Made by a program: the position numbers and the translations under genes. Under the pieces are notes generated by a model. The model searched no databases and was not told where the DNA came from. It saw nothing but the letters and a program-made list of their open reading frames with translations. Below are positions 1-64,000 of a stretch of DNA of 64,000 bases, in pieces (the stretch's first letter is position 1; each line of letters opens with the position of its first letter). The stretch covers positions 491,302-555,301 of the forward strand of contig JBFWNU010000003.1 in assembly GCA_050250895.1 (NCBI GenBank). The letters are read 5' to 3'. Source of the stretch: Vulcanimicrobiota bacterium (GTDB taxonomy: Bacteria > Vulcanimicrobiota > Xenobia > Xenobiales > JADMJV01).

Positions 1-83
1 TCTGGCAGCTGAGCCGAAAAGAACGACCAGCGATAGGCCGTGTCGCTCGGCCGAACCGCGGAGCTGCGTGGGATCGAGGGTCT

Positions 84-1763
84 TCACGCCCCGCTCAGGT
101 CGACCGACTCGGCGGTGGTGCCGCCAGCGGCATAGGCGTCCATGGCTTGATCGAGGCGTTTGACCTGCCACATCTTCTGGCTGCCGTTGTAATAGAGCTG
201 TTTGCCGCGCGACATCAGGGCGGGATTGTTCTCGGTGGCGGCCATCCGCATGTGGTCGATGCCCTCGCGGCATTCTTCCAGACCGGCCCGCAACAGGTCG
301 AGGGCGTCCTCGGCAATGGCCGCGAAGTCTTCGGCGGCGGCCAGATCGTCGGGAGGACCTTCGTCGGGCACTTCGGGGGGCATCATCGGGTCGAGCTTGG
401 CCTGGGCCTTCTCGATGTCGGCCTCGCGCCGGTCGAGCTTGGCCAGAAAGTCGTCCTTGGCGATCTGTCCGTTCTCGAAGGCGTCACAGTCAGCAAAGAT
501 CGCCTGCATGACATCGGTCATGACCGTCTCTTGCGAGGCGCCCGGCCCAGGCTGGCCACCTTCCATCGCCGTCACCCCGGCCTCGAGTTGAGGCAGCCGT
601 CGCTGGCAACCCGAGCAGACCTTGGTGCCAGGCGGATTCTCGGTTTGGCAGTGGACGCACAAGATCTTGCCGGCCCGCTCGTTGAAGCTCTGGACGTTGA
701 GGTAGGCGCTGCCCAGTTTCTGGCCGCAGGCCTCGAGCAGAGCCAGGGTGTCGGCCACGACTTCGGGGTCCATGGCGGGATTGTCGGCATACTCGATGAG
801 AGCCAGCAAAGCGTCTTCGAGCCCCTCCATGGCTTCTTGCATCCGAGCCGATTCCTCGGTGAGAACGCCGGGGTCGAGGTCCGCCTCGAGAGCCGGTTCG
901 AGATCTTCAAGGCCTTTGCGGGTGCGCTCGAGGTGCTCTTCGGCCATCGACTTGAGCACGAACCCTTCGGTCTTGCCGTCGCGATAATCCTTGGCCACCT
1001 TGAGCAACCAGTTGATGGCCGGAGCCTCGGTGGGACCTTCGGTGAACACGTGGCGATGATAGGTCTCGAAGGAGGCCTCGAGATCGAGGTGAGCGGCACT
1101 GAGCGCGTCGATCAGCGTCGAGAAGCGATCGTTGGGCGTTTTGGCGTCGAGCTTCTTGAGGTCTTGAATCAGCTCGACGATGCGCTTGAAGGCGGTCTGG
1201 CGCTCGGCTACCCCGGGTTTGGTCCTGGCCTCGCTGTTCTCGACTTCTTCGAGGGCCTTCTGATAGAAGTCGATGTAAGCCTGGCAATGGTCATGCCACA
1301 ACTGCAGGGGAGCCTGACCCATTCTCAGCCCGGCGGCCAGGTTGTGGAACAGGTTGATCAGAGGGAACTTGCTGGGCCCGGTCGAGAGATACTTCTCTTC
1401 GTAGCGGGCCTGCGAGATCCGCAAGCGGTGCGAGGCCTCGGCGATGGCCTCGGCGCCTCGGTAAAAGGCGGCGGTGTCTTCTCCTTCGAGGGCGGCCACG
1501 ATCTGGTCGAGGGCTTCCTCATAGGCTTTGAATTGAACGCCGATTTCGTCGAGTTCGGCCTGATAGGTGTTGTAGAACTCTTCGCCCTGGGCCTCGACCT
1601 CGCCGAAGAAGGTGTCGTGGGCCGTGTTCATGGCGACGTGGCGCTGCCCCACGACGGTGGCCAGTTGCTCAATGGCGCTCTCGTCACCATCGGAGATGGC
1701 CAGACAGAGATCGATGATTTCTTGAGTTTCGGGAGAACTCGAAATCGGCTTAGTCTGGGACAC
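84..1763 (-). CDS. Acidic helical protein with internal zinc-ribbon (CxxC-x10-CxxC)
   Basis: 559-aa ORF with CVHCQTENPPGTKVCSGC motif; start overlaps the GNAT 3' end; paralogous motif at 61366-61938. Confidence 0.8.
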   Translation of the reverse strand: MSQTKPISSSPETQEIIDLCLAISDGDESAIEQLATVVGQRHVAMNTAHDTFFGEVEAQGEEFYNTYQAELDEIGVQFKAYEEALDQIVAALEGEDTAAFYRGAEAIAEASHRLRISQARYEEKYLSTGPSKFPLINLFHNLAAGLRMGQAPLQLWHDHCQAYIDFYQKALEEVENSEARTKPGVAERQTAFKRIVELIQDLKKLDAKTPNDRFSTLIDALSAAHLDLEASFETYHRHVFTEGPTEAPAINWLLKVAKDYRDGKTEGFVLKSMAEEHLERTRKGLEDLEPALEADLDPGVLTEESARMQEAMEGLEDALLALIEYADNPAMDPEVVADTLALLEACGQKLGSAYLNVQSFNERAGKILCVHCQTENPPGTKVCSGCQRRLPQLEAGVTAMEGGQPGPGASQETVMTDVMQAIFADCDAFENGQIAKDDFLAKLDRREADIEKAQAKLDPMMPPEVPDEGPPDDLAAAEDFAAIAEDALDLLRAGLEECREGIDHMRMAATENNPALMSRGKQLYYNGSQKMWQVKRLDQAMDAYAAGGTTAESVDLSGA

Positions 1764-2334
1764 GGGATGCTTTCCTCCTATGGTGTTGTCTCATCACTCG
1801 GGCAGTGGCGTGCCCCCTTTGCTCGGGCGGTCGACCGGGCATCGTCGTGGGCCCCTCGGGGCCGCAGGCCATCGTGATGTGATAGCGTTCGACTTCAAAT
1901 CCCTGGTGCAGGGCGGCCATCAACGCCCTATCGTTGCTGGCGGTGATGCGTCCAGTCATGTAACGGCAACCGCGTTGATGGGTGATGCGGGCCGCCTCCT
2001 TGACCAGGAGGCGGTCCACCAGCTTGCCCAGGTGGCTGGGAGCCACGGCCATATTGTAGATATGGGTCTGGCGCTCGCCGGTGGTCTCTTCGACGTGGCG
2101 CAACTCGAGAATCAAAAACCCGATCGGCTCCTTCTCGTCGACGGCCACCAACATGGCCACTTCGCGCCGGTTGTGAAGCATCTCGTCGAGATCGCCCAGG
2201 TGTTGTTCGGCGGCCTGGCGGACCACTTCGTTGGGTATGTCGCGGCCTTCCGGGATGCCCTGGTCGAGGGTGTCCAGGGTTAGCTGCCGGATGAAGGGCA
2301 GGTCACTCGCTCTGGCTCGTCTTACTTCCATCAC
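1750..2334 (-). CDS. GNAT family N-acyltransferase
   Basis: N-terminal VRRARASDL, HIYNMAVAPSHLGKLV motif A, ITASNDRA...GF motif B. Confidence 0.85.
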   Translation of the reverse strand: MMEVRRARASDLPFIRQLTLDTLDQGIPEGRDIPNEVVRQAAEQHLGDLDEMLHNRREVAMLVAVDEKEPIGFLILELRHVEETTGERQTHIYNMAVAPSHLGKLVDRLLVKEAARITHQRGCRYMTGRITASNDRALMAALHQGFEVERYHITMACGPEGPTTMPGRPPEQRGHATARVMRQHHRRKASRVPD

Positions 2335-3667
2335 GTTTGCGGTTGGTAGCCTTGAGTTTCAACACTTCGGCCTGAAGCTTCAAAGCCCTCGGTGCGGGCA
2401 CCTGTAATATGCGGGCACACTGAGCGCGGGCTTGCGAGACCTGGCCCAGAGCCAGATACAGCTGAGCCAGCTCGAGCTGAGCCAACTGGGTGTCGAGCAG
2501 GTCGGGGGCCAGGGTCACGGCTCGACGATAGCTGCGGGCAGCCCGCGAGCCCTCTCCGGCTTCCACCTGGCTGCGGGCGAGTTGCAGCCAGAGACTGGCG
2601 TCATTGCCGTCGAGGCGAATCGCTTCGATGAAGGTCTTGACCGCCGCCGTCGCCTGACCGCTAACGCGCTGGGCCAGACCGACCATCTCCAGCAGGTGGC
2701 GCCGGGTCAGTCTATCGGACTCGGTGGCTAGCAAAGCCCGCCAGTTGTCGATGGCTTTGGCATAGTCTTGGAGCCGGAAGGCCAGGTAGCCGTCGAGGTA
2801 GACAGCGGCGGTTCTGTCTTCGCTCTCGAGTCGCTCGAGCCACGAGGGACAACCCTCGAAACGTCCTCGATCCAGCCGACCGCAGACCTGGTCGATGGCC
2901 CGCTCCACCCAGCCCGGGTCGAGTTCAGCCGCTCGCTCGGCCTCGCCCCGGCGCCAGAAACCGGCGGCTCTCAGCCAGCCGGGCAGGTCTTCGTCGACTT
3001 CTCCCAGACGTGCGCTCAGAGCCTCGGCGCTTTTGCGGTCGGTGAAGGTGACCAGGGTCAGATCGCCCAGATGGCGCTGGTCGAGGGGAGTGTAGCCACC
3101 CTGAACCGAGTAGGCTACCGTCAAAGCTTGCCATTTCAAGTGGCCAAGCTGGTCGTGAAGCTGCATCGGATCTTGCCACAGGCCGTCATCGGGAGCCAGA
3201 AAGTAATCGATATCGATATCGAGCACCACTGGCCCCACCAGGTCGGGAAGGTTGTCGCTGGTGCAGACGACCAACCGCTTGCCAAGCAAATGGCCCTCGA
3301 CGCGCCCTTGCACCATGTGCAACGACAGATAGTCGCTCACGGTCGGGCGCAGCCAGTTCTGCAGCTCGTTGCCGGCCCATTCAAGCCAGTCTTGCTGGCC
3401 CACCAGATGGGGCGGGATGACCCACACCAACTCGCTCACCAGGCCCTCTTCCATGGCCGGTAGCAGAAAGTTGCCGCAGTTGACCTCGGGCTGGCGCAAC
3501 CCCGTGTAGCCAGGCACCTTGAATCCACAGGTGTCGAGGTGGGCGTCCACATGCACGCAGACGGCTTCGCGAACGCCCAGTTCCTTCCAGAAGAAGTAGG
3601 CCTCGCGATGGTCCTCCATAAGCAAAAAGGGAGCCGGAGCTCCCTTGTCGTGGTTGTGGTTGGTCAA
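2303..3667 (-). CDS. UPF0489 (PF12640) peptide-arginase-like protein with C-terminal TPRs
   Basis: EDH, HVDAHLD, NCGNFL, LDIDIDYF and S..GGYTP motifs of the arginase/deacetylase-fold family; TPR-like helices in the C-terminal third. Confidence 0.8.
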   Translation of the reverse strand: MTNHNHDKGAPAPFLLMEDHREAYFFWKELGVREAVCVHVDAHLDTCGFKVPGYTGLRQPEVNCGNFLLPAMEEGLVSELVWVIPPHLVGQQDWLEWAGNELQNWLRPTVSDYLSLHMVQGRVEGHLLGKRLVVCTSDNLPDLVGPVVLDIDIDYFLAPDDGLWQDPMQLHDQLGHLKWQALTVAYSVQGGYTPLDQRHLGDLTLVTFTDRKSAEALSARLGEVDEDLPGWLRAAGFWRRGEAERAAELDPGWVERAIDQVCGRLDRGRFEGCPSWLERLESEDRTAAVYLDGYLAFRLQDYAKAIDNWRALLATESDRLTRRHLLEMVGLAQRVSGQATAAVKTFIEAIRLDGNDASLWLQLARSQVEAGEGSRAARSYRRAVTLAPDLLDTQLAQLELAQLYLALGQVSQARAQCARILQVPAPRALKLQAEVLKLKATNRKRDGSKTSQSE

Positions 3668-3670
3668 ATT

Positions 3671-4294
3671 CTAGCAGAAGCGAGAGTGGCAGGGGCAGCA
3701 GCAGCCGTAGCGTTGCGGAGGGTAGAAGCCGGGCTGGCCGACGCCGTAGGTGCCGGGCATTCCATAGCCGCCAGGCAGGCCGAAGGGGTCGCCGCCCCAC
3801 TGTTGGCCGCCGGGCCAGCCGCCCTGGTTCCAGCCGCCGTAGTTGCCACCGGGGCCGTAGGCGATGGAGCCGTTGTTGGGGCCGAAGTCACCAGCGTTCT
3901 GCTGAGCCGCTTGCTCGGGGCCGAGGCCGAACAGGTTGCTGACGCCGTTTTCCATGGCACCGAAGATGCCTGCGCCAGCGTTGCCGATGGCCGGTCCGAA
4001 GATACCGCCAGCAATGGCGCCGAGGGGGTTGCCGCCGGTGAGCAAGAAGCCGGCTGCAGCTCCGCCGAGGACGCCGACGATGGGATCGCCGAGCACGTCT
4101 TTTACGGCGCCAAGTCCGCCTTTGAGGACCTCGCCAGCGCCCTGCAGGACGCCCTTACCGATGGTGCCGAGTCCCTGTAGAGGGTGACCAGAGAGGATCT
4201 GGCCCGCGCCTTTGACGACGCCGCCGAGAACTCTTCCTGCTCCGCGGACGACTCCGCCGATTGCTCTTCCTATGCCGCGAACAACTCCGCCCAT
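3671..4294 (-). CDS. Glycine-rich protein with Cys-rich C-terminus (putative precursor/substrate)
   Basis: AGGAGG RBS upstream; 11-aa GGVVRG repeats, glycine zipper, tail QRYGCCCPCHSRFC. Confidence 0.8.
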   Translation of the reverse strand: MGGVVRGIGRAIGGVVRGAGRVLGGVVKGAGQILSGHPLQGLGTIGKGVLQGAGEVLKGGLGAVKDVLGDPIVGVLGGAAAGFLLTGGNPLGAIAGGIFGPAIGNAGAGIFGAMENGVSNLFGLGPEQAAQQNAGDFGPNNGSIAYGPGGNYGGWNQGGWPGGQQWGGDPFGLPGGYGMPGTYGVGQPGFYPPQRYGCCCPCHSRFC

Positions 4295-4584
4295 TTTCCT
4301 AGTCCTCCTGTCCCCTCCGAAAGGGTTCTAATGTTCTTGTTGAGGTTGTTATACCGCGCTCGACCGTGAAGACAAGAGCGTTCATATTCATTTAACAAAG
4401 TTTTTTTTCTAGGGGGTTGATTCCTTTCAGGCGCGCAAACTCGCGGCCGTTGCCCGGGTGGTAGTCAACTCGGTGGTATCCCGGCTTGGCCAGGCCTTTT
4501 ACATGGTTACAAGTCGTTCACCCCCTGGTTGCCCGGCTCGGAGTAGGCTAATCGCGGTCGCCTCTCATCTCCCCTGGAGATACT

Positions 4585-5523
4585 ATGCAGAGCGTTTCGA
4601 ATCAACCCCAGAGGCATCCGTCCTCACGTACTTTCCCGCACTGGTCGCCGGATGGTAGCAAGATTTTGGTAGACATCGGCCGGCGCCCGGCCATCGTCGA
4701 TCGCGACCTGACGCATCAAACCGAACTCGGGCCGGAAGACACCTGGGTGACCTATCCCGATTGGAGTCCCGACGGAGAGCGGGTGACCTATGCCTGGCGC
4801 GGTCTGCACGGCGACCAGACCGAGCCCCATTGGGGCATCTATTCGAGCAAACCTGACGGCAGCGACGTGCAGATGATGACCAGCACCGGCTGGCGCGGCC
4901 AGTGGTCCCCCGATGGCCAGAAGCTGGCTTTTCACCTGGTCAAACAGGACGCTCCCATCCGACTCGCCGTCATGAACCGCGACGGAACCAGCGAGACCGT
5001 GTTGGCAACGGAGCCTCGCATCGGCGGCATGAGCTGGAGTCCCGACAGCAAGACCCTCGTCTACGAGAACTGGGACTTCGAGGGCGGGCAACTTTATACC
5101 ATGGACATCGAGACCCACGAGAAGACTCGACTGCTGCCCGATTCGGATGGCTCCGACAAGAGCGCCCAGTCCTCGCCGGACGGCAAGAAGGTTGTCTTTG
5201 AGCGATTCCATAGCCCTGGCCGGCGCACCGAACTGCGCGTGCTGGACCTCGAGACCGGGCAGGACCGCACCCTGGCGGCCCCCCACCGCTCCAACCACGA
5301 CGCCGCCTGGTCACCCGATGGGCAGAGGCTCGTTTTCACTTCAAATACAACCGAGGGCGATTTCAACCTCTACCTGGTCGACGCCGACGGCTCGAATTTG
5401 CAGCAACTCACCTCGACTCCCGGCGACGAGTATGCCCCGGCGTGGTCACCCGATGGTCACAGCATCGCCTTCTACCATCAAGAAGAGGGGGCCGAAAAGT
5501 CGCTGAAGGTGGTGGACCTCTAG
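4585..5523 (+). CDS. TolB-like PD40/WD40 beta-propeller protein
   Basis: Seven (W/S)SPD(G/S) repeats; GGAG RBS; no signal peptide. Confidence 0.9.
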   Translation: MQSVSNQPQRHPSSRTFPHWSPDGSKILVDIGRRPAIVDRDLTHQTELGPEDTWVTYPDWSPDGERVTYAWRGLHGDQTEPHWGIYSSKPDGSDVQMMTSTGWRGQWSPDGQKLAFHLVKQDAPIRLAVMNRDGTSETVLATEPRIGGMSWSPDSKTLVYENWDFEGGQLYTMDIETHEKTRLLPDSDGSDKSAQSSPDGKKVVFERFHSPGRRTELRVLDLETGQDRTLAAPHRSNHDAAWSPDGQRLVFTSNTTEGDFNLYLVDADGSNLQQLTSTPGDEYAPAWSPDGHSIAFYHQEEGAEKSLKVVDL

Positions 5524-5682
5524 CTTCGCGCCGCGCCGCTGGGCCGACTCAGCGAGCGTCGGCCCGGTCGCGGCTTGACGGGAGCAACGAGAACGAGCGT
5601 TCAGGAAGCCTGACTCGAGAGGCCGGCGGCGTTCTCGTCGCTCCCTGCCGGCGCTTCGCGCCGCGCCGCTGGGCCGACTCAG
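5523..5682. repeat. 30-bp direct repeat pair enclosing hairpins (REP/BIME-like) between convergent genes
   Basis: GCTTCGCGCCGCGCCGCTGGGCCGACTCAG at 5523-5552 and 5653-5682; inverted repeat 5580-5595/5630-5645. Confidence 0.75.
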
Positions 5683-8600
5683 TCCTGGATGGCGAGGCCG
5701 AAGTCGCCTACCGAGACCCAGTCTTCTTGCTGTTCCAGTTCGACTTTCTCGGGCTTGACCTGAGGGTTCTTCTTGAGCCACTGCTCGTAGTCAGCCCGCA
5801 GGCGGTGGACCTCGGCGATGGGGTCTTCCGCCCCGAGCCGGGCGGTGGGTAGGAAGAGGGCGTCTCTGCCGGCATGGGCCAGTCGGCTCAGCACCTCTCG
5901 GGCCAGGTCGGAGTCGCGATGATGCTTGAGGGCGGCGTCGCCGATGAGTAGCTCGAAGGGCATCAGTGCGGCCAGAGGGTCGCCGCAGGCGCTGGCGGCT
6001 GCTTGAAGCGGCCAGGGGCCGGCGTGCTTGGCCCGCGTCGTTTGCAACCAGTCGGCTAGCTGGACGCAGGACTGGGAGTCGAGGGTTCGCAGTTCGGCCT
6101 CGACCGCTTCGTAGACCGGCTCGTGCAGGCTCTGGTCGAGATAAGACAGGGCACCCAGCCCGGCCTGAAGCAAGAGGCTGGCGGGCGGTATCTCTTGCTT
6201 GAACCGAGTAAGCTGACCGGAGATGCCCATCACGGCTGCGGCCAGCCTGTCGTCGGGCAGCTGACTGGCGGCCAGCCGGTGGAGGAGCCCTCCCAGGGGG
6301 CCGGGCAGGCCTGCCGCGGTGGCTTTGGTGACCGGTCGGGGTTGGAGCTGCACCAGGTTCGAGGCGGCTCGCAGCAGGTGGGGGCTCGGGGCGGGCTGGC
6401 TCGGCTCGTTATAGGCGGCCAGGGCGCTCTGCAGGTTGGCCGCCGGCAGGGGTGACGTGTCGAACAACTCGAGCAGGTGGACCAGCGGCTCTTCCTGGCC
6501 CGGGGCCAGGCTGGCCAGGCCCGACCGGAGTGCGCTGGCCGGAGCCAAGGTCAGCATTTGCTGGCACAGTTTCAACCCGACCGGTAGCCGGCCTTGCTCG
6601 GGCTCGGGCCTGACCCAGCGCATGGCCGAGAAGGCGGCCCGAAGTTCGGTCGTGTTCGAGGGGTCGAGAGCCCGCAAGAAGCGCACCACCTGGGCCGCGT
6701 CCGGGTCGGCCGGGTCTTGAGCCGGCAGGAAACGCTCTAACATCGCTTGAGCCTGTTCGGGGCTGAAAGCGTCTTGACTGGCCGCCGAACAAAGGGCCAG
6801 CGAGGCCGGCAGGCCGGCAAACTTCTGACGGACCTCCCAGAAGGCGAGGGCCTGGGTGACGCGCTGCGCGGCGGTGGTCTCGTCGAGCTGAAGCTGGAAC
6901 TCGAGGAAGTCGGCCAGGGCCAGGCTGTCGGGGCCGTCGCTGTGGCTGCGCAGGCTGGCGACAGCCCCCTCGATGGCGGCGTTCTTGTTGGGCCCCGGCG
7001 TATAACCCAGGCTCTCGCGTAGCAGCGCGGCCGCGGCCGGCAAAGGGTCGTTGGCCGCCAATGTGTAGACGGCGCGTTGAAATGCCGCCGTGCGATAATC
7101 GCCGTCGGCGGCCGGCAAGGCCGAGAGGTGTCGAAGGAATTCGACCCCCTGGGCAAGCCTGGGTGAGAGGCCCTGGTCGCTCACCCGCGCCGTGACTTTG
7201 CCGACCCACTCCGCCGGAGCCACCTGGCCGTTTCGGGTCACACCGTCCCGGGCCAACAACAGAACCGGGGGCAAAGGACTCTTCTGTTCTAGTTGCTGTT
7301 GATAGCCGGTCAGGCAAAGAGGCAAGAATTCGCTGGGGTTAGCTCCCAGTTCGGCCCAGTCTGCAATGAGGCCCAGCAGGCCCGCACTTTCTGGCCGGTC
7401 GGCCTGGGCCAGGGGAAGCGCCAGTTCGAGCACCCTGGTCTGGTTTTCGGGGGTGAGATAGCCGATTAAACGGCTGGCCGCCATTACCACCGACGAGAGA
7501 CCGTCGGGGGGAGGGGCGGCCAGGCTTTCGATGGCCGTTCGTAGACCATATTGCAGGTTGGGCTCGCTTTCGAGTCCGTCCAACTGGGCCACGGCTCCCA
7601 GAAAACGGGCCACGGGGTGGCTGTCAGGCGCTATCGGAACGGCCTGGACGTGCTTTAACGCCAGCTCGGGTGGGGCTCCGTAGACGGCGCCGTGGCAGGC
7701 CCACAGCGCCGGGGGTAGGCCGGACGGCTGCAGCTTGAGTTGGTTCCAGGAGCCAACCATGTTGGACAGCACCGAACCCAATCTCTGGGGCTCTTCGAAA
7801 TCCGTGACCTGGCTCAGATAGGCTCCCAGGGCCGCGTCCTCTGGCGAGACCGGATGAGTCCTCATCAAGGCGGCCAGCTCTCGCGCAAAGTCCCGCTGGG
7901 CGGCGGGTGGGATGTAATTCAGGCAACCGGTCGAGGCGGCCAGGGCTGGTCCCACGGTGGCGCCGTCGAGCCGAGCCAGGCCATAGTAGAGGGCGTTAAA
8001 GGCCGTATCGGGGGTCTGGCAAACCTCGACGATCTGGCCGAGCAAAGCCATCAATTGGCTTTGGGACGGATTGTCGTCGGTAGGTAGGGAGTCGATAGCT
8101 TGCTTGAGCTTGGCTCGCTCGAGCTGACCCAGGGTGGCTTTGAATACGGATGTCGCCACCGACGTGCCAGCCAATCTGCCTCGCGACGAAAAGCCGCTGA
8201 GGGCCCCACGCAGCAGGGTCTCGTGCTGACCGGGCATCGCAAACTCTAGCAGGCCGCGCAGGCTGAGCAAGAACTGCTCGATCTCGCCTTTGGGTTGTCG
8301 AGCCAGGGCGTGTTCCAGGGCCAACTGGACTACCTGGGCCTGGTCCTCGATCGGCAACTGCCTGGCCAGGCCAGCAGCCAGATGGAGCACGGCCGGCAGG
8401 CTCTGGTCGGTGGCGTAGGCCTGCTGCAGTTGAGTCAAGCCATAGTAGGCCGCCCGCCCCAAGCTGTCTCGGGCCGGCTGGGATAGAGCCAGGTTTCCCA
8501 CGGCCTTGAGGAAGTCCGCCGACGGATCGCCCTGCGAGCCCTCGACCGCTAGCGCCAGCATCTCCCCCGCGCGCTCTGGTGGTAAGGCACAAAGCGAACC

Positions 8601-10721
8601 GCGGGCCATCCGCAGGGTGGGCGGCAGGCTGGCCGAGGCCGGATCCGCGTAGCCCTCGATCGAGGGACGAATCAGGCTCTCGCAGTTGGGAAGGTCCTTG
8701 AGGTGTTCGAGATAGCCAACCGCCGCCAGGGTGTCCGCCTCGTTCGTGTCCTGGCGAATCGTGGCGAGCACCCGTCCGGCCAGCTCGCTCCGTTGCTCTT
8801 GGGCGCAACTCTGCAGTGCTGTCTTGAGAATCTTGAAACCGGGGTGCACAGCATCGGGGGCGACCAGCGCGTTGAGCATCGAGCCAAATAGATAGCCTGA
8901 GTCAAAGTCCTGTTCGGCCACGGCTTCCAGGACACGATAGGCATAAGTCTGTTCTTTGGGTCGAGATTGGGCCTGACCCGCGACCAGGGTCTTGACCAGT
9001 TCGCGCTGGTTGCCGGCCGGCACCTGGCTTAGACCATTCCGCAAAAGAGTAAGCTCGAGGCCGAGGGGACCGGCTTTTTGGGGAAGGAGTTCGCGGGTAG
9101 CCCTGACGAGACCGGCCGGGCTGGCCAGCGGGGCGGCCAGTTTGTAAAATCGCACTGCTTCGGCGGGAAGGTGCGGGGTCAGCGCCTCGACCAGGGAGCT
9201 CAGTCCTTTGGCTGCCTCGTCTTGCGACAACCCGGCCACCGCGGCATTGAGGATCTCGCCCGGCGTCATCTGGTAGCCGTAGCGAAGGTTGCTGCCGAGG
9301 CTCGCCACGGCCCGCCCTGCGTCGGGCAAGCCGGCCAGGACCCTCAGCGCTTCGAGGAACGGTTCCTTAGTCGGGTGCTCGGCAAGCACAGGAGCCAGCA
9401 GAGCCTGGTAGTCGTTGGGAGAGCCGCCCACCGCGCCCAGCGCCATCAGGACGGAATCGGCCAGGCTGATTTTGTGCGCTGGCTTCGAGGCTAGCATGGT
9501 AAAGGCCGCGAGCACGGCGTCGGACGTCTTAAGGTGAGGCAGATAGGCGAAGCGCGGGTCCGAGGGTTGCGAGGCCCCCATCAATTGGATGGCCCGTTCT
9601 TGAAGGGGCGCCGGGATGGCCGGCAAGGTCTTGATCAAGCTGCTCAGCAAGTCGCCGCCCTGCCAGCCCTCGGCCATGGGCTGCATGCATCGGGCCAGTT
9701 GGGCGGGCTCGAGGTTTAAAGGCTCGAGGCTCGCCAACAGCCGACTGCGAGGGTCGCTACCCAGGCTTTTGAGGAAAGGTCGAGGGTCAGGGGTCAGGCT
9801 GGCCGCGCGAGCGTAGCCGGTCACATCCTGGATGGTCTCGAGTTCCTTGAGGCAGGCGAGTGGCTGCTTGACGTCAAGCTCGACCAGATGTTCTACATAG
9901 GCGCCTTGCCAGGAGTTGAGTCGGGTCCGGTCGGCCTGGAGCAGGGCCAGCAGACCGGGGCCGAAGGCGTGCCCGGCGGGAAGTCCACACACCAGGCTAG
10001 TCAGAGTGGCGTCGACGGGGGCCCCCGCTTTCTCGAGCAGGCGCGCGGCCGAGACCATTCGGTCGTAGTCGAGCTGCTCAGCCAGACCAGCCTTTACCAG
10101 GCTGGCCACCGGACGCTGGTCTTGCTTGAGTTCTTCCAGGGTTAACTCGGCTCCCGAGCGGATCAGGGGGTCTTTGAGTTGGGTGGGGGCCGCCAGGGCC
10201 ATGGCCGCGGCCAGCGTGGCCGTGGCGGCCGGTCCGCTCAGGCCGGGGGCAGCCGCTCCTAACACGGTCTTGGCCGTCTCGAGATTGCCATAGGGCAGGC
10301 TGGCCGCCTGGCGCACCACCTGGTGGGGCGAGGCTTCGGCGCTGTTCAAGAGGCGCTCGGCTTCCAGCAACCGCTCGCGCAAGACCTTGGGGTCGCGGCC
10401 GGCCGGGTCGCCGGGAAAGACTTTGAGCGAGCGGGGTTCGCCTTTCGGGTTGAAGGCCAGGTTCTGCTTGCCGTCGCTGGCCCAAACGGTGTCCTCTTTG
10501 AGAAAGAACCAGCCGCGCCAGCCGGAGGCCCGTCCCCGACCCTGACGATAGCGTTCGTGCTCGTCGGCCCCGAGCACCACCAGGTCCTGGCCGTCCTGGA
10601 CCAGGGCGTGTTCGGGGTTGCCCTCCTCGGCGATGGCGAAGGGAAGACAATTCAACCGCTCCGGGTTGCGGGTCACCTGACCTTGCAGAGAGCGATGGCG
10701 TTCAAAGGACAGATCGGCCAC
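5679..10721 (-). CDS. Very large Ala/Leu-rich alpha-helical hypothetical protein (1680 aa)
   Basis: Long uninterrupted ORF with degenerate helical repeats; no catalytic motif recognised. Confidence 0.8.
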   Translation of the reverse strand: MADLSFERHRSLQGQVTRNPERLNCLPFAIAEEGNPEHALVQDGQDLVVLGADEHERYRQGRGRASGWRGWFFLKEDTVWASDGKQNLAFNPKGEPRSLKVFPGDPAGRDPKVLRERLLEAERLLNSAEASPHQVVRQAASLPYGNLETAKTVLGAAAPGLSGPAATATLAAAMALAAPTQLKDPLIRSGAELTLEELKQDQRPVASLVKAGLAEQLDYDRMVSAARLLEKAGAPVDATLTSLVCGLPAGHAFGPGLLALLQADRTRLNSWQGAYVEHLVELDVKQPLACLKELETIQDVTGYARAASLTPDPRPFLKSLGSDPRSRLLASLEPLNLEPAQLARCMQPMAEGWQGGDLLSSLIKTLPAIPAPLQERAIQLMGASQPSDPRFAYLPHLKTSDAVLAAFTMLASKPAHKISLADSVLMALGAVGGSPNDYQALLAPVLAEHPTKEPFLEALRVLAGLPDAGRAVASLGSNLRYGYQMTPGEILNAAVAGLSQDEAAKGLSSLVEALTPHLPAEAVRFYKLAAPLASPAGLVRATRELLPQKAGPLGLELTLLRNGLSQVPAGNQRELVKTLVAGQAQSRPKEQTYAYRVLEAVAEQDFDSGYLFGSMLNALVAPDAVHPGFKILKTALQSCAQEQRSELAGRVLATIRQDTNEADTLAAVGYLEHLKDLPNCESLIRPSIEGYADPASASLPPTLRMARGSLCALPPERAGEMLALAVEGSQGDPSADFLKAVGNLALSQPARDSLGRAAYYGLTQLQQAYATDQSLPAVLHLAAGLARQLPIEDQAQVVQLALEHALARQPKGEIEQFLLSLRGLLEFAMPGQHETLLRGALSGFSSRGRLAGTSVATSVFKATLGQLERAKLKQAIDSLPTDDNPSQSQLMALLGQIVEVCQTPDTAFNALYYGLARLDGATVGPALAASTGCLNYIPPAAQRDFARELAALMRTHPVSPEDAALGAYLSQVTDFEEPQRLGSVLSNMVGSWNQLKLQPSGLPPALWACHGAVYGAPPELALKHVQAVPIAPDSHPVARFLGAVAQLDGLESEPNLQYGLRTAIESLAAPPPDGLSSVVMAASRLIGYLTPENQTRVLELALPLAQADRPESAGLLGLIADWAELGANPSEFLPLCLTGYQQQLEQKSPLPPVLLLARDGVTRNGQVAPAEWVGKVTARVSDQGLSPRLAQGVEFLRHLSALPAADGDYRTAAFQRAVYTLAANDPLPAAAALLRESLGYTPGPNKNAAIEGAVASLRSHSDGPDSLALADFLEFQLQLDETTAAQRVTQALAFWEVRQKFAGLPASLALCSAASQDAFSPEQAQAMLERFLPAQDPADPDAAQVVRFLRALDPSNTTELRAAFSAMRWVRPEPEQGRLPVGLKLCQQMLTLAPASALRSGLASLAPGQEEPLVHLLELFDTSPLPAANLQSALAAYNEPSQPAPSPHLLRAASNLVQLQPRPVTKATAAGLPGPLGGLLHRLAASQLPDDRLAAAVMGISGQLTRFKQEIPPASLLLQAGLGALSYLDQSLHEPVYEAVEAELRTLDSQSCVQLADWLQTTRAKHAGPWPLQAAASACGDPLAALMPFELLIGDAALKHHRDSDLAREVLSRLAHAGRDALFLPTARLGAEDPIAEVHRLRADYEQWLKKNPQVKPEKVELEQQEDWVSVGDFGLAIQD

Positions 10722-10768
10722 GGCCCCAGCTTAGGGGCCGTGACTGAAAGACCGCTGAAAGTTTGGCC

Positions 10769-12106
10769 TCAGGCCGCCGCAGGACCGGCCAGGATGGCCG
10801 GGTCGGTGTGGGATTGTCGCATCAGCTCGGTAATCCAGTAGAGACGCTCGTCGAGGTCGTGCCACTTGGGCACGTCGGTGCCGCTCAGATCGTCGGGGTT
10901 GGATTGCTTGGAGCCGTCGTCCTGAATGCGGATCAGGTTGTCCCTGAGTTCCTGGTTGCCGATTTCATCGAATTCGTCCACCAGGTTACCCAGGGTCATC
11001 GGCTGGGGAATGTCGTCGCCAGCTTTGAGTTCCTGGCCGTCGAGTTCGAACGCCACCTGCGAGTTGGCGAGATCTTGAACCGGGTCGCCAGGCACGACGG
11101 TGTCGACGGCCGAGGATAGGAATCCGGTCAGGCCACCCTGTTTGTGGGGATCAAACGCCCTGTCGATTTCGTCGTCGAGGCGGATCTGCTCGTGCTCGGC
11201 CACATAGATGTTGCCGTTGAGCGTGAGTTCTTGCTTCTTGCGCACGTCGGTCTCGAACTTGGCGTCGTAGTAATTGCGGAAGGCGTCTTCCAGGGGACTG
11301 TGGTCTTGATTCTCCGGATCCGAGCGCCGAAAATCTTGCTCGTCGACCCAGCGTTGGAAAGCCTCGGGGTCCTTTGCCTCGGCATCGCCGAAAGTGTCGA
11401 TGAAACTCTGGAAGTGGGGGGCGATCTCCGAGAAGACTTCCTGATTTCCGTCGGCCAGGGCTTCGCGCGACTGGCCCGGAGTGTCGACATTGATAGGCCC
11501 GGGCAGGTCAACGTCTTCTTCACCCCGGATGCCACCACCGACGGCGTTGGAGGCGTGAGCGGCGTAGCTCAGCCAGTTGTTGCCGGCACCAGGGCCGAGC
11601 ACCTCGTCGAATTCCTGACCCAGGCGGGTGTATTCTTCGGTGATCTGGCGGTTGCGGCTGCCGGTATCGAGGTCCTCCTCCTGACGAGCGATGTCCTCGA
11701 TGCGTTCGGCGTCTTCACTCTGGGGCTCGGGCCCGCGGTGGCCCCAGCTGAAAATATTCTTGATTTTGTCGAGGAAGCCCTGAGCCGCTTCCGAGGCCTC
11801 GTTGGTGCGCTCGCCGGTGGCAGAACTGGTTTCGACGCGGTCGACGGGAGCGCTGCTTTCGGCTCGGGCCGTCTCGGCCTGGCGCTCGGCGGCGTCGGCC
11901 GAGATCGGACCCCGACCCGCCGGGGTGGTTTCGGCGCGATGCTCGGCGGCGTCGGCGCTGGTGGGCGAGCGGTCGGAGCGGGCCGGATGGCTGGCCCGGT
12001 GAGGCCCCCTGGACTCGGGATGCCGCGCCGGTCTCGGCGTTCGGGTGCGCTGGTTTCCGCGGTAGGGAGGGGTGGTGCTGCTGCGGTCCGTTCTCGTGAT
12101 GCTCAT
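10769..12106 (-). CDS. Hypothetical protein (disordered N-terminus, acidic globular C-terminal domain)
   Basis: 445-aa ORF; N-terminal SADAAE repeats; NW..YA..AS..VG and GNQEVFSEI segments look like a conserved domain. Confidence 0.7.
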   Translation of the reverse strand: MSITRTDRSSTTPPYRGNQRTRTPRPARHPESRGPHRASHPARSDRSPTSADAAEHRAETTPAGRGPISADAAERQAETARAESSAPVDRVETSSATGERTNEASEAAQGFLDKIKNIFSWGHRGPEPQSEDAERIEDIARQEEDLDTGSRNRQITEEYTRLGQEFDEVLGPGAGNNWLSYAAHASNAVGGGIRGEEDVDLPGPINVDTPGQSREALADGNQEVFSEIAPHFQSFIDTFGDAEAKDPEAFQRWVDEQDFRRSDPENQDHSPLEDAFRNYYDAKFETDVRKKQELTLNGNIYVAEHEQIRLDDEIDRAFDPHKQGGLTGFLSSAVDTVVPGDPVQDLANSQVAFELDGQELKAGDDIPQPMTLGNLVDEFDEIGNQELRDNLIRIQDDGSKQSNPDDLSGTDVPKWHDLDERLYWITELMRQSHTDPAILAGPAAA

Positions 12107-12245
12107 CGTATTTAAACTTTAGCTGTCGCCGAATTGGAAAAAGCTGGGAATTCGCATGGAGTTTTGACAGATTGTTTCCGCCGGGTTAACAAGATGTAAA
12201 CGCCTGGTCGGATGATCGGCTGGGCCGGACCGCGAAGGCACTCCG

Positions 12246-12830
12246 ATGCCAAAGTCTCTTTGTGTCTTTTGCGGCTCGAGTCCCGGTCGCCATCCCCTCT
12301 ACGCCGAGGCTGCCGCCGAGTTTGGGGCCAAGCTGGTGGCGGCGGGCTACCAGCTGGTCTACGGCGGGGGACGGGTCGGCCTGATGGGCATCGTGGCCGA
12401 CAGCGTGCTGCAGGCCGGCGGTGAGGTGGTGGGAGTGATCCCGCATTTTCTCAACTCGAAAGAGATTGGGCACTCTGGTGTCACTCGCCTGGAGGCGGTG
12501 GACACGATGCATGAGCGTAAGGCCCGGATGGAGAAGCTGTCGGATGCTTTCGTGGCTTTGCCCGGCGGCTTCGGCACCTACGAGGAGATTCTCGAGATCA
12601 TCACCTGGGGCCAGCTCGGGCTGCACCGCAAGCCCATCGGCTTGTTCAACCTCAAGGGCTACTACGAGCCGCTGCTGAGCCAGGTCGAGCGAGGCATCGA
12701 AGAGGGCTTCATCAAGCCCTCGTATCGCCAACTGCTCGTGGCGGCCGACAGTGCCGACGCACTGCTGGCCGCCCTCGAGCGCTACCAGCCGCCGAAGGTG
12801 AAGCAGTGGCTGGTGGCCGGCGAGACCTGA
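12246..12830 (+). CDS. LOG family nucleotide phosphoribohydrolase (TIGR00730)
   Basis: VFCGSS, LVYGGGRVGLMG, MHERK and PGGFGTYEE motifs. Confidence 0.95.
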   Translation: MPKSLCVFCGSSPGRHPLYAEAAAEFGAKLVAAGYQLVYGGGRVGLMGIVADSVLQAGGEVVGVIPHFLNSKEIGHSGVTRLEAVDTMHERKARMEKLSDAFVALPGGFGTYEEILEIITWGQLGLHRKPIGLFNLKGYYEPLLSQVERGIEEGFIKPSYRQLLVAADSADALLAALERYQPPKVKQWLVAGET

Positions 12831-13360
12831 CCGCTTAGCGCGGCCTCAGCTCGTGGACCTGAGGTCGACCCTCGTCGGATTGGCGGACCAGCTGGGCGCC
12901 CTGGCTGCTGGTCGAGGAGCTGAAAGTCACGCTCACACTGAGTAACATTGGGTGTTTCGGCAGGTTTTTCATGGCTTGAGCCTACCAGGCACCTCTGTGG
13001 CAGCTCTCAAACCGACCCCTGTTTTGTGAACGTCAGGTTACCGGTTTGTGACAAGTTTGCTCGCTCCCGCCTCGAGGGGGCCTTGGGAAGTGGCTGGCGA
13101 CGATTGCGGCGACGGTGAAGTGACCCCGCCGGTGGTTCTTTTCTCGCTGGGAGGTCGCTGAGCCGTCGCTCCCGAGCTTATCAGCGACGGTCACGCCCTT
13201 CTTGGAAATCTCGTTTCTTAAAGAAAACTTGCACACACAAAAAACCTAGGCAATAAATCAATATATGTCTAATCGTATACCATAGATCGGCTATCAGTTC
13301 TTCAGGGTTCGAGGAGGAAACTGTTGACCGAAGAATCTCTCAGGAGAGAGGAATCCCATC

Positions 13361-13704
13361 ATGTCGCTGGGCAGAACGATCTCCGACCTGCGGAAGAAGA
13401 AGGGGCTCACCCAGGTTGAGCTTGCAGAGAAACTAGGCGTTCACCAATCTCACATCACTCGATGGGAGAGTGATCGAGTGCGGCCTCGCCAAAGTACCCT
13501 GGCCAACCTCGCCGAAGTGCTGGATTGTTCGATTGAGGAACTCCTGGTGGGCGGAAAAGAAGCGTTGGCGTCAACATCGAAGACCCAGAGCTTGTCGAGT
13601 TGCTATCGGACATTCCGAAGCTCGAAGAGGAAGAGGTCGGAGCCCTGAAGATTCTTTTGAAAGGTCTGATGTCGAGAATCCGTGTCAGAGAAGCCCTCCA
13701 ATAG
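13361..13704 (+). pseudogene. XRE-family HTH regulator with apparent 1-nt deletion near 13560
   Basis: LRKKKGLTQVELAEKLGVHQSHITRWE HTH; typical C-terminus VNIEDPELVELLSDIPKL...REALQ* lies in the -1 frame, ending at 13704. Confidence 0.7.
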
Positions 13705-13897
13705 AATCGCCAAGAAGGAAGTCCTTCGAGTCATCCAGGCATTGCCACAGAACGAGCTCTCGCTCGAAGAGATTCAGGACGCCCTGGAGGAAGCCGTTCT
13801 CCGGGCCAAGGTAGATCAAGGCCTTGCCGAACTCGACAGGGGGGACTGGGTGCCCCATGACCAGGCGCTCGAAGAGCTGCGGAAGTGGCGGAGATAA
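13682..13897 (+). CDS. Putative type II antitoxin (ParE/RelE partner)
   Basis: 71 aa, KVDQGLAELDRGDWVPHDQA motif, overlaps toxin start. Confidence 0.75.
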   Translation: MSEKPSNRIAKKEVLRVIQALPQNELSLEEIQDALEEAVLRAKVDQGLAELDRGDWVPHDQALEELRKWRR

Positions 13898-14173
13898 GGT
13901 GGGCCTCTAGTTCATTGGTCGACTTGCGTGCGACCCTGGGCTACTTGGCCGAGAAAGACCCCCTGGCGGCAGAACGTTACTCGTTCGACTTCGAGAAAGC
14001 TGTGGAGCGTCTCAGAGATTGGCCCTGGAGTGGCCACCCTTTGCTCGACTACCCGAAAGAAGTCCGACAGCTTCTGGTCGCTCCATACCGGATCGTCTAC
14101 CGGGTCGCCGTCTGATGTGGTGGAGATTGTTCGCATCCTACACTTCCGGCGGCCAGTCCCAGAAGATCTCTAG
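13885..14173 (+). pseudogene. RelE/ParE family toxin, frameshifted near 14110
   Basis: IRW...DL..I..Y pattern and PYRIVYRV, then VEIVRILHFRR in another frame ending at TAG 14173. Confidence 0.75.
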
Positions 14174-14180
14174 CCGGTGT

Positions 14181-14430
14181 TAGCAGTCCGCTAGACGGCG
14201 GAAACGTAGCCGGGGCGCCGGCTCGTCCTTAACCTTAAGGCGCGATAGCCGGCGCCGCGCGAGGTGGCCGTGACTGCAACGGAGGATTCAGGTCGGCGGG
14301 ACTGGACCGGGCGGCGGGCGCGCCTCTCGCACCACGTTGAACGCGATAGAGGCGCGCGCGAAAGGGACGCGCATGAAGGCCGGCAGAAACCACCCTACCG
14401 AGGACCGCTTTTGTTTCTGCCGGCCGTGGC
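14181..14430 (+). ncRNA. Structured non-coding element, copy A (candidate novel ncRNA or MITE-like)
   Basis: Stems 14214-14223/14247-14256 and 14318-14330/14343-14357; conserved GACTGCAACGGAG and loop ACCACGTTGAAC shared with copy B. Confidence 0.55.
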
Positions 14431-14669
14431 CCCCGGAGGGGGACGGGGGGCGAACCTGCCCCTGACCAGCTCGGCCGCGGCCCAACCACACTGTCTGACA
14501 AGAGTGCTCGCGAAATTTCCGCCGGCGGCGATGGGGGCTGCGCCTTCGCTTTTGGCCACCAGGCGCAGCCCCACTGAGCCGCCGGCCCCAGCCCGCCAAC
14601 GGCCACGACGGCCGCCCTTCACCGACAATTTGAAAGGCCCAAGCCCCGGCTAAGCCGAGTCTTGGGCCT

Positions 14670-14862
14670 GGGTCTTTGCGCTACCGTCTCGCGCGCAGTT
14701 CTATCAGGTTCGACGTGGTCTGAGAACTGCGCCCGAGCGCCTTTCAGCGACGTTCACGCCCTTCTCCGTTGCAGTCCTTGCTCACGTCCCGCGGCGCTGG
14801 CGAGCGCCCTTTGGGCAAAGGGCGCGCCAGCGCCACACGTTGTCGGTTAATGCGAATTGCTA
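14670..14862 (-). ncRNA. Structured non-coding element, copy B
   Basis: Same architecture as copy A with compensatory stem substitutions; loop ACCACGTCGAAC. Confidence 0.55.
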
Positions 14863-15492
14863 GAATTCAATCCAAGGACCAGGCCGTTGTTCTGGCTTGT
14901 TGTCGGTGGGGGCTTGCCGCAGGCCCTCCTTATCCTCGGGAAACCAGATTCTCTTGACGTGAAGAGCTTCCTTATTCCGAGCATCTTCAGCCAAGATGCG
15001 TTTTAGCTTGGCAAATCCTGGCTTCGAATCACCTCGCATCAGGTCAATTTGAGCGCTATAACACAGCGCATGATGTCGCTCATAGGACTCGAGCGTGAGT
15101 TCGGTTGCGGCGCTATCGAGATAGGTCTGAGCTTGATCCCAGAACAGAAACCGCCAGAGTACGATTCCCAGACAGTATCTCCTTCGGGCGCGGCTCAGGG
15201 GAAGGCCAAGCTCTCGCGCATCGACTTGTTCATTGAGCATTGCGAAAGCAACCTGGCACTTGCGAAGTTGTTCGATCTCTGTCGCACGATCCGCTTCATG
15301 TTGAAGGGCTGCCAATACACCTGCTGCAGAGTCATCTAATTCAAATCGCTCGAGTTGACAAATCCAATCCGGTAAAGACATATCCAGATCAACTGTGCCC
15401 GTGATCGGCTGACCGACCGATTCATTGCCGGTTTCCGTTGCTGGCGAAATCCCGGTCAAAAGAACTAACCATATGATTACAGAACTGCTCAA
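14860..15492 (-). CDS. Putative Rhs immunity protein (hydrophobic N-terminus, TPR-like)
   Basis: Starts immediately after the Rhs stop; lower GC than surroundings. Confidence 0.6.
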   Translation of the reverse strand: MSSSVIIWLVLLTGISPATETGNESVGQPITGTVDLDMSLPDWICQLERFELDDSAAGVLAALQHEADRATEIEQLRKCQVAFAMLNEQVDARELGLPLSRARRRYCLGIVLWRFLFWDQAQTYLDSAATELTLESYERHHALCYSAQIDLMRGDSKPGFAKLKRILAEDARNKEALHVKRIWFPEDKEGLRQAPTDNKPEQRPGPWIEF

Positions 15493-16857
15493 CTACGCCC
15501 CCCAAAAGTCCGCTAACCTTGGGACGCCAACGCCGTCGCCGAGGAGAACCCCCTCTTCAACATCGCCGCACGAATTTTTGCAGCGACACTTGCCAACAAG
15601 CGTAAGCCCTTCCCTCTCGACCTTGCTGAGCGCCAAACTTACCTGGAATCTAAGCCCTGCCGATGCACCATCAAGGACTGGCTCAGCCCTAAAACCCTGC
15701 GCGTCCTGTGTAACGGTATAAACTAGTGGCAAAAGAAACTTCACGCCATTGACACTACTTGGATCGAATTTGATTCCAAGTTCTTCACGGGGATTCCTCA
15801 AGAGGGATGGGTCAATCTCGACAGCTGAAGGATAGATTCTAATTGTCCCGACCGCGCGCGTGAATGTCGCATTTGGACCACCCAAATCTATCGCCCAGTC
15901 TGCTAGTTGGTCATAGCCGTCCGGGCACAAACAGTTGCCTTTGAAGAAGATTCGACCACCAAATCCACGCGCCTCACGACCATTGATAGTTCCGGCGCTT
16001 GGTGGCAGGTCGAAGTGATCCTGAATTGGGATGTAACCAAGTCCGCGAGCATCCACTGAGTTCACCGGATTTCCACCAACGTACCCATATGGCCCCAACC
16101 CGCCTGCGAAACCAATCGGGTCGCGGTTCAAGAACCGGCCCAGCCTGGCATCGTAGTGCCTCGCCCGCATATACAGCAGGTTGGTGAGTGCCGAATCGTC
16201 ATGCACGCCAAGCCCACCGACAAAGGTCTTCGGGCTCGACCCCGAGCCAGTCTTTGTCTGCTCACCAAACTCGAGATACTCGTAGGCAGCAACTTCGTCA
16301 CCGCTGCCGTCGACCACGATTCGAACCGAAGTTAAGCCGTCGGTCAGCAGGTAGAAAAAGTCGCCACCGCTCTCGAAGCCCATCAACTGGTGGCCCATCA
16401 GGTAGTTGAACTCCACCGGCGAGCCCACGGCCGGCGTCTCCACCTCGTTCAGTGTCGGCAAGCCAGAGTAGAAGCTCTCGGTCACCGTCTCGTCGTCGAG
16501 GATCTTCGCTTTGCGGATGCCGCCGGCATCATAGGTGTGCAGCACCTTGGTGTCGGCGGGACTGAAGGCCACCCGAATCAGGTTGTCCTGGTCGTCCCAA
16601 CGATAGGCGATGGTGTCGCTGGTGGCCGCGTCGGTCCTCAGCGTCATGTTACCGTCGTCGTCGTAGGCAAAGGTCTCCACCGATGTCGTGAAATCTCCTT
16701 CGTCCCGAGAATGGAAGGTCCCGGAGAAGATCTCCTGGAGTGGATTCGCGTCGTCATCGTCGTAAAGGTAGCTCACGCTAGCTCCATGGTCGTCCATGAA
16801 CTTGCGGTTGTCGGACTCATCGTATTGATAAGTTCGCTGTGCAGACGGGGTAGCCCC
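15493..16857 (-). CDS. N-terminally truncated (orphan) RHS repeat-associated core protein with unknown C-terminal toxin domain
   Basis: YD repeats, LLYMRARHYDARLGRFLNRDPIG, PVNSVDARGL boundary; frame stays open upstream of ATG 16797 to 16857. Confidence 0.85.
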   Translation of the reverse strand, partial: GATPSAQRTYQYDESDNRKFMDDHGASVSYLYDDDDANPLQEIFSGTFHSRDEGDFTTSVETFAYDDDGNMTLRTDAATSDTIAYRWDDQDNLIRVAFSPADTKVLHTYDAGGIRKAKILDDETVTESFYSGLPTLNEVETPAVGSPVEFNYLMGHQLMGFESGGDFFYLLTDGLTSVRIVVDGSGDEVAAYEYLEFGEQTKTGSGSSPKTFVGGLGVHDDSALTNLLYMRARHYDARLGRFLNRDPIGFAGGLGPYGYVGGNPVNSVDARGLGYIPIQDHFDLPPSAGTINGREARGFGGRIFFKGNCLCPDGYDQLADWAIDLGGPNATFTRAVGTIRIYPSAVEIDPSLLRNPREELGIKFDPSSVNGVKFLLPLVYTVTQDAQGFRAEPVLDGASAGLRFQVSLALSKVEREGLTLVGKCRCKNSCGDVEEGVLLGDGVGVPRLADFWGA

Positions 16858-16929
16858 CTACGGTGAATCTAGCCACGATTTCGCTGTCGGTGGGATGACG
16901 AGCTCGGCGGTGGGTCGCAACCCTTCGAG

Positions 16930-17020
16930 CGGTGAAGCCGCGCCAGGGCTACGACGCGCAGCGTCGAGTACCTCAAAGACTCGAGCCGTAGCGTGCAGCG
17001 AAGGCTCGCTCCCCTCTGGC
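16930..17020 (-). repeat. Post-genic palindromic repeat, homologous to 39495-39585
   Basis: Reverse complement of 16961-16985 matches 39528-39552 at 23/25 nt, with similar flanks. Confidence 0.7.
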
Positions 17021-17029
17021 GCAGCCCCG

Positions 17030-18095
17030 TCAGCTCTCGAACTGGCGACCATCGCGGTCCCGGAAAGTCAGGTCATCGGGAGCCGTTCCTTCGATGAAGA
17101 GAAGGCCGTCGTGGACGTTGCGGTGGCAGCCCGTGCAGAGGAAGATCAGGTTGGCCGGCACCGTCAGGCCGCCCAGGGCGAAGAATCGGATATGGTGGGA
17201 TTGTAGCCAGATATGGTTGGGGCAGTCGGGCGTCTGGCAGCAGTAGCAGTCGCGAATCTTGAGGGCCTCGGTCTGGGCAGGAGTGAGCCCACGGGCGTCA
17301 GGGTTGAATTTCAGCCGCGGCGAGAGCTCCCAGTGCGCGTTGGCCCGGCAAGCCAACTGCACTGAGGAGTTGCCGGGACACGCCTCCCCATCGACTGCCG
17401 TCGTGGCCATGAAGAAATCGTCCCCCGGGGGACGAATGCCCAGCTCCTGGGCCAACTCATGCGCCCTCTGAATCGGGCCGGCCAGTTTGCGCTGGCGCGA
17501 AGCCGCCACCGCGGCCGCTCTGGCCCGCATCGCCTCGAGGTCCTTTTCGGTGACCGGGGCGGTCTGCAAACGCTGGGCCAGCACGAAGGCCAAGGCTTCT
17601 TTCAGCTCTACCTTGCGCCCCAGCTCGAGGGAAAGCGAATGTAGAACCAACTTCAGCAGTTCAGCCGTCTCGGGGTCGAGGTGGAGGGTGATTTCTTCGC
17701 TTTCGATCTGGGTGGGCTGCAGTTCGCCGGGCAAGCCTCCTTTGGGAGTGGCGGCCACCAGTTGGCGAATCACCGAGGTGGAGTAACTCGAAGCCAGCTC
17801 GAGCCAGAGCTGCTCGGTTGTGGGGGTGGCTTTACTGGCGATCTCCCGCAGCTTGGCCCAACCGACGTCGCCCCGCTCGGCGGCCGCGGTGAGTTGGGGC
17901 AGGCCTTCGAGTTGGCGGGCCACGCGGCGACAGGCATTGGCCTCTTTCTTGGTCACTCCCAGCAGGCGGATAGCATAGTGGATGGGGCCACTGAGCCAAA
18001 GTCTTGATAGCGGCCGGTGGCTTGCAGGGCCAGCAAGCAGCGACCCAGGATGATGCGATGAATCACCAGGCCGGTGGCAGAGCGCCGGGCTCTTG
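17030..18095 (-). pseudogene. DUF222-like HNH endonuclease, frameshifted near 17993 and 5'-truncated
   Basis: RDCYCCQTPDC...HHIRFFALGGLT..NL..LC..CHRNVH HNH motif; upstream ILGRCLLAL..YQDFG segment in an adjacent frame. Confidence 0.8.
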
Positions 18096-18275
18096 GGTTC
18101 GACGTGGTCTGGGGGCGTGGCCGAGCGGTCGCTCCCGAGCGCGTTTGAGTCACGCCCACCCCTTCGCCCTTACAGTCCTTGCTCACGTCCCTGGCCGCGC
18201 GAGGCGCCGGCTCTTCCCGGTAACGAGGCCACCGCTCAACTGGCGGCGTCTCGGTTGATTTGCTTTTGCCAGCAG
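18096..18275 (-). ncRNA. Structured non-coding element, 5' half-copy C fused to HNH gene
   Basis: Identical blocks with copy B: 18096-18111=14707-14722 (16 nt), 18173-18191=14772-14790 (19 nt). Confidence 0.5.
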
Positions 18276-18291
18276 GAAACCAGCAAGCGCG

Positions 18292-18375
18292 CCGTCTACC
18301 GTCTACCGTCTACCGTCTACCGTCTACCGTCTACCGTCTACCGTCTACCGTCTACCGTCTACCGTCTACCGTCTA
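18292..18375. repeat. Perfect heptamer tandem repeat (CCGTCTA)x12
   Basis: Counted directly, 84 bp. Confidence 0.95.
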
Positions 18376-18377
18376 TC

Positions 18378-19367
18378 TCAGTGCGTCGCCCAGATAAGAC
18401 CCGTCTGCTCGCCGGCCAGAAAGAAGACCGGCGGCTCGTTCGAGAGGCGATACGCCACCGGCTTAGCCGGCAGGCGTTCAACCAGGTCGTCGGCCACTTG
18501 CGTCAGCAGCTTGTCGCGCTCTTTGCGGGCTCGCTTGCTGCGTTTGGTGGGGGCCAGGTTGCCCTCTTCGTCGGGCTCGCCATAGTCTTCCATGAGATGG
18601 CTGGTGAGCCAGGCGGCCAGCTTGTCGGCTGGAATGGCCCGGCGCGAGTCGCGGATGGCCGCCGGGGTGAGAGGCTCGAGTTCGGGAATGAGCCCTTGCA
18701 CGTAAGCCAGCAGGGCCTGGCATTCGGCCTCGTCGAGGGTTTCGGGCAGCGAGCTGGTCGAGGAAACGACGTCGACCACATAGAGCGACGGGCTCTGGTC
18801 TTGCTCGCGACCAAAGCGCGATTCGAGCTTGACCAGGCGCTTGAGCGCCTTGAGCATGTCGTCTGAGAGTTGGGCGGTAGTCAGGTCGGCGGCCCAGGCG
18901 GAATTGACCTCGACCGGCTCAGCCTCGACGGTCTCGGGCTCGGCTTCGACCACCGCGACCGGGGAGGTCAGCTTTTCGGCGAAGTGGCGGTCGACTTCTT
19001 CGACGATGGCCTTGGCCCGGGCCACCACGTCCGAGCGCGAGCCGCGGGACTCGGCCGGGGCAAAGGTCAGGCGCGCACACTCGTCACACATGAGGTGCAG
19101 CTGGCGGCCGTCCTGATGGGCTTTGAGTTCGCGGGCCTGGCCGCAGCGAGGACAGGCCCGTAACTTCGGAGCCTGTCCCAGGCCGCGCAGGGTGCGAGCC
19201 AACGGGATGGGGAAGGTGATGTCTTCGTAGAAATACACCACGTAGGCCAGGGCTCCGAGCGGGCCAAAGAAGATCAGCACGCCCAGCCAGAAGCGGGGCC
19301 GCTTGTTCTGGGCCCAATCGATGATCAGCAAGACGTTGAGCAGCCAAAGCAACAGCACGGGAAACAT
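18378..19367 (-). CDS. Membrane-anchored hypothetical protein with zinc ribbon
   Basis: Two N-terminal TM segments (W...I.F.GPLGAL.Y), CPRC...CDEC. Confidence 0.75.
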   Translation of the reverse strand: MFPVLLLWLLNVLLIIDWAQNKRPRFWLGVLIFFGPLGALAYVVYFYEDITFPIPLARTLRGLGQAPKLRACPRCGQARELKAHQDGRQLHLMCDECARLTFAPAESRGSRSDVVARAKAIVEEVDRHFAEKLTSPVAVVEAEPETVEAEPVEVNSAWAADLTTAQLSDDMLKALKRLVKLESRFGREQDQSPSLYVVDVVSSTSSLPETLDEAECQALLAYVQGLIPELEPLTPAAIRDSRRAIPADKLAAWLTSHLMEDYGEPDEEGNLAPTKRSKRARKERDKLLTQVADDLVERLPAKPVAYRLSNEPPVFFLAGEQTGLIWATH

Positions 19368-19403
19368 TCTGGCTTCTTTCCGGCCGGCCCGCCGTCATCC
19401 TTC

Positions 19404-20414
19404 TCAGGGCTTGTGTTGAAGCTCGTCGGGCGAACGCTCGACATCGAGCGGGACGAGTTCGAGCGTCCATTCGAGGGGCACCTGGGCAGGCGGATGACAG
19501 ACCTGATCGGTGCAGGTCTGTAGCCTTAGCTGAGCCTGAATCGAGAGAGGCCGAGGCTCTTTGAGAGTCTTGCGCCACTCGCCCGCAGAGTCGATTTTGA
19601 GCACGGCCTGCAGGCGCACTTTGCCTTGATAGACGGGTACGGTTTCGCCGAACAGCTCGAGGGGTTGGCCGGGCGGGTACTCGATCGATTCCACCTGAAG
19701 TTCGGGCTGGCGAGCGAATTCCAGGCTGACCGGGATGGCCTCGGTCGTGCCCGGGGCGTAGGCGTGCAGACCCGGCGGGAATTCGAGTTCGAGGGTCAGC
19801 GTGAAGCGACTGCCCACGGTCACCCGCCGGTCGCTCTGGGCCAGGCGCACCTCGGCGCCGGCTACCGACTGCTGGGTCGTGCGCGCGAGAGAGTCGGGAA
19901 AGAGGCTCCCCAAGACGCTGGCCGGGGTGGGCCGGTCGCGGTAGCTCTCTTCCAGGAAGACCTCTTGCACCACCCCCTGCGGGTCGAGGTAAAGGATAGC
20001 CGGGAGGGCGACTCCTTTGCCGATGCCGGTTGCTTCGTCGTTGCGCAGCCCGATGGCTTCCAAGTATTCGGACTGGGGGTCGGCCAGCAGCGGGTATTGG
20101 ATGGCCTTGCGTTGCGAGAATTCGGCCAGGATGGCCGGGCTATCGTAGGAGAGGGCGGCCACCCCCAGGCCTCGTTGCTGGAAGTCGGCCAGGGACTGTT
20201 GCAACTGGACCAGCTGCACTTTGCAGTAGGGTCACCAATCGGCCGACCGAAAGACCACCAGGATCAGGCCCTGGGGGCCGGCCAGACCTTCGAGGCTTTG
20301 AGGGTGGCCGAACTGGTCTGCCCCCTGCAGCGGGGGCAGACGGTCGCCCCGGCCCGGGGCGGCGCCGGCCGCCAGCGACAGCGCGGCCAACAGGGGTAGC
20401 AGCCAACCTCTCAC
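19404..20414 (-). CDS. Probable selenoprotein: exported AhpC/TSA redoxin (UPYC) fused to DsbD N-terminal-like domain
   Basis: ORFs 20232-20414 and 19404-20219 are in frame across TGA: FRSADW-U-PYCKVQL; ALSYD, YPLLADP, H.Y.P and QTCTDQVCHPP motifs. Confidence 0.85.
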
Positions 20415-21538
20415 TTGGCCGGAACCACTTTATAGAGGAACAGCTTGGCCGGGTCGCTGGGGCCGGCCTTGTGAACGATGGCGGCTTTGGTGTTGTCGTT
20501 GCTAAAGCGCAGGGACTGCACCGGAATGTCGGCCTCGGTATAGGTCTTGATCGGCTTGAGGGCGTCCTTGGTGGTGACCAGGAACTGGGTAGCCACGCCG
20601 TACGGCTGCATCGGTTGAGACAGGTCGGCTGTCGAGATGACGAAGCCGTAGTACGGCTTCCACAGATATTTGGGCAGATAGGCGATGGTCTTCTGGCCCA
20701 GCTCATGGTTGGCCAGGTACTTGCCGGTCCAGGTATTGACCAGGTAGGCTCCGGCGTTGACCGTGGGGGGGAACACGAAGTAGGTGACCAGCACGTGGCC
20801 GCCGCCGTATTCGAAGTTGATGCCGGTATAGGTGGTCTTGTCCTGGATTTTCTTGTCGGCCGGCACGTCGTCGAGGATGGTGGTCACCTTGTCGGTGTCG
20901 AGGTTGATGATGCCGGCCACGTGCTCGAACTTGTTGTTGGGCGGAACCAGCGCTCGCGAATAGGCCAGCAGGCGCACGGTGGGCTTGTTGGGCGGCGTGT
21001 AGACGAGGATGTCCAGGCCGCTGATGTTTTCACCTTTCTGATACTGCTTGAGCTTTTTGCCGGCGGCCAGATCCCACAGGGCGATCCCGTCAGAGGTGCC
21101 CAGCGCCAGCAGGTTCTGCTTGGGACCGTAGGCATAGCCCCAGATCTTTTTGGGGTCGGCCTTGAGGTCGAGCTCTTTGACCACCTTGCCGGCGCGCCAG
21201 TCGATGGTCTTCATGGGCAAGATATTGCGCAGCAACAGCAGGTGCTTGCCGTCGAGGGAGAAGTCGAGTCCGTCGGGCGAGTCCACTCCGTGAACGCTCT
21301 CGGGGATCTCCGCCACCACCTTCTGGGTCTTGACGTCCCACACGGTGAGCATCTTGGCACCGTGAATGTAGGCGGCTACATAGGCTCCATCAGGCGAGAA
21401 GGCGGGCTTGGAGATCGAGAAAGGGTCTTCGCCGGGCAGCTGCACGGGCTCGACGAATTGGGGGGGCACCGGCACCACTTCGGCCATGGCCAGGGCGCTG
21501 GTGAGAAGAACGAGGAGAAAGATCTTCAGTCTGGTCAT
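20411..21538 (-). CDS. Secreted WD40/beta-propeller protein
   Basis: Signal peptide MTRLKIFLLVLL..AMA; FSPDG and WD repeats; ATG overlaps rhomboid stop. Confidence 0.8.
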   Translation of the reverse strand: MTRLKIFLLVLLTSALAMAEVVPVPPQFVEPVQLPGEDPFSISKPAFSPDGAYVAAYIHGAKMLTVWDVKTQKVVAEIPESVHGVDSPDGLDFSLDGKHLLLLRNILPMKTIDWRAGKVVKELDLKADPKKIWGYAYGPKQNLLALGTSDGIALWDLAAGKKLKQYQKGENISGLDILVYTPPNKPTVRLLAYSRALVPPNNKFEHVAGIINLDTDKVTTILDDVPADKKIQDKTTYTGINFEYGGGHVLVTYFVFPPTVNAGAYLVNTWTGKYLANHELGQKTIAYLPKYLWKPYYGFVISTADLSQPMQPYGVATQFLVTTKDALKPIKTYTEADIPVQSLRFSNDNTKAAIVHKAGPSDPAKLFLYKVVPAK

Positions 21539-23028
21539 GGCCCCGGCTTCCCGTCCGACCGTGGGTCTCCTCCCGTGAGCCACTCCCAGGTTGCCCCCAC
21601 CAGCACACCGCAAAGGTGGCCCGACGAACTCACGATGGGGGTGAGCTGATCGAAGGTCAGCTGCAAAAGCAAGATCAGGCCCAATCCGCGCAGTTGCCGG
21701 CTCAGAGTAGGCGAGGGGTGGCGCCGGTGGCGTCGGGCTATCAGCACGGTGCTGGCTCCGATCAGCCCCATCAGTCCCACCGAGGCTCCCACCACCAGAC
21801 CGGGTTCGGCCTGGTGGAAGTCGGCGTAGGCCAGCACCAGCGCCAGCCCGCCCACTCCCGAGACCAGAAAGCAGGCCAGGCCGCGTCCCCACCCCCGAGC
21901 CCCTTCATAGAAGCGCGCAAACAGCGCCAGACCGCCCAGGTTCATCAGCAGATGGAGCACCCCCGCATGCAGAAAGTTGGCCGTGAAAAGTCGCCAGTAT
22001 TCGCCCTCGAGGGCTCGGGACGGAAAGACCATGGCCCCGCACCGGTAGAGCACTTCGCCCCAGCTTCCCGGTTGAGCGGTCTCGTAGAGATAGCAAGCAA
22101 TCTGGATGGTGGCGAGGGCTCGCCACAGTCCCCGATTCTGCTCACCCGGGCGCCCTAAAGTGCCCACCTCGCGCACCTCGGAAAGGTCCTGGCCCGTCTG
22201 TTCGAAGAGTCTATCCGCCTGGGGCCAGGGGGGAGGGGCCTGAGATGTCTGCTGGCCGTAGCGGGGCGACTCCTGGGGGAACTCAACCTCTTGACCGGCG
22301 GCCTGGCGAGCCACCGTCAGCCAGTCTTCGGCAACCCGGACGGGGAAGGCGGCCAGGGGGCCTTTCAGCAGCTCTTCGCAGACCTCGACCTGACCCAGAT
22401 AGGCGGCCGCAAACAGGTAGGCACAGTGGCGATTGTAGCTGTTTTCAGGGGGATGGGCGAGTAACTCGCCCACCATCTCGTGATAGTGTCCCAACTCGCC
22501 CAGGGCGCGCAGGTTGGCCAGTCGGCCCGACTCGGTCCGCTCTGGTTCGGGCAGGGCCTTCCACCATTGCACCAGGTCCTGCCAGCGCCGCCCCGAGCGT
22601 AGCACCTCGAGTTCGGCCGCCTGGGCCAGTGGCGAGTCGGTCTCTCGCAACTGTTGTAGCAGTTTGTCCGCCTCGACCCGGCGCCCGGCCACCGAGTGGC
22701 CCAGGGCCTCGGCATAAGTCGGATAGTCGCGCCAGCCATCCCAGGGATAGATACGCCGGATCCAGCGTCCGTAGCTGGCCGACCTTTCAAAGTCGAGCCC
22801 TTCGGCGGCCAGGCTGGCGCGCCCCATCAACCAGCCGGGCAGCACCACCAGCAACAACCAGAACGAACCGACCAGACTGCCCGCCCACTCGAATCCGGCC
22901 AGCACTAGGCCAACCAGCGCGAGCAGCAGGGCCAGTTGGATGCGGGCGCGCGCTCCGCGGCGGGACTGGACGACTCCGAACAGGCAAGAGGCCCCGACCA
23001 TCCAGCGTGCTACCCACTCGATTTCCAT
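21535..23028 (-). CDS. Rhomboid family intramembrane serine protease with N-terminal extension
   Basis: WRLFTANFLHAG..HL.MN, VGAS, GHL.G motifs. Confidence 0.9.
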   Translation of the reverse strand: MEIEWVARWMVGASCLFGVVQSRRGARARIQLALLLALVGLVLAGFEWAGSLVGSFWLLLVVLPGWLMGRASLAAEGLDFERSASYGRWIRRIYPWDGWRDYPTYAEALGHSVAGRRVEADKLLQQLRETDSPLAQAAELEVLRSGRRWQDLVQWWKALPEPERTESGRLANLRALGELGHYHEMVGELLAHPPENSYNRHCAYLFAAAYLGQVEVCEELLKGPLAAFPVRVAEDWLTVARQAAGQEVEFPQESPRYGQQTSQAPPPWPQADRLFEQTGQDLSEVREVGTLGRPGEQNRGLWRALATIQIACYLYETAQPGSWGEVLYRCGAMVFPSRALEGEYWRLFTANFLHAGVLHLLMNLGGLALFARFYEGARGWGRGLACFLVSGVGGLALVLAYADFHQAEPGLVVGASVGLMGLIGASTVLIARRHRRHPSPTLSRQLRGLGLILLLQLTFDQLTPIVSSSGHLCGVLVGATWEWLTGGDPRSDGKPGP

Positions 23029-23936
23029 CAGTGCCCCCGCAGGATTCTCACCACCTGGGGCAGCGTGTTCTCGACCTGATTGCGCGAGAAATAGTCGTCT
23101 TTGCCGACATGCGTGGTGGGACCGGGACAGAGATGGCGGATCTTGCCGGCCCGCCGAGTGCGGTTCCAGGCGCTGTAGGGCATGAATCGCCAGCGACCGG
23201 GAAAGATCAGAGCTCCCAGGTCGGGCACCCAGTAGTCGCGGCTGCCCCGCAGGCTGTGGACCAGATCCACCTGCTCGATGGCTTCGTCGTCAGAAAAGAC
23301 GCCGCCCAGGGCCACGATCTCGACTCGACAGCCCAATTGCTGCTTGAGAAAAGGAGCGGCTCCCACCGCGATCTGGGCCCCTCCGCTATAGGCCAGTAAA
23401 TAGAGCGTTTGGCCGCTGCCCACGGGAAAGCCGGCCTGGCGCAGGCGACGGGCCACCTCGCGGGCCACGCCCAGATTATAGACAGGGCCGTAGCGGCGAT
23501 CGGCCGAGACCAGGAATTGGAACATATTGCGCACCACGATGAGCACGTCAAAGACATTGTTGGGCAGAGCCAGTCGACGGGCCTGCAACCAGCTCCACAG
23601 GTTGCGCAGCAGGCGGTCGCCGTCGAGCGGGTTGTTGTTGACCGAGAAGGGAAAGACATCGCAAATGACTTCGGTTCCCGGCAGTTCGGCCTCGAGGCGC
23701 TCGAGGAAGCCACGCTCGCGCCGGGCCAGAAAGTCGCCCGAAAAGCCGGCTACTCCGGTGAAATAGACCACGTAGTAGGGGGCCACCTCGCCCTGGTCGG
23801 GCGGCGGCGAGGGAACCTGCGTCAGGGTGCGGCGGGTCCAACCGGCCCACCAACCCATGGCTTCGAACGGCGACAACAGAGCGCTGACCAGCAAGAGCAA
23901 GCCAAACAGCGCGATCAGGTTGATGAGCCAGCTCAT
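23028..23936 (-). CDS. Membrane-anchored alpha/beta-hydrolase-like protein
   Basis: N-terminal TM, EAMGWWAGW, AYSGGAQ nucleophile-elbow-like motif. Confidence 0.7.
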   Translation of the reverse strand: MSWLINLIALFGLLLLVSALLSPFEAMGWWAGWTRRTLTQVPSPPPDQGEVAPYYVVYFTGVAGFSGDFLARRERGFLERLEAELPGTEVICDVFPFSVNNNPLDGDRLLRNLWSWLQARRLALPNNVFDVLIVVRNMFQFLVSADRRYGPVYNLGVAREVARRLRQAGFPVGSGQTLYLLAYSGGAQIAVGAAPFLKQQLGCRVEIVALGGVFSDDEAIEQVDLVHSLRGSRDYWVPDLGALIFPGRWRFMPYSAWNRTRRAGKIRHLCPGPTTHVGKDDYFSRNQVENTLPQVVRILRGH

Positions 23937-24442
23937 GGAACGCTCGGCCAGGGCCCTTCGGCGCCGCTGGCCCAGCTCCACAGGCGGTCCTGCAAGTCTT
24001 CCAGGCCGAACAGACGCAGATAGCTGGCGGCGGCCTCCACCAGACCGCCATAGGTGCAGCACACCAGCGATTGCCAGAAGGTGAGTTCGAACTGCCAGCC
24101 GATGCCGGCCACCACCGCCAAGAAGACGTAGATGCGCAGCAAGCGAGCCAGCCACAGGCCGAAATGAGGGATCACCGCCAGGGCGCCGAGGATGCGGGGA
24201 GCATGGCCCAGGCTGACCACGACGAACACACTCACCAGGGTGGCGCGGGTGAAGAAGTTGGCCAGAATCCAGATCGACAGGGTCCACAGGCTCACCGAGA
24301 AGACCGAAAACAGGCCGCCGGCCACCAGGCACAGAGCGAAGCGGCGCAACGGCACCCGGTTCACGAACAGGATGAACGATTGGCCCACCATTTCGGAGCA
24401 GCCGGCCAGAAACAGGACCAATAGACTGGCCAGCAGAGTCAC
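23933..24442 (-). CDS. Integral membrane protein (Yip1-like)
   Basis: SE.VGQS.ILFVNRV motif, about 5 TMs; GTGA overlap with symporter stop. Confidence 0.7.
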   Translation of the reverse strand: MTLLASLLVLFLAGCSEMVGQSFILFVNRVPLRRFALCLVAGGLFSVFSVSLWTLSIWILANFFTRATLVSVFVVVSLGHAPRILGALAVIPHFGLWLARLLRIYVFLAVVAGIGWQFELTFWQSLVCCTYGGLVEAAASYLRLFGLEDLQDRLWSWASGAEGPWPSVP

Positions 24443-26217
24443 CAGGAGCGCCTCTGCAGAGACAGCAAACAGACGAGCCCGGCCAGGCTGGCGATGCCCC
24501 AGAGAGCGGCCGTGCCATAGTGGCCCATGCAGAGGTAGCCGCCCGAAAAGATGCCGCCCCAGAGCAGGAAGGCTCCAGCTATCAGGCGGGGGATGACCCC
24601 GGTGGTCACCGACTCGAGTTGGCCGGCCTCGGTCTGGTGCTCGGGCTTCCACCATCCGCCCGGTTGCACCTTGGTGTAAAAGCGTTGCAAAGTCTCGGGA
24701 GACTCGGGCTGGGTGACCAGCGTGACCAGGGCCGTGATGGCCAGCGAGATGGGCACGATGAAGAGCAGCTTGAGGTGAAATTCGAAGGGAATGCCAAACA
24801 AGACGGGGGCTTTCTCGAACAATCCCACGTTCTCGAAACGATGCTGCCACCAGGCCAGCAATTCCAGGCCCAGGCTCAGGGTCAGCGAACTGAACATGGC
24901 CGTGATCTCGGACCAGGCCGAAAGTCGCCACCAGAACCAGCGCAGGCCTAAAATCAGGCCGGCCCCAGCGCCCATCGAGAGGAGAAACTCCCAGGCCTTG
25001 CTGATGACCTGCATCTGCGAGGCCAGCATGGCTCCCGCTACCATCAGCGCCAGGGTGGCCCCCTGGCTCACCCGCACATAGTGATGCTGGTCGGCGTTGG
25101 GCTTGATGAAGCGGGCGTATACGTCATGGACCAGATAGGATGCGCCCCAGTTGAGGTGGGTATCGATGGTGGACATGAAGGCGGCCAGGAAGCTCACCAC
25201 CAGGATTCCTTTGAGGCCCGGACCCAGATAGTCTCGAATCATCATGGGATAGGCGACCTTGTCGCCCATCTCGATACCCGACACGTCGGGAAAGGCCACC
25301 ATCGAGGCCAGGGCCACCAGAATCCACGGCCAGGCCCGGCCCACATAGAATAGGAAGTAGAACCAGAGCGTTCCCAGCGTGGCATGGCGCTCGTCCTTGG
25401 CCGCCGACATGCGCTGCACGATGTAGCCTCCGCCGTCGATGTCGAAGCGACACCACCAGACCATCAGCACGAAGATGACGACCTTCACGAAGGGAGAAAG
25501 CCAGAACTCGGTGGGAGTGGCATCGGGCGGGGGGAGGGGAGGGAAGATGGCGGTGTGGTTGGCGGGAATGTGGCTCAAAATCGCCTTGAGACCACCCAGT
25601 TTGGCCAGAGCCACCACGGCCAGAGTGTAGCTGCCCACGGTGGCGATGACGAACTGCACCAGGTCGGTCACCACCACGCCATAGAAGCCGCTGAGCAGGG
25701 CGTAGCTCAAGGCTACTGCAGCACAGCCCCACAGGGCTAACGTTTTGTCGACATCGAGCAGCACGGCCAGAATCGAGGTCATGGCGTTGAGCACCCAGCC
25801 CATGATGATCAGATTGTAGAGGGTGGCGAAATAGAGGGCTTTGAAACCACGCAGGAAAGCCGCCGGCCGCCCGCCATAACGCAGCTCGAGCAGTTCATTC
25901 TCGGTGAGCACCTCGGCTCGCCGCCACAGCCGCGAGAACAAGAAGACCGAAAGCAGCCCCTGGGGCACGGCGCTCCACCAGAACCAGTTCTGCCAGACAC
26001 CGTTGGTGCGCACGAATTCGGTCACCGCCAGCGGGGTGTCGGCGGCGAACGTGGTGGCCACCATCGAGGTGCCCACCAGCCACCACGGGAAGTTTCGACC
26101 GGACAGAAAGTATTCTTCGGTGCTCTCGCTGGCTTTGCCGGAGAAGTAGATCCCCACCCCGAGCGAGAAGGCCAGGTAGGCGATGATGATGATCCAGTCG
26201 ATGGCAGCCAGATGCAT
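24439..26217 (-). CDS. Sodium:solute symporter family protein
   Basis: EYFLSGRNFPWW, SMVATTFAADTP, AAFMSTIDTHLNWG motifs. Confidence 0.95.
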   Translation of the reverse strand: MHLAAIDWIIIIAYLAFSLGVGIYFSGKASESTEEYFLSGRNFPWWLVGTSMVATTFAADTPLAVTEFVRTNGVWQNWFWWSAVPQGLLSVFLFSRLWRRAEVLTENELLELRYGGRPAAFLRGFKALYFATLYNLIIMGWVLNAMTSILAVLLDVDKTLALWGCAAVALSYALLSGFYGVVVTDLVQFVIATVGSYTLAVVALAKLGGLKAILSHIPANHTAIFPPLPPPDATPTEFWLSPFVKVVIFVLMVWWCRFDIDGGGYIVQRMSAAKDERHATLGTLWFYFLFYVGRAWPWILVALASMVAFPDVSGIEMGDKVAYPMMIRDYLGPGLKGILVVSFLAAFMSTIDTHLNWGASYLVHDVYARFIKPNADQHHYVRVSQGATLALMVAGAMLASQMQVISKAWEFLLSMGAGAGLILGLRWFWWRLSAWSEITAMFSSLTLSLGLELLAWWQHRFENVGLFEKAPVLFGIPFEFHLKLLFIVPISLAITALVTLVTQPESPETLQRFYTKVQPGGWWKPEHQTEAGQLESVTTGVIPRLIAGAFLLWGGIFSGGYLCMGHYGTAALWGIASLAGLVCLLSLQRRSW

Positions 26218-26919
26218 CCACTGAACCTAACAGTTGAGGATGGATCGGTCAATCCTGGCCGGGCTCTGGTCATTGGCGCCCATCCCGACGATTGTGATTT
26301 CGGTGCCGGCGCCACCACGGCGGCCTGGACACGCCTGGGCTGGAGCTTCGATTTCGTGTGTGTGACCGACGGCAGCCGCGGCACCCGCGATGGCCAGGCC
26401 CGCCGCGATCTTTTAGCCAATCAACGGCGCAGCGAGCAAGAAGCTTCGGCCAGACTGCTGGGGGCCGGGGTGGTCAAGTTTCTGGCTTTCGAAGACGGAG
26501 CCGTGACTTATGGCGAGCCTTTGCTCGAAGCCGTGGTGGCGGTCCTCCGCGAAATGGCTCCCGATATCGTCTTCACCCACACTCCGGACCCTCTCGACTT
26601 TCGCCCTTTCGACCGGCGTCAGGGGGCCTGGGTCAATCACCGCGATCACCGGGCCGTGGCTCAGGCGGTGCTCGACGCTGTCTATCCGTGTGCCCGAGAC
26701 CCTCTGTTTTATCCCCACCTGGAACTGCCGGTCCACCAGGTCAGGAGTGTTTATCTCTGGGGGGCCCGCGACGCCGATGTCAGAGTGGAGTGCGGGGAGT
26801 ATCTCGACCTGAAGGTCGAGGCTCTGGCCTGTCACCAGAGCCAGTTCGCCGAGCGGGATTGGGCGCCCATTCGGGCCGCCTGGCCTGCTTACGAAGCCTT
26901 TCAGAAGGTGTGTCTATGA
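26212..26919 (+). CDS. PIG-L family deacetylase (start uncertain)
   Basis: AHPDD, R..E...A, NHRDH and H.SQ motifs. Confidence 0.9.
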   Translation: MHPLNLTVEDGSVNPGRALVIGAHPDDCDFGAGATTAAWTRLGWSFDFVCVTDGSRGTRDGQARRDLLANQRRSEQEASARLLGAGVVKFLAFEDGAVTYGEPLLEAVVAVLREMAPDIVFTHTPDPLDFRPFDRRQGAWVNHRDHRAVAQAVLDAVYPCARDPLFYPHLELPVHQVRSVYLWGARDADVRVECGEYLDLKVEALACHQSQFAERDWAPIRAAWPAYEAFQKVCL

Positions 26920-28046
26920 AGTACTGGCTCTGGCTTTTGCTGACCGCGATGGCGGTGGCCCAGCCCAACTATGATGAGGCTCTGGTGCCTGACTATCGCT
27001 TGCCCGAGCTGACCGGTCACAGCCGCGCGCAGCTGCTCGAGCTGTTCGCCGAGCACGTCTATGGCCACGTTCCGGCCGACCAGCCCCAACTCACCGCCCG
27101 CGAGTCGTCCGAGACCGTCTTCGGAGGCCGGGCCGTGCGCACCCTGGTCGAGCTGGATCTGGCCTATCAGGGGCGCCACCAGAGCCTGCATCTGCTCATC
27201 TATCGCCCCGCCCAGCGCCCCTCCTGCAAGGTCTTCGTGGCCATGAACTTCATGGGCAACCAGACGGTCTACCCCGACTCCGGCATCCCTTTGGCTCAGG
27301 GCTGGGTGGACAACAACGAAAGCCTCGGCATCACCCAGAATCGGGCCACGGACAGCTCGCGCGGAGGGCGCTCGGGTCGCTGGCCGGTCGAGGCCATTCT
27401 GGCGCGTGGCTATGGCTTGTGCACCCTGTATTACGGCGATGTCGACCCCGATTTCGACGACGGCTTCACTAACGGCGTCCACGGGCTGATGGGCAAGTCC
27501 GAGGATTGGGGCTCGATCGCTGCCTGGGCCTGGGGTTTGAGCCGGGTGGCCGACTATCTCGAGCAGCAAGATTGGGTCGACGGACTGGCCGTGATGGGCC
27601 ACTCGCGCCTGGGCAAAGCGGCCCTTTGGGCCGGCGCCAACGACCCGCGCTTTGGGCTGGTCATCTCCAACAATTCCGGCTGCGGCGGAGCGGCCCTTTC
27701 ACGACGCCGCTTCGGCGAGACCGTCAAGGCCATCAACGATCGCTTTCCTCACTGGTTCTGCCGGCGCTTTCGCGAGTATAACGAACGCGAGGACGCGCTG
27801 CCGGTGGACCAGCATCAACTGTTGGCCCTGATGGCTCCGCGGCTGCTTTATGTGGCCAGCGCCGAAAGTGACCTGTGGGCTGACCCTGAGGGCGAGCGGC
27901 TGGCTGTCGAGGCCGCCAGGCCAGCCTTTGCGGGCGGGGGGCAAGTCGGCTATCATCGTCGCCCCGGCAAGCATGACGTGACCCCCTACGACTGGGAGCG
28001 CTATCTCGACTTTGCCGACCGCTGGTGGAGGCCGCGGGCGCCCTGA
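26916..28046 (+). CDS. CE15 glucuronoyl-esterase-like secreted hydrolase
   Basis: Signal peptide, NYDE..VP.Y.LP, AWAWG, GHSRLGKAALW, LPVDQH motifs. Confidence 0.9.
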   Translation: MKYWLWLLLTAMAVAQPNYDEALVPDYRLPELTGHSRAQLLELFAEHVYGHVPADQPQLTARESSETVFGGRAVRTLVELDLAYQGRHQSLHLLIYRPAQRPSCKVFVAMNFMGNQTVYPDSGIPLAQGWVDNNESLGITQNRATDSSRGGRSGRWPVEAILARGYGLCTLYYGDVDPDFDDGFTNGVHGLMGKSEDWGSIAAWAWGLSRVADYLEQQDWVDGLAVMGHSRLGKAALWAGANDPRFGLVISNNSGCGGAALSRRRFGETVKAINDRFPHWFCRRFREYNEREDALPVDQHQLLALMAPRLLYVASAESDLWADPEGERLAVEAARPAFAGGGQVGYHRRPGKHDVTPYDWERYLDFADRWWRPRAP

Positions 28047-28080
28047 GGGCGTAGTTTGCCCGGGTAAGGAGGTGCTTTTG

Positions 28081-28752
28081 ATGAACAAGCACAGTCGGTG
28101 GACTGCCGTGCTGATGCTGGCCTTGTTACTGCTCACCATCCCAGCTGGCGCCGAAGAACTCTTCGTCCGCAATCGACCCTACAAAGGGGAGGTTCGCGGC
28201 GGAGGAACTTCGGCCCAGGTGCGAATCGACGAGCTGGCCGCAGCGCTCGAACTCGAGCTCGAGCATCAGAATGGCGTCTACTCATATCAGGGCACGACCC
28301 TGACCACCGAGACGATCGGCGAATTCGCCTACATCCGGCTTTCCGACCTCAAGCCGCTCGGAGTGAAGGTCGTGCCAAATCCCGACCTGGGAACCATCGA
28401 TGTCTACGTCGCCCAGGCCGACAAGCCCGCCCCAGCAGGCCAGGCCCAACCGGCCGCCGCGGATTGGGGCAGCGGAGCCGTGGTGGTCCATTTTGGGGCT
28501 CCCTGGTGAGGAGCATGCAGGAAGATGAAGCCTGCACTGGCTCAGTTTGAGTCAGACAATCTCGTGAAGGTCGTTGACCTGAACATGGACCAGCGCAACA
28601 CGCCCGATTTCAAGAAATACGGCAAGTATTTCCAGGGGCGCTCGATACCGTTCACGGTTTTCGTCGATGCCGACGGCAAAGCCGTGCACAAGATCACCGG
28701 GATGGCCAGCCACTCTGATCTGGTCAAGGCAGCCCAGAAATACCTGAAGTGA
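28081..28752 (+). CDS. Probable selenoprotein: exported thioredoxin-like protein (W-U-G-A-C)
   Basis: TGA 28507-28509 in frame with downstream ORF: HFGAPW-U-GACRKMKP...SIPFTVFVD; signal peptide; hairpin after TGA. Confidence 0.85.
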
Positions 28753-28790
28753 GACCGCGACGGGAGGCGGTCTCGCCTCCCGTCCACTCG

Positions 28791-29411
28791 ATGCCCACTT
28801 ACTTAGCCTTTCACAAGCCCTACGGCATGATGTGCCGCTTTACCGACCCGCACGGCAGACCCACTCTCAAGGACGCCATTGCCGTGCCCGATGTCTATCC
28901 CTTAGGGCGCCTAGATCTCGACAGTGAAGGTCTGCTGCTGCTTTCTGACGACAATCTATTCCAGACCAGACTGTTGGCCCCGGGCAGCCATCACAAGACC
29001 TATTGGGTTCAGGTCGAGCACCTGGTGCCAGAGTCGGCGCTCGAGCAGTTGCGGACCGGCGTCATCATTCAGGGGCAGAGGACGCTGCCGGCGCAGGCTC
29101 GTCGTCTGGAAGAGCCCGAACTCGAGCCGCGGGCGATTCGCTTTCGAAAGGCGATTCCGACCTGCTGGATCGAGTTGACTCTGAGCGAGGGACGAAATCG
29201 TCAGGTTCGCCGGATGACGGCGGCGGTGGGGCATCCGACCCTTCGGCTGGTGCGGGTGAAGATTGGTCCGGTCGAGCTTGGTCAACTGGCTCCGGGGGAG
29301 TATCGCGAGTTGACCCCGGCGGAGTTGGAGTGGGTGAGACAGGTCCGCCAGGGACCACCCACTGGCCCTCGGGGTAAGGCGATTCGACGCCGTCGCCGCC
29401 CACGGAAGTGA
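28791..29411 (+). CDS. rluE: RsuA-family pseudouridine synthase (RluE-like)
   Basis: HKPYG, GRLDLDSEGLLLL, KTYWVQVE, EGRNRQVRRMTAAVGHPTLRL. Confidence 0.9.
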   Translation: MPTYLAFHKPYGMMCRFTDPHGRPTLKDAIAVPDVYPLGRLDLDSEGLLLLSDDNLFQTRLLAPGSHHKTYWVQVEHLVPESALEQLRTGVIIQGQRTLPAQARRLEEPELEPRAIRFRKAIPTCWIELTLSEGRNRQVRRMTAAVGHPTLRLVRVKIGPVELGQLAPGEYRELTPAELEWVRQVRQGPPTGPRGKAIRRRRRPRK

Positions 29412-31170
29412 GCATCACTCGATAGGAACGCCCGGTCTGTAGATCCTCGAACCGGGTCCGGCGCTCGAACACCCGGCGACCGAGTTGCCAGTTGACCCCC
29501 TCCGGAATGCAGTAGGCGCGGTACAGGCTCGCCCCCTCGACCGCCCCCCAGCGCAGCTCGACAAAGTCTTTACCCACCGTCATTTCGGGCTCGGGAGCCG
29601 GAGGCGGCGCGAGCCGGCGACAGCGCAGGCCCAGACCCCGGCTGGGTACTCCCGGCCCTGGACCGGCCAGCGGTACGATTTCGAAGAGGTAATCCCGTCC
29701 CGGCTCGAGGGGACCCGATTTCCAGCCGGTCTCGACGACTCCGGCCACCCTTTCCTGGTCTTGCCAAATTTCGTACCCGATGGCGCCGGCCGATGCCTTC
29801 CACTGCAGTTCGACCGTTCCGTCCCCGGTCTGACCGCTCACCTCCTGGGGGGCCAGGGGCAGGCCCGACTCGGCCAACTGAAGCGTCCGTTCGACCCAAT
29901 CCGAGGCCCCCAGCGAGCTGACCTGACGGGCCGCGAAACGATAGACCTCACCCGGCTCGAGACCGGTCACACGGGGTCCGGCGGCTTTCCAGGCGAAGGG
30001 AGGCAAAGTCTCTGCTTGAGGGCAGTAGCGCAGATCCAGGCTGCCATCGGCCAACCCCTCGAGGGCAACCGCGCCGGGCCCAACTTCGGCCACCTCGAAG
30101 CTGGGCGCGGGCAAACTGCCGGGGGTTGGGAGGGCCGGTGGGGGCGGCAGCCGATCCAGCCAGGGATGGGTAAGGTAGAGGCTGTGGGGCTGATCCTCGA
30201 GCAACTCTTGCAGGCTGCGCCGATAGATCGGAGCGTCGTTCTGGCCAGGGTCGAGGTAGTCGAGCACCAACAGGGTCATCCGCTGATCCGGCCGGATCGT
30301 CTCGCGCACCAGTCGCAGATTGTCCTGGAGCCACGGGTTGGGCTCGGCTCTGGCCTGATCCCAGTTCCACTGGGTGGCGAGGCTCTCGAACATCACTCCG
30401 TCCAGGCTGTTGCGCACCTGGGCGTCCTTGAGCAGATAGAAGCCGCGATTCGCCACCAGCACATGCTCGGGAAAGCTCCTGCGTAAGCTCAAGATCAGCT
30501 CGGCCAGCCCAGCAGCGGTGCCGGGATAGCTATCTTGAGAACCGGTATCAAGGGTGTCCAGAAAGAACCCGTCATAACCCTTCTCGACCAGCTGGCGGGC
30601 GCGGTCGAGCACCATCTGGCGCCACTTCTCGTCGGCGGCATCGACGTAGAAGCTTCCCCACACACCGTTCTCGTCGGGCAGACCATCGTGACCGGGTTGG
30701 GTCACGGGCTTGCCGTCGCAACCTCGCTCGGGGCCGAGCTTTCCAAACACGTAGGTGACCTCATCGAGAAACCGTTCGGGATAGCGGCCGGCGCCATCGG
30801 GCTCGGGCACGCCGCTCTCTTCACCCAGGGACAGATAGGCCAGCACCACCGTATCGTCGTCGTTGCCCGCGACGCCGTCTGGCCCCAGCCGCAGCCGGCG
30901 CAGACGGTCGCCGGCCAGGTTGTCGAAGCCCTGGCCGGGCTGCACGATGGCCAGGTCGAAGCGGCTGGCCTGGGCCACTTTGTCGTCATCCCAGCTTCCG
31001 TAATAGACGGTGTAGGTGCGGGGTGGCCAACGGCGGGGATGGCGGACGACCTCAGGTGCTTCGCGCGGCAGCAGGCTCCACAATCCGAACAGAACTACAC
31101 AGACGGCGAAGACGCGCTTGGAAAACCAACGGCTCCATTGGCCCGGGTCTTTCCACGGGCTCTGCTCCAT
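29065..31170 (-). CDS. GH114-like endo-alpha-1,4-polygalactosaminidase with FN3 domains and Pro-rich tail
   Basis: VYYG, LAYLSLGE, GYDGFFLDTLD, ANRGF, FES motifs; three FN3-like repeats. Confidence 0.8.
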   Translation of the reverse strand: MEQSPWKDPGQWSRWFSKRVFAVCVVLFGLWSLLPREAPEVVRHPRRWPPRTYTVYYGSWDDDKVAQASRFDLAIVQPGQGFDNLAGDRLRRLRLGPDGVAGNDDDTVVLAYLSLGEESGVPEPDGAGRYPERFLDEVTYVFGKLGPERGCDGKPVTQPGHDGLPDENGVWGSFYVDAADEKWRQMVLDRARQLVEKGYDGFFLDTLDTGSQDSYPGTAAGLAELILSLRRSFPEHVLVANRGFYLLKDAQVRNSLDGVMFESLATQWNWDQARAEPNPWLQDNLRLVRETIRPDQRMTLLVLDYLDPGQNDAPIYRRSLQELLEDQPHSLYLTHPWLDRLPPPPALPTPGSLPAPSFEVAEVGPGAVALEGLADGSLDLRYCPQAETLPPFAWKAAGPRVTGLEPGEVYRFAARQVSSLGASDWVERTLQLAESGLPLAPQEVSGQTGDGTVELQWKASAGAIGYEIWQDQERVAGVVETGWKSGPLEPGRDYLFEIVPLAGPGPGVPSRGLGLRCRRLAPPPAPEPEMTVGKDFVELRWGAVEGASLYRAYCIPEGVNWQLGRRVFERRTRFEDLQTGRSYRVMLTSVGGDGVESPYPEGQWVVPGGPVSPTPTPPGSTRDTPPEPVDQARPDQSSPAPAEGSDAPPPPSSGEPDDFVPRSESTRSSRSESPFESESPAARVRALPDDEPAPAASSAPE

Positions 31171-31176
31171 AACGAG

Positions 31177-31695
31177 CTAGGCGTGCAGGGCGGCTCTCGA
31201 GTCGAATTTGAAATCGCACATCAGGTCTTCAGCGATTTTCTCGAGTTCAGCGCGGAGCGCTTCCAGGTCGCAAGCCGGCGGCAGCCCCACCGTGATCGAG
31301 GCCGAGAACAGCATCTCGCCCGACATGGGGGCACTCTCGACCTCAGAGGAAAAGTCCTCGATATTGATCGAGTGGCGGGCCAGGGCAGCCGTAATCTGGT
31401 GTACGATACCGGGGCGATCCTGGCCCACCAGCTCCAGCGTCAGTTCTTGGGGCGAGCCGACCAGGCCGGGGCGATCGGGATGGAGGGTGACGGTCAGGCC
31501 GTCGATGTTGTTCATGGTCTGCAAGAGCTGGGTCTCGTCGGCGACTTCGACGCGGACGATACCGGCAAAATGCCCGCCCAGGTGGGTCATGCGGCTCTCG
31601 AGCCAGTTTCCTCCGGCCGCCTCGATGGTCTTCGAGAGGGTGTCCATCAAGCCGGGGCGATCCGGCCCCACCACGGTTGCAACGAAAGCTTTCAT
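31177..31695 (-). CDS. gcvR: Glycine cleavage system repressor-like double ACT protein
   Basis: G.DRPG twice, GGNWLESRM, ESAPMSGEMLF. Confidence 0.85.
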   Translation of the reverse strand: MKAFVATVVGPDRPGLMDTLSKTIEAAGGNWLESRMTHLGGHFAGIVRVEVADETQLLQTMNNIDGLTVTLHPDRPGLVGSPQELTLELVGQDRPGIVHQITAALARHSINIEDFSSEVESAPMSGEMLFSASITVGLPPACDLEALRAELEKIAEDLMCDFKFDSRAALHA

Positions 31696-31721
31696 TTTGA
31701 GGGGTTCTCAGTTTTTCGCGG

Positions 31722-32969
31722 CTAGTCCTTCAGAAAGAACGCCTGGCTGGCCGCCGATAAGGCCTGCTGCAGTTGTTTGTTAGAGCGGGCTTGCCAGTTG
31801 GCCCGGGCCTGAGCTTCCAGGGCCCGGCTGGCCGCCGGATGGCCCGGTTGCAGCTCGAGCACGGCTTTGAAGGCCTGACGGGCCAGTCCGCGCTGGTGGT
31901 TCTGGGTGGCGGCCGTGCCCAGCAACAGCTGGGCGTCGGCCCGGCGCGGCGCCAGTTCGGTGGCCCGCTGAGCCAGCTTCATGGCCTGATCAGGCTTGTA
32001 GTGGGCCAGATAGATGCGAGCCGCTTTGACATAGGCTTCGGCCGCCTTTTGCGATTCGCCCATCCGCTCTTCGGAGCGGGCATAGGCGCTCCAGTAGCGG
32101 GCCTGGTCGGGGGCCTTGGCCACAGCCTGTCGATATTGCGAGCGGGCCTGCAACGGTTGTCCTTTGGCCAGCAGCAGGTTGCCCTTCTGATAGTGGGCCA
32201 CCGCTCGGCGAGCCAGGACCGCACCGCGGCTCGAGGCGTTGGGAGCCCGGTCGACCGCGAACACTCCTACCAGGTTGGTCTGGCGTCGTCCCGGTCGGAC
32301 GATGGTGTCACCACCGTAGGACATCGCCGTCGAAGTGCCGCCGTCAAGATTGATGGCCTGACGGGCGCCCAGGGTCTTCATGATGCGGGCCAGTTCCCAC
32401 AGGCTGACATCGCGGGTCACGCTGACCATCAACAACTTGTTGGAGGCGGTCAGCCCGAGGGCCGTTCTGGGTCTGGGCACATACAACGATGGGTCGCTAA
32501 AGCCCTCGGGTTGGGTGACCAGATACTCGCCCGAAACCAGCAACGTGGGACCCCCCGAAACGGCAAACTGGGTGTCGCTCCACTCTTGATATCGACCCAG
32601 TCGCCCGGCCGAGTTGATGATGTCGCCGCGGCCCTGGTTGTCGATGACGAGACTGGTCCCGATGGCTCCCTCGGCCAACAGACGGCCGTCGGCCACCAGA
32701 TTGCCGACCACCACCGAACTGCGGGTGTCAAAGAAGGTGCCGTTGATGGCGGCCAGAGGATGACTCTGGGTCACCATCCGGTCGAAGTCCATCGTCTTAC
32801 CGGCCGGGGCCATGATGGGCCGCACCACGATCGACTTCGAATTGAGGTCGACCTTGACCACATGCACCGGGGTCTCGTAGAGGAAATGCTTCTGGTAGAC
32901 TACCGGATCGGCCCAGCCCTTGCTAAAAAGCAATAAAGCCATCAACCACATCAGGTAACCTCGGGACAT
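31722..32969 (-). CDS. Phosphodiester glycosidase (NAGPA) family protein with TPRs
   Basis: AAINGTFF, GGPTL, PRTALG, AINLDGGTS; C-terminal TPRs. Confidence 0.85.
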   Translation of the reverse strand: MSRGYLMWLMALLLFSKGWADPVVYQKHFLYETPVHVVKVDLNSKSIVVRPIMAPAGKTMDFDRMVTQSHPLAAINGTFFDTRSSVVVGNLVADGRLLAEGAIGTSLVIDNQGRGDIINSAGRLGRYQEWSDTQFAVSGGPTLLVSGEYLVTQPEGFSDPSLYVPRPRTALGLTASNKLLMVSVTRDVSLWELARIMKTLGARQAINLDGGTSTAMSYGGDTIVRPGRRQTNLVGVFAVDRAPNASSRGAVLARRAVAHYQKGNLLLAKGQPLQARSQYRQAVAKAPDQARYWSAYARSEERMGESQKAAEAYVKAARIYLAHYKPDQAMKLAQRATELAPRRADAQLLLGTAATQNHQRGLARQAFKAVLELQPGHPAASRALEAQARANWQARSNKQLQQALSAASQAFFLKD

Positions 32970-32976
32970 ACGCTTA

Positions 32977-33918
32977 TTATAACTCAGCCGATGGCCTTTT
33001 GTCTCGCATCCAGGGCTGCTGAAAATAGCGATCCCAAGAGTCGGCGAGCAGCGCCACTACGGGCCCCCGCACGCGCCCGCTACGCGCCAATCGCACCGCC
33101 GCGACCACCGCCGTGCCCGAAGAACCACCCACCAGCAAGCCGGCTTTTTGCTGCAGCCTCAAGGCAGTGCCGAAGCTCTCTTCGTCAGAGACCGAAAAGG
33201 CCTCGTCGATCACCTCGCGCTCCAGAATATCCGGAGCCCTACTCGAGCCGATGCCTTCCACCTGATAGCTGCCGTCGGGTCCATAGTGACCGGTGCGAAC
33301 CCACTCGGCCAGCGACGATCCTTCCGGGTCGGCCAGGGCTATCCGCGTCGACCCCTGCTCTTTGAGATAACGTCCCACTCCAGTGATGGTTCCCCCCGTG
33401 CCCACTCCGGCCACGAACGCTCCCACCTCACCATTTAGCTGCCGATGGATCTCAGGCCCGGTGGTCCGATAGTGAGCCTCGACATTGGCCGGATTGCGGA
33501 ACTGATCGGCCAGAAACCAGCCTCGCTCTCGGGCCAGGCGGTCGGCGGTCTGGCGAAAGTTGTCGGGGGAATCGAGCGGAGCGTTGGGCACCACCATCAC
33601 TTCGGTCCCCAGCGCCGCCAGGGCCTGGCGCTTGTCCACCGACATCTTGGCCGGCAGCACGCAGACCAGCGAATAGCCTCTCGAGGCGGCTACCAGGGCC
33701 AGTCCCATCCCGGTGTTGCCGGCGGTGGCCTCGACGATGGTCGCACCCGGACCCAACCGCCCCTCGGCCTCGGCCGCCTCGACGATGGCCAGGGCCAGGC
33801 GGTCCTTCACACTGCCTCCGGGGTTGAGATATTCACACTTTCCGTAGAGGGGAACGGGGGTGTCGAAGCCTTGGAGTTCGACCAGGGGCGTATTGCCGAT
33901 GGCATCCAGAATGGTCAC
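32977..33918 (-). CDS. PLP-dependent cysteine synthase / cystathionine beta-synthase family
   Basis: IGNTPL, NPGGSVKDR, EATAGNTG, GTGGT, VEGIG. Confidence 0.92.
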   Translation of the reverse strand: MTILDAIGNTPLVELQGFDTPVPLYGKCEYLNPGGSVKDRLALAIVEAAEAEGRLGPGATIVEATAGNTGMGLALVAASRGYSLVCVLPAKMSVDKRQALAALGTEVMVVPNAPLDSPDNFRQTADRLARERGWFLADQFRNPANVEAHYRTTGPEIHRQLNGEVGAFVAGVGTGGTITGVGRYLKEQGSTRIALADPEGSSLAEWVRTGHYGPDGSYQVEGIGSSRAPDILEREVIDEAFSVSDEESFGTALRLQQKAGLLVGGSSGTAVVAAVRLARSGRVRGPVVALLADSWDRYFQQPWMRDKRPSAEL

Positions 33919-33942
33919 TTGGGCCTGCTATGACGGGGAGGT

Positions 33943-34464
33943 TTGCCTCTCCTGCCGAAGAGCCCCTCGGTGCTCGAGCGACATCAGGAAAAACGCCAGG
34001 ACTGGGAGGGCCCCGGCCCCGGCCCCAGGCGAAAGAAGAGGCGCCTGCGCAAAGTGCGCGATTGGGTGACACGCATGTTTTTCACCTGGCCTTACTTCCT
34101 CTTTTCTTACACCCTGCTGGCCGCTCTGTGCGCGACCATCTACTGGGGCCTCATCCACCGCCGTTCCCTCGAGCAGAAATTTGAACGCCAGTCCGCCTAT
34201 TACAAGTCGGAAGTGCGCCTGGCCACGGTGACCAAAATGGTGAGGCGCCAATGCGAAGCCACCGGACGCCCGCCCTCGGATCTACAAGAGTTCTTGAAGG
34301 ACGAGTTTCCGGTGGTGGACGGCATTCAACCTCACCAGGACTTCTGGGGAGGCGATTTCTTCATCGTGGTCGCGCCCCACATGGTGATGATCTACAGCCC
34401 CGGCCCCGACGGCGAACGCTACACGGTCGACGACCTCATGATGCAGTTCGACCGCAAGGGCTAG
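33943..34464 (+). CDS. Membrane protein with GspG-like C-terminal motif
   Basis: Basic N-terminus, one TM, DFWG...YSPGPDG...DD. Confidence 0.6.
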   Translation: MPLLPKSPSVLERHQEKRQDWEGPGPGPRRKKRRLRKVRDWVTRMFFTWPYFLFSYTLLAALCATIYWGLIHRRSLEQKFERQSAYYKSEVRLATVTKMVRRQCEATGRPPSDLQEFLKDEFPVVDGIQPHQDFWGGDFFIVVAPHMVMIYSPGPDGERYTVDDLMMQFDRKG

Positions 34465-34485
34465 CGCGTCGGCCTGGCTGGCGCT

Positions 34486-34905
34486 CTAGATGTCGAGGAG
34501 TTCGACTTCGAAGACCAGGGTGGCGTTGGGGGGGATGACGCCGCCGGCTCCGCGGGCTCCGTAGCCGAGCTCGGGCGGAATAGTGAGCTTGCGCTTTTCG
34601 CCGACCTTCATTCCGGCCACCCCTTCATCCCAACCTTTGATGACCTGGCCGGCCCCTAGATTGAACTGGAAAGGCTGGCCGCGGTCGACGCTGGAGTCGA
34701 ATTTCTTGCCGTCGGTGAGCCAACCGGTGTAGTGGACTTTCACCTTGTCTCCCGCTTTGGCGACAGCACCGTCGCCCTCTTTAATCACTTCGTATTTGAG
34801 ACCTGAATCAGTAGTCACGACTTTCGTCTCTCCTTCCTTGGCAAACGCCGCTCCCGCCACCAGAGTAAGGGTGAGAAGGAGGGTTAGAAATCTAGTGATC
34901 TGCAT
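34486..34905 (-). CDS. FKBP-type peptidyl-prolyl isomerase, exported
   Basis: VHYTGWL.DGKKFDSS, VIKGWDEG, IPPNATLVFEVEL. Confidence 0.97.
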   Translation of the reverse strand: MQITRFLTLLLTLTLVAGAAFAKEGETKVVTTDSGLKYEVIKEGDGAVAKAGDKVKVHYTGWLTDGKKFDSSVDRGQPFQFNLGAGQVIKGWDEGVAGMKVGEKRKLTIPPELGYGARGAGGVIPPNATLVFEVELLDI

Positions 34906-34995
34906 GGAAATGTCCTTTCGTTTGCTCCCCCCCCGTTCGGGACCCGCAGCAGCGGACCTCCAGGGTTTGTCCGACCGGTCAAGAATTCATCGGGT

Positions 34996-37305
34996 ATGCT
35001 CGAGCAGATCAACCCCAGTCCATCGGTCCAGTTTCGCCAGGACCAACACAATTTCGCGAGAGTGCTCAGTCTTGACCTGTTGGTCGACTTCTGGCGCCAG
35101 GAGGTGACCACGAACGCCCACGGTCTGGCCACGTTAGGTCGCGACCTGGTGCGTCAGGTCGAGGCCGTTCCCGAATTGCGAGGGGCGATTCCCGACCGCA
35201 ACCTGCTGTGGCGGCATCAAGAGCTGCTGACCGCCTTGATGGCGGCCGTCTTTCCGCCCGCCATGAAAGCACTGGCCTTCGCCGGCGCCGCCGTGCCCGC
35301 CACTTTCGATTTCTTCCACGGCACGCCGCGTTTCGAGCGCGAGTTGCTCGACGAGAACCACAGCCTCCTGGGGCGATTGGCTCTCGACGATCTCGAGTGG
35401 CCCTTCCTGCGCGCCCTGTTCGGCTATCTGGCGATTCTGCGCCGCTGTTACGGCATCGACTTTCCCTTCGAGAAGTCGGTCATCGTCGAATTGAGCGACC
35501 CGAAAAGCGGTCTGGACCGCTACTTCCAAATGCGAGGCCAATTCGATATGGCTCAGGTCCGTCCCATCGGCGAGCTGCCCGTTCTGCCCGACGACATCGA
35601 GTGTATCCTGGCCCGCGATCTGACCAACCTCGAACTCTTCCGCCAGTATCTGCCGCCCGAGAAGTTCGAGTTCTACGGCTTCATGGTGCACGAAGCCACT
35701 GACGTGACCGAAGAGATCGTGCTGTCGCGATTAAAGCAAGAATTGATCGAACGCGATCCTCTCATCAGCTCCGAACGGTTTGCCAAGCTGCAGCAACGGC
35801 TGCGCACTCTGCTGGGTTTGCCAGGCCTGAAGGCGGCCGTGATCGGGCTCGAGGGCGACTCGGGTTTTCAGGTCAACAGTGAGCGAGGCTATCAACTCGA
35901 CGATCATTCCACCGCCGTCAGTGAGTGGCTGAGCGGGCCCTGCGTCGAGCATTTGCGCCGGGGCCAACCCATGGTGCTCGAAGACCTGCGCAACGCCCAT
36001 CTGTGCTCGCCCGTCATGCGCGAGTATCAATTACGCGGCGAGGGCAGTCTGCTGATGTGCCCGCTGCTTCACGAAGGGCGGCTGGTCGGCCTTTTGCTGC
36101 TGGTCGCCGGGCAACCCCACGCCCTCAACGCCTTGACCGTGTTGCGGCTGGGCAGCGTGCTGCCTCTCTTTACGCTGGCCCTGCTGCGCACCAGCGAGTC
36201 GTTTCGACACCGTGTCCAGGCGGCCATGAAAGAGCAGTTCACGGCCATCCATCCGGCCGTCGAGTGGCGCTTTCGCGAAGCCGCCAGTCGCTACGTGCGC
36301 ACCGGCGACGTGGTCGACATCAACTTCAACGAGGTCTTCTCGCTGTTTGCCAGTTCTGACATTCGCTCTTCCTCGACCATTCGCAATCAGGCCATCCAGC
36401 AGGACCTGCTCTCGCAAGTGGCGCTGGCGCGCGACGTGGTGCGGGCCGCTTACGAGGTTCGCCCGCTGGCCTATCTCGAAAGCCAGGAGTATCGTCTCAG
36501 CGGCTGGCTCAGCCACCTCGAACCCGGTCTGACCTCGGGCGACGAGGCCCGCGCCATCGAGTTCTTGCGTCACGAGATCGAGCCCCTGTTCGTCAGCCTC
36601 GAGACCTTCGGCGAGTCGGTAGCGCGTCAGGTGGCGCTCTATCGCCAGGCCCTCGACCCCCACCTCGGCTTTCTCTATGCCCAACGCAAAGCTTATGAGG
36701 ATAGCGTCAACATCCTTACCGACACCATCGCCGACATCCTCACCGAAGAGCAGGCCGAGGCCCAGGCCATCTTTCCTCACTATTTCCAGATGTACAAGAC
36801 CGATGGGGTTGACCACACCATCTACGTGGGCGACTCGCTCACCGAGCGCACCGACTTCGACCCGCTTTATCTGAGGAATTTGCGTCTCTGGCAGTTGATG
36901 GCCACCTGTCGGGTGGTGCGCGTGACTCATCGCCTGGAGGGCGAGCTACCCATGCCGCTGACCACGGCGCATCTCATCCTGGCTCAGCGGGCCTCGATCT
37001 CGCTGTTCTACTCGCACGAAGAGAAGAAGTTCTCGGTCGACGGGGCTTATAACACCCGCTACGAAATCATCAAGAAGCGCATAGACAAGGCCGAGGTTCG
37101 GCCCACCAACGAGCGTCTGACGCAACCGGGCAAAGTGGCGGTGGTCTATTCGCATCCGACCGAGGCCGACGAGTACCGCGAGTATCTCGATTTTCTCGAG
37201 CATCAGGGCCTGGTCGGCAAAGACATCGAAGACCTCGAACTGCAAGACCTGCCCGGAGTGAGCGGCCTGAGGGCGCTGCGCGTCGAGGTTCGCCCTGAAT
37301 CTTGA
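34996..37305 (+). CDS. GAF domain-containing conserved protein
   Basis: Central GAF-like region; TAIHP.VEW.F, FPHYF..YKTDGV.H, DGAYN.RYEIIKKRIDKA blocks. Confidence 0.8.
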   Translation: MLEQINPSPSVQFRQDQHNFARVLSLDLLVDFWRQEVTTNAHGLATLGRDLVRQVEAVPELRGAIPDRNLLWRHQELLTALMAAVFPPAMKALAFAGAAVPATFDFFHGTPRFERELLDENHSLLGRLALDDLEWPFLRALFGYLAILRRCYGIDFPFEKSVIVELSDPKSGLDRYFQMRGQFDMAQVRPIGELPVLPDDIECILARDLTNLELFRQYLPPEKFEFYGFMVHEATDVTEEIVLSRLKQELIERDPLISSERFAKLQQRLRTLLGLPGLKAAVIGLEGDSGFQVNSERGYQLDDHSTAVSEWLSGPCVEHLRRGQPMVLEDLRNAHLCSPVMREYQLRGEGSLLMCPLLHEGRLVGLLLLVAGQPHALNALTVLRLGSVLPLFTLALLRTSESFRHRVQAAMKEQFTAIHPAVEWRFREAASRYVRTGDVVDINFNEVFSLFASSDIRSSSTIRNQAIQQDLLSQVALARDVVRAAYEVRPLAYLESQEYRLSGWLSHLEPGLTSGDEARAIEFLRHEIEPLFVSLETFGESVARQVALYRQALDPHLGFLYAQRKAYEDSVNILTDTIADILTEEQAEAQAIFPHYFQMYKTDGVDHTIYVGDSLTERTDFDPLYLRNLRLWQLMATCRVVRVTHRLEGELPMPLTTAHLILAQRASISLFYSHEEKKFSVDGAYNTRYEIIKKRIDKAEVRPTNERLTQPGKVAVVYSHPTEADEYREYLDFLEHQGLVGKDIEDLELQDLPGVSGLRALRVEVRPES

Positions 37306-37690
37306 GGCTTTCCAGCGAGCCCGGGTAGGGCGGCTGGCGACTTGCGATGGCCAGGGGCGGCCCCACTGCGTGCCCGTCTGCTTCGTGGTCCATCGGGGCC
37401 AACTGGTCATTCCCCTCGACGAAAAACCCAAGAGCGTCGGCTTCGAAAAGCTGCGTCGGGTGCGCAACATCCGGCAGAATCCTCAGGTGACGGTGCTGGT
37501 GGACCATTACGAAGAGGACTGGTCCCAGTTGGGATTTGTCTTTGTCGAGGGTGAGGCTGCCATCGCAGAACTGGGAGCCGAGGCCACCCGCGCTCTGCAC
37601 GAGAAATACCCTCAGTATGAGAAAATGGATCTGGAGGTTGGGGTGTGGATCTCTCCCCACAGAACCTCCGGCTGGGGTAGCTTGAAATAA
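37295..37690 (+). CDS. PPOX-class F420-dependent oxidoreductase (Rv0121-like), probable CTG start
   Basis: ARVGRLAT, PHCVPVCF, DEKPK, RVRNIRQNP.V.VLVDHYEEDWSQL, KYPQY. Confidence 0.85.
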   Translation: MNLEAFQRARVGRLATCDGQGRPHCVPVCFVVHRGQLVIPLDEKPKSVGFEKLRRVRNIRQNPQVTVLVDHYEEDWSQLGFVFVEGEAAIAELGAEATRALHEKYPQYEKMDLEVGVWISPHRTSGWGSLK

Positions 37691-37767
37691 ATTCCACAAG
37701 AGTTCCTCTTTGCGCGTCGAAGGGGGTGGGGCAAAAGCAATTGCGATAGCGACACGGAAGGTATGCC

Positions 37768-39354
37768 ATGAGTGCTGTAGACGAGAAAGAAGGAATCGCC
37801 GTAGGGGAATCGGTGGACTATGGCGAGTTGATGGAAGAGGGCCAGCAGCTGGTCGAAAAGCTCGACTACAGCGCCGCTCTCAAAGTTTATGATCGGGCCC
37901 TCAAAGCGGCCCAGAAGATGACGGGGGACGAGAAGGCCCTGCTGGTGGCCCGCGCCCGCAATGGCTATGCCGAGTGTTGTGAAGTGGTGGGCCGGTGGGA
38001 CCGCGCTCAACGCGAACTGCGCCGCACCGTGGAGTCTGAACTCGAAGGCGAAGAGCGCTTCGAGGTAGCCCGAGCCTTACTCGAGCTTGGCACCGTGCTC
38101 AGCCGCCGGGGGGAACGCGACGAGGCCCGTGACCACTATCAGGAAGCCATGGAGGTGGCCGGCGAGATCGGGGCCGTGCGCCTCAAGACCATCGCCCAGT
38201 GTCACCTGGGCGCCAACTCGGGTCGCACCGGCGAGATGGATAGCTCGTATCGTCACCTCGAAGACGCCACCCGGGCCGTCAACGAACTGCCCGACGACCC
38301 CGAAAACGCCGAGGTCAAAGCCTTGCTCGAGAGCCAGTATGGGCTCTACTACTTCCGCACGGGCCAGAACAAGAAGGCCGAAGAACACTTCCAGGCGGCC
38401 CTCAAAGCTCTCGACGGCAAGCCCAGCCTCGAGGAAGCCTCGGTTCGCCGCTTTCTGGGCGTCATGGCCGGGCTGCGTCGCGAACATCGCGAGGCTCTCA
38501 ACAATCACCTGGTGGCTCTCAAGATCTACAAGGAAGCCGGCTGCCGTTACGGTCAGGCCAAGGTCTATGACAGCATCGGTCGCACCTTCCTGGCCGTCAA
38601 CCGCATGGAAGAGGCCATCTTCTCGTTCAAGAAGGCGGAATCGATCTGCCGTCGCCTGGGCGCCAACTCCGAGCTGGCCACCCTCTACGGCAAGCTGGGC
38701 CAGGTCTACATGATTCGCGAAGACTACGAGACGGCCGTCAAATACTTCCGCCGCGACCTCGACATCAGCTCGCGCTATCGTAACTATTACGCCCTGGGCT
38801 ATTCCTACCGCAACCTGGGCCGCTCGCTCATCCAGGTGGGCATCATGGAAGAGGCCATCGCCAATCTCAAGGAAAGCCTCGGCCTGTTCCAATACGTCGA
38901 GGACAGCATCAATCTGGCCCGCGTCTACATGGACCTGACCCAGGCCTACGTCAAGGCCGAGAAGCCGGCCGAAGCCAAAGAGACGGCCGGCAAAGCCCGG
39001 GCCATCTTCGAAGAGAGCCAGCTCGATCGCGAGCTTGCCTATCTCAAGGGCCTGCAGGCCACGATCCACCGCCTCGAGCGCGAGTTCGAGCAGTCCGAGT
39101 CGCTCTTCAAAGAGGCCATCGACGAGTTGCCCGACAAAGGCTTTGATGCCTGGCGGGCCGAGACGAGCTACGAGATGGGTATCCTCTATCGCGAACTCGA
39201 CCGCCTGCCCGAGGCCGTCTCGGCCTTCCGCGACGCCCTCGAGATCGCCCGCGCCGCCGGCCTCAACCGCCACACCGGTCGCTATCTGCGCGACATCGAG
39301 TCGCTCGACGAGACCGAACTCTTCCGGGCCTGGATGGAGGACCTGCCGAGCTAG
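37768..39354 (+). CDS. Tetratricopeptide repeat protein
   Basis: 528 aa of successive TPR-like repeats. Confidence 0.9.
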   Translation: MSAVDEKEGIAVGESVDYGELMEEGQQLVEKLDYSAALKVYDRALKAAQKMTGDEKALLVARARNGYAECCEVVGRWDRAQRELRRTVESELEGEERFEVARALLELGTVLSRRGERDEARDHYQEAMEVAGEIGAVRLKTIAQCHLGANSGRTGEMDSSYRHLEDATRAVNELPDDPENAEVKALLESQYGLYYFRTGQNKKAEEHFQAALKALDGKPSLEEASVRRFLGVMAGLRREHREALNNHLVALKIYKEAGCRYGQAKVYDSIGRTFLAVNRMEEAIFSFKKAESICRRLGANSELATLYGKLGQVYMIREDYETAVKYFRRDLDISSRYRNYYALGYSYRNLGRSLIQVGIMEEAIANLKESLGLFQYVEDSINLARVYMDLTQAYVKAEKPAEAKETAGKARAIFEESQLDRELAYLKGLQATIHRLEREFEQSESLFKEAIDELPDKGFDAWRAETSYEMGILYRELDRLPEAVSAFRDALEIARAAGLNRHTGRYLRDIESLDETELFRAWMEDLPS

Positions 39355-39515
39355 CGCTCGCTGCGCTCGGAGAGGGGAGCGCTCGCTGTGCTCGCGAGAA
39401 GGGAGCGCTCGCTGTGCTCGGAGAGGGGAGCCTCGCTGCGCTCGGAGAGGGGAGCCGCTTCGCGGAGAGGGGAGCGCTGGCTCGCTTGCGCTCGCCAGCG
39501 AGAAGGGAGCGAGGC
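39355..39515. repeat. Imperfect tandem array of about 25-bp REP-like units (GCTCGCTGCGCTCGGAGAGGGGAGC)
   Basis: Five to six AGA(G/A)GGGAGC-ending units directly after the TPR stop. Confidence 0.8.
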
Positions 39516-39985
39516 TCGCAAGCTCGCCTCGAGTTTTTGAGGCACTCGACGCTTCGCGTCGTTATTCTGGGCGGCTTCGCCGCGGTCCGGGCTGGCCGGG
39601 CCACTCCCGCGCGGAAGAGGAGCGGCCATAGCCGCCACGATTTCGGCGTACCACGCTGCCAAATGGCCGGCCTCGCCGGCCGGGCTTGGGCCGGCAGCTC
39701 GCCGGGGCCCAGCCGCACGGAAGAAGCTGGCCCCGAAGGGCAGCCCTGCCGGGCCGAACGCCTGCTCGCTGTCTCCCGGCGGGTGTGCGCCGTACAGTCC
39801 GGTTCAGCCAGTGTGCGGCGCAAGTGTGCGCCGCACAGGGCGGTTTGCCTGGTGTGCGGCGCACAACGTTGCTCACGGTCGCCGCCCCGCCCGTCGGCCT
39901 CGCCGGGGCCGGGCCCTGCCGGCAAGCTCGCCCGGGCCACTTCCGCCCGGAAGACGAGCTGGCCCCAGCCGAAACCGGTCCAGCC

Positions 39986-41164
39986 CTAGCTGCGCTTGAC
40001 GAAATAGGCGGCCTCTTGGTCGCCTTGACGGAGCACGACTTTGCCGCCCTTGGCCCCGGTCAAGAGCCAGAAGTTGGCTTTGGCCTCGATTCCTTTGAGG
40101 GGGTTCTTGCGCCCTTTGTCGGGTTTGAAGTCGCTATAGGTCAGGTAGGAGTCGTCGATGGTGGGGCTTGAGATCTTGCCAGTGTAGCTCTGACCGTCGA
40201 TGACCAGCTTGAGGGTCTCTTTCTCGGTGGTCACCTCGACCTCGCGCGGCAGGCCCGCCGGCGCGTTCTTGTTCTTGCCGGCGTAGGTGAAGGCGGGCAG
40301 ACGGTCGGCGGGGGTGCTGGTGGGGGGAATTGTCTTGTCGAGCCCGGGCACGTCGACATAGATGTTGTCGCGGGCGGCCAGATAGTCGGCTAGCGAAGCC
40401 ACCATGTCCATCTTGTTGTCGGGGATGGCCGGGTTCGGCTCGCCTTTGGCGGTCTTGCGCCACAAAGCCATGTGGTTCGAGGCGATCTGCGCGGCCGTCT
40501 TCTTGACGTCGGCCGGGCCTTTCAAGCCTTTGATGAGTTCGCCGGCCAACTCGCCGTGGTCGTTGGCGTAACCGTTCCACGGCACCCCACCCTTGACCGT
40601 GTCGTGCAGGAGCAGCCCGGCTCGCAGGGTGTCCTGTTCGCGTTCGCTGAGCCCGAAGAACTCACCCAGGTGCTCGCCCATCTGCACCACTCGCGCGGTA
40701 TGCAGGGCCAGCCCGCCATCGTTGATCTCGTCGGCCGGATGGAACATCCCTGAAGAAGACGAGGGAGCCCGGAAGAACTCGCTGTCGACCTCTTTGAACC
40801 CGGCCACGACCATGGCTCGGATGGAGGGGTCGACGATCAGGTCGGTGGCCGTCTGCAAAGCCACTTTGCCGCAGGCTTTCACCCAACCCGACGAGGCCGC
40901 GGCGACCTCGGCCCGGTCCTCGATGCGGCCCTGGCCGAAGACCGGGGTGGGACGAAAGTTGATGCCAGGCTTCTTGGAGAGAAAGTCTGAGAGCTTGTCG
41001 ACTCGAGCTTCGAGAGCAACGTCGTCGTGGGGCTGGAGGTCGGGAGGATAGATGGTGCCATCGAGGCCACTTCCATTCTTTTCACCGTGCATCTGGTGGT
41101 ATCCGTGGAGTTCGGTTTGAAACTCCTGGCGAAGCCTGGTCCGCGGGCTGACAGCGTTCATCAT
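39986..41164 (-). CDS. HD-domain phosphohydrolase
   Basis: APSS...FH...GGL..HT, LLLHD..K, H, HM..W, ADYLA; AGGAGG RBS before 41164. Confidence 0.8.
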   Translation of the reverse strand: MMNAVSPRTRLRQEFQTELHGYHQMHGEKNGSGLDGTIYPPDLQPHDDVALEARVDKLSDFLSKKPGINFRPTPVFGQGRIEDRAEVAAASSGWVKACGKVALQTATDLIVDPSIRAMVVAGFKEVDSEFFRAPSSSSGMFHPADEINDGGLALHTARVVQMGEHLGEFFGLSEREQDTLRAGLLLHDTVKGGVPWNGYANDHGELAGELIKGLKGPADVKKTAAQIASNHMALWRKTAKGEPNPAIPDNKMDMVASLADYLAARDNIYVDVPGLDKTIPPTSTPADRLPAFTYAGKNKNAPAGLPREVEVTTEKETLKLVIDGQSYTGKISSPTIDDSYLTYSDFKPDKGRKNPLKGIEAKANFWLLTGAKGGKVVLRQGDQEAAYFVKRS

Positions 41165-41274
41165 TTCCTCCTGGCGTGGTAGGACGGTAACCGGACTATT
41201 TTGACCGTGTATCCTCAAAGAATCCTGAAACCGTCTCTTAACGGGCTGATGACAGCGGTGGGCTAGACTGAGGT

Positions 41275-41898
41275 ATGAGAATCCAACCTGCCACTCCCTT
41301 TCTCGACTTCGCCAAGGCACGCGCCGCCGAGCGCCAACGAGACGAATTGCCGGCCGCTGCCGTCGACAGCTGGGAGAGCGTCGGCCGCGACCAGCTCGAA
41401 AACCTGCACGGCCAGCTTCAGCCTCAGAGCAAGGACTTTCCTAACCTTCAGGCCGCCTGGGTGTTGGGGCTGGGCAATCCTATCCTGGGAGCGGTCTTGC
41501 GGGGTGAGCAAGAGCGGATGAAGAGCTATGACTTCGCCTCGAGCCTGACCGAGGTGGGTGGAGTCAACGCCCGCGAGATTCGCCAGGCGGCAAGCCTTCG
41601 CCAGGAGAGATTGCGCCAATCGGCTGAGCGCCTCGAGTCACTGGCTGGGGTCGGCTCGATGGTGGGCTGGGCCGGAGCCTTCTGCGCTATCGGAGGCTGT
41701 CTGCTCGACGGGATGACCAACCCGGTCACCCTGACCGGTGCGGCCGCCACGGTGGCCGGGATAACCACCAACGCCCTGGCCCACCGCGCCCGCGAGGGCA
41801 AGCTGGAGCAGGCGCACCACCTCGGGACGATGGCCGGCCAGATCAAGACTTACGCCGAACTGACCGCCCGCCTCGAGACCTCAACCCTGGCCTGCTAA
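41275..41898 (+). CDS. Hypothetical protein with hydrophobic hairpin
   Basis: 207-aa ORF, two Gly/Ala-rich TM-like segments. Confidence 0.65.
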   Translation: MRIQPATPFLDFAKARAAERQRDELPAAAVDSWESVGRDQLENLHGQLQPQSKDFPNLQAAWVLGLGNPILGAVLRGEQERMKSYDFASSLTEVGGVNAREIRQAASLRQERLRQSAERLESLAGVGSMVGWAGAFCAIGGCLLDGMTNPVTLTGAAATVAGITTNALAHRAREGKLEQAHHLGTMAGQIKTYAELTARLETSTLAC

Positions 41899-41965
41899 CT
41901 TCCCGGGGTCGACTACCGGCCTCTACTCTAGCGAGTTTGGGACGGACGTGGTAAACTCGAGGCGC

Positions 41966-42307
41966 ATGCTTGAATTGCCATCCAGGACCGACCACGTTCA
42001 TCTTGTCAGGGACTCTCACGGCGGGGTTCGCATTGGCAAAACCCGGGTTTCCCTGGACAGTGTGGTCCACGCTTACCTGCTTGGCGCCACTGCCGAAGGA
42101 ATTGCGGAGCAGTTTCCTTCTCTCGGCTTGGCCGACGTTCACTCCGTGCTAGGATTCTATCTTCGTCATCGTGACCAGGTGGATGCTTATTTGGCGGAGC
42201 GACAGGCCGAAGGACAAGCCCTGCGAGAGAACTACGAGCAAAGCGATGAGCTTCAGGGCTATCGGCAGCGCCTGCTTGCGCGGCAGGCTCAACGGAGGGG
42301 TAAATAG
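41966..42307 (+). CDS. DUF433 domain antitoxin-like protein
   Basis: RIGKTRVSLD, GATAE.I.EQFPSL.LADV. Confidence 0.85.
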   Translation: MLELPSRTDHVHLVRDSHGGVRIGKTRVSLDSVVHAYLLGATAEGIAEQFPSLGLADVHSVLGFYLRHRDQVDAYLAERQAEGQALRENYEQSDELQGYRQRLLARQAQRRGK

Positions 42308-42642
42308 ATTCGCCTGTTGTCGAGTTCGCCGGGGGCGCTGCAACTAGCTAAGAGCCAAAGGTCTTCAATGATGGCTGCTACGAACGCTGGTTGCGGGACC
42401 AGCACGAGACCGGGGCTCGGCAACCCGAGCATCATTCGCTCGTCAAAGTAGTATATCATCGTGTTCACGTCGTGGGTGAGCACGATTCGCCTTTCGTTGG
42501 TGGCCCACTCTAGGAGTTCCGGATCTTCGGAGCCGGCCATCACTGTGTCTTGGACCCGAACGATATCTATGGCGGGGTGACGACGCTCAAGCCCTCGCAG
42601 GATGTGGTTGTTGAAATTCTCGTCGGCGGCGAACCTGAGCAT
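42289..42642 (-). CDS. DUF5615 PIN-like toxin
   Basis: F.ADENF, DPELLEWA...RIVLTHD, PG motifs; TGATG coupling to upstream gene. Confidence 0.85.
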   Translation of the reverse strand: MLRFAADENFNNHILRGLERRHPAIDIVRVQDTVMAGSEDPELLEWATNERRIVLTHDVNTMIYYFDERMMLGLPSPGLVLVPQPAFVAAIIEDLWLLASCSAPGELDNRRIYLPLR

Positions 42643-43508
42643 CAGAGGAAACCGGCGGGCTTTGCGGTTCCCGTCGCGAACCATCCGGGTCGTGGCAGTG
42701 CCGGGGTCAAAAAGTATGTGACTGACGGAGAGGCAAACACTCGGTCCACCAGGCCTTCTGGGGTGAAGGTAACCAGAATGAAGAGCGAATCGTCAACCTC
42801 GATAAAGCCAGACTTCGCAACAGGGCCAAACGCTCGCTCTACAACAGATCGGCTCATTCCCGCTTCGACCACTCGGCCGTCGCGCAAGCGAAGACTGCGA
42901 CCCTCAAGAGCTTGTAGGGTGCGATTGAGGTAGAAATACCCAATCTGCAAAGGCCACATGGAACAGAATTGGCCCTCGACCGGGATCCCTAGTCTGGATA
43001 TGACCTCCGCTCGGGTGGCTCCTAGTGGGACCTCGTCGACCACGCACCCGACCGGCAACTTTAGCTTGGCGCCCTCGGGCTCCGACAACCAATCCTGGGG
43101 TAGTTCGGCCTTAACGGCGCTCCACACTTTGAGAAAGGCCTGCAGTTCCGGGTCAAAGATGGCTTCCTCAGCCCGATTGGTCGACCAGCAGCGTTCTCTG
43201 CCTCCCGCGCTCACGGTGATATTCCGGTGCAAGTTGCCGCAAAGATACGGAATCCAGGAGGGGTAATCCGTCTGTAAACTTTGAAACTCTGGCGACCCCA
43301 CGGCTGACCGTATTCGCTGGAGCGCTTCAGGCGTTAGCCGAACAGCTCCACCGCGCCGGCGCGCAAGCCCGCTAGCGTCAACGGTAACGAGCTCATAGCT
43401 TCCCGCGAACCCTCGATAGTTGAGTTCGAGATTGCACTGCCAGGCGTCATCTTGGGCCAAAACCGGCAGGCCGAGGAGCAGTAACAGACCGAGTATTGTT
43501 CTGGCCAC
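42642..43508 (-). CDS. Secreted hypothetical protein
   Basis: Signal peptide MARTILGLLLLLGLPVLA; 288 aa. Confidence 0.65.
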   Translation of the reverse strand: MARTILGLLLLLGLPVLAQDDAWQCNLELNYRGFAGSYELVTVDASGLARRRGGAVRLTPEALQRIRSAVGSPEFQSLQTDYPSWIPYLCGNLHRNITVSAGGRERCWSTNRAEEAIFDPELQAFLKVWSAVKAELPQDWLSEPEGAKLKLPVGCVVDEVPLGATRAEVISRLGIPVEGQFCSMWPLQIGYFYLNRTLQALEGRSLRLRDGRVVEAGMSRSVVERAFGPVAKSGFIEVDDSLFILVTFTPEGLVDRVFASPSVTYFLTPALPRPGWFATGTAKPAGFL

Positions 43509-43622
43509 GGCTACCTGTTCGGCTTAGGAGGCCTCAACCCTGGCCTGCTAACTTCCGCGCGGAAGTCGGCGGCTGTGCAATCGGGCCCGCATTTTGCTAC
43601 ACTGTCTGAGGTGGGGTTGAGT

Positions 43623-45401
43623 GTGAGGAGAGGGAACGCTCTGCTGACCATCATCACGTTGATGATGGTCATGTTTGTTCTTCTCAACGCCCTGGTCGCG
43701 CTGTCTGCCGACCGGTCCAGTCAGGCCACCCTCTACTACCAGGAAGTAGCCAGCCTCGAACTGACCGAAGCCGCCGTCACCGATGTCCTGGTCCAACTCG
43801 AGGCCGATCCCGATTGGACCGAAGGCTTTGACCAGAAGAAGATCGATGCCAAAATGCCGGGTCACTACACGGTCACTTTCAACACCAGTGGGGCGGGTTT
43901 TGCAGCTGAGGATTCGATCAACAATCTGCTCGGTGATGAACCGGCGGACAGCTATCTGGGCACCGACAGTGTGCCACCCCACACGGTTTTTCTGGTAGTC
44001 ACCACCCAGGTGGGCAGCCAGGTGGTTCAATCGCAGGTCGTGCTCGGGTCGGCGGGAGGGTCGCTGGGGGACTACGCGATTGCTGCCTCCCGCAACATCA
44101 TCATGGTGGGCGACGTCAAAGTCAGCGGCATCAAGAGTCTGTCCGAAACCGACCCCATCAAGGCCAACATCCATTCCAACCGCTCCGAACTCAGTAGCGA
44201 TATCATCCAGTGGTATCCCAAGAAGACGGGGGACACGGTTGAAGTGGACGGCAGTCTGAGCGTCACCAGCGAGCATCCCTCGGCCATCGGGTTGCACGGC
44301 CCGGTCGGCAGTTTCAACGTCGACGAACTGATTGTGGGGGCGCCCGCCAAACCTCCCCCGACGTTCGATATCCAGAGCCAATTGATGGCGAATCGAGGGC
44401 ATCCAAGACCACCGCTGATCGCTGGCGATAACGTCCTATCACCGGGAAAATACTACGTTCCCGGGGATATCGAGATGCTGGGCGACCTGACTCTTGACGG
44501 AGCAACCCTGTATGTAGAAGGCCAATTGGTCATGGGAGGCAGCCTGAAGGGGGACGGCTCGGTCTTCGTGGGCGAGGAGACCATCGTGGCCGGGGATTCC
44601 GTGGTGGCTTCCAACAACGACCAGGGCATCGCCTTGTATAGTCGGGGACCGGTCACCCTCACCGGGTTCGCCCTCGAGATCTACATCGACGAACTGGGCA
44701 ACAGCGACCCCCAACTCGGTGTTTTGATGGACCAGATTCAGGGGGTCCTGGGTGAACTCGAGTCAGCTTCCGACATGAATCAGGTGACCCGCTTGCTCAA
44801 CGCCGCGGGCAATCCCACTGGCCCGACGCCCCCTGGTCTACCCAACGACCTTTTGGGCAAGATTGCCGAGAGGGTGCAGCAGGCGCCTGCCACCAGTACC
44901 CGAGACAGCCTGCTGACCCGCCTCGACAACCTCAAGAAAGTGTACTCTCCCGTAGATGGCAATGCCAGCAACCCCGCCGGGACCACCGCCCAGCAGATTC
45001 TCGATAGCTGGCGCGACCCGGATCAGCCCGACCTTTCTGGTCTGATGGGGGCGGGGTTGGAGATCTATTTGACGACCCACGACGCGGAGATCCTGGAATT
45101 GCTCGAGCATTACAGTCTGGAGTATCAAGACCCCTGGGGGAGCGCTCGCTCTTACTTCCAGGGCATCGTCTATAGCAACAGCTGGGTGGCCATCGACAAC
45201 CAGGTCGAGCTGCTGGGTTCGGTCTGGGCTTTTGACGACGGCAGCCAGCTTCAAAACGGCGACTTCGACGGATACACCGCCCGACCCGGCGACATCTTGC
45301 TGCTCAATAACAGCCGTCTGACTCTCAACCGCGAGTACGCCGACAAAATGAGCGCCGAGAGCGGGTCCTTTCTGGGGGTGCGAAGTTGGACCACCCGGTA
45401 G
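43623..45401 (+). CDS. Large PilX-like pilus assembly protein
   Basis: RRG|NALL type III signal-like N-terminus, A..L.EA.V, beta-rich G.Y.V.G repeats; start uncertain (43575-43623). Confidence 0.7.
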   Translation: MRRGNALLTIITLMMVMFVLLNALVALSADRSSQATLYYQEVASLELTEAAVTDVLVQLEADPDWTEGFDQKKIDAKMPGHYTVTFNTSGAGFAAEDSINNLLGDEPADSYLGTDSVPPHTVFLVVTTQVGSQVVQSQVVLGSAGGSLGDYAIAASRNIIMVGDVKVSGIKSLSETDPIKANIHSNRSELSSDIIQWYPKKTGDTVEVDGSLSVTSEHPSAIGLHGPVGSFNVDELIVGAPAKPPPTFDIQSQLMANRGHPRPPLIAGDNVLSPGKYYVPGDIEMLGDLTLDGATLYVEGQLVMGGSLKGDGSVFVGEETIVAGDSVVASNNDQGIALYSRGPVTLTGFALEIYIDELGNSDPQLGVLMDQIQGVLGELESASDMNQVTRLLNAAGNPTGPTPPGLPNDLLGKIAERVQQAPATSTRDSLLTRLDNLKKVYSPVDGNASNPAGTTAQQILDSWRDPDQPDLSGLMGAGLEIYLTTHDAEILELLEHYSLEYQDPWGSARSYFQGIVYSNSWVAIDNQVELLGSVWAFDDGSQLQNGDFDGYTARPGDILLLNNSRLTLNREYADKMSAESGSFLGVRSWTTR

Positions 45402-45799
45402 GCAAGGGCTTCACCCTGGTCGAGGTGCTGATCGTGGCGGCCGTCGGGGCCGTCGCGCTCTTGACCTTGATTGGAGTGTTTTTGCTCGGCTATCGCTGGT
45501 CCACCGAAAGCCAGAGTCGACTGCTGGCCGCCCAGTTGGCCCGCAATGGCCTGGAGGCAGTCCGAGCCACCCCTTTCGAAGACTTGCCCGACACGGCTCG
45601 CACCTTCGACGGCAGCCGGTCCGATCCGGCCGACGGTCCCTTTCCCCCGGCTCCCTACCCGAGTCTCAGCCTCGACGGCCAGGAATTTACCTTCGTCTAT
45701 GTCATCGAGCCACTTTCGGACAGAGCCCGTGACGTGCGCGTCGAGGTGCGTCCGCGCGGCAAACAACCCGTTGTGTTGAGAACCTATGTCCGGCCCTGA
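45386..45799 (+). CDS. Prepilin-type N-terminal cleavage protein (PilV-like)
   Basis: KG|FTLVEVL. Confidence 0.85.
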   Translation: MDHPVGKGFTLVEVLIVAAVGAVALLTLIGVFLLGYRWSTESQSRLLAAQLARNGLEAVRATPFEDLPDTARTFDGSRSDPADGPFPPAPYPSLSLDGQEFTFVYVIEPLSDRARDVRVEVRPRGKQPVVLRTYVRP

Positions 45800-46379
45800 G
45801 CGACGCTTCGGCTTCAGCCTGCTGGAGGTGCTCGTGAGCGTGGCCATCCTCAGTCTCGTCTTCACCGCTTTGCTGGCTGTCTACGCCTTTGGGATCCGCC
45901 TTTTCACGCGAACCGACCAGCGCAGCGAACTCATTCGTAACGCTCAATTGGCCGTCACCACCCTCCAGCACGACCTGATGGATAGCAGCTTCGCCAGCCT
46001 CGAGATCGACGGTTCGACGCTGGCCTTTCTCGCTCCCAGTCCGGCCTCGCTCGATTCTTCAGGCCGAGCCACCTGGAAGAGCTACCTCATCTATTCGCTG
46101 GAGGAGAGAACCCTGCGACGCCGGGTGGTGGAGATTCCGGCCGGCGCTCCGCAGGTGGAGAGCCCGGGACCGATCTCGGGCTTTGATCCCGGCAGCGGAC
46201 CTCAAGAGCTATCTGCTTACCTCACCAGCGTTCCCCAAAGTCGGGTGATGGCCCGCGAACTCGACCAATTCATCGTCTATCCCGACGAGCAATCGCAATC
46301 GGTCAAGGTCGAGCTTCTTTTCAGCCGGCAAGGCAGCCAGCTGACTATCCCTGTCTCGGTCCGTCTTCACAATGACTAG
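45786..46379 (+). CDS. Prepilin-type protein (PilW/GspJ-like)
   Basis: FG|FSLLEVL. Confidence 0.85.
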   Translation: MSGPERRFGFSLLEVLVSVAILSLVFTALLAVYAFGIRLFTRTDQRSELIRNAQLAVTTLQHDLMDSSFASLEIDGSTLAFLAPSPASLDSSGRATWKSYLIYSLEERTLRRRVVEIPAGAPQVESPGPISGFDPGSGPQELSAYLTSVPQSRVMARELDQFIVYPDEQSQSVKVELLFSRQGSQLTIPVSVRLHND

Positions 46380-47424
46380 GCCCTCGTTTCCAGGCGATCA
46401 GCTGACGGTGGTCTTGCGGATGCTGAGTACCCTGCTGACCTCGGGGGTGCCGGTGCATCGGGCTCTGGAACTCGTGGTCGAAGGCTGCTCGACGGGCCCG
46501 GTTCGCGACACCCTGGCCTCCGTTTCTGCCTCGGTCTCGCAAGGCCAACGGTTGAGCATGGCCCTGGCTCAAGCGCCTCAAGCCTTTCCCCCGCTCCTGG
46601 AAAGCCTGGTCCGCGCTGGAGAGGATTCAGGTCAATTGGACGCCTTACTGGCGCGCTATGTGGTCTTTCACGAAAGTTCGGCGCGAACGGCCCGCCAGCT
46701 ACGCGCAGCTCTGACTTACCCGGCCATCGTGCTGGTTCTGACCGTGGTGGTGGTGGCCATCATGGCCGTGGTCGTCTTTCCCCGCCAACGCGAGCTGTAT
46801 CAGTCCCTGGGCGTCACTGAGGTCTCGGTGCTGACGCGCCTGCTGGAGGGTCTGCTCGGATTGGCCGCCTGGCTTCCCTGGTTGGCGGTGGCATCGCCTT
46901 TGCTGGTGTTGGCCAATTCGACCCTGGACGCCTCGACCCGCCAGAAGCTCCGCGAAGCGTTCGACGGAGCTCTCCTGCGCCTGCCCTTGCTGGGCTCGGT
47001 GATCCACAAGGCCGCCACCGTTCGTCTGCTGATAGGGTTGGCCATCTTCTTCGAAGCCGGAATTACTCTCGGTCCCGCCTTTCGGCCGCTGGGCAAGATG
47101 CTCGGGAACGCGATCCTGGAGAACCGTTTTGCTCAGTTCCTCGAGAGCATCGCTAAAGGCGGTTGCAGCCTGTCGCTGGCAGCCTCGCAGTCGGAGGCCT
47201 TCTTGCCGGTGGTGGTAGCCCTCTTTCGGGTCGGAGAAGAGCAAGGTTCCCTGAGCCACCTCTGCCGCCAGACAGCCGACATCGTAGAACTCGAGGTCGA
47301 ATCCAGCTTCAGGACCCTGGAGACCCTCCTCGAGCCGCTGGCGATGGCGGTGATGGGGCTGGTCGTGGGTTTCGTGGTGCTGGCCTCCTCGCTGCCCATG
47401 TTGGGAGTCCTGCAGCAACTCTAG
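46372..47424 (+). CDS. GspF/PilC family inner-membrane platform protein
   Basis: L.SGVP...AL, AGE.SGQL, ALTYP, GEE.G.L, LLEP. Confidence 0.9.
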   Translation: MTRPSFPGDQLTVVLRMLSTLLTSGVPVHRALELVVEGCSTGPVRDTLASVSASVSQGQRLSMALAQAPQAFPPLLESLVRAGEDSGQLDALLARYVVFHESSARTARQLRAALTYPAIVLVLTVVVVAIMAVVVFPRQRELYQSLGVTEVSVLTRLLEGLLGLAAWLPWLAVASPLLVLANSTLDASTRQKLREAFDGALLRLPLLGSVIHKAATVRLLIGLAIFFEAGITLGPAFRPLGKMLGNAILENRFAQFLESIAKGGCSLSLAASQSEAFLPVVVALFRVGEEQGSLSHLCRQTADIVELEVESSFRTLETLLEPLAMAVMGLVVGFVVLASSLPMLGVLQQL

Positions 47425-47484
47425 CGCCGGGGGCAGCCAGCCGGCTAGCAGGCACCGGGGCCTCCTTGTCGTAAGGGCTAGCCC

Positions 47485-47964
47485 ATGAGTATCGGGCTTG
47501 CCTTCAAGGCCTTTTTTAAAGTGCTCGGCGACAAGGAAGTGGCCGAGAAAGTCTCGGCCATTCTGGGCGAGGCTCCTAAAGAGTTGGCGGCGCCGCCGGT
47601 CGATTCGGCCGGCCAGTTGCTTTCGACTCTCCAGCGCGAGGGTCGGTTTATCGACTTTCTGCAAGAGGACCTGACCGGGTTCCAGGACGCCCAGATCGGA
47701 GCCGTGGCTCGTGATGTCCACGGCGGTTGTCGCAAGGCGCTCGATCAGTATCTGACCATCAAACCGGTGATGGCCGAATCCGAAGGGGATAGCGTGACCG
47801 TGTCCGAGGGTTTTGACCCCAACACCATTCGCCTGGTGGGCAAAGTCGAAGGGGACCCGCCCTTTGACGGCACCCTGCGTCACCACGGTTGGAAGCTCGT
47901 CGCTTCCAAGCTGCCCCCGATGGCCAACGCCGAAATTTTGCTGCCCGCGGAGGTAGAATTATGA
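47485..47964 (+). CDS. DUF2760 domain protein
   Basis: LQREGRFIDFLQED, D.QIGA.AR.VH.GC, G.PPF.G.L.HHGW, PAEVEL. Confidence 0.85.
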   Translation: MSIGLAFKAFFKVLGDKEVAEKVSAILGEAPKELAAPPVDSAGQLLSTLQREGRFIDFLQEDLTGFQDAQIGAVARDVHGGCRKALDQYLTIKPVMAESEGDSVTVSEGFDPNTIRLVGKVEGDPPFDGTLRHHGWKLVASKLPPMANAEILLPAEVEL

Positions 47965-49703
47965 CCTGGGTTATCGGAATTGATTTAGGCACGACCAACA
48001 CCACGCTGGCTTATGCCGAGCCAGCCGAAGAAGAGGGCGAAGAGTATACGCAAGAGGTCTTCGAGATCCCGCAGTTGGTCGCTCCCAACACGGTGGAGGG
48101 GCGCACCAGTCTGCCCTCGTTTCTATATTTGCCAAGCGAACACGAGGTAGGGGCGGGAAGTTTGTCGCTGCCCTGGGACGAGGTGGCCCTGCATGCCGTG
48201 GGCACCTATGCTCGCGACGAGGGCGTGAAGGTGCCCGACCATCTCATCTCGTCGGCCAAGTCGTGGCTCAGTCAGGAGGGGGTCGACCGCAAGGGGAAGA
48301 TCCTGCCCTGGAAGGCTCCCGAGGACGTCGAACAGCAGTCGCCGGTAGAGGCCTCGACCAACTATCTGCGGCACCTGGCCGACTCCTGGAAGTGGAAGCA
48401 CAAGGACGCTCCCCTGCCCGATCAAGAGGTGGTTCTGACGGTGCCGGCCTCGTTTGACGCGGTGGCCCGCGAGTTGACCGCCGAGGCGGCACGGGCGGCC
48501 GGGTTGGCCAACATCACCTTGCTCGAAGAGCCTCAGGCCGCCTTTTATGCCTGGCTTGACAAGGCTGGTGAAGACTGGCGCTCGCAGGTGGGCAAAGGCG
48601 ATCTGGTGCTGGTCTGCGACATCGGCGGCGGGACCACCGACCTGAGCTTGATTAAAGTGTATGAAGAAGAGGGTGACCTGGCCCTCGAGCGCGTGGCCGT
48701 GGGCGAACACATCCTGCTGGGCGGCGACAACATGGACCTGACCCTGGCCGTTTCGGTGCGGGCTCGCCTGAAGAAAGAGGGCACCAAGCTCGATTCGTGG
48801 CAGTTCCAGGTGCTCACCCACGGTTGCCGGGCGGCCAAGGAGGCCCTGCTCGGTGGCAGTGACGAGGATACCTTTCAGGTCACCATCCCCGGTCGCGGCA
48901 GTAAGCTCATCGGCGGGGCTCTGCAGGTCGACATCGAGCGCGACGAGGTCGAGAAGCTGCTGATGGAGGGATTTTTCCCTGAGGTCGAGGCCGACGAACG
49001 ACCGGCTCAAAAGACCCGCGTCGGTCTCACCGAGTTGGGTTTGCCTTACGAGGCCGACCCGGCCATTACCCGTCACCTGGCCGGCTTTCTCAAGGAAGAG
49101 TACGAGCCCACCGCCATCTTGTTCAACGGCGGCGTGTTCAAGGCCACCCAGCTGCGCGACCGGCTGGTGGACGTGGTCAACAGCTGGGTGGAAGAGCCGG
49201 TCAAAGTGCTGGAAGGCACCGACCTCGATCTGGCCGTAGCTCGCGGAGCGGTGCGCTATGGATTGGTCAAGAAGGGCCACGGCATCCGCATTCGCGGCGG
49301 CCTGTCGCGGTCGTACTACATCGGCGTCGAGGTGGCTATGCCGGCCGTGCCGGGGATGGAGCCGCCCATCAAAGCCGTGTGTGTGGCTCCCAAGGGCATG
49401 GAGGAGGGCTCGGAGCTCGACGTGCCCGACCAGGAGTTTGGATTGGTGCTGGGCGAGGATGTCGAGTTCCCTTTCCTGGCTTCCAGCGAGGCCGACGAGG
49501 TGGGCACCGTCCACGAGGACTGGGAAGACGAGGAGATCGAGGAGTTGGCCAAAGTGGGCGCAACCCTCAAGGGCGATGGGGGAGTGGTGCCGGTGCGGTT
49601 GCAGACGGTGGCCACCGAGATCGGCACCCTCGAGCTGTACTGCGTCGAGCGCGACGGCGAGGGGCGCTGGAAGCTCGAATTCGAGGTTCGGGAGTCAGAG
49701 TAG
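47961..49703 (+). CDS. Atypical Hsp70-family protein
   Basis: GIDLGTTN, TVPASFD, EEPQAA, DIGGGTTD, LLGGDNMD. Confidence 0.9.
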   Translation: MTWVIGIDLGTTNTTLAYAEPAEEEGEEYTQEVFEIPQLVAPNTVEGRTSLPSFLYLPSEHEVGAGSLSLPWDEVALHAVGTYARDEGVKVPDHLISSAKSWLSQEGVDRKGKILPWKAPEDVEQQSPVEASTNYLRHLADSWKWKHKDAPLPDQEVVLTVPASFDAVARELTAEAARAAGLANITLLEEPQAAFYAWLDKAGEDWRSQVGKGDLVLVCDIGGGTTDLSLIKVYEEEGDLALERVAVGEHILLGGDNMDLTLAVSVRARLKKEGTKLDSWQFQVLTHGCRAAKEALLGGSDEDTFQVTIPGRGSKLIGGALQVDIERDEVEKLLMEGFFPEVEADERPAQKTRVGLTELGLPYEADPAITRHLAGFLKEEYEPTAILFNGGVFKATQLRDRLVDVVNSWVEEPVKVLEGTDLDLAVARGAVRYGLVKKGHGIRIRGGLSRSYYIGVEVAMPAVPGMEPPIKAVCVAPKGMEEGSELDVPDQEFGLVLGEDVEFPFLASSEADEVGTVHEDWEDEEIEELAKVGATLKGDGGVVPVRLQTVATEIGTLELYCVERDGEGRWKLEFEVRESE

Positions 49704-52352
49704 TTGCGACAGGTAGTTGGTCTGGATCTGGGCACCTCGAACTCGACTCTGGCTCGAGTGCTGCCCGATTCGAACCAGCTCGAGACGGTTCCCATTCTGC
49801 AGCGGGTGTCAGCCACCGAGACGGCTACCCGCAACCTGTTGCCGTCGTTTTTGTATCTGCCCGGCGGCCACGAGCTGGCCGCCGACGCCATGACCTTGCC
49901 CTGGGACGAAGACCGCGACTATCTGGTGGGCGAGTTCGCCCGCGAGCAGGGGGCCCGGGTGCCGGGGAGGGTGGTCTCGTCGGCCAAGAGCTGGCTGGCT
50001 CATCGCAAGCTCGATCCCACCGAGCCGATCTTGCCCTGGGAGCGGGCCAAGGACCTCGACCCCATCAGCCCGGTCGAGGCCACCTCGCGCTATCTGCTAC
50101 ACCTGGTCGAATCCTGGAATCATCAGTTTCCCGAAGAAAGCCTGCAAAATCAAGAAGTCATCCTGACCGTTCCCGCCTCGTTTGACGAGCTGGCCCGCAA
50201 GCTCACCGCCGGAGCGGCGGCCGAGAACGGTCTGGCCGTGCGCCTGTTGGAAGAGCCGCAGGCGGCCTTCTATTCGTGGTTGTGGCGCCATCCCAAAGAC
50301 TGGAAGAAGCTGGTCGAGGTCGACGAGCATATCCTGGTCTGCGACATCGGCGGCGGAACCACCGACTTCACCCTCATCAAGTTGGGCGAAGGCGGCTTCG
50401 AGCGCGTGGCCGTGGGCGACCACCTGATGCTCGGCGGCGACAATCTCGACATCGCCCTGGCCCATCACGTCGAGCCGCGCCTGGGAGCCAAGCTCGATCT
50501 CTTGCAGTGGGGCGTGTTGCGCCACCAGTGCCGGCGGGCCAAAGAGCTGTTGCTCTCAGACGACCCGCCCGACGAAGCCAACATCACCGTGCCCGGCAGC
50601 GGCGCTCGCATGTTGAAAGGGGCGCTCACCGACACCCTCCGCCGCGAAGAGGTGGAAAGGCTGGTGCTCGACGGCTTCTTTCCCACCCTCGCCAAAGACG
50701 ACATCGAGTCGCCGGAGGCGGCCCGCAAAGGCTTGAAGGAGTGGGGTCTTCCCTATGAGTCGGATGCGGCCGTGCCGCGCCATCTGGCCCGCTTTCTGGC
50801 CGTGCAGAAGGCCCCCGTGCCGGCCAAAGTCTTGTTCAACGGCGGGGCCTGCCGGCCGCCGGCCCTGCGCCGGCGGTTGCTCGACATCTTGAGCGAGTGG
50901 CGCGGGCAAGAGGTGAGCGAACTCGAAAACCCCGAGTCGGATTTGGCTGTGGCCCGGGGAGCGGCCTGGTTTGGCCATCTGCGCCGCAGCGGCGGCATGC
51001 GGATCGGGGGCGGCAGCGCCCGCTCCTACTACCTCGGTCTGGCCGACCAGAAGGCCCTGTGCGTGGTGCCGCGCAACCTGGTTGAAGGCCACCGCATCGA
51101 CCTGGCCGAGCCCGAGTTGAAACTGCTGGTCAACCAGCCCGCCCGCTTTCCGCTGTTTTCTAGCTCCAACCGGGTCGAGGACGAACCGGGCGATCTGGTG
51201 GATATCGAGGCCTTGGCCGACCTGGGGCCGCTCGAGACGGTGGTCAAGGCCACCAAAGCGCGCAAGAACGAGGTCTCTGTCCATCTGTCGGCCGAGGTCA
51301 CCGAGGTAGGCACCCTCGACCTGTGGGCCCAGAGCGACAGCCATCGCTATTCGCTGGAGTTTCCTATTCGCGAGGGTTCGGCCGCCGGAGCCGCAGTCGA
51401 GTTGCAGTCGCGCAAAGTGCGCGAGGCCCGTGCTTTGATCGAGGAGACCTTCAATCTCAAGCCGTCCAAGCTGGGCAAGGCTCTGGCCCGCCCGCGCACG
51501 ATGCTCAGTGTGCTCGAGAGCCAGATGGGGCCGCGCGAGGAGTGGTCGCTGCCGCTCAACCGGGCCTTCTGGGACAGCCTCAACGCGGTGGCCCGGCGGC
51601 GCCGGGTCGAGCCCGAGTACGAGGCCGGCTGGTTCAACGCGGTGGGTTACTGTTTGCGGCCGGGGTTCGGGGTAGCCCTCGACGAGTGGCGCATCGACCA
51701 GATGGCCGAGGTGCTCGACGGTTGGATGCAGTTTCCCAAGGACGACAAGGTCAAGGTTCAGTTCTGGATCATGTGGCGAAGGTTGGCTCCCGGCTTGCCC
51801 ACTTCGGTGCAACTCGAGCTATGGAACCAGCTCCACCCGGTGCTCTTGCCCGGACGCAAGCACATCAAGACTCGCAACAAAGGCCAGCGGGGAGCTGACG
51901 AAGAGAAAGAGATGCTGCGCCTGGCCGTTAGCCTCGAGCGGGTGCCTCCCGACGAGAAGGTGGCCCTGGGCGGGCTGCTGATGAGTCGCTTTAGCGGGGC
52001 TGACGAGGATTTCTGGCTGATGGCCCGGCTGGCCACCCGCGAGCCGCTGGGCGGTTCGGTCGACCGGGTGGTCGAGCCGGCGGTGGTCGAGGGTTGGGTG
52101 GACCAGATGTTGGCCTCGAGCTGGCAGTCCAAGCGACTGGCCTGTCTGGCTCTGGTCGAGACGGTCAGAATCACCGGTGACCGTGGTCGCGACGTCGATC
52201 CGGCCCTGGTGGACCGCGTCTCGGAGCGGCTGGTCAAAGCCGGTCAGGCCGAGCGCTTCGAGCCCGTGCTGCGAGGTGAGGCCCTCGAGCAGCAAGAGGA
52301 CCGGGCGGCCCTGCTGGGCGATGCCCTGCCGGTGGGCCTGCGGCTCGCCTGA
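49704..52352 (+). CDS. Atypical Hsp70-family protein with C-terminal DUF3731-like domain
   Basis: Same ATPase motifs; GYCLRPGFG..LD.WR, W.MWRR...GL, GD.LP.GL.L. Confidence 0.9.
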   Translation: MRQVVGLDLGTSNSTLARVLPDSNQLETVPILQRVSATETATRNLLPSFLYLPGGHELAADAMTLPWDEDRDYLVGEFAREQGARVPGRVVSSAKSWLAHRKLDPTEPILPWERAKDLDPISPVEATSRYLLHLVESWNHQFPEESLQNQEVILTVPASFDELARKLTAGAAAENGLAVRLLEEPQAAFYSWLWRHPKDWKKLVEVDEHILVCDIGGGTTDFTLIKLGEGGFERVAVGDHLMLGGDNLDIALAHHVEPRLGAKLDLLQWGVLRHQCRRAKELLLSDDPPDEANITVPGSGARMLKGALTDTLRREEVERLVLDGFFPTLAKDDIESPEAARKGLKEWGLPYESDAAVPRHLARFLAVQKAPVPAKVLFNGGACRPPALRRRLLDILSEWRGQEVSELENPESDLAVARGAAWFGHLRRSGGMRIGGGSARSYYLGLADQKALCVVPRNLVEGHRIDLAEPELKLLVNQPARFPLFSSSNRVEDEPGDLVDIEALADLGPLETVVKATKARKNEVSVHLSAEVTEVGTLDLWAQSDSHRYSLEFPIREGSAAGAAVELQSRKVREARALIEETFNLKPSKLGKALARPRTMLSVLESQMGPREEWSLPLNRAFWDSLNAVARRRRVEPEYEAGWFNAVGYCLRPGFGVALDEWRIDQMAEVLDGWMQFPKDDKVKVQFWIMWRRLAPGLPTSVQLELWNQLHPVLLPGRKHIKTRNKGQRGADEEKEMLRLAVSLERVPPDEKVALGGLLMSRFSGADEDFWLMARLATREPLGGSVDRVVEPAVVEGWVDQMLASSWQSKRLACLALVETVRITGDRGRDVDPALVDRVSERLVKAGQAERFEPVLRGEALEQQEDRAALLGDALPVGLRLA

Positions 52353-52355
52353 CGG

Positions 52356-52377
52356 TGGACGGCCGAGCCGTCCACCA
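52356..52377. terminator. GC hairpin between convergent genes
   Basis: GTGGACGGC-CGA-GCCGTCCAC. Confidence 0.45.
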
Positions 52378-52383
52378 GGGGGT

Positions 52384-52671
52384 TTAGTGCGCCACGAGTT
52401 GGCGACCGAGTTTCTCGAAGGCCTCGATGGCTGCCTGTTCGAGCTGCTGCTTCATGGTCGGGTCGAAGATGTCGGCATACTTGAAGTAGCCTCGATCGTC
52501 GTCGAGCTTGCGACCCGGCATCCCTAGAAAGTAGCCGTTGTCGTTCTTGTACAGCTTGGCCCGAATACGAAACGGCCCGTAGCCAATGGAAACCGCGGCC
52601 ACTCCGCTTCCTTCACCGTCCTTCGAGAAGGGGGTGATTTTCAGGATCTGCGGTTCTACTTTGTCGTTCAT
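52384..52671 (-). CDS. SpoVG-like nucleic-acid-binding protein
   Basis: GYFLGMPGRK...Y...A motif, C-terminal helix AIEAF, 95 aa. Confidence 0.7.
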   Translation of the reverse strand: MNDKVEPQILKITPFSKDGEGSGVAAVSIGYGPFRIRAKLYKNDNGYFLGMPGRKLDDDRGYFKYADIFDPTMKQQLEQAAIEAFEKLGRQLVAH

Positions 52672-52818
52672 GATACGCTCCAGTTGTATGTTGTGGCGAG
52701 ACTTGTCTTGTCTCGCTAGCAGTCTAGCAGCGTCTTTCGGACCGTCAGTTTGCCGTCGGATGACAGGCTGATTGCAACGGTATGAACTTTGTATGAACAG
52801 CGAACGGCCGTGTGTTCG

Positions 52819-53310
52819 CTAACGAACCAGCTGGTCGAGATCGACGCCGTAGAGCTTCGCATTCTTGTGCATCAGGCCTTTGCGGCTCACGTCGTTTTGG
52901 CCGCGGACACCGGCCTCTACCAGGTCGAGAAAGGTGTGCCAGCCCATGGCGTTCTGTTTTTCGAACCGCTCCAGGATGGGCAGGTGCGTCAGGCGTAGCC
53001 AGACTTCATCCCCTTCGGGCTCGAGTTCGAGGGTGAGGTACGACTCGGGATACTCTGACCTTTCCTGGCCCGGCTCGAAGACATTCCAGGTGTAGACCAG
53101 TTTGCGAGGAGGGTGCCATTGGGTGACGGTGCCGCGAATGTGCCCGCCCATCAAGCTCACCGCGCCGCCGACCCGAGGTTCTATCGAACCTTCTCCGAAC
53201 CACTCCGGCAGCAGTTCGGCCTTGGTCAGATAGTCCCAAACGCGCTCGATGGGGCCGGGCAATCGTCGCTCGAAGCTGACTTTGAGAACTCGTGAACTTT
53301 CGCCTTTCAT
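52819..53310 (-). CDS. SRPBCC/AHSA1 domain protein
   Basis: ERRL..PIERVW..LT, P.KL.YTW, L.LTH, GWH. Confidence 0.9.
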   Translation of the reverse strand: MKGESSRVLKVSFERRLPGPIERVWDYLTKAELLPEWFGEGSIEPRVGGAVSLMGGHIRGTVTQWHPPRKLVYTWNVFEPGQERSEYPESYLTLELEPEGDEVWLRLTHLPILERFEKQNAMGWHTFLDLVEAGVRGQNDVSRKGLMHKNAKLYGVDLDQLVR

Positions 53311-53615
53311 GACGACTCCTTTCGTTTGAGCGCGTCTTCCAACGCATCAAGTCGCGGGACCCAAAAGGCCCGCATCTGGTCGACCCAGGCGACCAGTTCC
53401 AGCATGCCCATCGGTTCGAGTTCGTAGATGCGCCGCTGGGCCTCGGGCCTGACTTTTACCAGTCCGGCTTGCCTGAGGGTCTTGAGGTGTTGAGAGATGG
53501 CGGGGGCGCTGACCTCGAACTGCTCGGCCAATTCGCCAGAGCTACGCGGTCCTCGGGCTAAAATCTCGACCAGCCGTCGCCGGGTGGGATCGGCCAACGC
53601 TCTCATTGCCTCCAT
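53307..53615 (-). CDS. ArsR/SmtB family regulator
   Basis: ALADPTRR, PAISQHLKTLR.AGLV; ATGA coupling with SRPBCC gene. Confidence 0.9.
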   Translation of the reverse strand: MEAMRALADPTRRRLVEILARGPRSSGELAEQFEVSAPAISQHLKTLRQAGLVKVRPEAQRRIYELEPMGMLELVAWVDQMRAFWVPRLDALEDALKRKESS

Positions 53616-53621
53616 TGTGGA

Positions 53622-53646
53622 ATAATAAACCACTTGCTTAATTAAG
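53622..53646. promoter_or_regulatory. Putative ArsR operator (imperfect palindrome)
   Basis: AT-rich TAAACCACTTGCTTA just upstream of the regulator start. Confidence 0.4.
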
Positions 53647-53693
53647 TCAATGCTAAAATAGGAAGAGATCGGACCAGCGCGAAGTCGCTCGGC

Positions 53694-54752
53694 TTGAACG
53701 TCTTCGATGAGCAGCTTCGGGTCAACCTTGGCTCGACCACCGTACCCCCGGCGCCGACCCTGGTAGGGGCACCCCAAATAAGCTGGTTCCATGAGTCGGG
53801 GCGCTCGAAGGGCCGCTACGTGGCCCTGGCCGGTAGTCTGGCGGTGGTGGGCGTGCATGGCGAGCAGCCAACCTGGGACTATTACGAAGACATCGATTTT
53901 CAGACTCAGGTGATCGACCTGGTTGATGGCGTTCGCCGTTGGCACCGGGACGATTGCGTGCCCCGGGGAGTGGTGGAGGGAGTGGTGGTGGTCAGTCCCC
54001 CTGGTTCGGGAGAACTCGAAGGGCACGCGCTAGAGACCGGGTCCAGCCTGTGGAAGGCCAGACTGCCCGGAGACCACTTCAAGCTGGTGGAAGGCTCCAT
54101 CTATAGCTGGCGCGACAACACCCTTTACCAGGCATCCTGGGCGGACCCGAACAGGGCCCCCGAGGCGCCCACCAAACGCCAGCTCGAGCTGGTCTCGGAC
54201 GTGCGCCGGCGCGATGGTCTGGTGCTGGTGACCAGTTGGCGGGCAAAGCCCCAGGTCACCGTCTTTCACCGGGTCTGGCGCGGGGAGCAGGCTGTCTGGG
54301 AGTGGGATTCAAGCCAGGCCGGCGACAGCGACGTTCTGCTCGACGAACACGGCTGGGTCTTGCGCACCTCGCAGGTGCTCGAGGGCTACTCTGGCCTGGG
54401 CGAGCGGCTGTGGGCGGGACCGGGCTACGGCCGTTGCTGGATGTCGCCGAGCTGGGTTGTCGGGGTTGACTCTCACGAGCAGCTTTGGGCGGTGGAGCGC
54501 CTGACCGGCCAGCGCCATCCAGGACCGGCGTGCCCAGGCGGCTGCTGGGAGGTGACCATCAGCGGCGATTCTGGCTGGCTGGTCGAACGCCGGACTCGCA
54601 TGCTGACCGGTTTTCGGCTCAGGGGCGAGGTATTCCATCGAGAACGCCAACCGGAGGGGCTGGGTACCTATGGAATCAACCGGCTCTACCCGTGGAATGG
54701 CGGCCTGATCGCGGCGGGCGACGGAGGAAACCTCGCTTTTCTGACCGTCTGA
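53694..54752 (+). CDS. Hypothetical PQQ-like beta-propeller protein
   Basis: Trp-rich repeats such as L.TG..LW. Confidence 0.55.
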   Translation: MNVFDEQLRVNLGSTTVPPAPTLVGAPQISWFHESGRSKGRYVALAGSLAVVGVHGEQPTWDYYEDIDFQTQVIDLVDGVRRWHRDDCVPRGVVEGVVVVSPPGSGELEGHALETGSSLWKARLPGDHFKLVEGSIYSWRDNTLYQASWADPNRAPEAPTKRQLELVSDVRRRDGLVLVTSWRAKPQVTVFHRVWRGEQAVWEWDSSQAGDSDVLLDEHGWVLRTSQVLEGYSGLGERLWAGPGYGRCWMSPSWVVGVDSHEQLWAVERLTGQRHPGPACPGGCWEVTISGDSGWLVERRTRMLTGFRLRGEVFHRERQPEGLGTYGINRLYPWNGGLIAAGDGGNLAFLTV

Positions 54753-54829
54753 GTACGAGAGGTCGGTGTCGGACGCTCGTCGAAACCTATAATCTGGAAG
54801 TATTCTGACTATCATCACAGGGGGACCGG

Positions 54830-56998
54830 ATGGCTCGCAAATCCCGTGGCTTTAGCTTCATCGAGGTGATGGTGGTCATCTTCTTGCTGAGTTTGATGCT
54901 CGGGGCGGGCTCTCTCACCCTGCGCAAGTCGGTGAACCGGCAGGGCTCCAAGGGTCTGGCTCTGTCGCTTGCTTCCGAACTGCGAGCCGTGCGGGCCCAG
55001 GCTCAGCGAAAGCAGCACTACGTGGCCGCTTGTTTTCCCAACGACGGCGGCACTACTCCGCTCAGTCTTGCTTTCGCCCAGCGCGAGGGGGCCGATCAGG
55101 GGCGCTTGACCCGCGTTCGCGATTTCGACCGCGACTACCACGCCGTCTTCTTTATCGGGACATGGCCCGTGGCGGGCACGCCCATGGCTGCTGCCACCAC
55201 CTCAGGCTACACCTCGGGAGGCACCCTCGACCTGACCGGTTGGATGGCCGGCGCCGACGAGTATGCCGTGGTCTTCGGGCCTGACGGCTCGGTGCGCAGC
55301 AACGGCCTGCCGACCGTCGACGGCGAGATCGTGGTGCTAGTGTGTGGGGGTGCCCAGGCGACGCCTGGTCCCGACGGTTATTTCCAGGCCAGCGGCGCGG
55401 TCGACCCGATGTCGGTGGTGATCAGTCCCACCGGCACCATTCGGGTCGTGCCTGGTGTCTATCGCTCCACCGGCCTGGCCGCTACTTCGGGCAACCTGGC
55501 CGTAGCTGCCACCCCCAAGCTACCCGCCGTGGCCGGTAACACGCCCCCGAGCATTGACGAGGTCAGCTTCTTTCCCACCGAGAATCCGGCCCTGAAGCAC
55601 TCCTCGTTGAGTCAGACCTATATTCGAATTCATCCCCAACCCCCCGGCGAAGAGTCCCTCGAATATGGTCTCATGACTTTGGTGATCAAGGCTAGCGACC
55701 CTGAGGGCGGACCCTTGTACTTCGATTGTCAATGTGATTCGACCGATGGGTTGGCCGGCAACTTCAGCACGCCCAACACCGGACGGATGGAGTGGGTGAA
55801 GGACCACTGGGAAGCGAGCGTCAGCTGGCGTCCTTCCAATGAGTCCAAGCCCGGCACGACCTTCGAGTATGTCTTGACGGTGACCGACCCCGCCGGCCTG
55901 ACGACCGTGGCGGACAGCGGTAGCAAATTGCCCACGCTGGATACCATCGCGGCCGGACGTCTGGCCGTCGAGTCTTATGACGGCGTCGTGCGTATCGGTA
56001 ATCTCGATGGCTCTGACCTGGCCCGCCTGACGCCCGAGGGCGAAGAAGACCGCGCGCCTCATTTCACCTTCGACGGAACCCACCTGGTCACGCTCTCGGG
56101 CACTGAGCTTCGAGACGTCATGGTCCAGAACTCCGACGGCACCGACCGCCATCTGGTCAAGACTTTGCCGGAGCACGTCGAAGCCCTCACCCTCGACCCC
56201 AGCTCCACCCAGCTCGCCTATGCCGTCGAGGGCGAGCCCCAGCTCGTCATCACCACGAGCGGCGATGAGTTTAGCAACGACGCCTACGCTATCGGCACTT
56301 TGCATGTGGTCAGCGGGGCCGGACGCGAAATCACCGACAAAGCTAACGCGCCGGGTGTGTGGCTGCCGACCAAACCCAAGACGCTTCTCTACGCCGAGCC
56401 GGCAGCAGACGATGACGACCCTCAGGGCTGGTCCCTCTCGAAGTTCGTGCTCGAATTGTCGGGCTATCCTCCCCGGGGCAGCGGGGTCGGCCTGCCCGAA
56501 GACAGTGATACCAACTACATCGAAGGGGCTGTCTACAATCCCGCTTATCCTCTATACGCGGTGTTCTTCAGCATGCGCTTCGATGAAGCCGATCCTGAAG
56601 CGCCCGGAACGGCGGTTCTGAAGATGGCCGGGCCGGACGGCTTTCAGGTCACCGTGGCCGAACTCCAATCGATGCCTCTGGACCCGCTCAAAGCCGTCTC
56701 GTGGTCAGGCAACGGTAGAGCCCTGGTCTATCTCGACGGCTCGACCATCTACGTGGCCCCGTCGGGGTTGGGGTCGTCCGGAGACCCCGACCCACCGGTC
56801 GGAGAGGCCATCGACACCGGCTCGCTCGAAACGATTTCTCCGCGCCTGTCACCCGACGGCCGCTATGCGTATTTCTTGGGCCGCACCGACAGCGAAAGCC
56901 CCTATGATCTTTACCGTATCGTGGTCGGGTCCGGTGTGGCCCCGATTCAGCTAACCTATGGCCTGGGCGGAGCCGTCAATTATGACATTACGCGCTAG
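54830..56998 (+). CDS. Large prepilin-type protein (GspH/FimT-like + Ig-like + TolB-like propeller)
   Basis: RG|FSFIEV; NTPPSI...ASDPEG...TVTD Ig-like domain; SPDGR propeller. Confidence 0.8.
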   Translation: MARKSRGFSFIEVMVVIFLLSLMLGAGSLTLRKSVNRQGSKGLALSLASELRAVRAQAQRKQHYVAACFPNDGGTTPLSLAFAQREGADQGRLTRVRDFDRDYHAVFFIGTWPVAGTPMAAATTSGYTSGGTLDLTGWMAGADEYAVVFGPDGSVRSNGLPTVDGEIVVLVCGGAQATPGPDGYFQASGAVDPMSVVISPTGTIRVVPGVYRSTGLAATSGNLAVAATPKLPAVAGNTPPSIDEVSFFPTENPALKHSSLSQTYIRIHPQPPGEESLEYGLMTLVIKASDPEGGPLYFDCQCDSTDGLAGNFSTPNTGRMEWVKDHWEASVSWRPSNESKPGTTFEYVLTVTDPAGLTTVADSGSKLPTLDTIAAGRLAVESYDGVVRIGNLDGSDLARLTPEGEEDRAPHFTFDGTHLVTLSGTELRDVMVQNSDGTDRHLVKTLPEHVEALTLDPSSTQLAYAVEGEPQLVITTSGDEFSNDAYAIGTLHVVSGAGREITDKANAPGVWLPTKPKTLLYAEPAADDDDPQGWSLSKFVLELSGYPPRGSGVGLPEDSDTNYIEGAVYNPAYPLYAVFFSMRFDEADPEAPGTAVLKMAGPDGFQVTVAELQSMPLDPLKAVSWSGNGRALVYLDGSTIYVAPSGLGSSGDPDPPVGEAIDTGSLETISPRLSPDGRYAYFLGRTDSESPYDLYRIVVGSGVAPIQLTYGLGGAVNYDITR

Positions 56999-57767
56999 AA
57001 CCGGCTTCACGCTGGTCGAAGCGCTGATCGCCACCTTCGTCATCACGACCGCTTTGTTGCTTTGCATCTGGCTGATCGATGCCTCGCTACGCCACATGGC
57101 CGAAAGCGAGCGGCGACAGTTGGGAACGGTGCTGGCCGAGAACGCTCTCGAGGAGATGCGCCAGTTCGCGGATGCTAATTTCGGGGCCGGCCTGACCTCT
57201 TTTGACGGCGTTACCCGGCAGCATCCCGAATACCCCCAGTTCGAGGTCAAGACTCACGCCGCGCTGCAGCCTCTCTCGAGCCCCTGCACTTCGCTGGAAT
57301 GGGATTTTACCTCTGGCCTGGGATTTCCGGGTCTCGAGCGTAAGGTGCTCGAAGAATCGGCCTGGCTGGTCGAGGCCGAAGTCAGCTGGTCACCGAGAGC
57401 GGCCGATCGGGTGGTGCTGACTTCTCTCATCGGAGACTGGCGCAACCCAAGCTTCTCTGTGGCCGTCGACCCCGATGAGGCTACTGTCGCCGCCGACGGA
57501 GAGGTCACCTTCAAAGCCACCGCCAGTGATGCCTATGGCGCACCGCTACCCGACCTGGTCTTCACCTGGTACGTTCGACCCCGCGATGGCAATGGGACGA
57601 TGTGGAAGGTGAGCCGTGACGGCCGCATCAGTATCTACCGTAATACCGTCCGGACCTATACGGGCGAGTGGGCCACCGTGCCTGGTGCCTGCGAGGTGGT
57701 TGCTCTCGGCTTCTACCGGGGCGAGTTGGTGGAGGGAGTGGCCGTTGTCACCAATGAAGGGGAATAG
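56982..57767 (+). CDS. Prepilin-type protein with C-terminal Ig-like domain
   Basis: TG|FTLVEAL. Confidence 0.85.
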   Translation: MTLRARTGFTLVEALIATFVITTALLLCIWLIDASLRHMAESERRQLGTVLAENALEEMRQFADANFGAGLTSFDGVTRQHPEYPQFEVKTHAALQPLSSPCTSLEWDFTSGLGFPGLERKVLEESAWLVEAEVSWSPRAADRVVLTSLIGDWRNPSFSVAVDPDEATVAADGEVTFKATASDAYGAPLPDLVFTWYVRPRDGNGTMWKVSRDGRISIYRNTVRTYTGEWATVPGACEVVALGFYRGELVEGVAVVTNEGE

Positions 57768-58251
57768 GCGGGCGGGGGTGACCTTGTTGGAGGCGCTGAT
57801 CGCGCTCACCCTCTTTTTCTTGCTGCTCTCGAGCATTGCGTTCACTATTCAACAGGCGCTGGCAGCGGCGCGCTTTCAAGAGACTCGAGTCAAGATGGGA
57901 GAACTCTCCCAGGTCGGTCAGCGGCTACGTCAGGACGCCGTCACGGCCATCGCGGTGGACCGCCCAGCCGGTGTGACCGAGCTGCTGCTGACTCGGATCA
58001 ATCCCGAAGTGGGTCTGGCTGATCGCCTCTCGAGTCCCTTTGACACCACCCAGCAGATTCAGGTTCGCTATCGCGAAGAGAACGGGACTTTGCTGCGGAT
58101 CGTCGAGGATATGACGGGGGCTGAGCTGGTTCGTCAGGCGATGCTGCCGGTCAAGTCGTTCACCGTGCCCGAGGTCGACCCTCTGCGAGTCACGGTGGTG
58201 ATGGACGACGACCGTCCTTTGACCTTCGAGATCTGGAGGGCCACCCGATGA
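57754..58251 (+). CDS. Prepilin-type protein
   Basis: AG|VTLLEAL. Confidence 0.8.
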   Translation: MKGNRRAGVTLLEALIALTLFFLLLSSIAFTIQQALAAARFQETRVKMGELSQVGQRLRQDAVTAIAVDRPAGVTELLLTRINPEVGLADRLSSPFDTTQQIQVRYREENGTLLRIVEDMTGAELVRQAMLPVKSFTVPEVDPLRVTVVMDDDRPLTFEIWRATR

Positions 58252-58703
58252 GGCGACGCCGCGGATTTATCATCATTCTGGCCTTGATCCTCTGTTTGCT
58301 GATCGTGGTCATCGGCCTCGGTTTTCTAGGCATGCGACGCGGCGAGTATGAGGCCGGCGCGTCGGCTGTGGCCGTGGCCGAGGCTCGCAGCGTGGCCCGA
58401 GCCGGCATGGAAGACGCCAAGGTCAAGCTGGCCAAAGACCAGTTCTTTCCCACCGGGGTGGGCGATGAGCAGCTACTCTTCAGCTACTCTGAGGACCTAC
58501 CCGGCTTTACCCGCACCAGTGCCGGGTCCTATCAGGTCACCGTCGACCGCACCCGCAAGTCGAAGGGAGTGGTGGTCATCGAGTCGGTGGGCACGGCGGG
58601 CAGCTTGAAGAGTCCACGCGGCCGCTATGCCATCTCGGCCGAACTCGACCTCGAAGACTATCGTTTCAAGAATTGGAATGAAGGTGTTCTGTCTCAGCGA
58701 TGA
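58248..58703 (+). CDS. PilX/GspK-like protein
   Basis: RRG|FIII without Glu5; A...ARAG.E. Confidence 0.75.
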   Translation: MRRRRGFIIILALILCLLIVVIGLGFLGMRRGEYEAGASAVAVAEARSVARAGMEDAKVKLAKDQFFPTGVGDEQLLFSYSEDLPGFTRTSAGSYQVTVDRTRKSKGVVVIESVGTAGSLKSPRGRYAISAELDLEDYRFKNWNEGVLSQR

Positions 58704-59752
58704 GGCTCTTTCGTTCTCAGCTGCGCTGCCCACCGGCCCTGGTGGGACTACTGACCCGTCAACTCGCCGCTCTGGTCGAGGGCGGTGTGCCTCTGGCTCG
58801 GGCCCTTGACTCGCTGGCCGAATATGCCGAGGACAACGACCTGCGTCAGGCCCTGGAAGAGGTGCTCATCAAGGTCGAGCAAGGCCACGCTTTTAGCCGC
58901 TCTCTGGCGGACTTTCCCGGAGTCTTTCCGTCCACTTACGTGGCCATGGTTTCGGCCGGCGAACAGACCGGGCAGCTCAATCAGGTCCTCGACAATCTGG
59001 CCACCTGGCTCGAGCGTGACGAGGCCGTCGCACGCCAGGTCCGCAAAGCGATGGTCTATCCCAGCGTGGTTCTTTCGCTGGCAATCGGAATGCTGGCCGT
59101 GCTCTTCTGGACCATCATCCCGGGCATGCTCGAGACGGTCCAGAGTCTGGGCGGAGAATTGCCCCTTCCTACCATCCTTTTGGCCAAGTTCTCGGCCTGT
59201 CTCAACCAGCCGATTTTGCTGGTGATGGGTCCCCTTTCGCTGCTTCCGGTAATGGCCTACCTGCGCACGCCCGGTGGTAAAGCCGACCTCTACTTACGTC
59301 TGCGCGCCGTTCCGGGGCTGGGGCCTGTCCTGCTTTACGGCAGCGCCTCGCGCTACGCGGCTGCCCTGGGTATGTTGCTGGACTCGGGCAACAACTTGAT
59401 GTCGGCCACTCGCATCGCCGCCGAGGCCAGCGGAAATCCGATCCTTCGCGATGATTGCCGCCGATTGAGCGATGGCCTAGAGCAAGGCCAGACCCTGTCC
59501 GACCTGTGGGCCGGAAGGGTGCCCGACTACCCCTTGCCCCTGATTCACATGATGCGAGCCGGCGAAGAGGCTTCCGAGGTCGTGGCCGTCCTGCGCAAGA
59601 ACTCGGAGATGATGGCCGAGGAGGCGGGTTATCGCCTGGAACGCATGACGGCCATGCTCGAGCCGGCCCTGCTGGGGGCAGTGGCTGTGGTCATTGGGTT
59701 CATCGTCGTGGCCCTGTTGATGCCCCTGGCGAACGTGGTCGGGAACCTTTGA
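58700..59752 (+). CDS. GspF/PilC family platform protein (second copy)
   Basis: TRQLA.L..GGVP, AGEQTG.L, AMVYP, AGEE, MLEP. Confidence 0.9.
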   Translation: MRLFRSQLRCPPALVGLLTRQLAALVEGGVPLARALDSLAEYAEDNDLRQALEEVLIKVEQGHAFSRSLADFPGVFPSTYVAMVSAGEQTGQLNQVLDNLATWLERDEAVARQVRKAMVYPSVVLSLAIGMLAVLFWTIIPGMLETVQSLGGELPLPTILLAKFSACLNQPILLVMGPLSLLPVMAYLRTPGGKADLYLRLRAVPGLGPVLLYGSASRYAAALGMLLDSGNNLMSATRIAAEASGNPILRDDCRRLSDGLEQGQTLSDLWAGRVPDYPLPLIHMMRAGEEASEVVAVLRKNSEMMAEEAGYRLERMTAMLEPALLGAVAVVIGFIVVALLMPLANVVGNL

Positions 59753-60614
59753 GCCGGCGCGGTAGGGACACCTGACCGGCATCCAGGTCGGCACTGCTGC
59801 CGTCCAGGCTGGTCGTGACCGGTTCATAGCCGGGCACCTGCACAAACAGCTCGACGTTGGGGCTCGCGGCGGTGCGCACGCTCACCGAAAAGTCGCCGTC
59901 ACCCCCGGTCGTGATGTCGGTCCGTTCCGCCGCCACCTTCTTCTTGCTCGAGATCAGCACGAAGCGTCCAGCCTCGATAGCGCTAGCCGGCACCGGAGCG
60001 CCGTCGTCACTTGTCAGGCGCCCTCGCAGACGAACACTCGGCGCGCTTTTGACCTCTCGAACTTGAGGTTTCGGTTGATAGACCGCTCCGTAGAGGACGG
60101 CCAGAGCGAGAATGATGGCCGGTGCCATCAGGCTTCGGGTCAGGCCGCCCCTGGTGCTCGCCGGCTGGGTCACCAGATCCCCAGCCCAATCCAGCTTCTC
60201 TAGCTTCTCGGTCAACCTGGCCGCGTAGCCCTCGACCCGATTCAGGCTGGAGTAGGAGAAGGTGCCGGGCGCGTGGTCGATGGCACAAAGCAAACCGATG
60301 GTCTCGCCCTGGGAGCGTAAAGGGACGCAAAGGGCCGACCGAAAGCCGGTCTCGACCCCTTTGAATTTGTCCTTGGTGGCGTCGAGCACCAGCACGCCCT
60401 TGCTTGCTTCCTCGACCTCGGCCAGCAGGGGTCCCTCGGTGAGCAGTGCCATCTGCTCGGCCTCGACCCCGCGGGCTTTGCGGACCACCATCTCTCCCCC
60501 TCGCCCCTGCCGAAGCGAGACCACCGCCCCGGTGCAGCCAGGCAGTTTCAACAAGAACTCTCTGGCCTCGGATAACAGCCTGGCGACCGATGGACTCAAA
60601 CGCTGACCTCCCAC
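59700..60614 (-). CDS. GAF-domain membrane protein
   Basis: RSALCVPL...GETIG.L GAF motif, one TM, C-terminal beta domain; 3' overlap with pilC-like gene. Confidence 0.65.
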   Translation of the reverse strand: MGGQRLSPSVARLLSEAREFLLKLPGCTGAVVSLRQGRGGEMVVRKARGVEAEQMALLTEGPLLAEVEEASKGVLVLDATKDKFKGVETGFRSALCVPLRSQGETIGLLCAIDHAPGTFSYSSLNRVEGYAARLTEKLEKLDWAGDLVTQPASTRGGLTRSLMAPAIILALAVLYGAVYQPKPQVREVKSAPSVRLRGRLTSDDGAPVPASAIEAGRFVLISSKKKVAAERTDITTGGDGDFSVSVRTAASPNVELFVQVPGYEPVTTSLDGSSADLDAGQVSLPRRLKGSRPRSPGASTGPRR

Positions 60615-60759
60615 CTCCTATTTTCCATCCCACGGTGCCCCTTTCCTCGAGACAACCCCAAAGGGACCCGGCTGGACGCTCTATCTGCAGGCCCTTCAGC
60701 TAGAGGACTCGCCCCTGCTTCGCTGGGAGATCGAGCGGGTGCGACTCAAGCGTGAAAAG

Positions 60760-60793
60760 CAAAAAAGCCCCGGCGGCTAGCCGGGGCTCTTCT
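60760..60793 (-). terminator. Rho-independent terminator
   Basis: AGCCCCGGC/GCCGGGGCT stem followed by T6 on the minus strand. Confidence 0.85.
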
Positions 60794-60802
60794 CGAGGTT
60801 GT

Positions 60803-61270
60803 CTAAAAAAGATTGTTGAACTGGTTCTGGACGTGGTCTCCCACGATGCCGCCGGCGTTCTTCCAGCCGTCGACGTAGGCTCCGCCGGCTCCGCTGAGGT
60901 TGCCCTCGCCCAGGTTGGTGAGCACGTTGCCGGTGCTCGACAGGCCGTTGCCGGTCAGGCGTACGCCGGTGCGAATGGGCTCGCCGATCAGGCCTACGCC
61001 ACCGCGGACTGCTTCGCCATATCCACCGGCCGCGTCTTTGACGTTGCCAATCTGTTCTTGGTAGTAGCCGGTGACATTGCCGACTTGCTCTTTGAAGCCG
61101 TTGCCAGCGGCGGCGGCGGCGCCTTTGAGGTCGCCGTCGGCCAGTTCGCCCAGCACGTTACCGCCGGTTTTGAGCCCGGTGCCGACCATCTGTACAGCCG
61201 TGCGAGCGGGAGCGGTGACGAATTCGAAAGCGTTCTTGCCTACGTTAGCTAGTCCGGAGAAGAGTCCCAT
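60803..61270 (-). CDS. Glycine-rich amphipathic protein with internal duplication
   Basis: 155 aa, GAGG RBS, AT-rich upstream region, own terminator. Confidence 0.75.
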   Translation of the reverse strand: MGLFSGLANVGKNAFEFVTAPARTAVQMVGTGLKTGGNVLGELADGDLKGAAAAAGNGFKEQVGNVTGYYQEQIGNVKDAAGGYGEAVRGGVGLIGEPIRTGVRLTGNGLSSTGNVLTNLGEGNLSGAGGAYVDGWKNAGGIVGDHVQNQFNNLF

Positions 61271-61365
61271 TGGTTAAAACCTCGTTTCTTTTTCTACAAA
61301 CTAACCTACCGAGCTTTCAGCTTTAGTTAAGGGTTGGTTTGTAAACAACGTGTTTCTTTTGTTGA

Positions 61366-61938
61366 CTATTCGTGTCTTCCGGGATGTTTCTCCAAGATTT
61401 CTTCAAGCTGTTTCTGACGCTCGTCCATTAACTCAAGTCCCAGGCAGATATGGTTGTTTCCGTCCTGCAGTGCTTGGCAGGCCTCCACGAACGGCTCCTC
61501 GGTCTCGGCCTCTTCCAGCGCCAGGGTGAGGTTGTCCAGGCCCTGCCGATAGAGTCCTACGCCCTTCTTCAGTAAATACGAGACCTGGGTGTGGAAGTCA
61601 TCGGCCGGCAGACGCTGGGCTTCCTGGGCCAGCAGGCTCAACGAATCGGGTAGGGGACCCGCCTCGTAGGCGTCAAGCCGCGCTCGATGCGCCTCGATCT
61701 CGGCCATCACCGCCTCGGGGTCGACCCCGTCGTCGAGAAACAGTTCGACGACCTCGAACAGTGTCATCAGGTGGACGGTCTCGTAGTTGATCTGAGGAGC
61801 CAGATACTCTCGGCCCTCCTCGATAGCTACACTCTGATTGGGCACCCCCGTCGGTGCCAGGCGAAGCAAGCGGGCCTGGCACCCCGAACAGACCTTGGTG
61901 CCTTCCGGATTCTCATGGCCACAGCGAATACATTGCAT
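61366..61938 (-). CDS. Zinc-ribbon acidic helical protein
   Basis: MQCIRCGHENPEGTKVCSGC, paralogous to the C-terminal part of 84-1763. Confidence 0.8.
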   Translation of the reverse strand: MQCIRCGHENPEGTKVCSGCQARLLRLAPTGVPNQSVAIEEGREYLAPQINYETVHLMTLFEVVELFLDDGVDPEAVMAEIEAHRARLDAYEAGPLPDSLSLLAQEAQRLPADDFHTQVSYLLKKGVGLYRQGLDNLTLALEEAETEEPFVEACQALQDGNNHICLGLELMDERQKQLEEILEKHPGRHE

Positions 61939-62070
61939 GGACCTGGCCTTCGACGACAGGCAGGAGGGGCGCCTGCTACGCGCACCCCAGTCTGGCTAGC
62001 GCGTCGGGTCGCGGTCACGACTTCCAGCTGGAAGGGCCCGTCCACGCAGCCTCCTCGAGGCGCCAGCGAG

Positions 62071-63957
62071 CTAGGTGGCCGAGACGTAGCGGCCGAGGAC
62101 GCGGAAGAAGGGGGCGATCTCTTTGAGCTTGTCGAGGGCCGCCTCGAGTTGCTCGGGCTCGTCAGGCACGCGCAGGTCGACATAGAACATATACTCCCAC
62201 GGCTTGCCGGGGATGGGGCGCGACTCGAGCTTCATCATGTTGATGCCGAACTCGGCGAAGATGGCCAGGCATTTGTGCAGGGCGCCGGGCTCGTGGGCCG
62301 TGTCGAAGACGATCGAGACCTTGTCGGCCTGCTGGTCGGGGGGAGCCTGGCGGCTCACGATGACGAAGCGGGTGAAGTTGCGCGGGTGAGATTCGATGCC
62401 TTCGGCCAGCAGCTTCATGCCCAGGCGCTCGGCTGCCTCGGTGGAGGCGATGGCGGCCGCGTCGACCAGCTGATTGTCGCGCACGTAGAGGGCGCTGCCA
62501 GCCGTGTCATACATGTTGACTACCTGCCATTCGTGGCTGCGGAGGAAGGCGTCACACTGAGCCGCCGCCTGGGGGTGCGAATAAACCCGGCGCACATCCT
62601 CGAGTTCGACGCCGGTGTTGGCCACCAGATTGTGCACGATGCGCACTTTCAGTTCGCCCACGATAGCCAGCTCGGAGTGCTCGAGCAGCAGATCATAGTT
62701 GATGTGGATGCTGCCGGTCAGTGAATTCTCGACCGGCACCATGCCGTAGCGACAGTGGCCGCTCGAGACGTTCTCGAACAGCTCTTGGAAGGTCTCGCAA
62801 CTGACCGTTTCGACCTCGGAGCCGAAGTGCTGGCGGACCGCCTTTTCACTGAAGCTGCCCGAGACACCTTGCAGGGCGACTCGGGTCTGAGCCGGAGCTT
62901 CGAAACTGGCTGCCTCGTGATAGCGGCGATGGCGACCCTCGAGCTGGCGGCCCACCACAGGGGCGATCACGGCCACATCGCGCAAGACCTTTTTCAGCTC
63001 TTCGGGATAGAGGCTCTGGGCGCCGTCAGAGAAGGCTTCGGGCGGGTTCTGGTGGCACTCGATCATGAGGCCGTCGGCGCCGGCAGCCACCGCGGCCAGG
63101 GCCATGGCCGGCACATAGGTGCGATTGCCGGTGCCGTGGCTGGGGTCGGCCACGATGGGCAGATGCGACAGCTTGCGCAACACCGGAATCGCTGAAAGAT
63201 CGAGGGTGTTGCGGGTGCTCGATTCGAACGTGCGAATGCCGCGCTCGCACAAGATGACGTGGGCTTTGCCCGGCCCCGAGAGAATGTACTCCGCCGACAT
63301 CAGCAGTTCTTCGATGGTGGCCGCCAGACCGCGCTTGAGCAGCACCGGCTTATCTTGCATGCCCACCTCTTTGAGCAGCTCGAAGTTCTGCATGTTGCGA
63401 GCGCCGATCTGGAGGATATCGGCATACCTGGTGATGACCTCGACCTGGCTGGGCGCCACCACCTCGGTGACCGTAGGCAGGCCGTAACGCTCGCCCGCCT
63501 CGGCCAGAATCTGCAGTCCTTCTTCGCCCATTCCCTGGAAGGAATAGGGGGAACTGCGAGGCTTGTAGGCGCCCCCGCGCAACACGCTGGCACCGGCTTC
63601 GTAGACCAATTTGGCAATCTCGAGCATCGGCTCGCGGCCCTCGACCGAGCAGGGGCCTGACATGACAATGACCTGGGGGCCACCGATCACCAGTCCGCTT
63701 TTGCCCAGGGGCACACGGGTCGTCTCGGGCACCGCCTCGCGCGAGGCGAGTTTGTAGGGGCGCGAAACCCGGATGACCTTGGAGACGCCGGGAAAGAGGC
63801 CCACTTCGCGGGGGTCGGGTAGTTCGGTGCCGATGACGGCCAGCACCGAGCGCTCGGCGCCCACGACCGAACGGGTCTGCAGGCCGCGACGTTGCAGTTT
63901 TTGTTCGATCCACTGAATCTGCTCGTCAGTGGCGGTGGGATGCAGGACGACGATCAC
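62071..63957 (-). CDS. aroF-pheA: Bifunctional class I-beta DAHP synthase / prephenate dehydratase
   Basis: GPCSVE, RGGAYKPRSSPYSFQG, CERGIRTFE, DPSHG; then QG..GSFSE, PVENS..GS, SHPQA..QC, NFTRF, KLESRP. Confidence 0.93.
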   Translation of the reverse strand: MIVVLHPTATDEQIQWIEQKLQRRGLQTRSVVGAERSVLAVIGTELPDPREVGLFPGVSKVIRVSRPYKLASREAVPETTRVPLGKSGLVIGGPQVIVMSGPCSVEGREPMLEIAKLVYEAGASVLRGGAYKPRSSPYSFQGMGEEGLQILAEAGERYGLPTVTEVVAPSQVEVITRYADILQIGARNMQNFELLKEVGMQDKPVLLKRGLAATIEELLMSAEYILSGPGKAHVILCERGIRTFESSTRNTLDLSAIPVLRKLSHLPIVADPSHGTGNRTYVPAMALAAVAAGADGLMIECHQNPPEAFSDGAQSLYPEELKKVLRDVAVIAPVVGRQLEGRHRRYHEAASFEAPAQTRVALQGVSGSFSEKAVRQHFGSEVETVSCETFQELFENVSSGHCRYGMVPVENSLTGSIHINYDLLLEHSELAIVGELKVRIVHNLVANTGVELEDVRRVYSHPQAAAQCDAFLRSHEWQVVNMYDTAGSALYVRDNQLVDAAAIASTEAAERLGMKLLAEGIESHPRNFTRFVIVSRQAPPDQQADKVSIVFDTAHEPGALHKCLAIFAEFGINMMKLESRPIPGKPWEYMFYVDLRVPDEPEQLEAALDKLKEIAPFFRVLGRYVSAT

Positions 63958-64000
63958 GACTTGAAGGTCTTCACCAGCTCGCGCATTTTGTCATGCAGGG
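63954..64000 (-). CDS. 3' end of an upstream gene (partial)
   Basis: LHDKMRELVKTFKS* with GTGA overlap on the DAHP synthase start. Confidence 0.45.
   Translation of the reverse strand, partial: LHDKMRELVKTFKS

Follow-up and report, generated by a model that had tools for sequence, protein, structure and literature searches.

A conserved Vulcanimicrobiota operon pairs a candidate peptidyl-arginine ureohydrolase and a GNAT acyltransferase with a glycine-rich repeat protein

An operon in the 64,000-nt stretch of Vulcanimicrobiota DNA analyzed here (the window) encodes two enzymes of families that tailor small peptides, next to a large Gly-rich protein. This locus raises the question of whether that protein is their substrate. 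A sequence-only reading had proposed a RiPP-like pathway, in which Arg residues of the Gly-rich protein become ornithine and are then acylated.

A four-gene operon conserved in relatives

The ORF listing gives four minus-strand genes (Table 1), in the order Gly-rich protein, UPF0489+TPR protein, GNAT and helical Zn-ribbon protein (Zn559). The first two genes are separated by 3 nt (3668-3670), and the others overlap by 32 nt (UPF/GNAT) and 14 nt (GNAT/Zn559). All four frames have a GC3 of 0.76-0.80, which is the bias typical of genes in the source genome. The tightly packed same-strand arrangement first read from the sequence holds.

Table 1. Features of the operon and their positions in the window
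Feature	Position	Strand	Basis
Gly-rich protein, 207 aa, proposed substrate	3671..4294	-	ORF; orthologs precede enzyme genes
Residues 1-66, six 11-residue repeats (xGGVV[RK]GxG[RQ]x)	4097..4294	-	lag-11 identity, hydrophobic moment
Residues 67-115, hydrophobic Gly-zipper-like core (GxxxG runs), possible membrane hairpin	3950..4096	-	Kyte-Doolittle, alignment
C-terminal Cys cluster (YGCCCPCHSRFC) after G/P/Q/Y low-complexity tail	3674..3712	-	alignment A5
UPF0489 (OspR-like ureohydrolase) + TPR fusion, 454 aa, proposed protein arginase	2303..3667	-	profile matches, model
Catalytic N-domain, residues 12-214	3026..3634	-	profile vs PDB, OspR alignment
TPR domain, about residues 230-446, proposed substrate recognition	2330..2980	-	Pfam TPR families, model helical repeats
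GNAT acyltransferase, 194 aa, basic C-terminal tail	1750..2334	-	PF00583
All-helical 559-aa protein with central Zn ribbon, proposed partner/scaffold of Gly-rich protein	84..1763	-	model, phylum-specific family
Zn ribbon CxxC-x10-CxxC (C369, C372, C383, C386)	606..659	-	invariant in 14 sequences
Terminator-like hairpin just inside UPF gene, past Gly-rich stop codon; weak lead	3627..3646	-	hairpin search
Intergenic region between operon and divergent PD40 propeller gene; presumed promoter region	4295..4584	.	position only

The arrangement extends to relatives, as the sequence-only reading would have it. Around the best UPF matches, the UPF, GNAT and Zn559 genes stand in the same order at 9/9 loci, and the Gly-rich gene precedes them at eight of the nine. 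One operon (L015) has the arginase gene, and no Gly-rich ORF was seen there. At least 13 distinct Vulcanimicrobiota loci show this gene order, the complete Gly-UPF-GNAT-Zn559 set is kept across four genera and two families, and further genome and metagenome loci show the UPF-GNAT-Zn559 arrangement. Clusters of types A, B, C and D all retain the UPF-GNAT pair, and the genes flanking the operon are not kept among relatives. The four-gene arrangement is not due to chance, and the operon is conserved within one group of uncultured Vulcanimicrobiota.

An OspR-like domain fused to TPRs, and its neighbors

Profile searches connect the UPF0489 protein to peptide arginases. Searching the PDB with the A6 profile (28 sequences) returned the peptide arginase 8brp as the sole relevant match (E 1.4e-13); conventional arginases and agmatinases are missing from the matches listed up to E 1. 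The N-domain alone, as a single sequence, matches 8brp (OspR) at E 9.3e-6. Against PF12640 (gathering cut-off 27 bits), the N-domain alone scores 29.1 bits and the whole protein 26.0 bits, and 24/28 family N-domains match at E <= 1e-3. The score with NF052474 (NCBIfam; peptide arginase, FlmR/OhkR family) is 26.7 bits (E 3.6e-6) versus a cut-off of 350 bits; by these comparisons the 454-aa protein is a distant relative outside that narrow family.

Among solved structures, the one relevant relative of the N-domain is OspR, the landornamide peptide arginase (PDB 8brp; PMC10028609). The six residues reported to bind Mn in OspR, H12, D39, H41, D43, D165 and D167, correspond here to H20, D41, H43, D45, D152 and D154, and Ser264 aligns with S187; all seven are invariant in A3 (35 sequences) and A6. 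The two proteins differ in that OspR is described as a 309-residue stand-alone homodimer with a dimerisation domain (PMC10028609), whereas the domain here has about 205 residues, is followed by TPRs and has low identity to OspR. Another difference is at Glu11, which precedes the first His of OspR and is the proposed guanidine holder (PMC10028609). Its position is taken by Asp19, with Glu18 one residue earlier, and D19 is kept in at least 90% of A3 sequences. The metal-binding motifs read E-D-H-x-E, DxHxD and DIDID, and the DAHLD and DIDIDYF sequences noted at the outset are both present. With its PF12640 score and intact metal site, the N-domain is, judged by alignment, a real relative of OspR, in agreement with the superfamily originally assigned. 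The 454-aa protein is probably an active peptidyl-arginine ureohydrolase.

The AlphaFold2 model of the 454-aa protein is confident (pLDDT 93.0, pTM 0.90), and TPR proteins fill both lists from structure searches with it (Z 19.3-14.5). Pfam likewise supports the proposed fusion of an OspR-type domain to TPRs with a GNAT gene behind it. Such a fusion is already known from BipC (PMC12707348), a proven TPR-fused UPF0489 arginase, and from the TPR-containing PbsE (PMC12257519), which are both described as converting peptidyl Arg to Orn. Compared by description and motifs, they share the UPF0489+TPR build and the three metal-binding motifs, given for BipC as EEHxE, DxHxD and DIDLD (PMC12707348). Their arginase gene is also reported as absent where the precursor has no Arg (PMC12707348, PMC12257519). 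However, the published targets are a single Arg in the FRF motif of a short precursor, and those clusters include MNIO, B12-radical SAM, hydroxylase and TldD-type protease genes, none of which occur in the surroundings of this operon. In particular, we found no MNIO, B12-radical SAM or FHAFRF-type precursor among the candidate window ORFs scanned (46/47) or in the 15 kb that precede the window's first base, on the downstream side of the operon.

TPRs are carried by 26 of 35 distant relatives in a hand-picked sample (30 spaced along the list plus five short ones). Relatives of the N-domain are also fused to RiPP parts, namely PqqD, radical SAM plus PqqD, and a lasso B2-type transglutaminase core. 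We infer that the TPR domain of the 454-aa enzyme recognizes its substrate.

The GNAT scores 35 bits with PF00583 (cut-off 20.7). Its matches to solved structures are all weak, the nearest being the small-molecule amine acetyltransferases PaiA (E 0.0018) and nourseothricin acetyltransferase; weak NCBIfam matches are to RimI (E 1.2e-4) and aminoglycoside acetyltransferases. The GNAT gene is retained whether or not a cluster carries the arginase gene, as expected if the enzyme acts on Orn or Lys amines.

The model of the 559-aa protein (pLDDT 80.8, pTM 0.42) has 17 helices plus the ribbon, which has only a weak DZR match (PF12773). A fold search with this model gave no clear match, the best being the alpha-catenin rod (E 6.6e-3). 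The family has 29 ORFs in the source genome at E <= 1e-3, and the genes for the Gly-rich and Zn-ribbon proteins are part of a wider set of such gene pairs.

The Gly-rich protein and its Arg/Lys switch

The Gly-rich protein contains 63 Gly, and its family is present in 18/401 genomes of the phylum. Together with seven homologs, it has no match to Pfam or NCBIfam families, even at E <= 10. The N-terminal repeats have a lag-11 identity of 0.39, compared to 0.153 +/- 0.039 for shuffled sequences, and a hydrophobic moment at 98.2 degrees of 1.27, compared to 0.34 +/- 0.18; neither value was reached in 2000 shuffles. With side peaks at 4, 7, 15 and 18, the repeats fit an amphipathic 11/3 helix, in which helical stripes place R6, R10, R17 and R21 on the Gly-rich polar face. 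Amphipathic helices with 11-residue repeats are found in lipid-surface proteins such as alpha-synuclein, apolipoproteins and perilipins. The period of 11 and the sharp moment at 98 degrees are alike, but there is no sequence relationship, and the polar face here is nearly pure Gly with few Arg/Lys. By analogy, this likeness may indicate a mode of working rather than family membership.

Farther along, the Kyte-Doolittle 19-residue maximum (1.76) falls at residue 67, and the core block GDPIVG...NGVxNLFG is conserved among orthologs, which have conserved blocks over the entire 207-aa length (alignment A5). The core may have a membrane role. In the same alignment, Gly-rich proteins adjoining a UPF gene carry a PP-x-[YC]G-CC..F motif, and LA or AA replaces the CC in the clade without UPF. 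With its 11-residue repeats, Gly-zipper core, low-complexity tail and Cys cluster, the protein is not a classical precursor.

These proteins differ in the charged residue of the repeats. We counted the first 30 residues of 17 distinct Gly-rich proteins. The 13 that adjoin a UPF gene have 2-5 Arg each (42 Arg and 7 Lys in total), and R6 is present in all 13; with the arginase gene present, the proteins begin MGGV[VI]R. The four proteins without a UPF gene have no Arg and 14 Lys, with K6. Type B paralogous clusters, in which UPF and GNAT are present, add three further proteins, each with 4-5 Arg in this region.

An important caveat to this comparison is that the four Lys-type proteins comprise one clade that lost the arginase gene and one paralog. 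The three arginase-less operons form a single clade (support 100/100), so the switch is supported by a single loss event together with one paralog, rather than by numerous separate events. There is also a counterexample: three genomes from a single genus carry a lone Arg-type paralog (R6, R10, R17) that has no UPF, GNAT or Zn559 neighbor closer than about 6 kb, and action in trans would need to be assumed for it. The two Arg targets suggested initially fared differently. The N-terminal GGVVRG arginines gain comparative support, since Lys replaces Arg where the arginase gene is missing, while their conversion to Orn and acylation stay at the level of prediction; the C-terminal tail arginines (RYGCCC...SRFC) are not conserved in orthologs.

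Proposed chemistry and its alternatives

The Arg/Lys switch, which follows whether an arginase gene is present, mirrors, by analogy, the logic of selidamide pathways, in which the arginase acts first, the GNAT then acylates Orn, and clusters without arginase acylate Lys (PMC8784127). As described there for kamptornamide (KspA/R/N/M) and phaeornamide (PhaA/R/N/I/M), a PF12640 peptide arginase and a GNAT are encoded in one cluster, as here, and the Arg converted to Orn is close to the N-terminal edge of the modified region. We liken our GNAT to KspN and PhaN at the level of the GNAT family. The literature invoked in the sequence-only reading was correct on both enzymes (PMC10028609, PMC8784127), as was its view that selidamide-type leaders and lanthionine synthetases are missing here: Pfam and NCBIfam scans found no NHLP/Nif11 leader on the Gly-rich protein or seven homologs, and the ORFs of the 64-kb window include no LanM. 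Further differences from selidamide clusters are that the operon has no protease or exporter, that its proposed substrate is a repeat protein of 207 aa in which several Arg are candidates, that its arginase also carries TPRs, and that it encodes a helical Zn-ribbon protein.

We tentatively favor, at slightly below even likelihood, a reading in which Arg of the Gly-rich protein is converted to Orn and then N-acylated. The TPR domain would grip the Gly-rich protein, and the OspR-like binuclear-metal domain would hydrolyze guanidino groups to give ornithine and urea, with polar-face arginines of the N-terminal repeats (the invariant R6, then R10, R17 and R21) as predicted targets. The GNAT would then acylate the freed delta-amino groups with an acetyl or longer acyl group, which would remove the sole charges of the repeat helix face and may add lipid anchors. 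The Zn-ribbon protein might be a standing partner of Gly-rich proteins, as chaperone, scaffold or co-structure. Taken individually, that the Gly-rich protein is the arginase substrate is an evenly balanced proposition, and that the GNAT acts on the resulting Orn is somewhat less likely than that. On this view the operon would produce and tailor a structural protein of membrane type, not a small peptide for export. Selidamides already provide the precedent for acylation by a GNAT after an arginase, and the substrate context is new; if this reading is true, the chemistry of small peptide antibiotics extends to a whole protein.

The RiPP-like interpretation is only partly retained: the arginase/GNAT pairing stands, and the usual short leader/core precursor, release by a protease and export are not found. 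Scans of the operon and flanking ORFs turned up neither a peptidase nor an ABC exporter; a rhomboid gene occurs at a distance of 17 kb. The RiPP-like label is doubtful because the proposed substrate is a membrane-type protein of 207 aa, no protease or exporter is nearby, and the gene pair belongs to a larger Gly-rich/Zn-ribbon family.

Could the two enzymes have separate targets? The arginase might act on the Gly-rich protein and the GNAT on the N-terminal amine, on Lys or on another protein. The weak RimI and aminoglycoside acetyltransferase matches would fit, as would the Lys residues in repeats of Arg-type proteins and the persistence of the GNAT in operons without arginase; the initiator Met is probably removed, because the sequences start MGG or MSG. 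We nevertheless consider this unlikely, given that the UPF and GNAT genes overlap, that the pair is also kept in paralogous clusters, and that selidamides are described as joining exactly these two families in sequence (PMC8784127). Still less likely is polyamine or guanidino metabolism, with an agmatinase-like UPF0489 protein, a polyamine acetyltransferase and unrelated Gly-rich and Zn-ribbon genes. PaiA, the best if weak solved match of the GNAT, is a polyamine acetyltransferase, and a BpsA_C-like gene (PF01861, polyamine synthase family) occurs in paralogous clusters, but not in type A loci. Characterized UPF0489 enzymes act on peptidyl Arg (PMC10028609, PMC12257519, PMC12707348), as far as these accounts go. 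The enzyme here also carries TPRs, its gene sits with the Gly-rich gene in a compact and conserved operon, and polyamine chemistry gives no reason for the Arg/Lys switch.

Arginases and metal-dependent deacetylases (HDAC) share a fold, and the Gly-rich repeats contain Lys, so a reversible pair is conceivable in which the GNAT acylates Lys and the arginase-fold enzyme is the deacylase. We regard this as the least probable alternative: the ligands are of the binuclear H, D, H, D, D, D ureohydrolase type, residue by residue as in OspR, and the change from Arg to Lys would not follow from losing a deacylase. A different proposal concerns biological role and can coexist with the Arg-to-Orn and acylation reading. 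It takes the Gly-rich protein as a glycine-zipper membrane toxin or bacteriocin-like product, with the Zn-ribbon protein providing immunity or acting as holding factor, and with the role of the enzymes limited to tuning the toxin. It is improbable, though not as much as the polyamine explanation. The Gly-zipper-like hydrophobic core suits it, as do structure look-alikes in the atlas from Gly-zipper families, but only at TM 0.27-0.29. Many paralogous Gly/Cys-rich and Zn-ribbon pairs occur in one genome, a pattern also known for toxin-immunity pairs. Against it, no signal peptide, exporter or secretion gene was found nearby, PADLOC and Pfam gave no match, and the partner is large, soluble and helical, unlike typical small membrane immunity proteins.

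Some minor observations concern expression of the operon. No sigma-70-like site was found in the intergenic region upstream. The hairpin inside the UPF gene is not above chance, because three terminator-like sites were seen versus 3.9 +/- 1.6 expected. RNA-library contigs from a relative stop at 3656, near this hairpin.

Gene order and surroundings of the operon

The four operon genes, encoding a Gly-rich protein, a UPF0489 enzyme with TPRs (the UPF gene), a GNAT and the helical Zn-ribbon protein Zn559, are separated by a 3-nt gap and then by overlaps of 32 and 14 nt, and all four ORFs carry the GC3 bias of the genome's real genes. The ORFs, their spacing and GC3 confirm the four-gene operon of the sequence-only reading, whose synteny in relatives is borne out as well: around the nine best enzyme matches, the UPF-GNAT-Zn559 order is kept in all nine loci, and the Gly-rich gene stands ahead of it in eight. 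Of 40 related genomes, 12 have full-length matches to the enzyme (E <= 1e-72), and the small-genome family f3 showed TPR-level matches only. Scans with a GNAT profile returned 22 loci in species-representative genomes and 14 in metagenomes; those with a meaningful label are all from this phylum, and a few records are labelled otherwise. The Gly-rich family is present in 18 of 401 phylum genomes, from families f1, f2 and f5 only. Public records label the relatives Vulcanimicrobiota, Eremiobacterota or Xenobia, and the source genome of the window comprises 9.5 Mb in 17 contigs.

A HepT/MNT-type pair lies downstream of the operon and a divergent PD40 propeller gene upstream. Because the flanking genes do not recur in orthologous loci, we take the four genes as the unit. 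The propeller gene and the adjacent 1680-aa gene were rejected as system members, both being missing from orthologous loci; the 1680-aa and 445-aa genes adjoining the operon have no Pfam family and are missing from those loci. Immediately downstream, a short ORF ending in ...LVVLFGSAAR comes before the HepT-like ribonuclease gene (PF01934, 61 bits). This ORF had no Pfam match at E <= 0.001, and from its motif we take it to be an MNT-type antitoxin partner. PADLOC returned zero matches for the four operon proteins. Elsewhere in the window are two neighbouring Hsp70-like genes, of which the latter encodes a DUF3731 ‘DnaK-related’ domain, and pilin-like (N_methyl) and T2SS-F genes.

The operon showed no sigma-70-like promoter, and terminator-like sites were not above shuffle expectation. 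In eight sequencing runs, just 5-9% of the sampled words were present. In two metatranscriptome runs of one study, contigs of a ~95%-identical relative cover 3656-4310 or 3656-4332, plus 1586-1990. The contigs ending at 3656 span the whole Gly-rich gene and stop near a terminator-like hairpin (3646-3627), and the gene could have a separate abundant transcript; these contigs are a hint at most, because contigs cannot show transcription and the libraries may contain DNA, and no conclusion is taken from stretches that the contigs leave uncovered.

Features of the operon, its surroundings and its paralogs (L, loci in relatives; C, contigs of the window's own genome; other positions are in the window)
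Feature	Position	Strand	Remarks
Gly-rich protein gene	3671-4294	-	ORF, 207 aa, 63 Gly
UPF0489+TPR enzyme gene	2303-3667	-	ORF, 454 aa
GNAT gene	1750-2334	-	ORF, 194 aa
Zn559 gene	84-1763	-	ORF, 559 aa
HepT-like gene and short ORF	1-273; L023 14306-14824	-	PF01934; short ORF by motif
Genes adjoining the operon	5679-10721; 10769-12106	-	1680 aa; 445 aa
Two Hsp70-like genes	47889-52352	+	
Pilin-like and T2SS-F genes	45786-59752		
Second Gly-rich/Zn-ribbon pair	60803-61270; 61366-61938	-	155-aa Gly-rich; 190-aa protein
Zn559-family sites, own genome (examples)	C1:2798342-2800258; C2:947100-949853; C3:146959-148514; C5:445880-447426		
Stand-alone Gly-rich paralogs	L091 5911-6624; L092 5935-6627; L094 5977-6693		Arg-type N-terminus, Cys-rich C-terminus
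BpsA_C-like gene	L048 4249-5394; L020 6048-7574; C1:2050913-2052145		PF01861, branched-chain polyamine synthase family
Own-genome paralogous cluster with BpsA_C-like gene	C1:2050913-2055737		
GDPD-domain protein with repeats	L095 5926-7683	-	586 aa

The arginase-type enzyme and its precedents

Pfam places a UPF0489 domain at the N-terminus of the 454-aa enzyme and TPRs at the C-terminus. Taken alone, the N-terminal domain scores 29.1 bits against PF12640, above the Pfam cut-off of 27. A single-sequence comparison matches it to OspR, the landornamide peptide arginase (PDB 8brp), at E 9.3e-6, and a 28-sequence profile does so at E 1.4e-13; the profile matches up to E 1 include no conventional arginase or agmatinase. 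The metal ligands of OspR given in a passage of PMC10028609 (H12, D39, H41, D43, D165 and D167) align with H20, D41, H43, D45, D152 and D154 of our enzyme, and none of the six varies among 35 full-length and 28 N-domain sequences. Asp19 occupies the position of OspR Glu11. The PF12640 score, the OspR match and the metal ligands uphold the earlier assignment of the enzyme to the OspR family. Against the narrow NCBIfam model for FlmR/OhkR-type arginases, the score is far below the cut-off (26.7 vs 350 bits). The AlphaFold2 model of the enzyme is confident (pLDDT 93.0, pTM 0.90), and two structure searches with the whole model returned TPR proteins only; because these matches filled both searches, the fold of the N-terminal domain rests on sequence evidence.

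Searched with a profile, 1.84 billion representatives yielded 1327 relatives of the N-terminal domain, 646 of them at E <= 1e-10. We sampled 35 for architecture (30 spaced along the list and five short ones). TPRs are present in 26 of these. Other proteins join the domain to PqqD, with or without radical SAM, or to a transglutaminase core of lasso-B2 type, and such fusions put the subfamily in peptide-modifying contexts. Among the relatives, P0183, P0207 and P0171 have a UPF0489-like domain with TPR plus PqqD, radical SAM plus PqqD, or the transglutaminase core. A member with the radical SAM plus PqqD fusion, from Elusimicrobiota, goes under the name ‘PqqD family peptide modification chaperone’, and one with the transglutaminase core under ‘lasso peptide biosynthesis B2 protein’.

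To our knowledge, peptide arginases are few and have so far been tied to small exported natural products. Passages of PMC12257519 describe PbsE as an arginase with TPRs that acts on an FHAFRF motif, turning its Arg into Orn, and state that clusters whose precursors lack this Arg are without the arginase gene. BipC, annotated as a TPR protein, is described in part of PMC12707348 as a UPF0489 member with the motifs EEHxE, DxHxD and DIDLD and with activity in vitro. In selidamide biosynthesis the arginase acts first and a GNAT then fatty-acylates the Orn, and in arginase-less selidamide clusters Lys is acylated (passages of PMC8784127). Both the TPR-arginase fusion and the arginase-GNAT pairing are already known, not new. 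The module itself is undescribed among the papers listed for UPF0489, TPR arginases in RiPPs and the phylum, and supplementary files may list such clusters; the word ‘arginase’ has no occurrence in PMC9259500.

The Gly-rich protein and an Arg/Lys switch

Residues 1-66 of the Gly-rich protein form six 11-residue repeats (lag-11 identity 0.39 vs 0.153 +/- 0.039 in shuffles, reached by 0/2000), and the hydrophobic moment has a sharp peak at the 11/3-helix angle (1.27 vs 0.34 +/- 0.18, 0/2000). R6, R17 and K28, and next to them R10, R21 and Q32, make up stripes on the helix, whose polar face is otherwise Gly. After the repeats comes a hydrophobic core rich in GxxxG, with a Kyte-Doolittle maximum of 1.76; it is followed by a low-complexity tail of G, P, Q and Y, which varies in length, and by a Cys cluster. 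Pfam gave no match to the protein even at E <= 10, and its best Atlas look-alike (0.81) is within the chance range. Family scans found no leader on it, and no protease, exporter, LanM, radical SAM or YcaO gene was found in 46 of the window's 47 candidate ORFs, in agreement with the absence of a canonical leader and LanM noted in the sequence-only reading. The Gly-rich protein looks like a membrane- or lipid-surface protein tailored in place, rather than the precursor of a small exported peptide.

The N-terminus of the family differs with the presence of the arginase gene. We compared 17 distinct Gly-rich proteins, 13 adjoining a UPF gene and four without one. All 13 begin MGGV[VI]R and have 2-5 Arg each in the first 30 residues (in total 42 Arg and 7 Lys), whereas the four without a UPF gene have 0 Arg and 14 Lys there. 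One genus has three genomes with the Gly-GNAT-Zn559 genes but no arginase gene; the three Gly-rich proteins of these arginase-less operons begin MS[GS]AFK. MGGVVKGVK is the start of the fourth protein, a paralog whose gene (C1:2798342 in the window's own genome) has just a Zn559-like gene behind it. The three arginase-less operons count as one event, because they form a single clade (100/100) nested among the other operons. The UPF and UPF-less groups differ in the C-terminal Cys cluster as well, so lineage effects play a part. Genus g4 has a solitary Arg-type paralog in three genomes, and UPF, GNAT and Zn559 genes were not found within ~6 kb of it.

This pattern is expected if the arginase turns these Arg residues into Orn and the GNAT requires the amine of an Orn or Lys. 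Both the N-terminal repeats and the C-terminal tail had been suggested as sites of modification. The N-terminal Arg gains comparative support as a possible target, and the C-terminal Arg was rejected as a conserved one, being missing in two of 12 aligned UPF-adjoining proteins and shifted in position in the others. We propose a model in which the arginase would convert Arg to Orn in the N-terminal repeats and the GNAT would acylate the resulting Orn amines. We hold this full mechanism, ending in an N-acylated Gly-rich protein, tentatively, as a little short of an even call.

Two points have changed the picture of a RiPP-like pathway with a non-canonical precursor: there are precedents for both arginase-TPR and arginase-GNAT combinations, and the supposed precursor is instead a structural-type protein of a wider gene-pair family. 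The conserved operon pairs the same enzyme duo with a 200-residue repeat protein. If the model is true, ribosomal ornithine and acylation would also serve in building cell structures, not only small exported products, and enzyme engineers would gain a TPR-guided arginase accepting several Arg in Gly-rich repeats. The natural Arg/Lys switch offers a clear, cheap prediction. The operon also provides a first functional handle on the large Gly-rich/Zn-ribbon pair family, which is confined to an uncultured branch of Vulcanimicrobiota with large genomes.

The gene-pair family and the paralogous clusters

The predicted model of Zn559 is all-helical with a central CxxC...CxxC ribbon. The protein has no informative Pfam match and no PDB sequence match, and its Atlas relatives are unnamed Vulcanimicrobiota clusters only. 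A structure search gave no clear fold, the best matches being alpha-catenin, vinculin and talin rods (E 6.6e-3, TM 0.18-0.25). The Zn559 family is expanded in the window's own genome, with 29 ORFs at E <= 1e-3. Among the best 15 (E <= 1e-10), six were read as having an adjoining small Gly- or Gly/Cys-rich ORF on the same strand, and in two further rows the neighbouring ORFs were taken as noise. The pair is therefore the recurring core, with the arginase and GNAT as tailoring additions in a subset. In one of these pairs, the second in the window, the 190-aa protein matches the Zn559 profile (E 8.1e-12) and, weakly, DZR, and no arginase or GNAT gene lies beside the pair. The Gly-rich/Zn-ribbon pair looks like a phylum-specific two-gene cassette.

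Polyamine synthesis employs a ureohydrolase, an aminopropyltransferase-like enzyme and an amine acetyltransferase. In the paralogous clusters of types B, C and D, which carry UPF and GNAT, a BpsA_C-like gene is conserved as a fifth member and brings these three enzyme families together, which feeds an improbable rival explanation, the metabolism of free polyamines. The gene is found in no type A locus, the type of the operon studied here, and type B clusters, which have both UPF and GNAT genes, encode Gly-rich proteins whose first 30 residues include 4-5 Arg. An extension of the model of arginase and GNAT acting on the Gly-rich protein would accommodate the BpsA_C-like gene, although we consider it unlikely. 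A whole, non-exported structural protein would receive RiPP-type tailoring, with Arg on the Gly face of the long, amphipathic 11/3 helix converted to Orn and acylated to give a new lipid- or charge-edited membrane coat containing a non-proteinogenic residue, and in the paralogous clusters the BpsA-like homolog would extend Orn into polyamine-like chains. Such a polyamine pathway run on a protein would be comparable to silaffin or hypusine chemistry. A literature search for aminopropyltransferases in a RiPP context returned unrelated papers only.

A GDPD phosphodiesterase-domain protein at one locus in relatives ends in Lys-type Gly-rich 11-residue repeats similar to those of the Gly-rich protein, so the repeat could be a portable module for anchoring.

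Follow-up and report, generated by a model that had tools for sequence, protein, structure and literature searches.

The window analysed here is a stretch of 64,000 nucleotides (C3:491302-555301; the contigs carry the prefix C and coordinates without prefix are those of the window) from the 9.5-Mb assembly, in 17 contigs, of a Vulcanimicrobiota bacterium. Two convergent copies of a structured element, copy A and copy B, lie in it between a ParE-type toxin gene on the plus strand and an orphan RHS fragment with its following open reading frame (ORF) on the minus strand. The locus contains the following genes and features.

5679-12106, minus strand: two large ORFs of 1680 and 445 aa to the left of the locus, with no Pfam match at E 0.01
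13361-13648, plus strand: HTH_3 (Xre-type) gene upstream of the ParDE pair
13682-13897, plus strand: 71-aa ORF, the likely antitoxin of the ParE module, clustering with ORFs before ParE at two other A copies and without a Pfam match
13885-14173, plus strand: frameshifted ParE toxin gene (PF05016, E 4.8e-8; 13885-14115 correspond to positions 1-71 of 89 of ParE_toxin)
14201-14834, no strand assigned: A-spacer-B (A-S-B) unit, recurring at C17:1252-1885 (98.9%), C11:120432-121066 (98.1%) and C2:469595-470233 (93.8%)
14203-14374, plus strand: copy A, A subfamily (match of covariance model R1 at C3:505504-505675, 160.6 bits; also found by BLAST and by its folds), with stem 1 at 14214-14256, the linker GACTGCAACGGAG at 14272-14284 and stem 2 at 14318-14357 with its loop at 14331-14342
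14378-14425, plus strand: GC-rich 13-bp hairpin just past copy A, common to A-type copies (-25.7 kcal/mol, z -3.38)
14426-14635, no strand assigned: spacer S, from BLAST of 13300-15800 against the genome
14636-14668, minus strand: GC-rich hairpin just past copy B, found at B copies with the S tail (-27.5 kcal/mol, z -4.02)
14676-14841, minus strand: copy B, B1 subfamily (model R1 match at C3:505977-506142, 192.4 bits; also supported by its fold), with stem 1 at 14793-14834, the linker at 14764-14776 and stem 2 at 14693-14732 with its loop at 14708-14719
14860-15492, minus strand: 210-aa ORF taken from the ORF list, without a Pfam match, in the immunity position directly past the RHS toxin tip
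15493-16797, minus strand: orphan RHS fragment, a core end with DPIGFAGG followed by a variable C-terminal tip (weak RHS_repeat match, E 0.0042; member of the family by tblastn)
17030-18186, minus strand: remnant of an HNH2-type gene, frameshifted and without its first ~23 codons (Pfam HNH; tblastn against the intact copy on C7, 88%, residues 57-371)
18082-18208, minus strand: degenerate partial copy 'C' (BLAST, 69% over B positions 55-170; partial model R1 match, 34.5 bits)

The ParE gene carries a frameshift at about 14100-14116: its N-terminal 76 codons match the toxin, and the typical C-terminal end lies in another frame, which stops at 14173. Judged by their position, the RHS tip and the 210-aa ORF are a putative toxin and its putative immunity protein. 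A related metagenome contig has a 1-nt deletion at 13921, in the ParE gene. The HTH_3 gene varies among related strains, with a 7-nt insertion behind 13570 in one metagenome contig and a jump over 13347-13549 in another. The initial annotation had each copy start right after a toxin-module stop codon, which holds approximately: the ParE frame ends 28 nt before the core of copy A, and the stop codon of the ORF at 14860-15492 precedes copy B by 15-25 nt.

In copies A and B the element measures about 170 nt and comprises two bulged hairpins, a 13-nt linker and a 12-nt loop. Both hairpins follow one design, an upper helix, a 2-nt bulge on the 3' side and a 9-bp base, and stem 2 is closed by the 12-nt loop ACCACGTYGAAC, which reads ACCACGTTGAAC in copy A (14331-14342, plus strand) and ACCACGTCGAAC in copy B (14708-14719, minus strand). 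When at most one mismatch is allowed, the loop motif matches five times in the window, against 0.47 matches expected, and none of 100 shuffles reaches five. The stem folds of the two copies have z values from -1.75 to -3.97. That two convergent copies share order and fold, as originally proposed, is real, since they are 69% identical in BLAST (E 1.4e-7), align over their full length and form the same two hairpins; the 13-mer said to be identical in both is found exactly at 14272-14284 on the plus strand and at 14764-14776 on the minus strand. Compensatory change in the stems, with pairing, bulge and loop kept, was also correctly recognised. Among the 34 consensus pairs compared between A and B, 24 are the same, nine are changed on both sides and still pair, and one is changed on one side and still pairs; no pair is broken by a double change and none by a one-sided change. 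If 28% of the positions changed independently, about 14 one-sided and about three double changes would be expected, versus the one and nine observed. Nine double changes without a single break and so few one-sided changes indicate that the fold is under selection. Two further details of the initial annotation did not hold up: the shared start TAGCAGTCCGC / TAGCAATTCGC lies outside the limits of the family and is not found in other copies, and the third stem (GCGA..GCGCA) is weak and absent from the consensus fold.

Instead of two or three copies, as first assumed, the genome harbours a family. The proposed covariance-model search, carried out together with BLAST over the whole genome, yielded fragments and 33 model R1 matches of at least 120 bits, the model having been built on an alignment (A2) of 32 full copies that are themselves among the 33. 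The 33rd match is a copy split by an IS110-family element. The supposed third copy, C, is indeed a related sequence on the minus strand, though just a fragment. Three subfamilies can be distinguished, A with eight full copies and one truncated copy, B1 and B2, the B copies amounting to 24 full ones; identity is about 82-99% inside a subfamily and about 65-71% between A and B. RNAalifold predicts 34 pairs on A2 with double changes at 11 of them, 96.3% of the cells pair versus 28-48% after the partners are slid by 1-3 columns, and none of 500 shuffles reaches the observed covariation score, all figures that are inflated by related rows and reflect in effect two splits, A versus B and B1 versus B2. 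The sense strand folds better in 26 of the 32 copies, by 6.8 kcal/mol in the mean, and the tallies of wobble pairs versus mismatches in the stems favour neither strand. A candidate pairing between linker and loop (CAACG with CGUYG, 5 bp) is Watson-Crick in 9 of the 32 copies; the antisense strand fits it in 10 copies, those of the commonest B1 form with G.U and not A.C, and the sense strand in five. Such a pseudoknot was considered equivocal, the remaining copies being mixed or broken and the strand preference opposite between the subfamilies.

The edges of the element are sharp. Homology among the copies starts at 14201 and ends at 14834-14845 in window coordinates, copies open with CTGAAACG(C/T), and the sequence upstream is not common to them, such that about 25 unrelated upstream genes all meet the element at one base, at CTGAAACG. 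Copy B is without this usual leader, and altogether three of the four B copies within A-S-B units have lost it, with breakpoints at the base of stem 1. B2 copies look chimeric, their 5' arm being mismatched to their 3' arm. Directly past the element a strong GC-rich hairpin follows in each tail class. There is no T tract after the hairpin at 14378-14425; the hairpin at 14636-14668 is followed on the B strand by TTTCAAATT, and the B tail classes in general continue on the sense strand past the hairpin with TTTCAAATT or TTTGA/TTCAA. A plain intrinsic terminator was rejected as a description of the element: the following hairpins are strong but their T tracts are short or absent, and a consensus terminator scan calls no terminator either at the element or at these hairpins. 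The IS110-family element mentioned above (C10:4646-6197) encodes a 370-aa DEDD-type transposase and sits in stem 2 of a B2 copy, after CTGATAG; since it is single-copy, its presence in the copy at C10:4509 tells little.

All copies are located in RHS or toxin-antitoxin loci, where the gene calls near the copies come partly from a crude codon-score script. Each of the nine A copies is preceded by co-oriented small ORFs, which are toxin-antitoxin-like at six: by Pfam, ParE stands before three (the window, C2:469595 and C11:120432), UPF0175 with or without DUF3368 before two and PIN before one. An HTH protein, an FKBP with unknown ORFs and nothing recognisable are found at one copy each. A B copy lies opposite eight of the nine A copies, the remaining one being placed in tandem behind another A; this makes the pair in the window a recurrent junction of an RHS array end against a toxin-antitoxin cassette. 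The flanking genes of the four A-S-B loci show no DNA alignment in BLAST against the genome, and a part of the unit, 14460-14671, is also found just upstream of HNH2 genes (C7:432720-432904 and C2:283819-284135).

B copies go with RHS cassettes. Using the end of the RHS core as query, tblastn detects 23 core ends in the genome, and at 19 of them a B copy in the same orientation follows after 939-1215 nt, a gap that offers space for a variable toxin tip and one further ORF in the position of an immunity gene. The four core ends without a full copy are two contig ends, one with a partial copy and one with a degenerate copy. With the query used, no RHS core end is detected upstream of five of the 24 full B copies, and Pfam recognises nothing in the ORFs that precede these five. 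Solitary B copies in direct arrays are far commoner than inverted pairs, and direct B...B repeats about 2.5-3.1 kb apart flank orphan cassettes, which consist, for example at C1:368-374 kb, of a core fragment up to a DPxG-type motif, a variable tip and a following ORF, as in orphan arrays.

The slot ahead of the next orphan RHS cassette is occupied by DUF222-like HNH genes. They encode two types of protein of about 370 aa, HNH1 and HNH2, with about 10 copies or remnants each, which resemble each other at about 36% and carry an HNH domain at the C-terminus. Both are distant relatives of DUF222-HNH proteins, and one relative of the HNH protein is named Candidatus Eremiobacteraeota; Pfam DUF222 does not match them, Pfam recognises the HNH domain alone, and in a PDB profile search the matches to solved structures (IscB, McrA, intron maturase) are confined to this domain. 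Rab matches in the same search were discarded as noise. HNH1 is arranged tail to tail with a B copy at six of about 10 genes, where 63-82 nt separate the tblastn match from the B copy and the stop codon is about 95 nt away from it. A repeated 1.6-kb HNH1 unit is bounded on one side by the edge of the next orphan RHS fragment and on the other by the CTGAAACG edge of the element. HNH2 is found in sense orientation past B and spacer S, directly ahead of an orphan RHS fragment. In the window the order is partial copy C, HNH2 remnant, RHS fragment, 210-aa ORF and copy B; partial copy C abuts or is fused to the truncated 5' end of the HNH2 remnant, and it looks as if a deletion took half an element, the spacer and the start of the gene. 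In some B2 arrays tyrosine-recombinase genes or fragments fill the same slot before the next orphan RHS fragment (C16:440-2148, C2:8375-8512, C16:5267-5404 and C4:516271-516587), and a genome search found tyrosine recombinases not to be consistently adjacent to the element. The integron integrase model TIGR02249 gives 19 weak matches in the genome, the best with 70.2 bits versus a cut-off of 265.

Is the element known from elsewhere? Rfam 15 at gathering thresholds has no match in the whole window, in agreement with the initial annotation, which recognised no RNA family; at E values up to 10 the region 14100-14950 yields nine chance hairpin matches to miRNA models with 11.6-19.6 bits versus gathering thresholds of 40-197. 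BLAST finds the element in none of the 15 other genomes of the family, and model R1, with 70 candidates per genome scored, in none of the 39 other genomes of the order. Exact-motif matches in two large contig collections (one genome and two metagenome loci) were attributed to chance, as the motif alone matches, with 9.4-12.7 bits. Near-identical pieces of the stretch occur in metagenomes of activated sludge and wastewater, with shares of 0.09-0.18 of the stretch in the 20 runs listed, and metagenome contigs break at 14201 and 14834 and then differ (three sludge or wastewater DNA runs and one RNA-library run). One RNA-library contig spans 185 nt of upstream flank and the element, DNA carry-over being possible. 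The literature searched contained no description of such an element, which thus far appears to be known from this bacterium alone.

Related genomes seem to have something analogous. The DNA past RHS core ends was compared in four of them, G012 being represented by one region only and so allowing no within-genome comparison. In G005 a module of about 155-170 nt with a long hairpin and a classic terminator is present in 4 of 15 regions (L145, L149, L150 and L155), in G009 200-400 nt are common to all three regions (L178-L180), and in G010 (L168 and L174) 271 nt at 72% are common to one pair of regions, and two more pairs have short stretches of 45 and 54 nt in common. These modules lie 0.9-1.5 kb past RHS core ends and none of them resembles A or B. 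From their occurrence in G005, G009 and G010 it seems that a structured conserved 3' flank after RHS cassettes is common in the family and differs in sequence from lineage to lineage.

What could be the function of such an element? The copies form a genuine repeat family, specific to this genome and under structural constraint, which marks the 3' ends of toxin cassettes, with sharp edges, strict placement and orientation, a hairpin directly behind it and selection on both bulged hairpins. The reading preferred here, held with slightly less than even confidence, is that of a cassette-end module: a structured 3' UTR, co-transcribed, which provides downstream homology for cassette exchange as well. 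According to this proposal B copies would close cassettes of RHS toxin tip and immunity gene, A copies would close small toxin-antitoxin cassettes, and the convergent pair in the window would arise where the ParDE cassette meets the orphan RHS cassette tail to tail. The element would be transcribed with the upstream genes, and its hairpins together with the conserved loop and linker could bind a factor or shield the end of the mRNA before the closing hairpin. The high identity among copies might at the same time provide the homology arm on the downstream side, the RHS core fragment being the one upstream, and through these arms RecA-type recombination could swap cassettes, insert them or loop them out. 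By cutting DNA, the HNH genes between cassettes may raise the exchange rate.

Several observations bear on this reading. Fixed orientation, the place between a stop codon and a strong hairpin and the absence of a conserved upstream promoter point to a 3' UTR. The lack of any conserved sequence before the 5' edge leaves no shared promoter and makes an independent ncRNA gene unlikely; if the element acts as RNA, it is a 3' UTR. The initial suggestion of a novel ncRNA or a folded DNA element under structural selection was right about the selection. Further support comes from the placement behind RHS core ends and small co-oriented ORFs, from the meeting of unrelated genes with the element at CTGAAACG, from the hairpin in each tail class and from the better folding of the sense strand in 26 of 32 copies, and for a homology arm from the direct B...B repeats around orphan cassettes. 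Conservation of the fold and invariance of loop and linker suggest a job that depends on structure, the 94-99% identity of the A-S-B unit at four loci with unaligned flanks supports a role as homology arm, and the relatives' own structured modules at the same RHS position count in favour of a cassette-end module, to which the RNA-library contig spanning flank and element adds weak support in view of possible DNA carry-over. On the other side, the lack of a terminator call and of a T tract behind the A hairpin counts against a 3' UTR at cassette ends, the neutral wobble tallies and the linker-loop pairing on the antisense strand of the 10 commonest B1 copies speak against a sense-strand RNA, and the five of 24 B copies without an RHS core upstream weaken the cassette-end reading. 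Moreover, plain homologous recombination does not explain how unrelated genes are joined at one base, nor does it need a conserved fold.

In function the element is most like the flanks of Rhs displacement arrays, and also attC or REP elements. Rhs C-terminal displacement arrays are described as a main gene followed by orphan modules, each of a core fragment, a variable tip and a following ORF (PMC2935791), and Jackson et al. (2009) proposed that exchange occurs via homologous recombination through circles (PMC2935791). The arrays of this genome likewise have a main RHS gene, orphan modules and conserved flanks around variable cargo. Compared with the arrays as portrayed in that article, the modules here differ in ending in a structured element of about 170 nt that is kept by compensatory change, in that a related element closes toxin-antitoxin cassettes and in that an HNH gene is placed between modules (PMC2935791). 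A role as homology arm would agree with the circle-and-crossover model, as far as it is laid out there, and extend it (PMC2935791).

The joining of about 25 unrelated genes at one base speaks for a site-specific step and thus for an attC-like recombination site of folded DNA, a reading that we consider unlikely and nevertheless the best placed of the alternatives. The hairpins would form in single-stranded or cruciform DNA, and an enzyme, which would be a tyrosine recombinase or a DUF222-like HNH nuclease making the break, would join cassettes near CTGAAACG or the base of stem 1. Integron attC sites are folded imperfect palindromes with extrahelical bases that form one hairpin, are homogeneous within a genome and follow unrelated, mostly co-oriented cassettes including toxin-antitoxin cassettes; their core sites, RYYYAAC ... 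GTTRRRY, lie at the two ends and close the one long imperfect hairpin. Like attC sites and CALIN clusters, the element follows many unrelated, co-oriented cassettes, with many cassette families ending in the same element and direct repeats flanking them. Leader loss with breakpoints at the base of stem 1 in three of four A-S-B B copies, the chimera-like arms of B2, wobble pairs that favour neither strand and HNH or tyrosine-recombinase genes and fragments in the inter-cassette slot would fit such a site, as would the IS110-family insertion in one copy, given that elements of this family often target palindromic repeats. However, there is no integron integrase IntI (TIGR02249 about 70 bits at best versus 265) and no consistently adjacent recombinase, and at the six loci inspected the relatives' HNH homologues stand without the element. 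Furthermore, the element of about 170 nt has two separate hairpins where attC has one, its 5' edge CTGAAAC has no complement at the 3' end of any tail class so that inverse core sites are missing, and A and B face each other, unlike the units of attC arrays.

Less probable still is that the element belongs with REP, REPIN or MITE sequences, as a selfish or neutral repeat that accumulates in these loci, is carried along by duplication of RHS modules and has hairpins serving only its own spread. REP, BIME and REPIN sequences are genome-specific extragenic palindromes found after genes or between convergent genes, which stabilise upstream mRNA and are targets of IS110-type elements. Our element is similarly multi-copy, genome-specific, extragenic and palindromic and lies after genes and between convergent genes, the A-S-B unit with its inverted arms recurs amid unrelated flanks, and copies decay to fragments. 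It differs from these repeats in having about 35 copies and not hundreds, in being longer and more complex with conserved unpaired parts and in its restriction to toxin loci: the genome-wide intergenic spread of REP or REPIN-RAYT systems is not seen in this genome, where copies occur only in RHS and toxin-antitoxin loci. A RAYT-type gene (Y1 transposase, PF01797) has no match in the genome, while the control was positive in 6 of 14 reference genomes. The inverted arms A and B, 69% identical, might recall a MITE, but the one unit checked, C2:469595-470253, has no flanking direct repeat or target-site duplication, and B is mostly found alone in direct arrays, far less often in inverted pairs. 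Confinement to these loci, an orientation fixed relative to the upstream gene and the lack of target-site duplication and RAYT thus make a selfish repeat unlikely.

A more far-reaching possibility, to which we give only a small chance, is an integrase-free cassette system in which the element is the joining site for both toxin-immunity and toxin-antitoxin cassettes and the DUF222-like HNH protein breaks the DNA. Such a system would resemble an integron or a free-standing homing endonuclease built from other parts. If true, the break by the HNH nuclease would drive capture or homing of cassettes and would supply the missing mechanism of Rhs tip exchange.

Very improbable is an active antisense strand, be it as RNA downstream of HNH1 that acts as 3' UTR or antisense regulator of the toxin cassette or, in the boldest form, as a scaffold resembling a guide RNA, with variable flanking sequence directly at its 3' edge (CGTTTCAG) like that of TnpB omega RNAs: a B copy lies antisense near 6 of about 10 HNH1 genes, the repeated HNH1 unit stops exactly at the CTGAAACG edge, the edge against variable DNA is sharp and the linker-loop pair is G.U rather than A.C on the antisense strand of the 10 commonest B1 copies, but this strand folds worse in 26 of 32 copies, the 5-bp pairing is possibly chance, most copies have no neighbouring HNH1, HNH2 stands on the other side in sense orientation, the HNH genes of relatives occur without the element at the six loci inspected and a strong hairpin separates HNH1 from the element. 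A HEARO or omega RNA finds no match in Rfam, and the neighbouring nuclease has an HNH domain alone, without RuvC, to which its IscB and McrA matches are limited. An antisense or guide-like RNA linked to HNH1 is accordingly poorly supported.

Returning to the cassette-end module, its significance lies in the exchange of toxin tips. In that account of the displacement arrays, tip swapping of RHS and polymorphic toxins is explained by the hypothetical circle-and-crossover model alone (PMC2935791). Cassettes of one genome that share a defined, structurally constrained end element would provide concrete sites for recombination or for control of cassette RNA, and if the fold works as RNA it would be a new 3' UTR motif common to two kinds of toxin systems. 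The host phylum is little studied.

The HNH genes have a distribution of their own. Each of the 15 other genomes of the family has homologues, and at none of six loci inspected, out of 30 homologue loci in these relatives, is the element found beside them. REP13E12 is named as a repetitive element of Mycobacterium tuberculosis (PMC10589994). The neighbouring HNH genes of our element are, as distant relatives of DUF222-HNH proteins that are multi-copy here and in relatives, similar to this DUF222-HNH repeat; they differ from it in their structured partner element, none being described for REP13E12 in that article, and in the lack of a Pfam DUF222 match (PMC10589994). The HNH homologues of G002-G007 (L083-L088) have a common promoter-like box upstream, of the type TTGACA ... 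TAGTCT, and are located in varied non-RHS contexts, which is consistent with a free-standing selfish gene.
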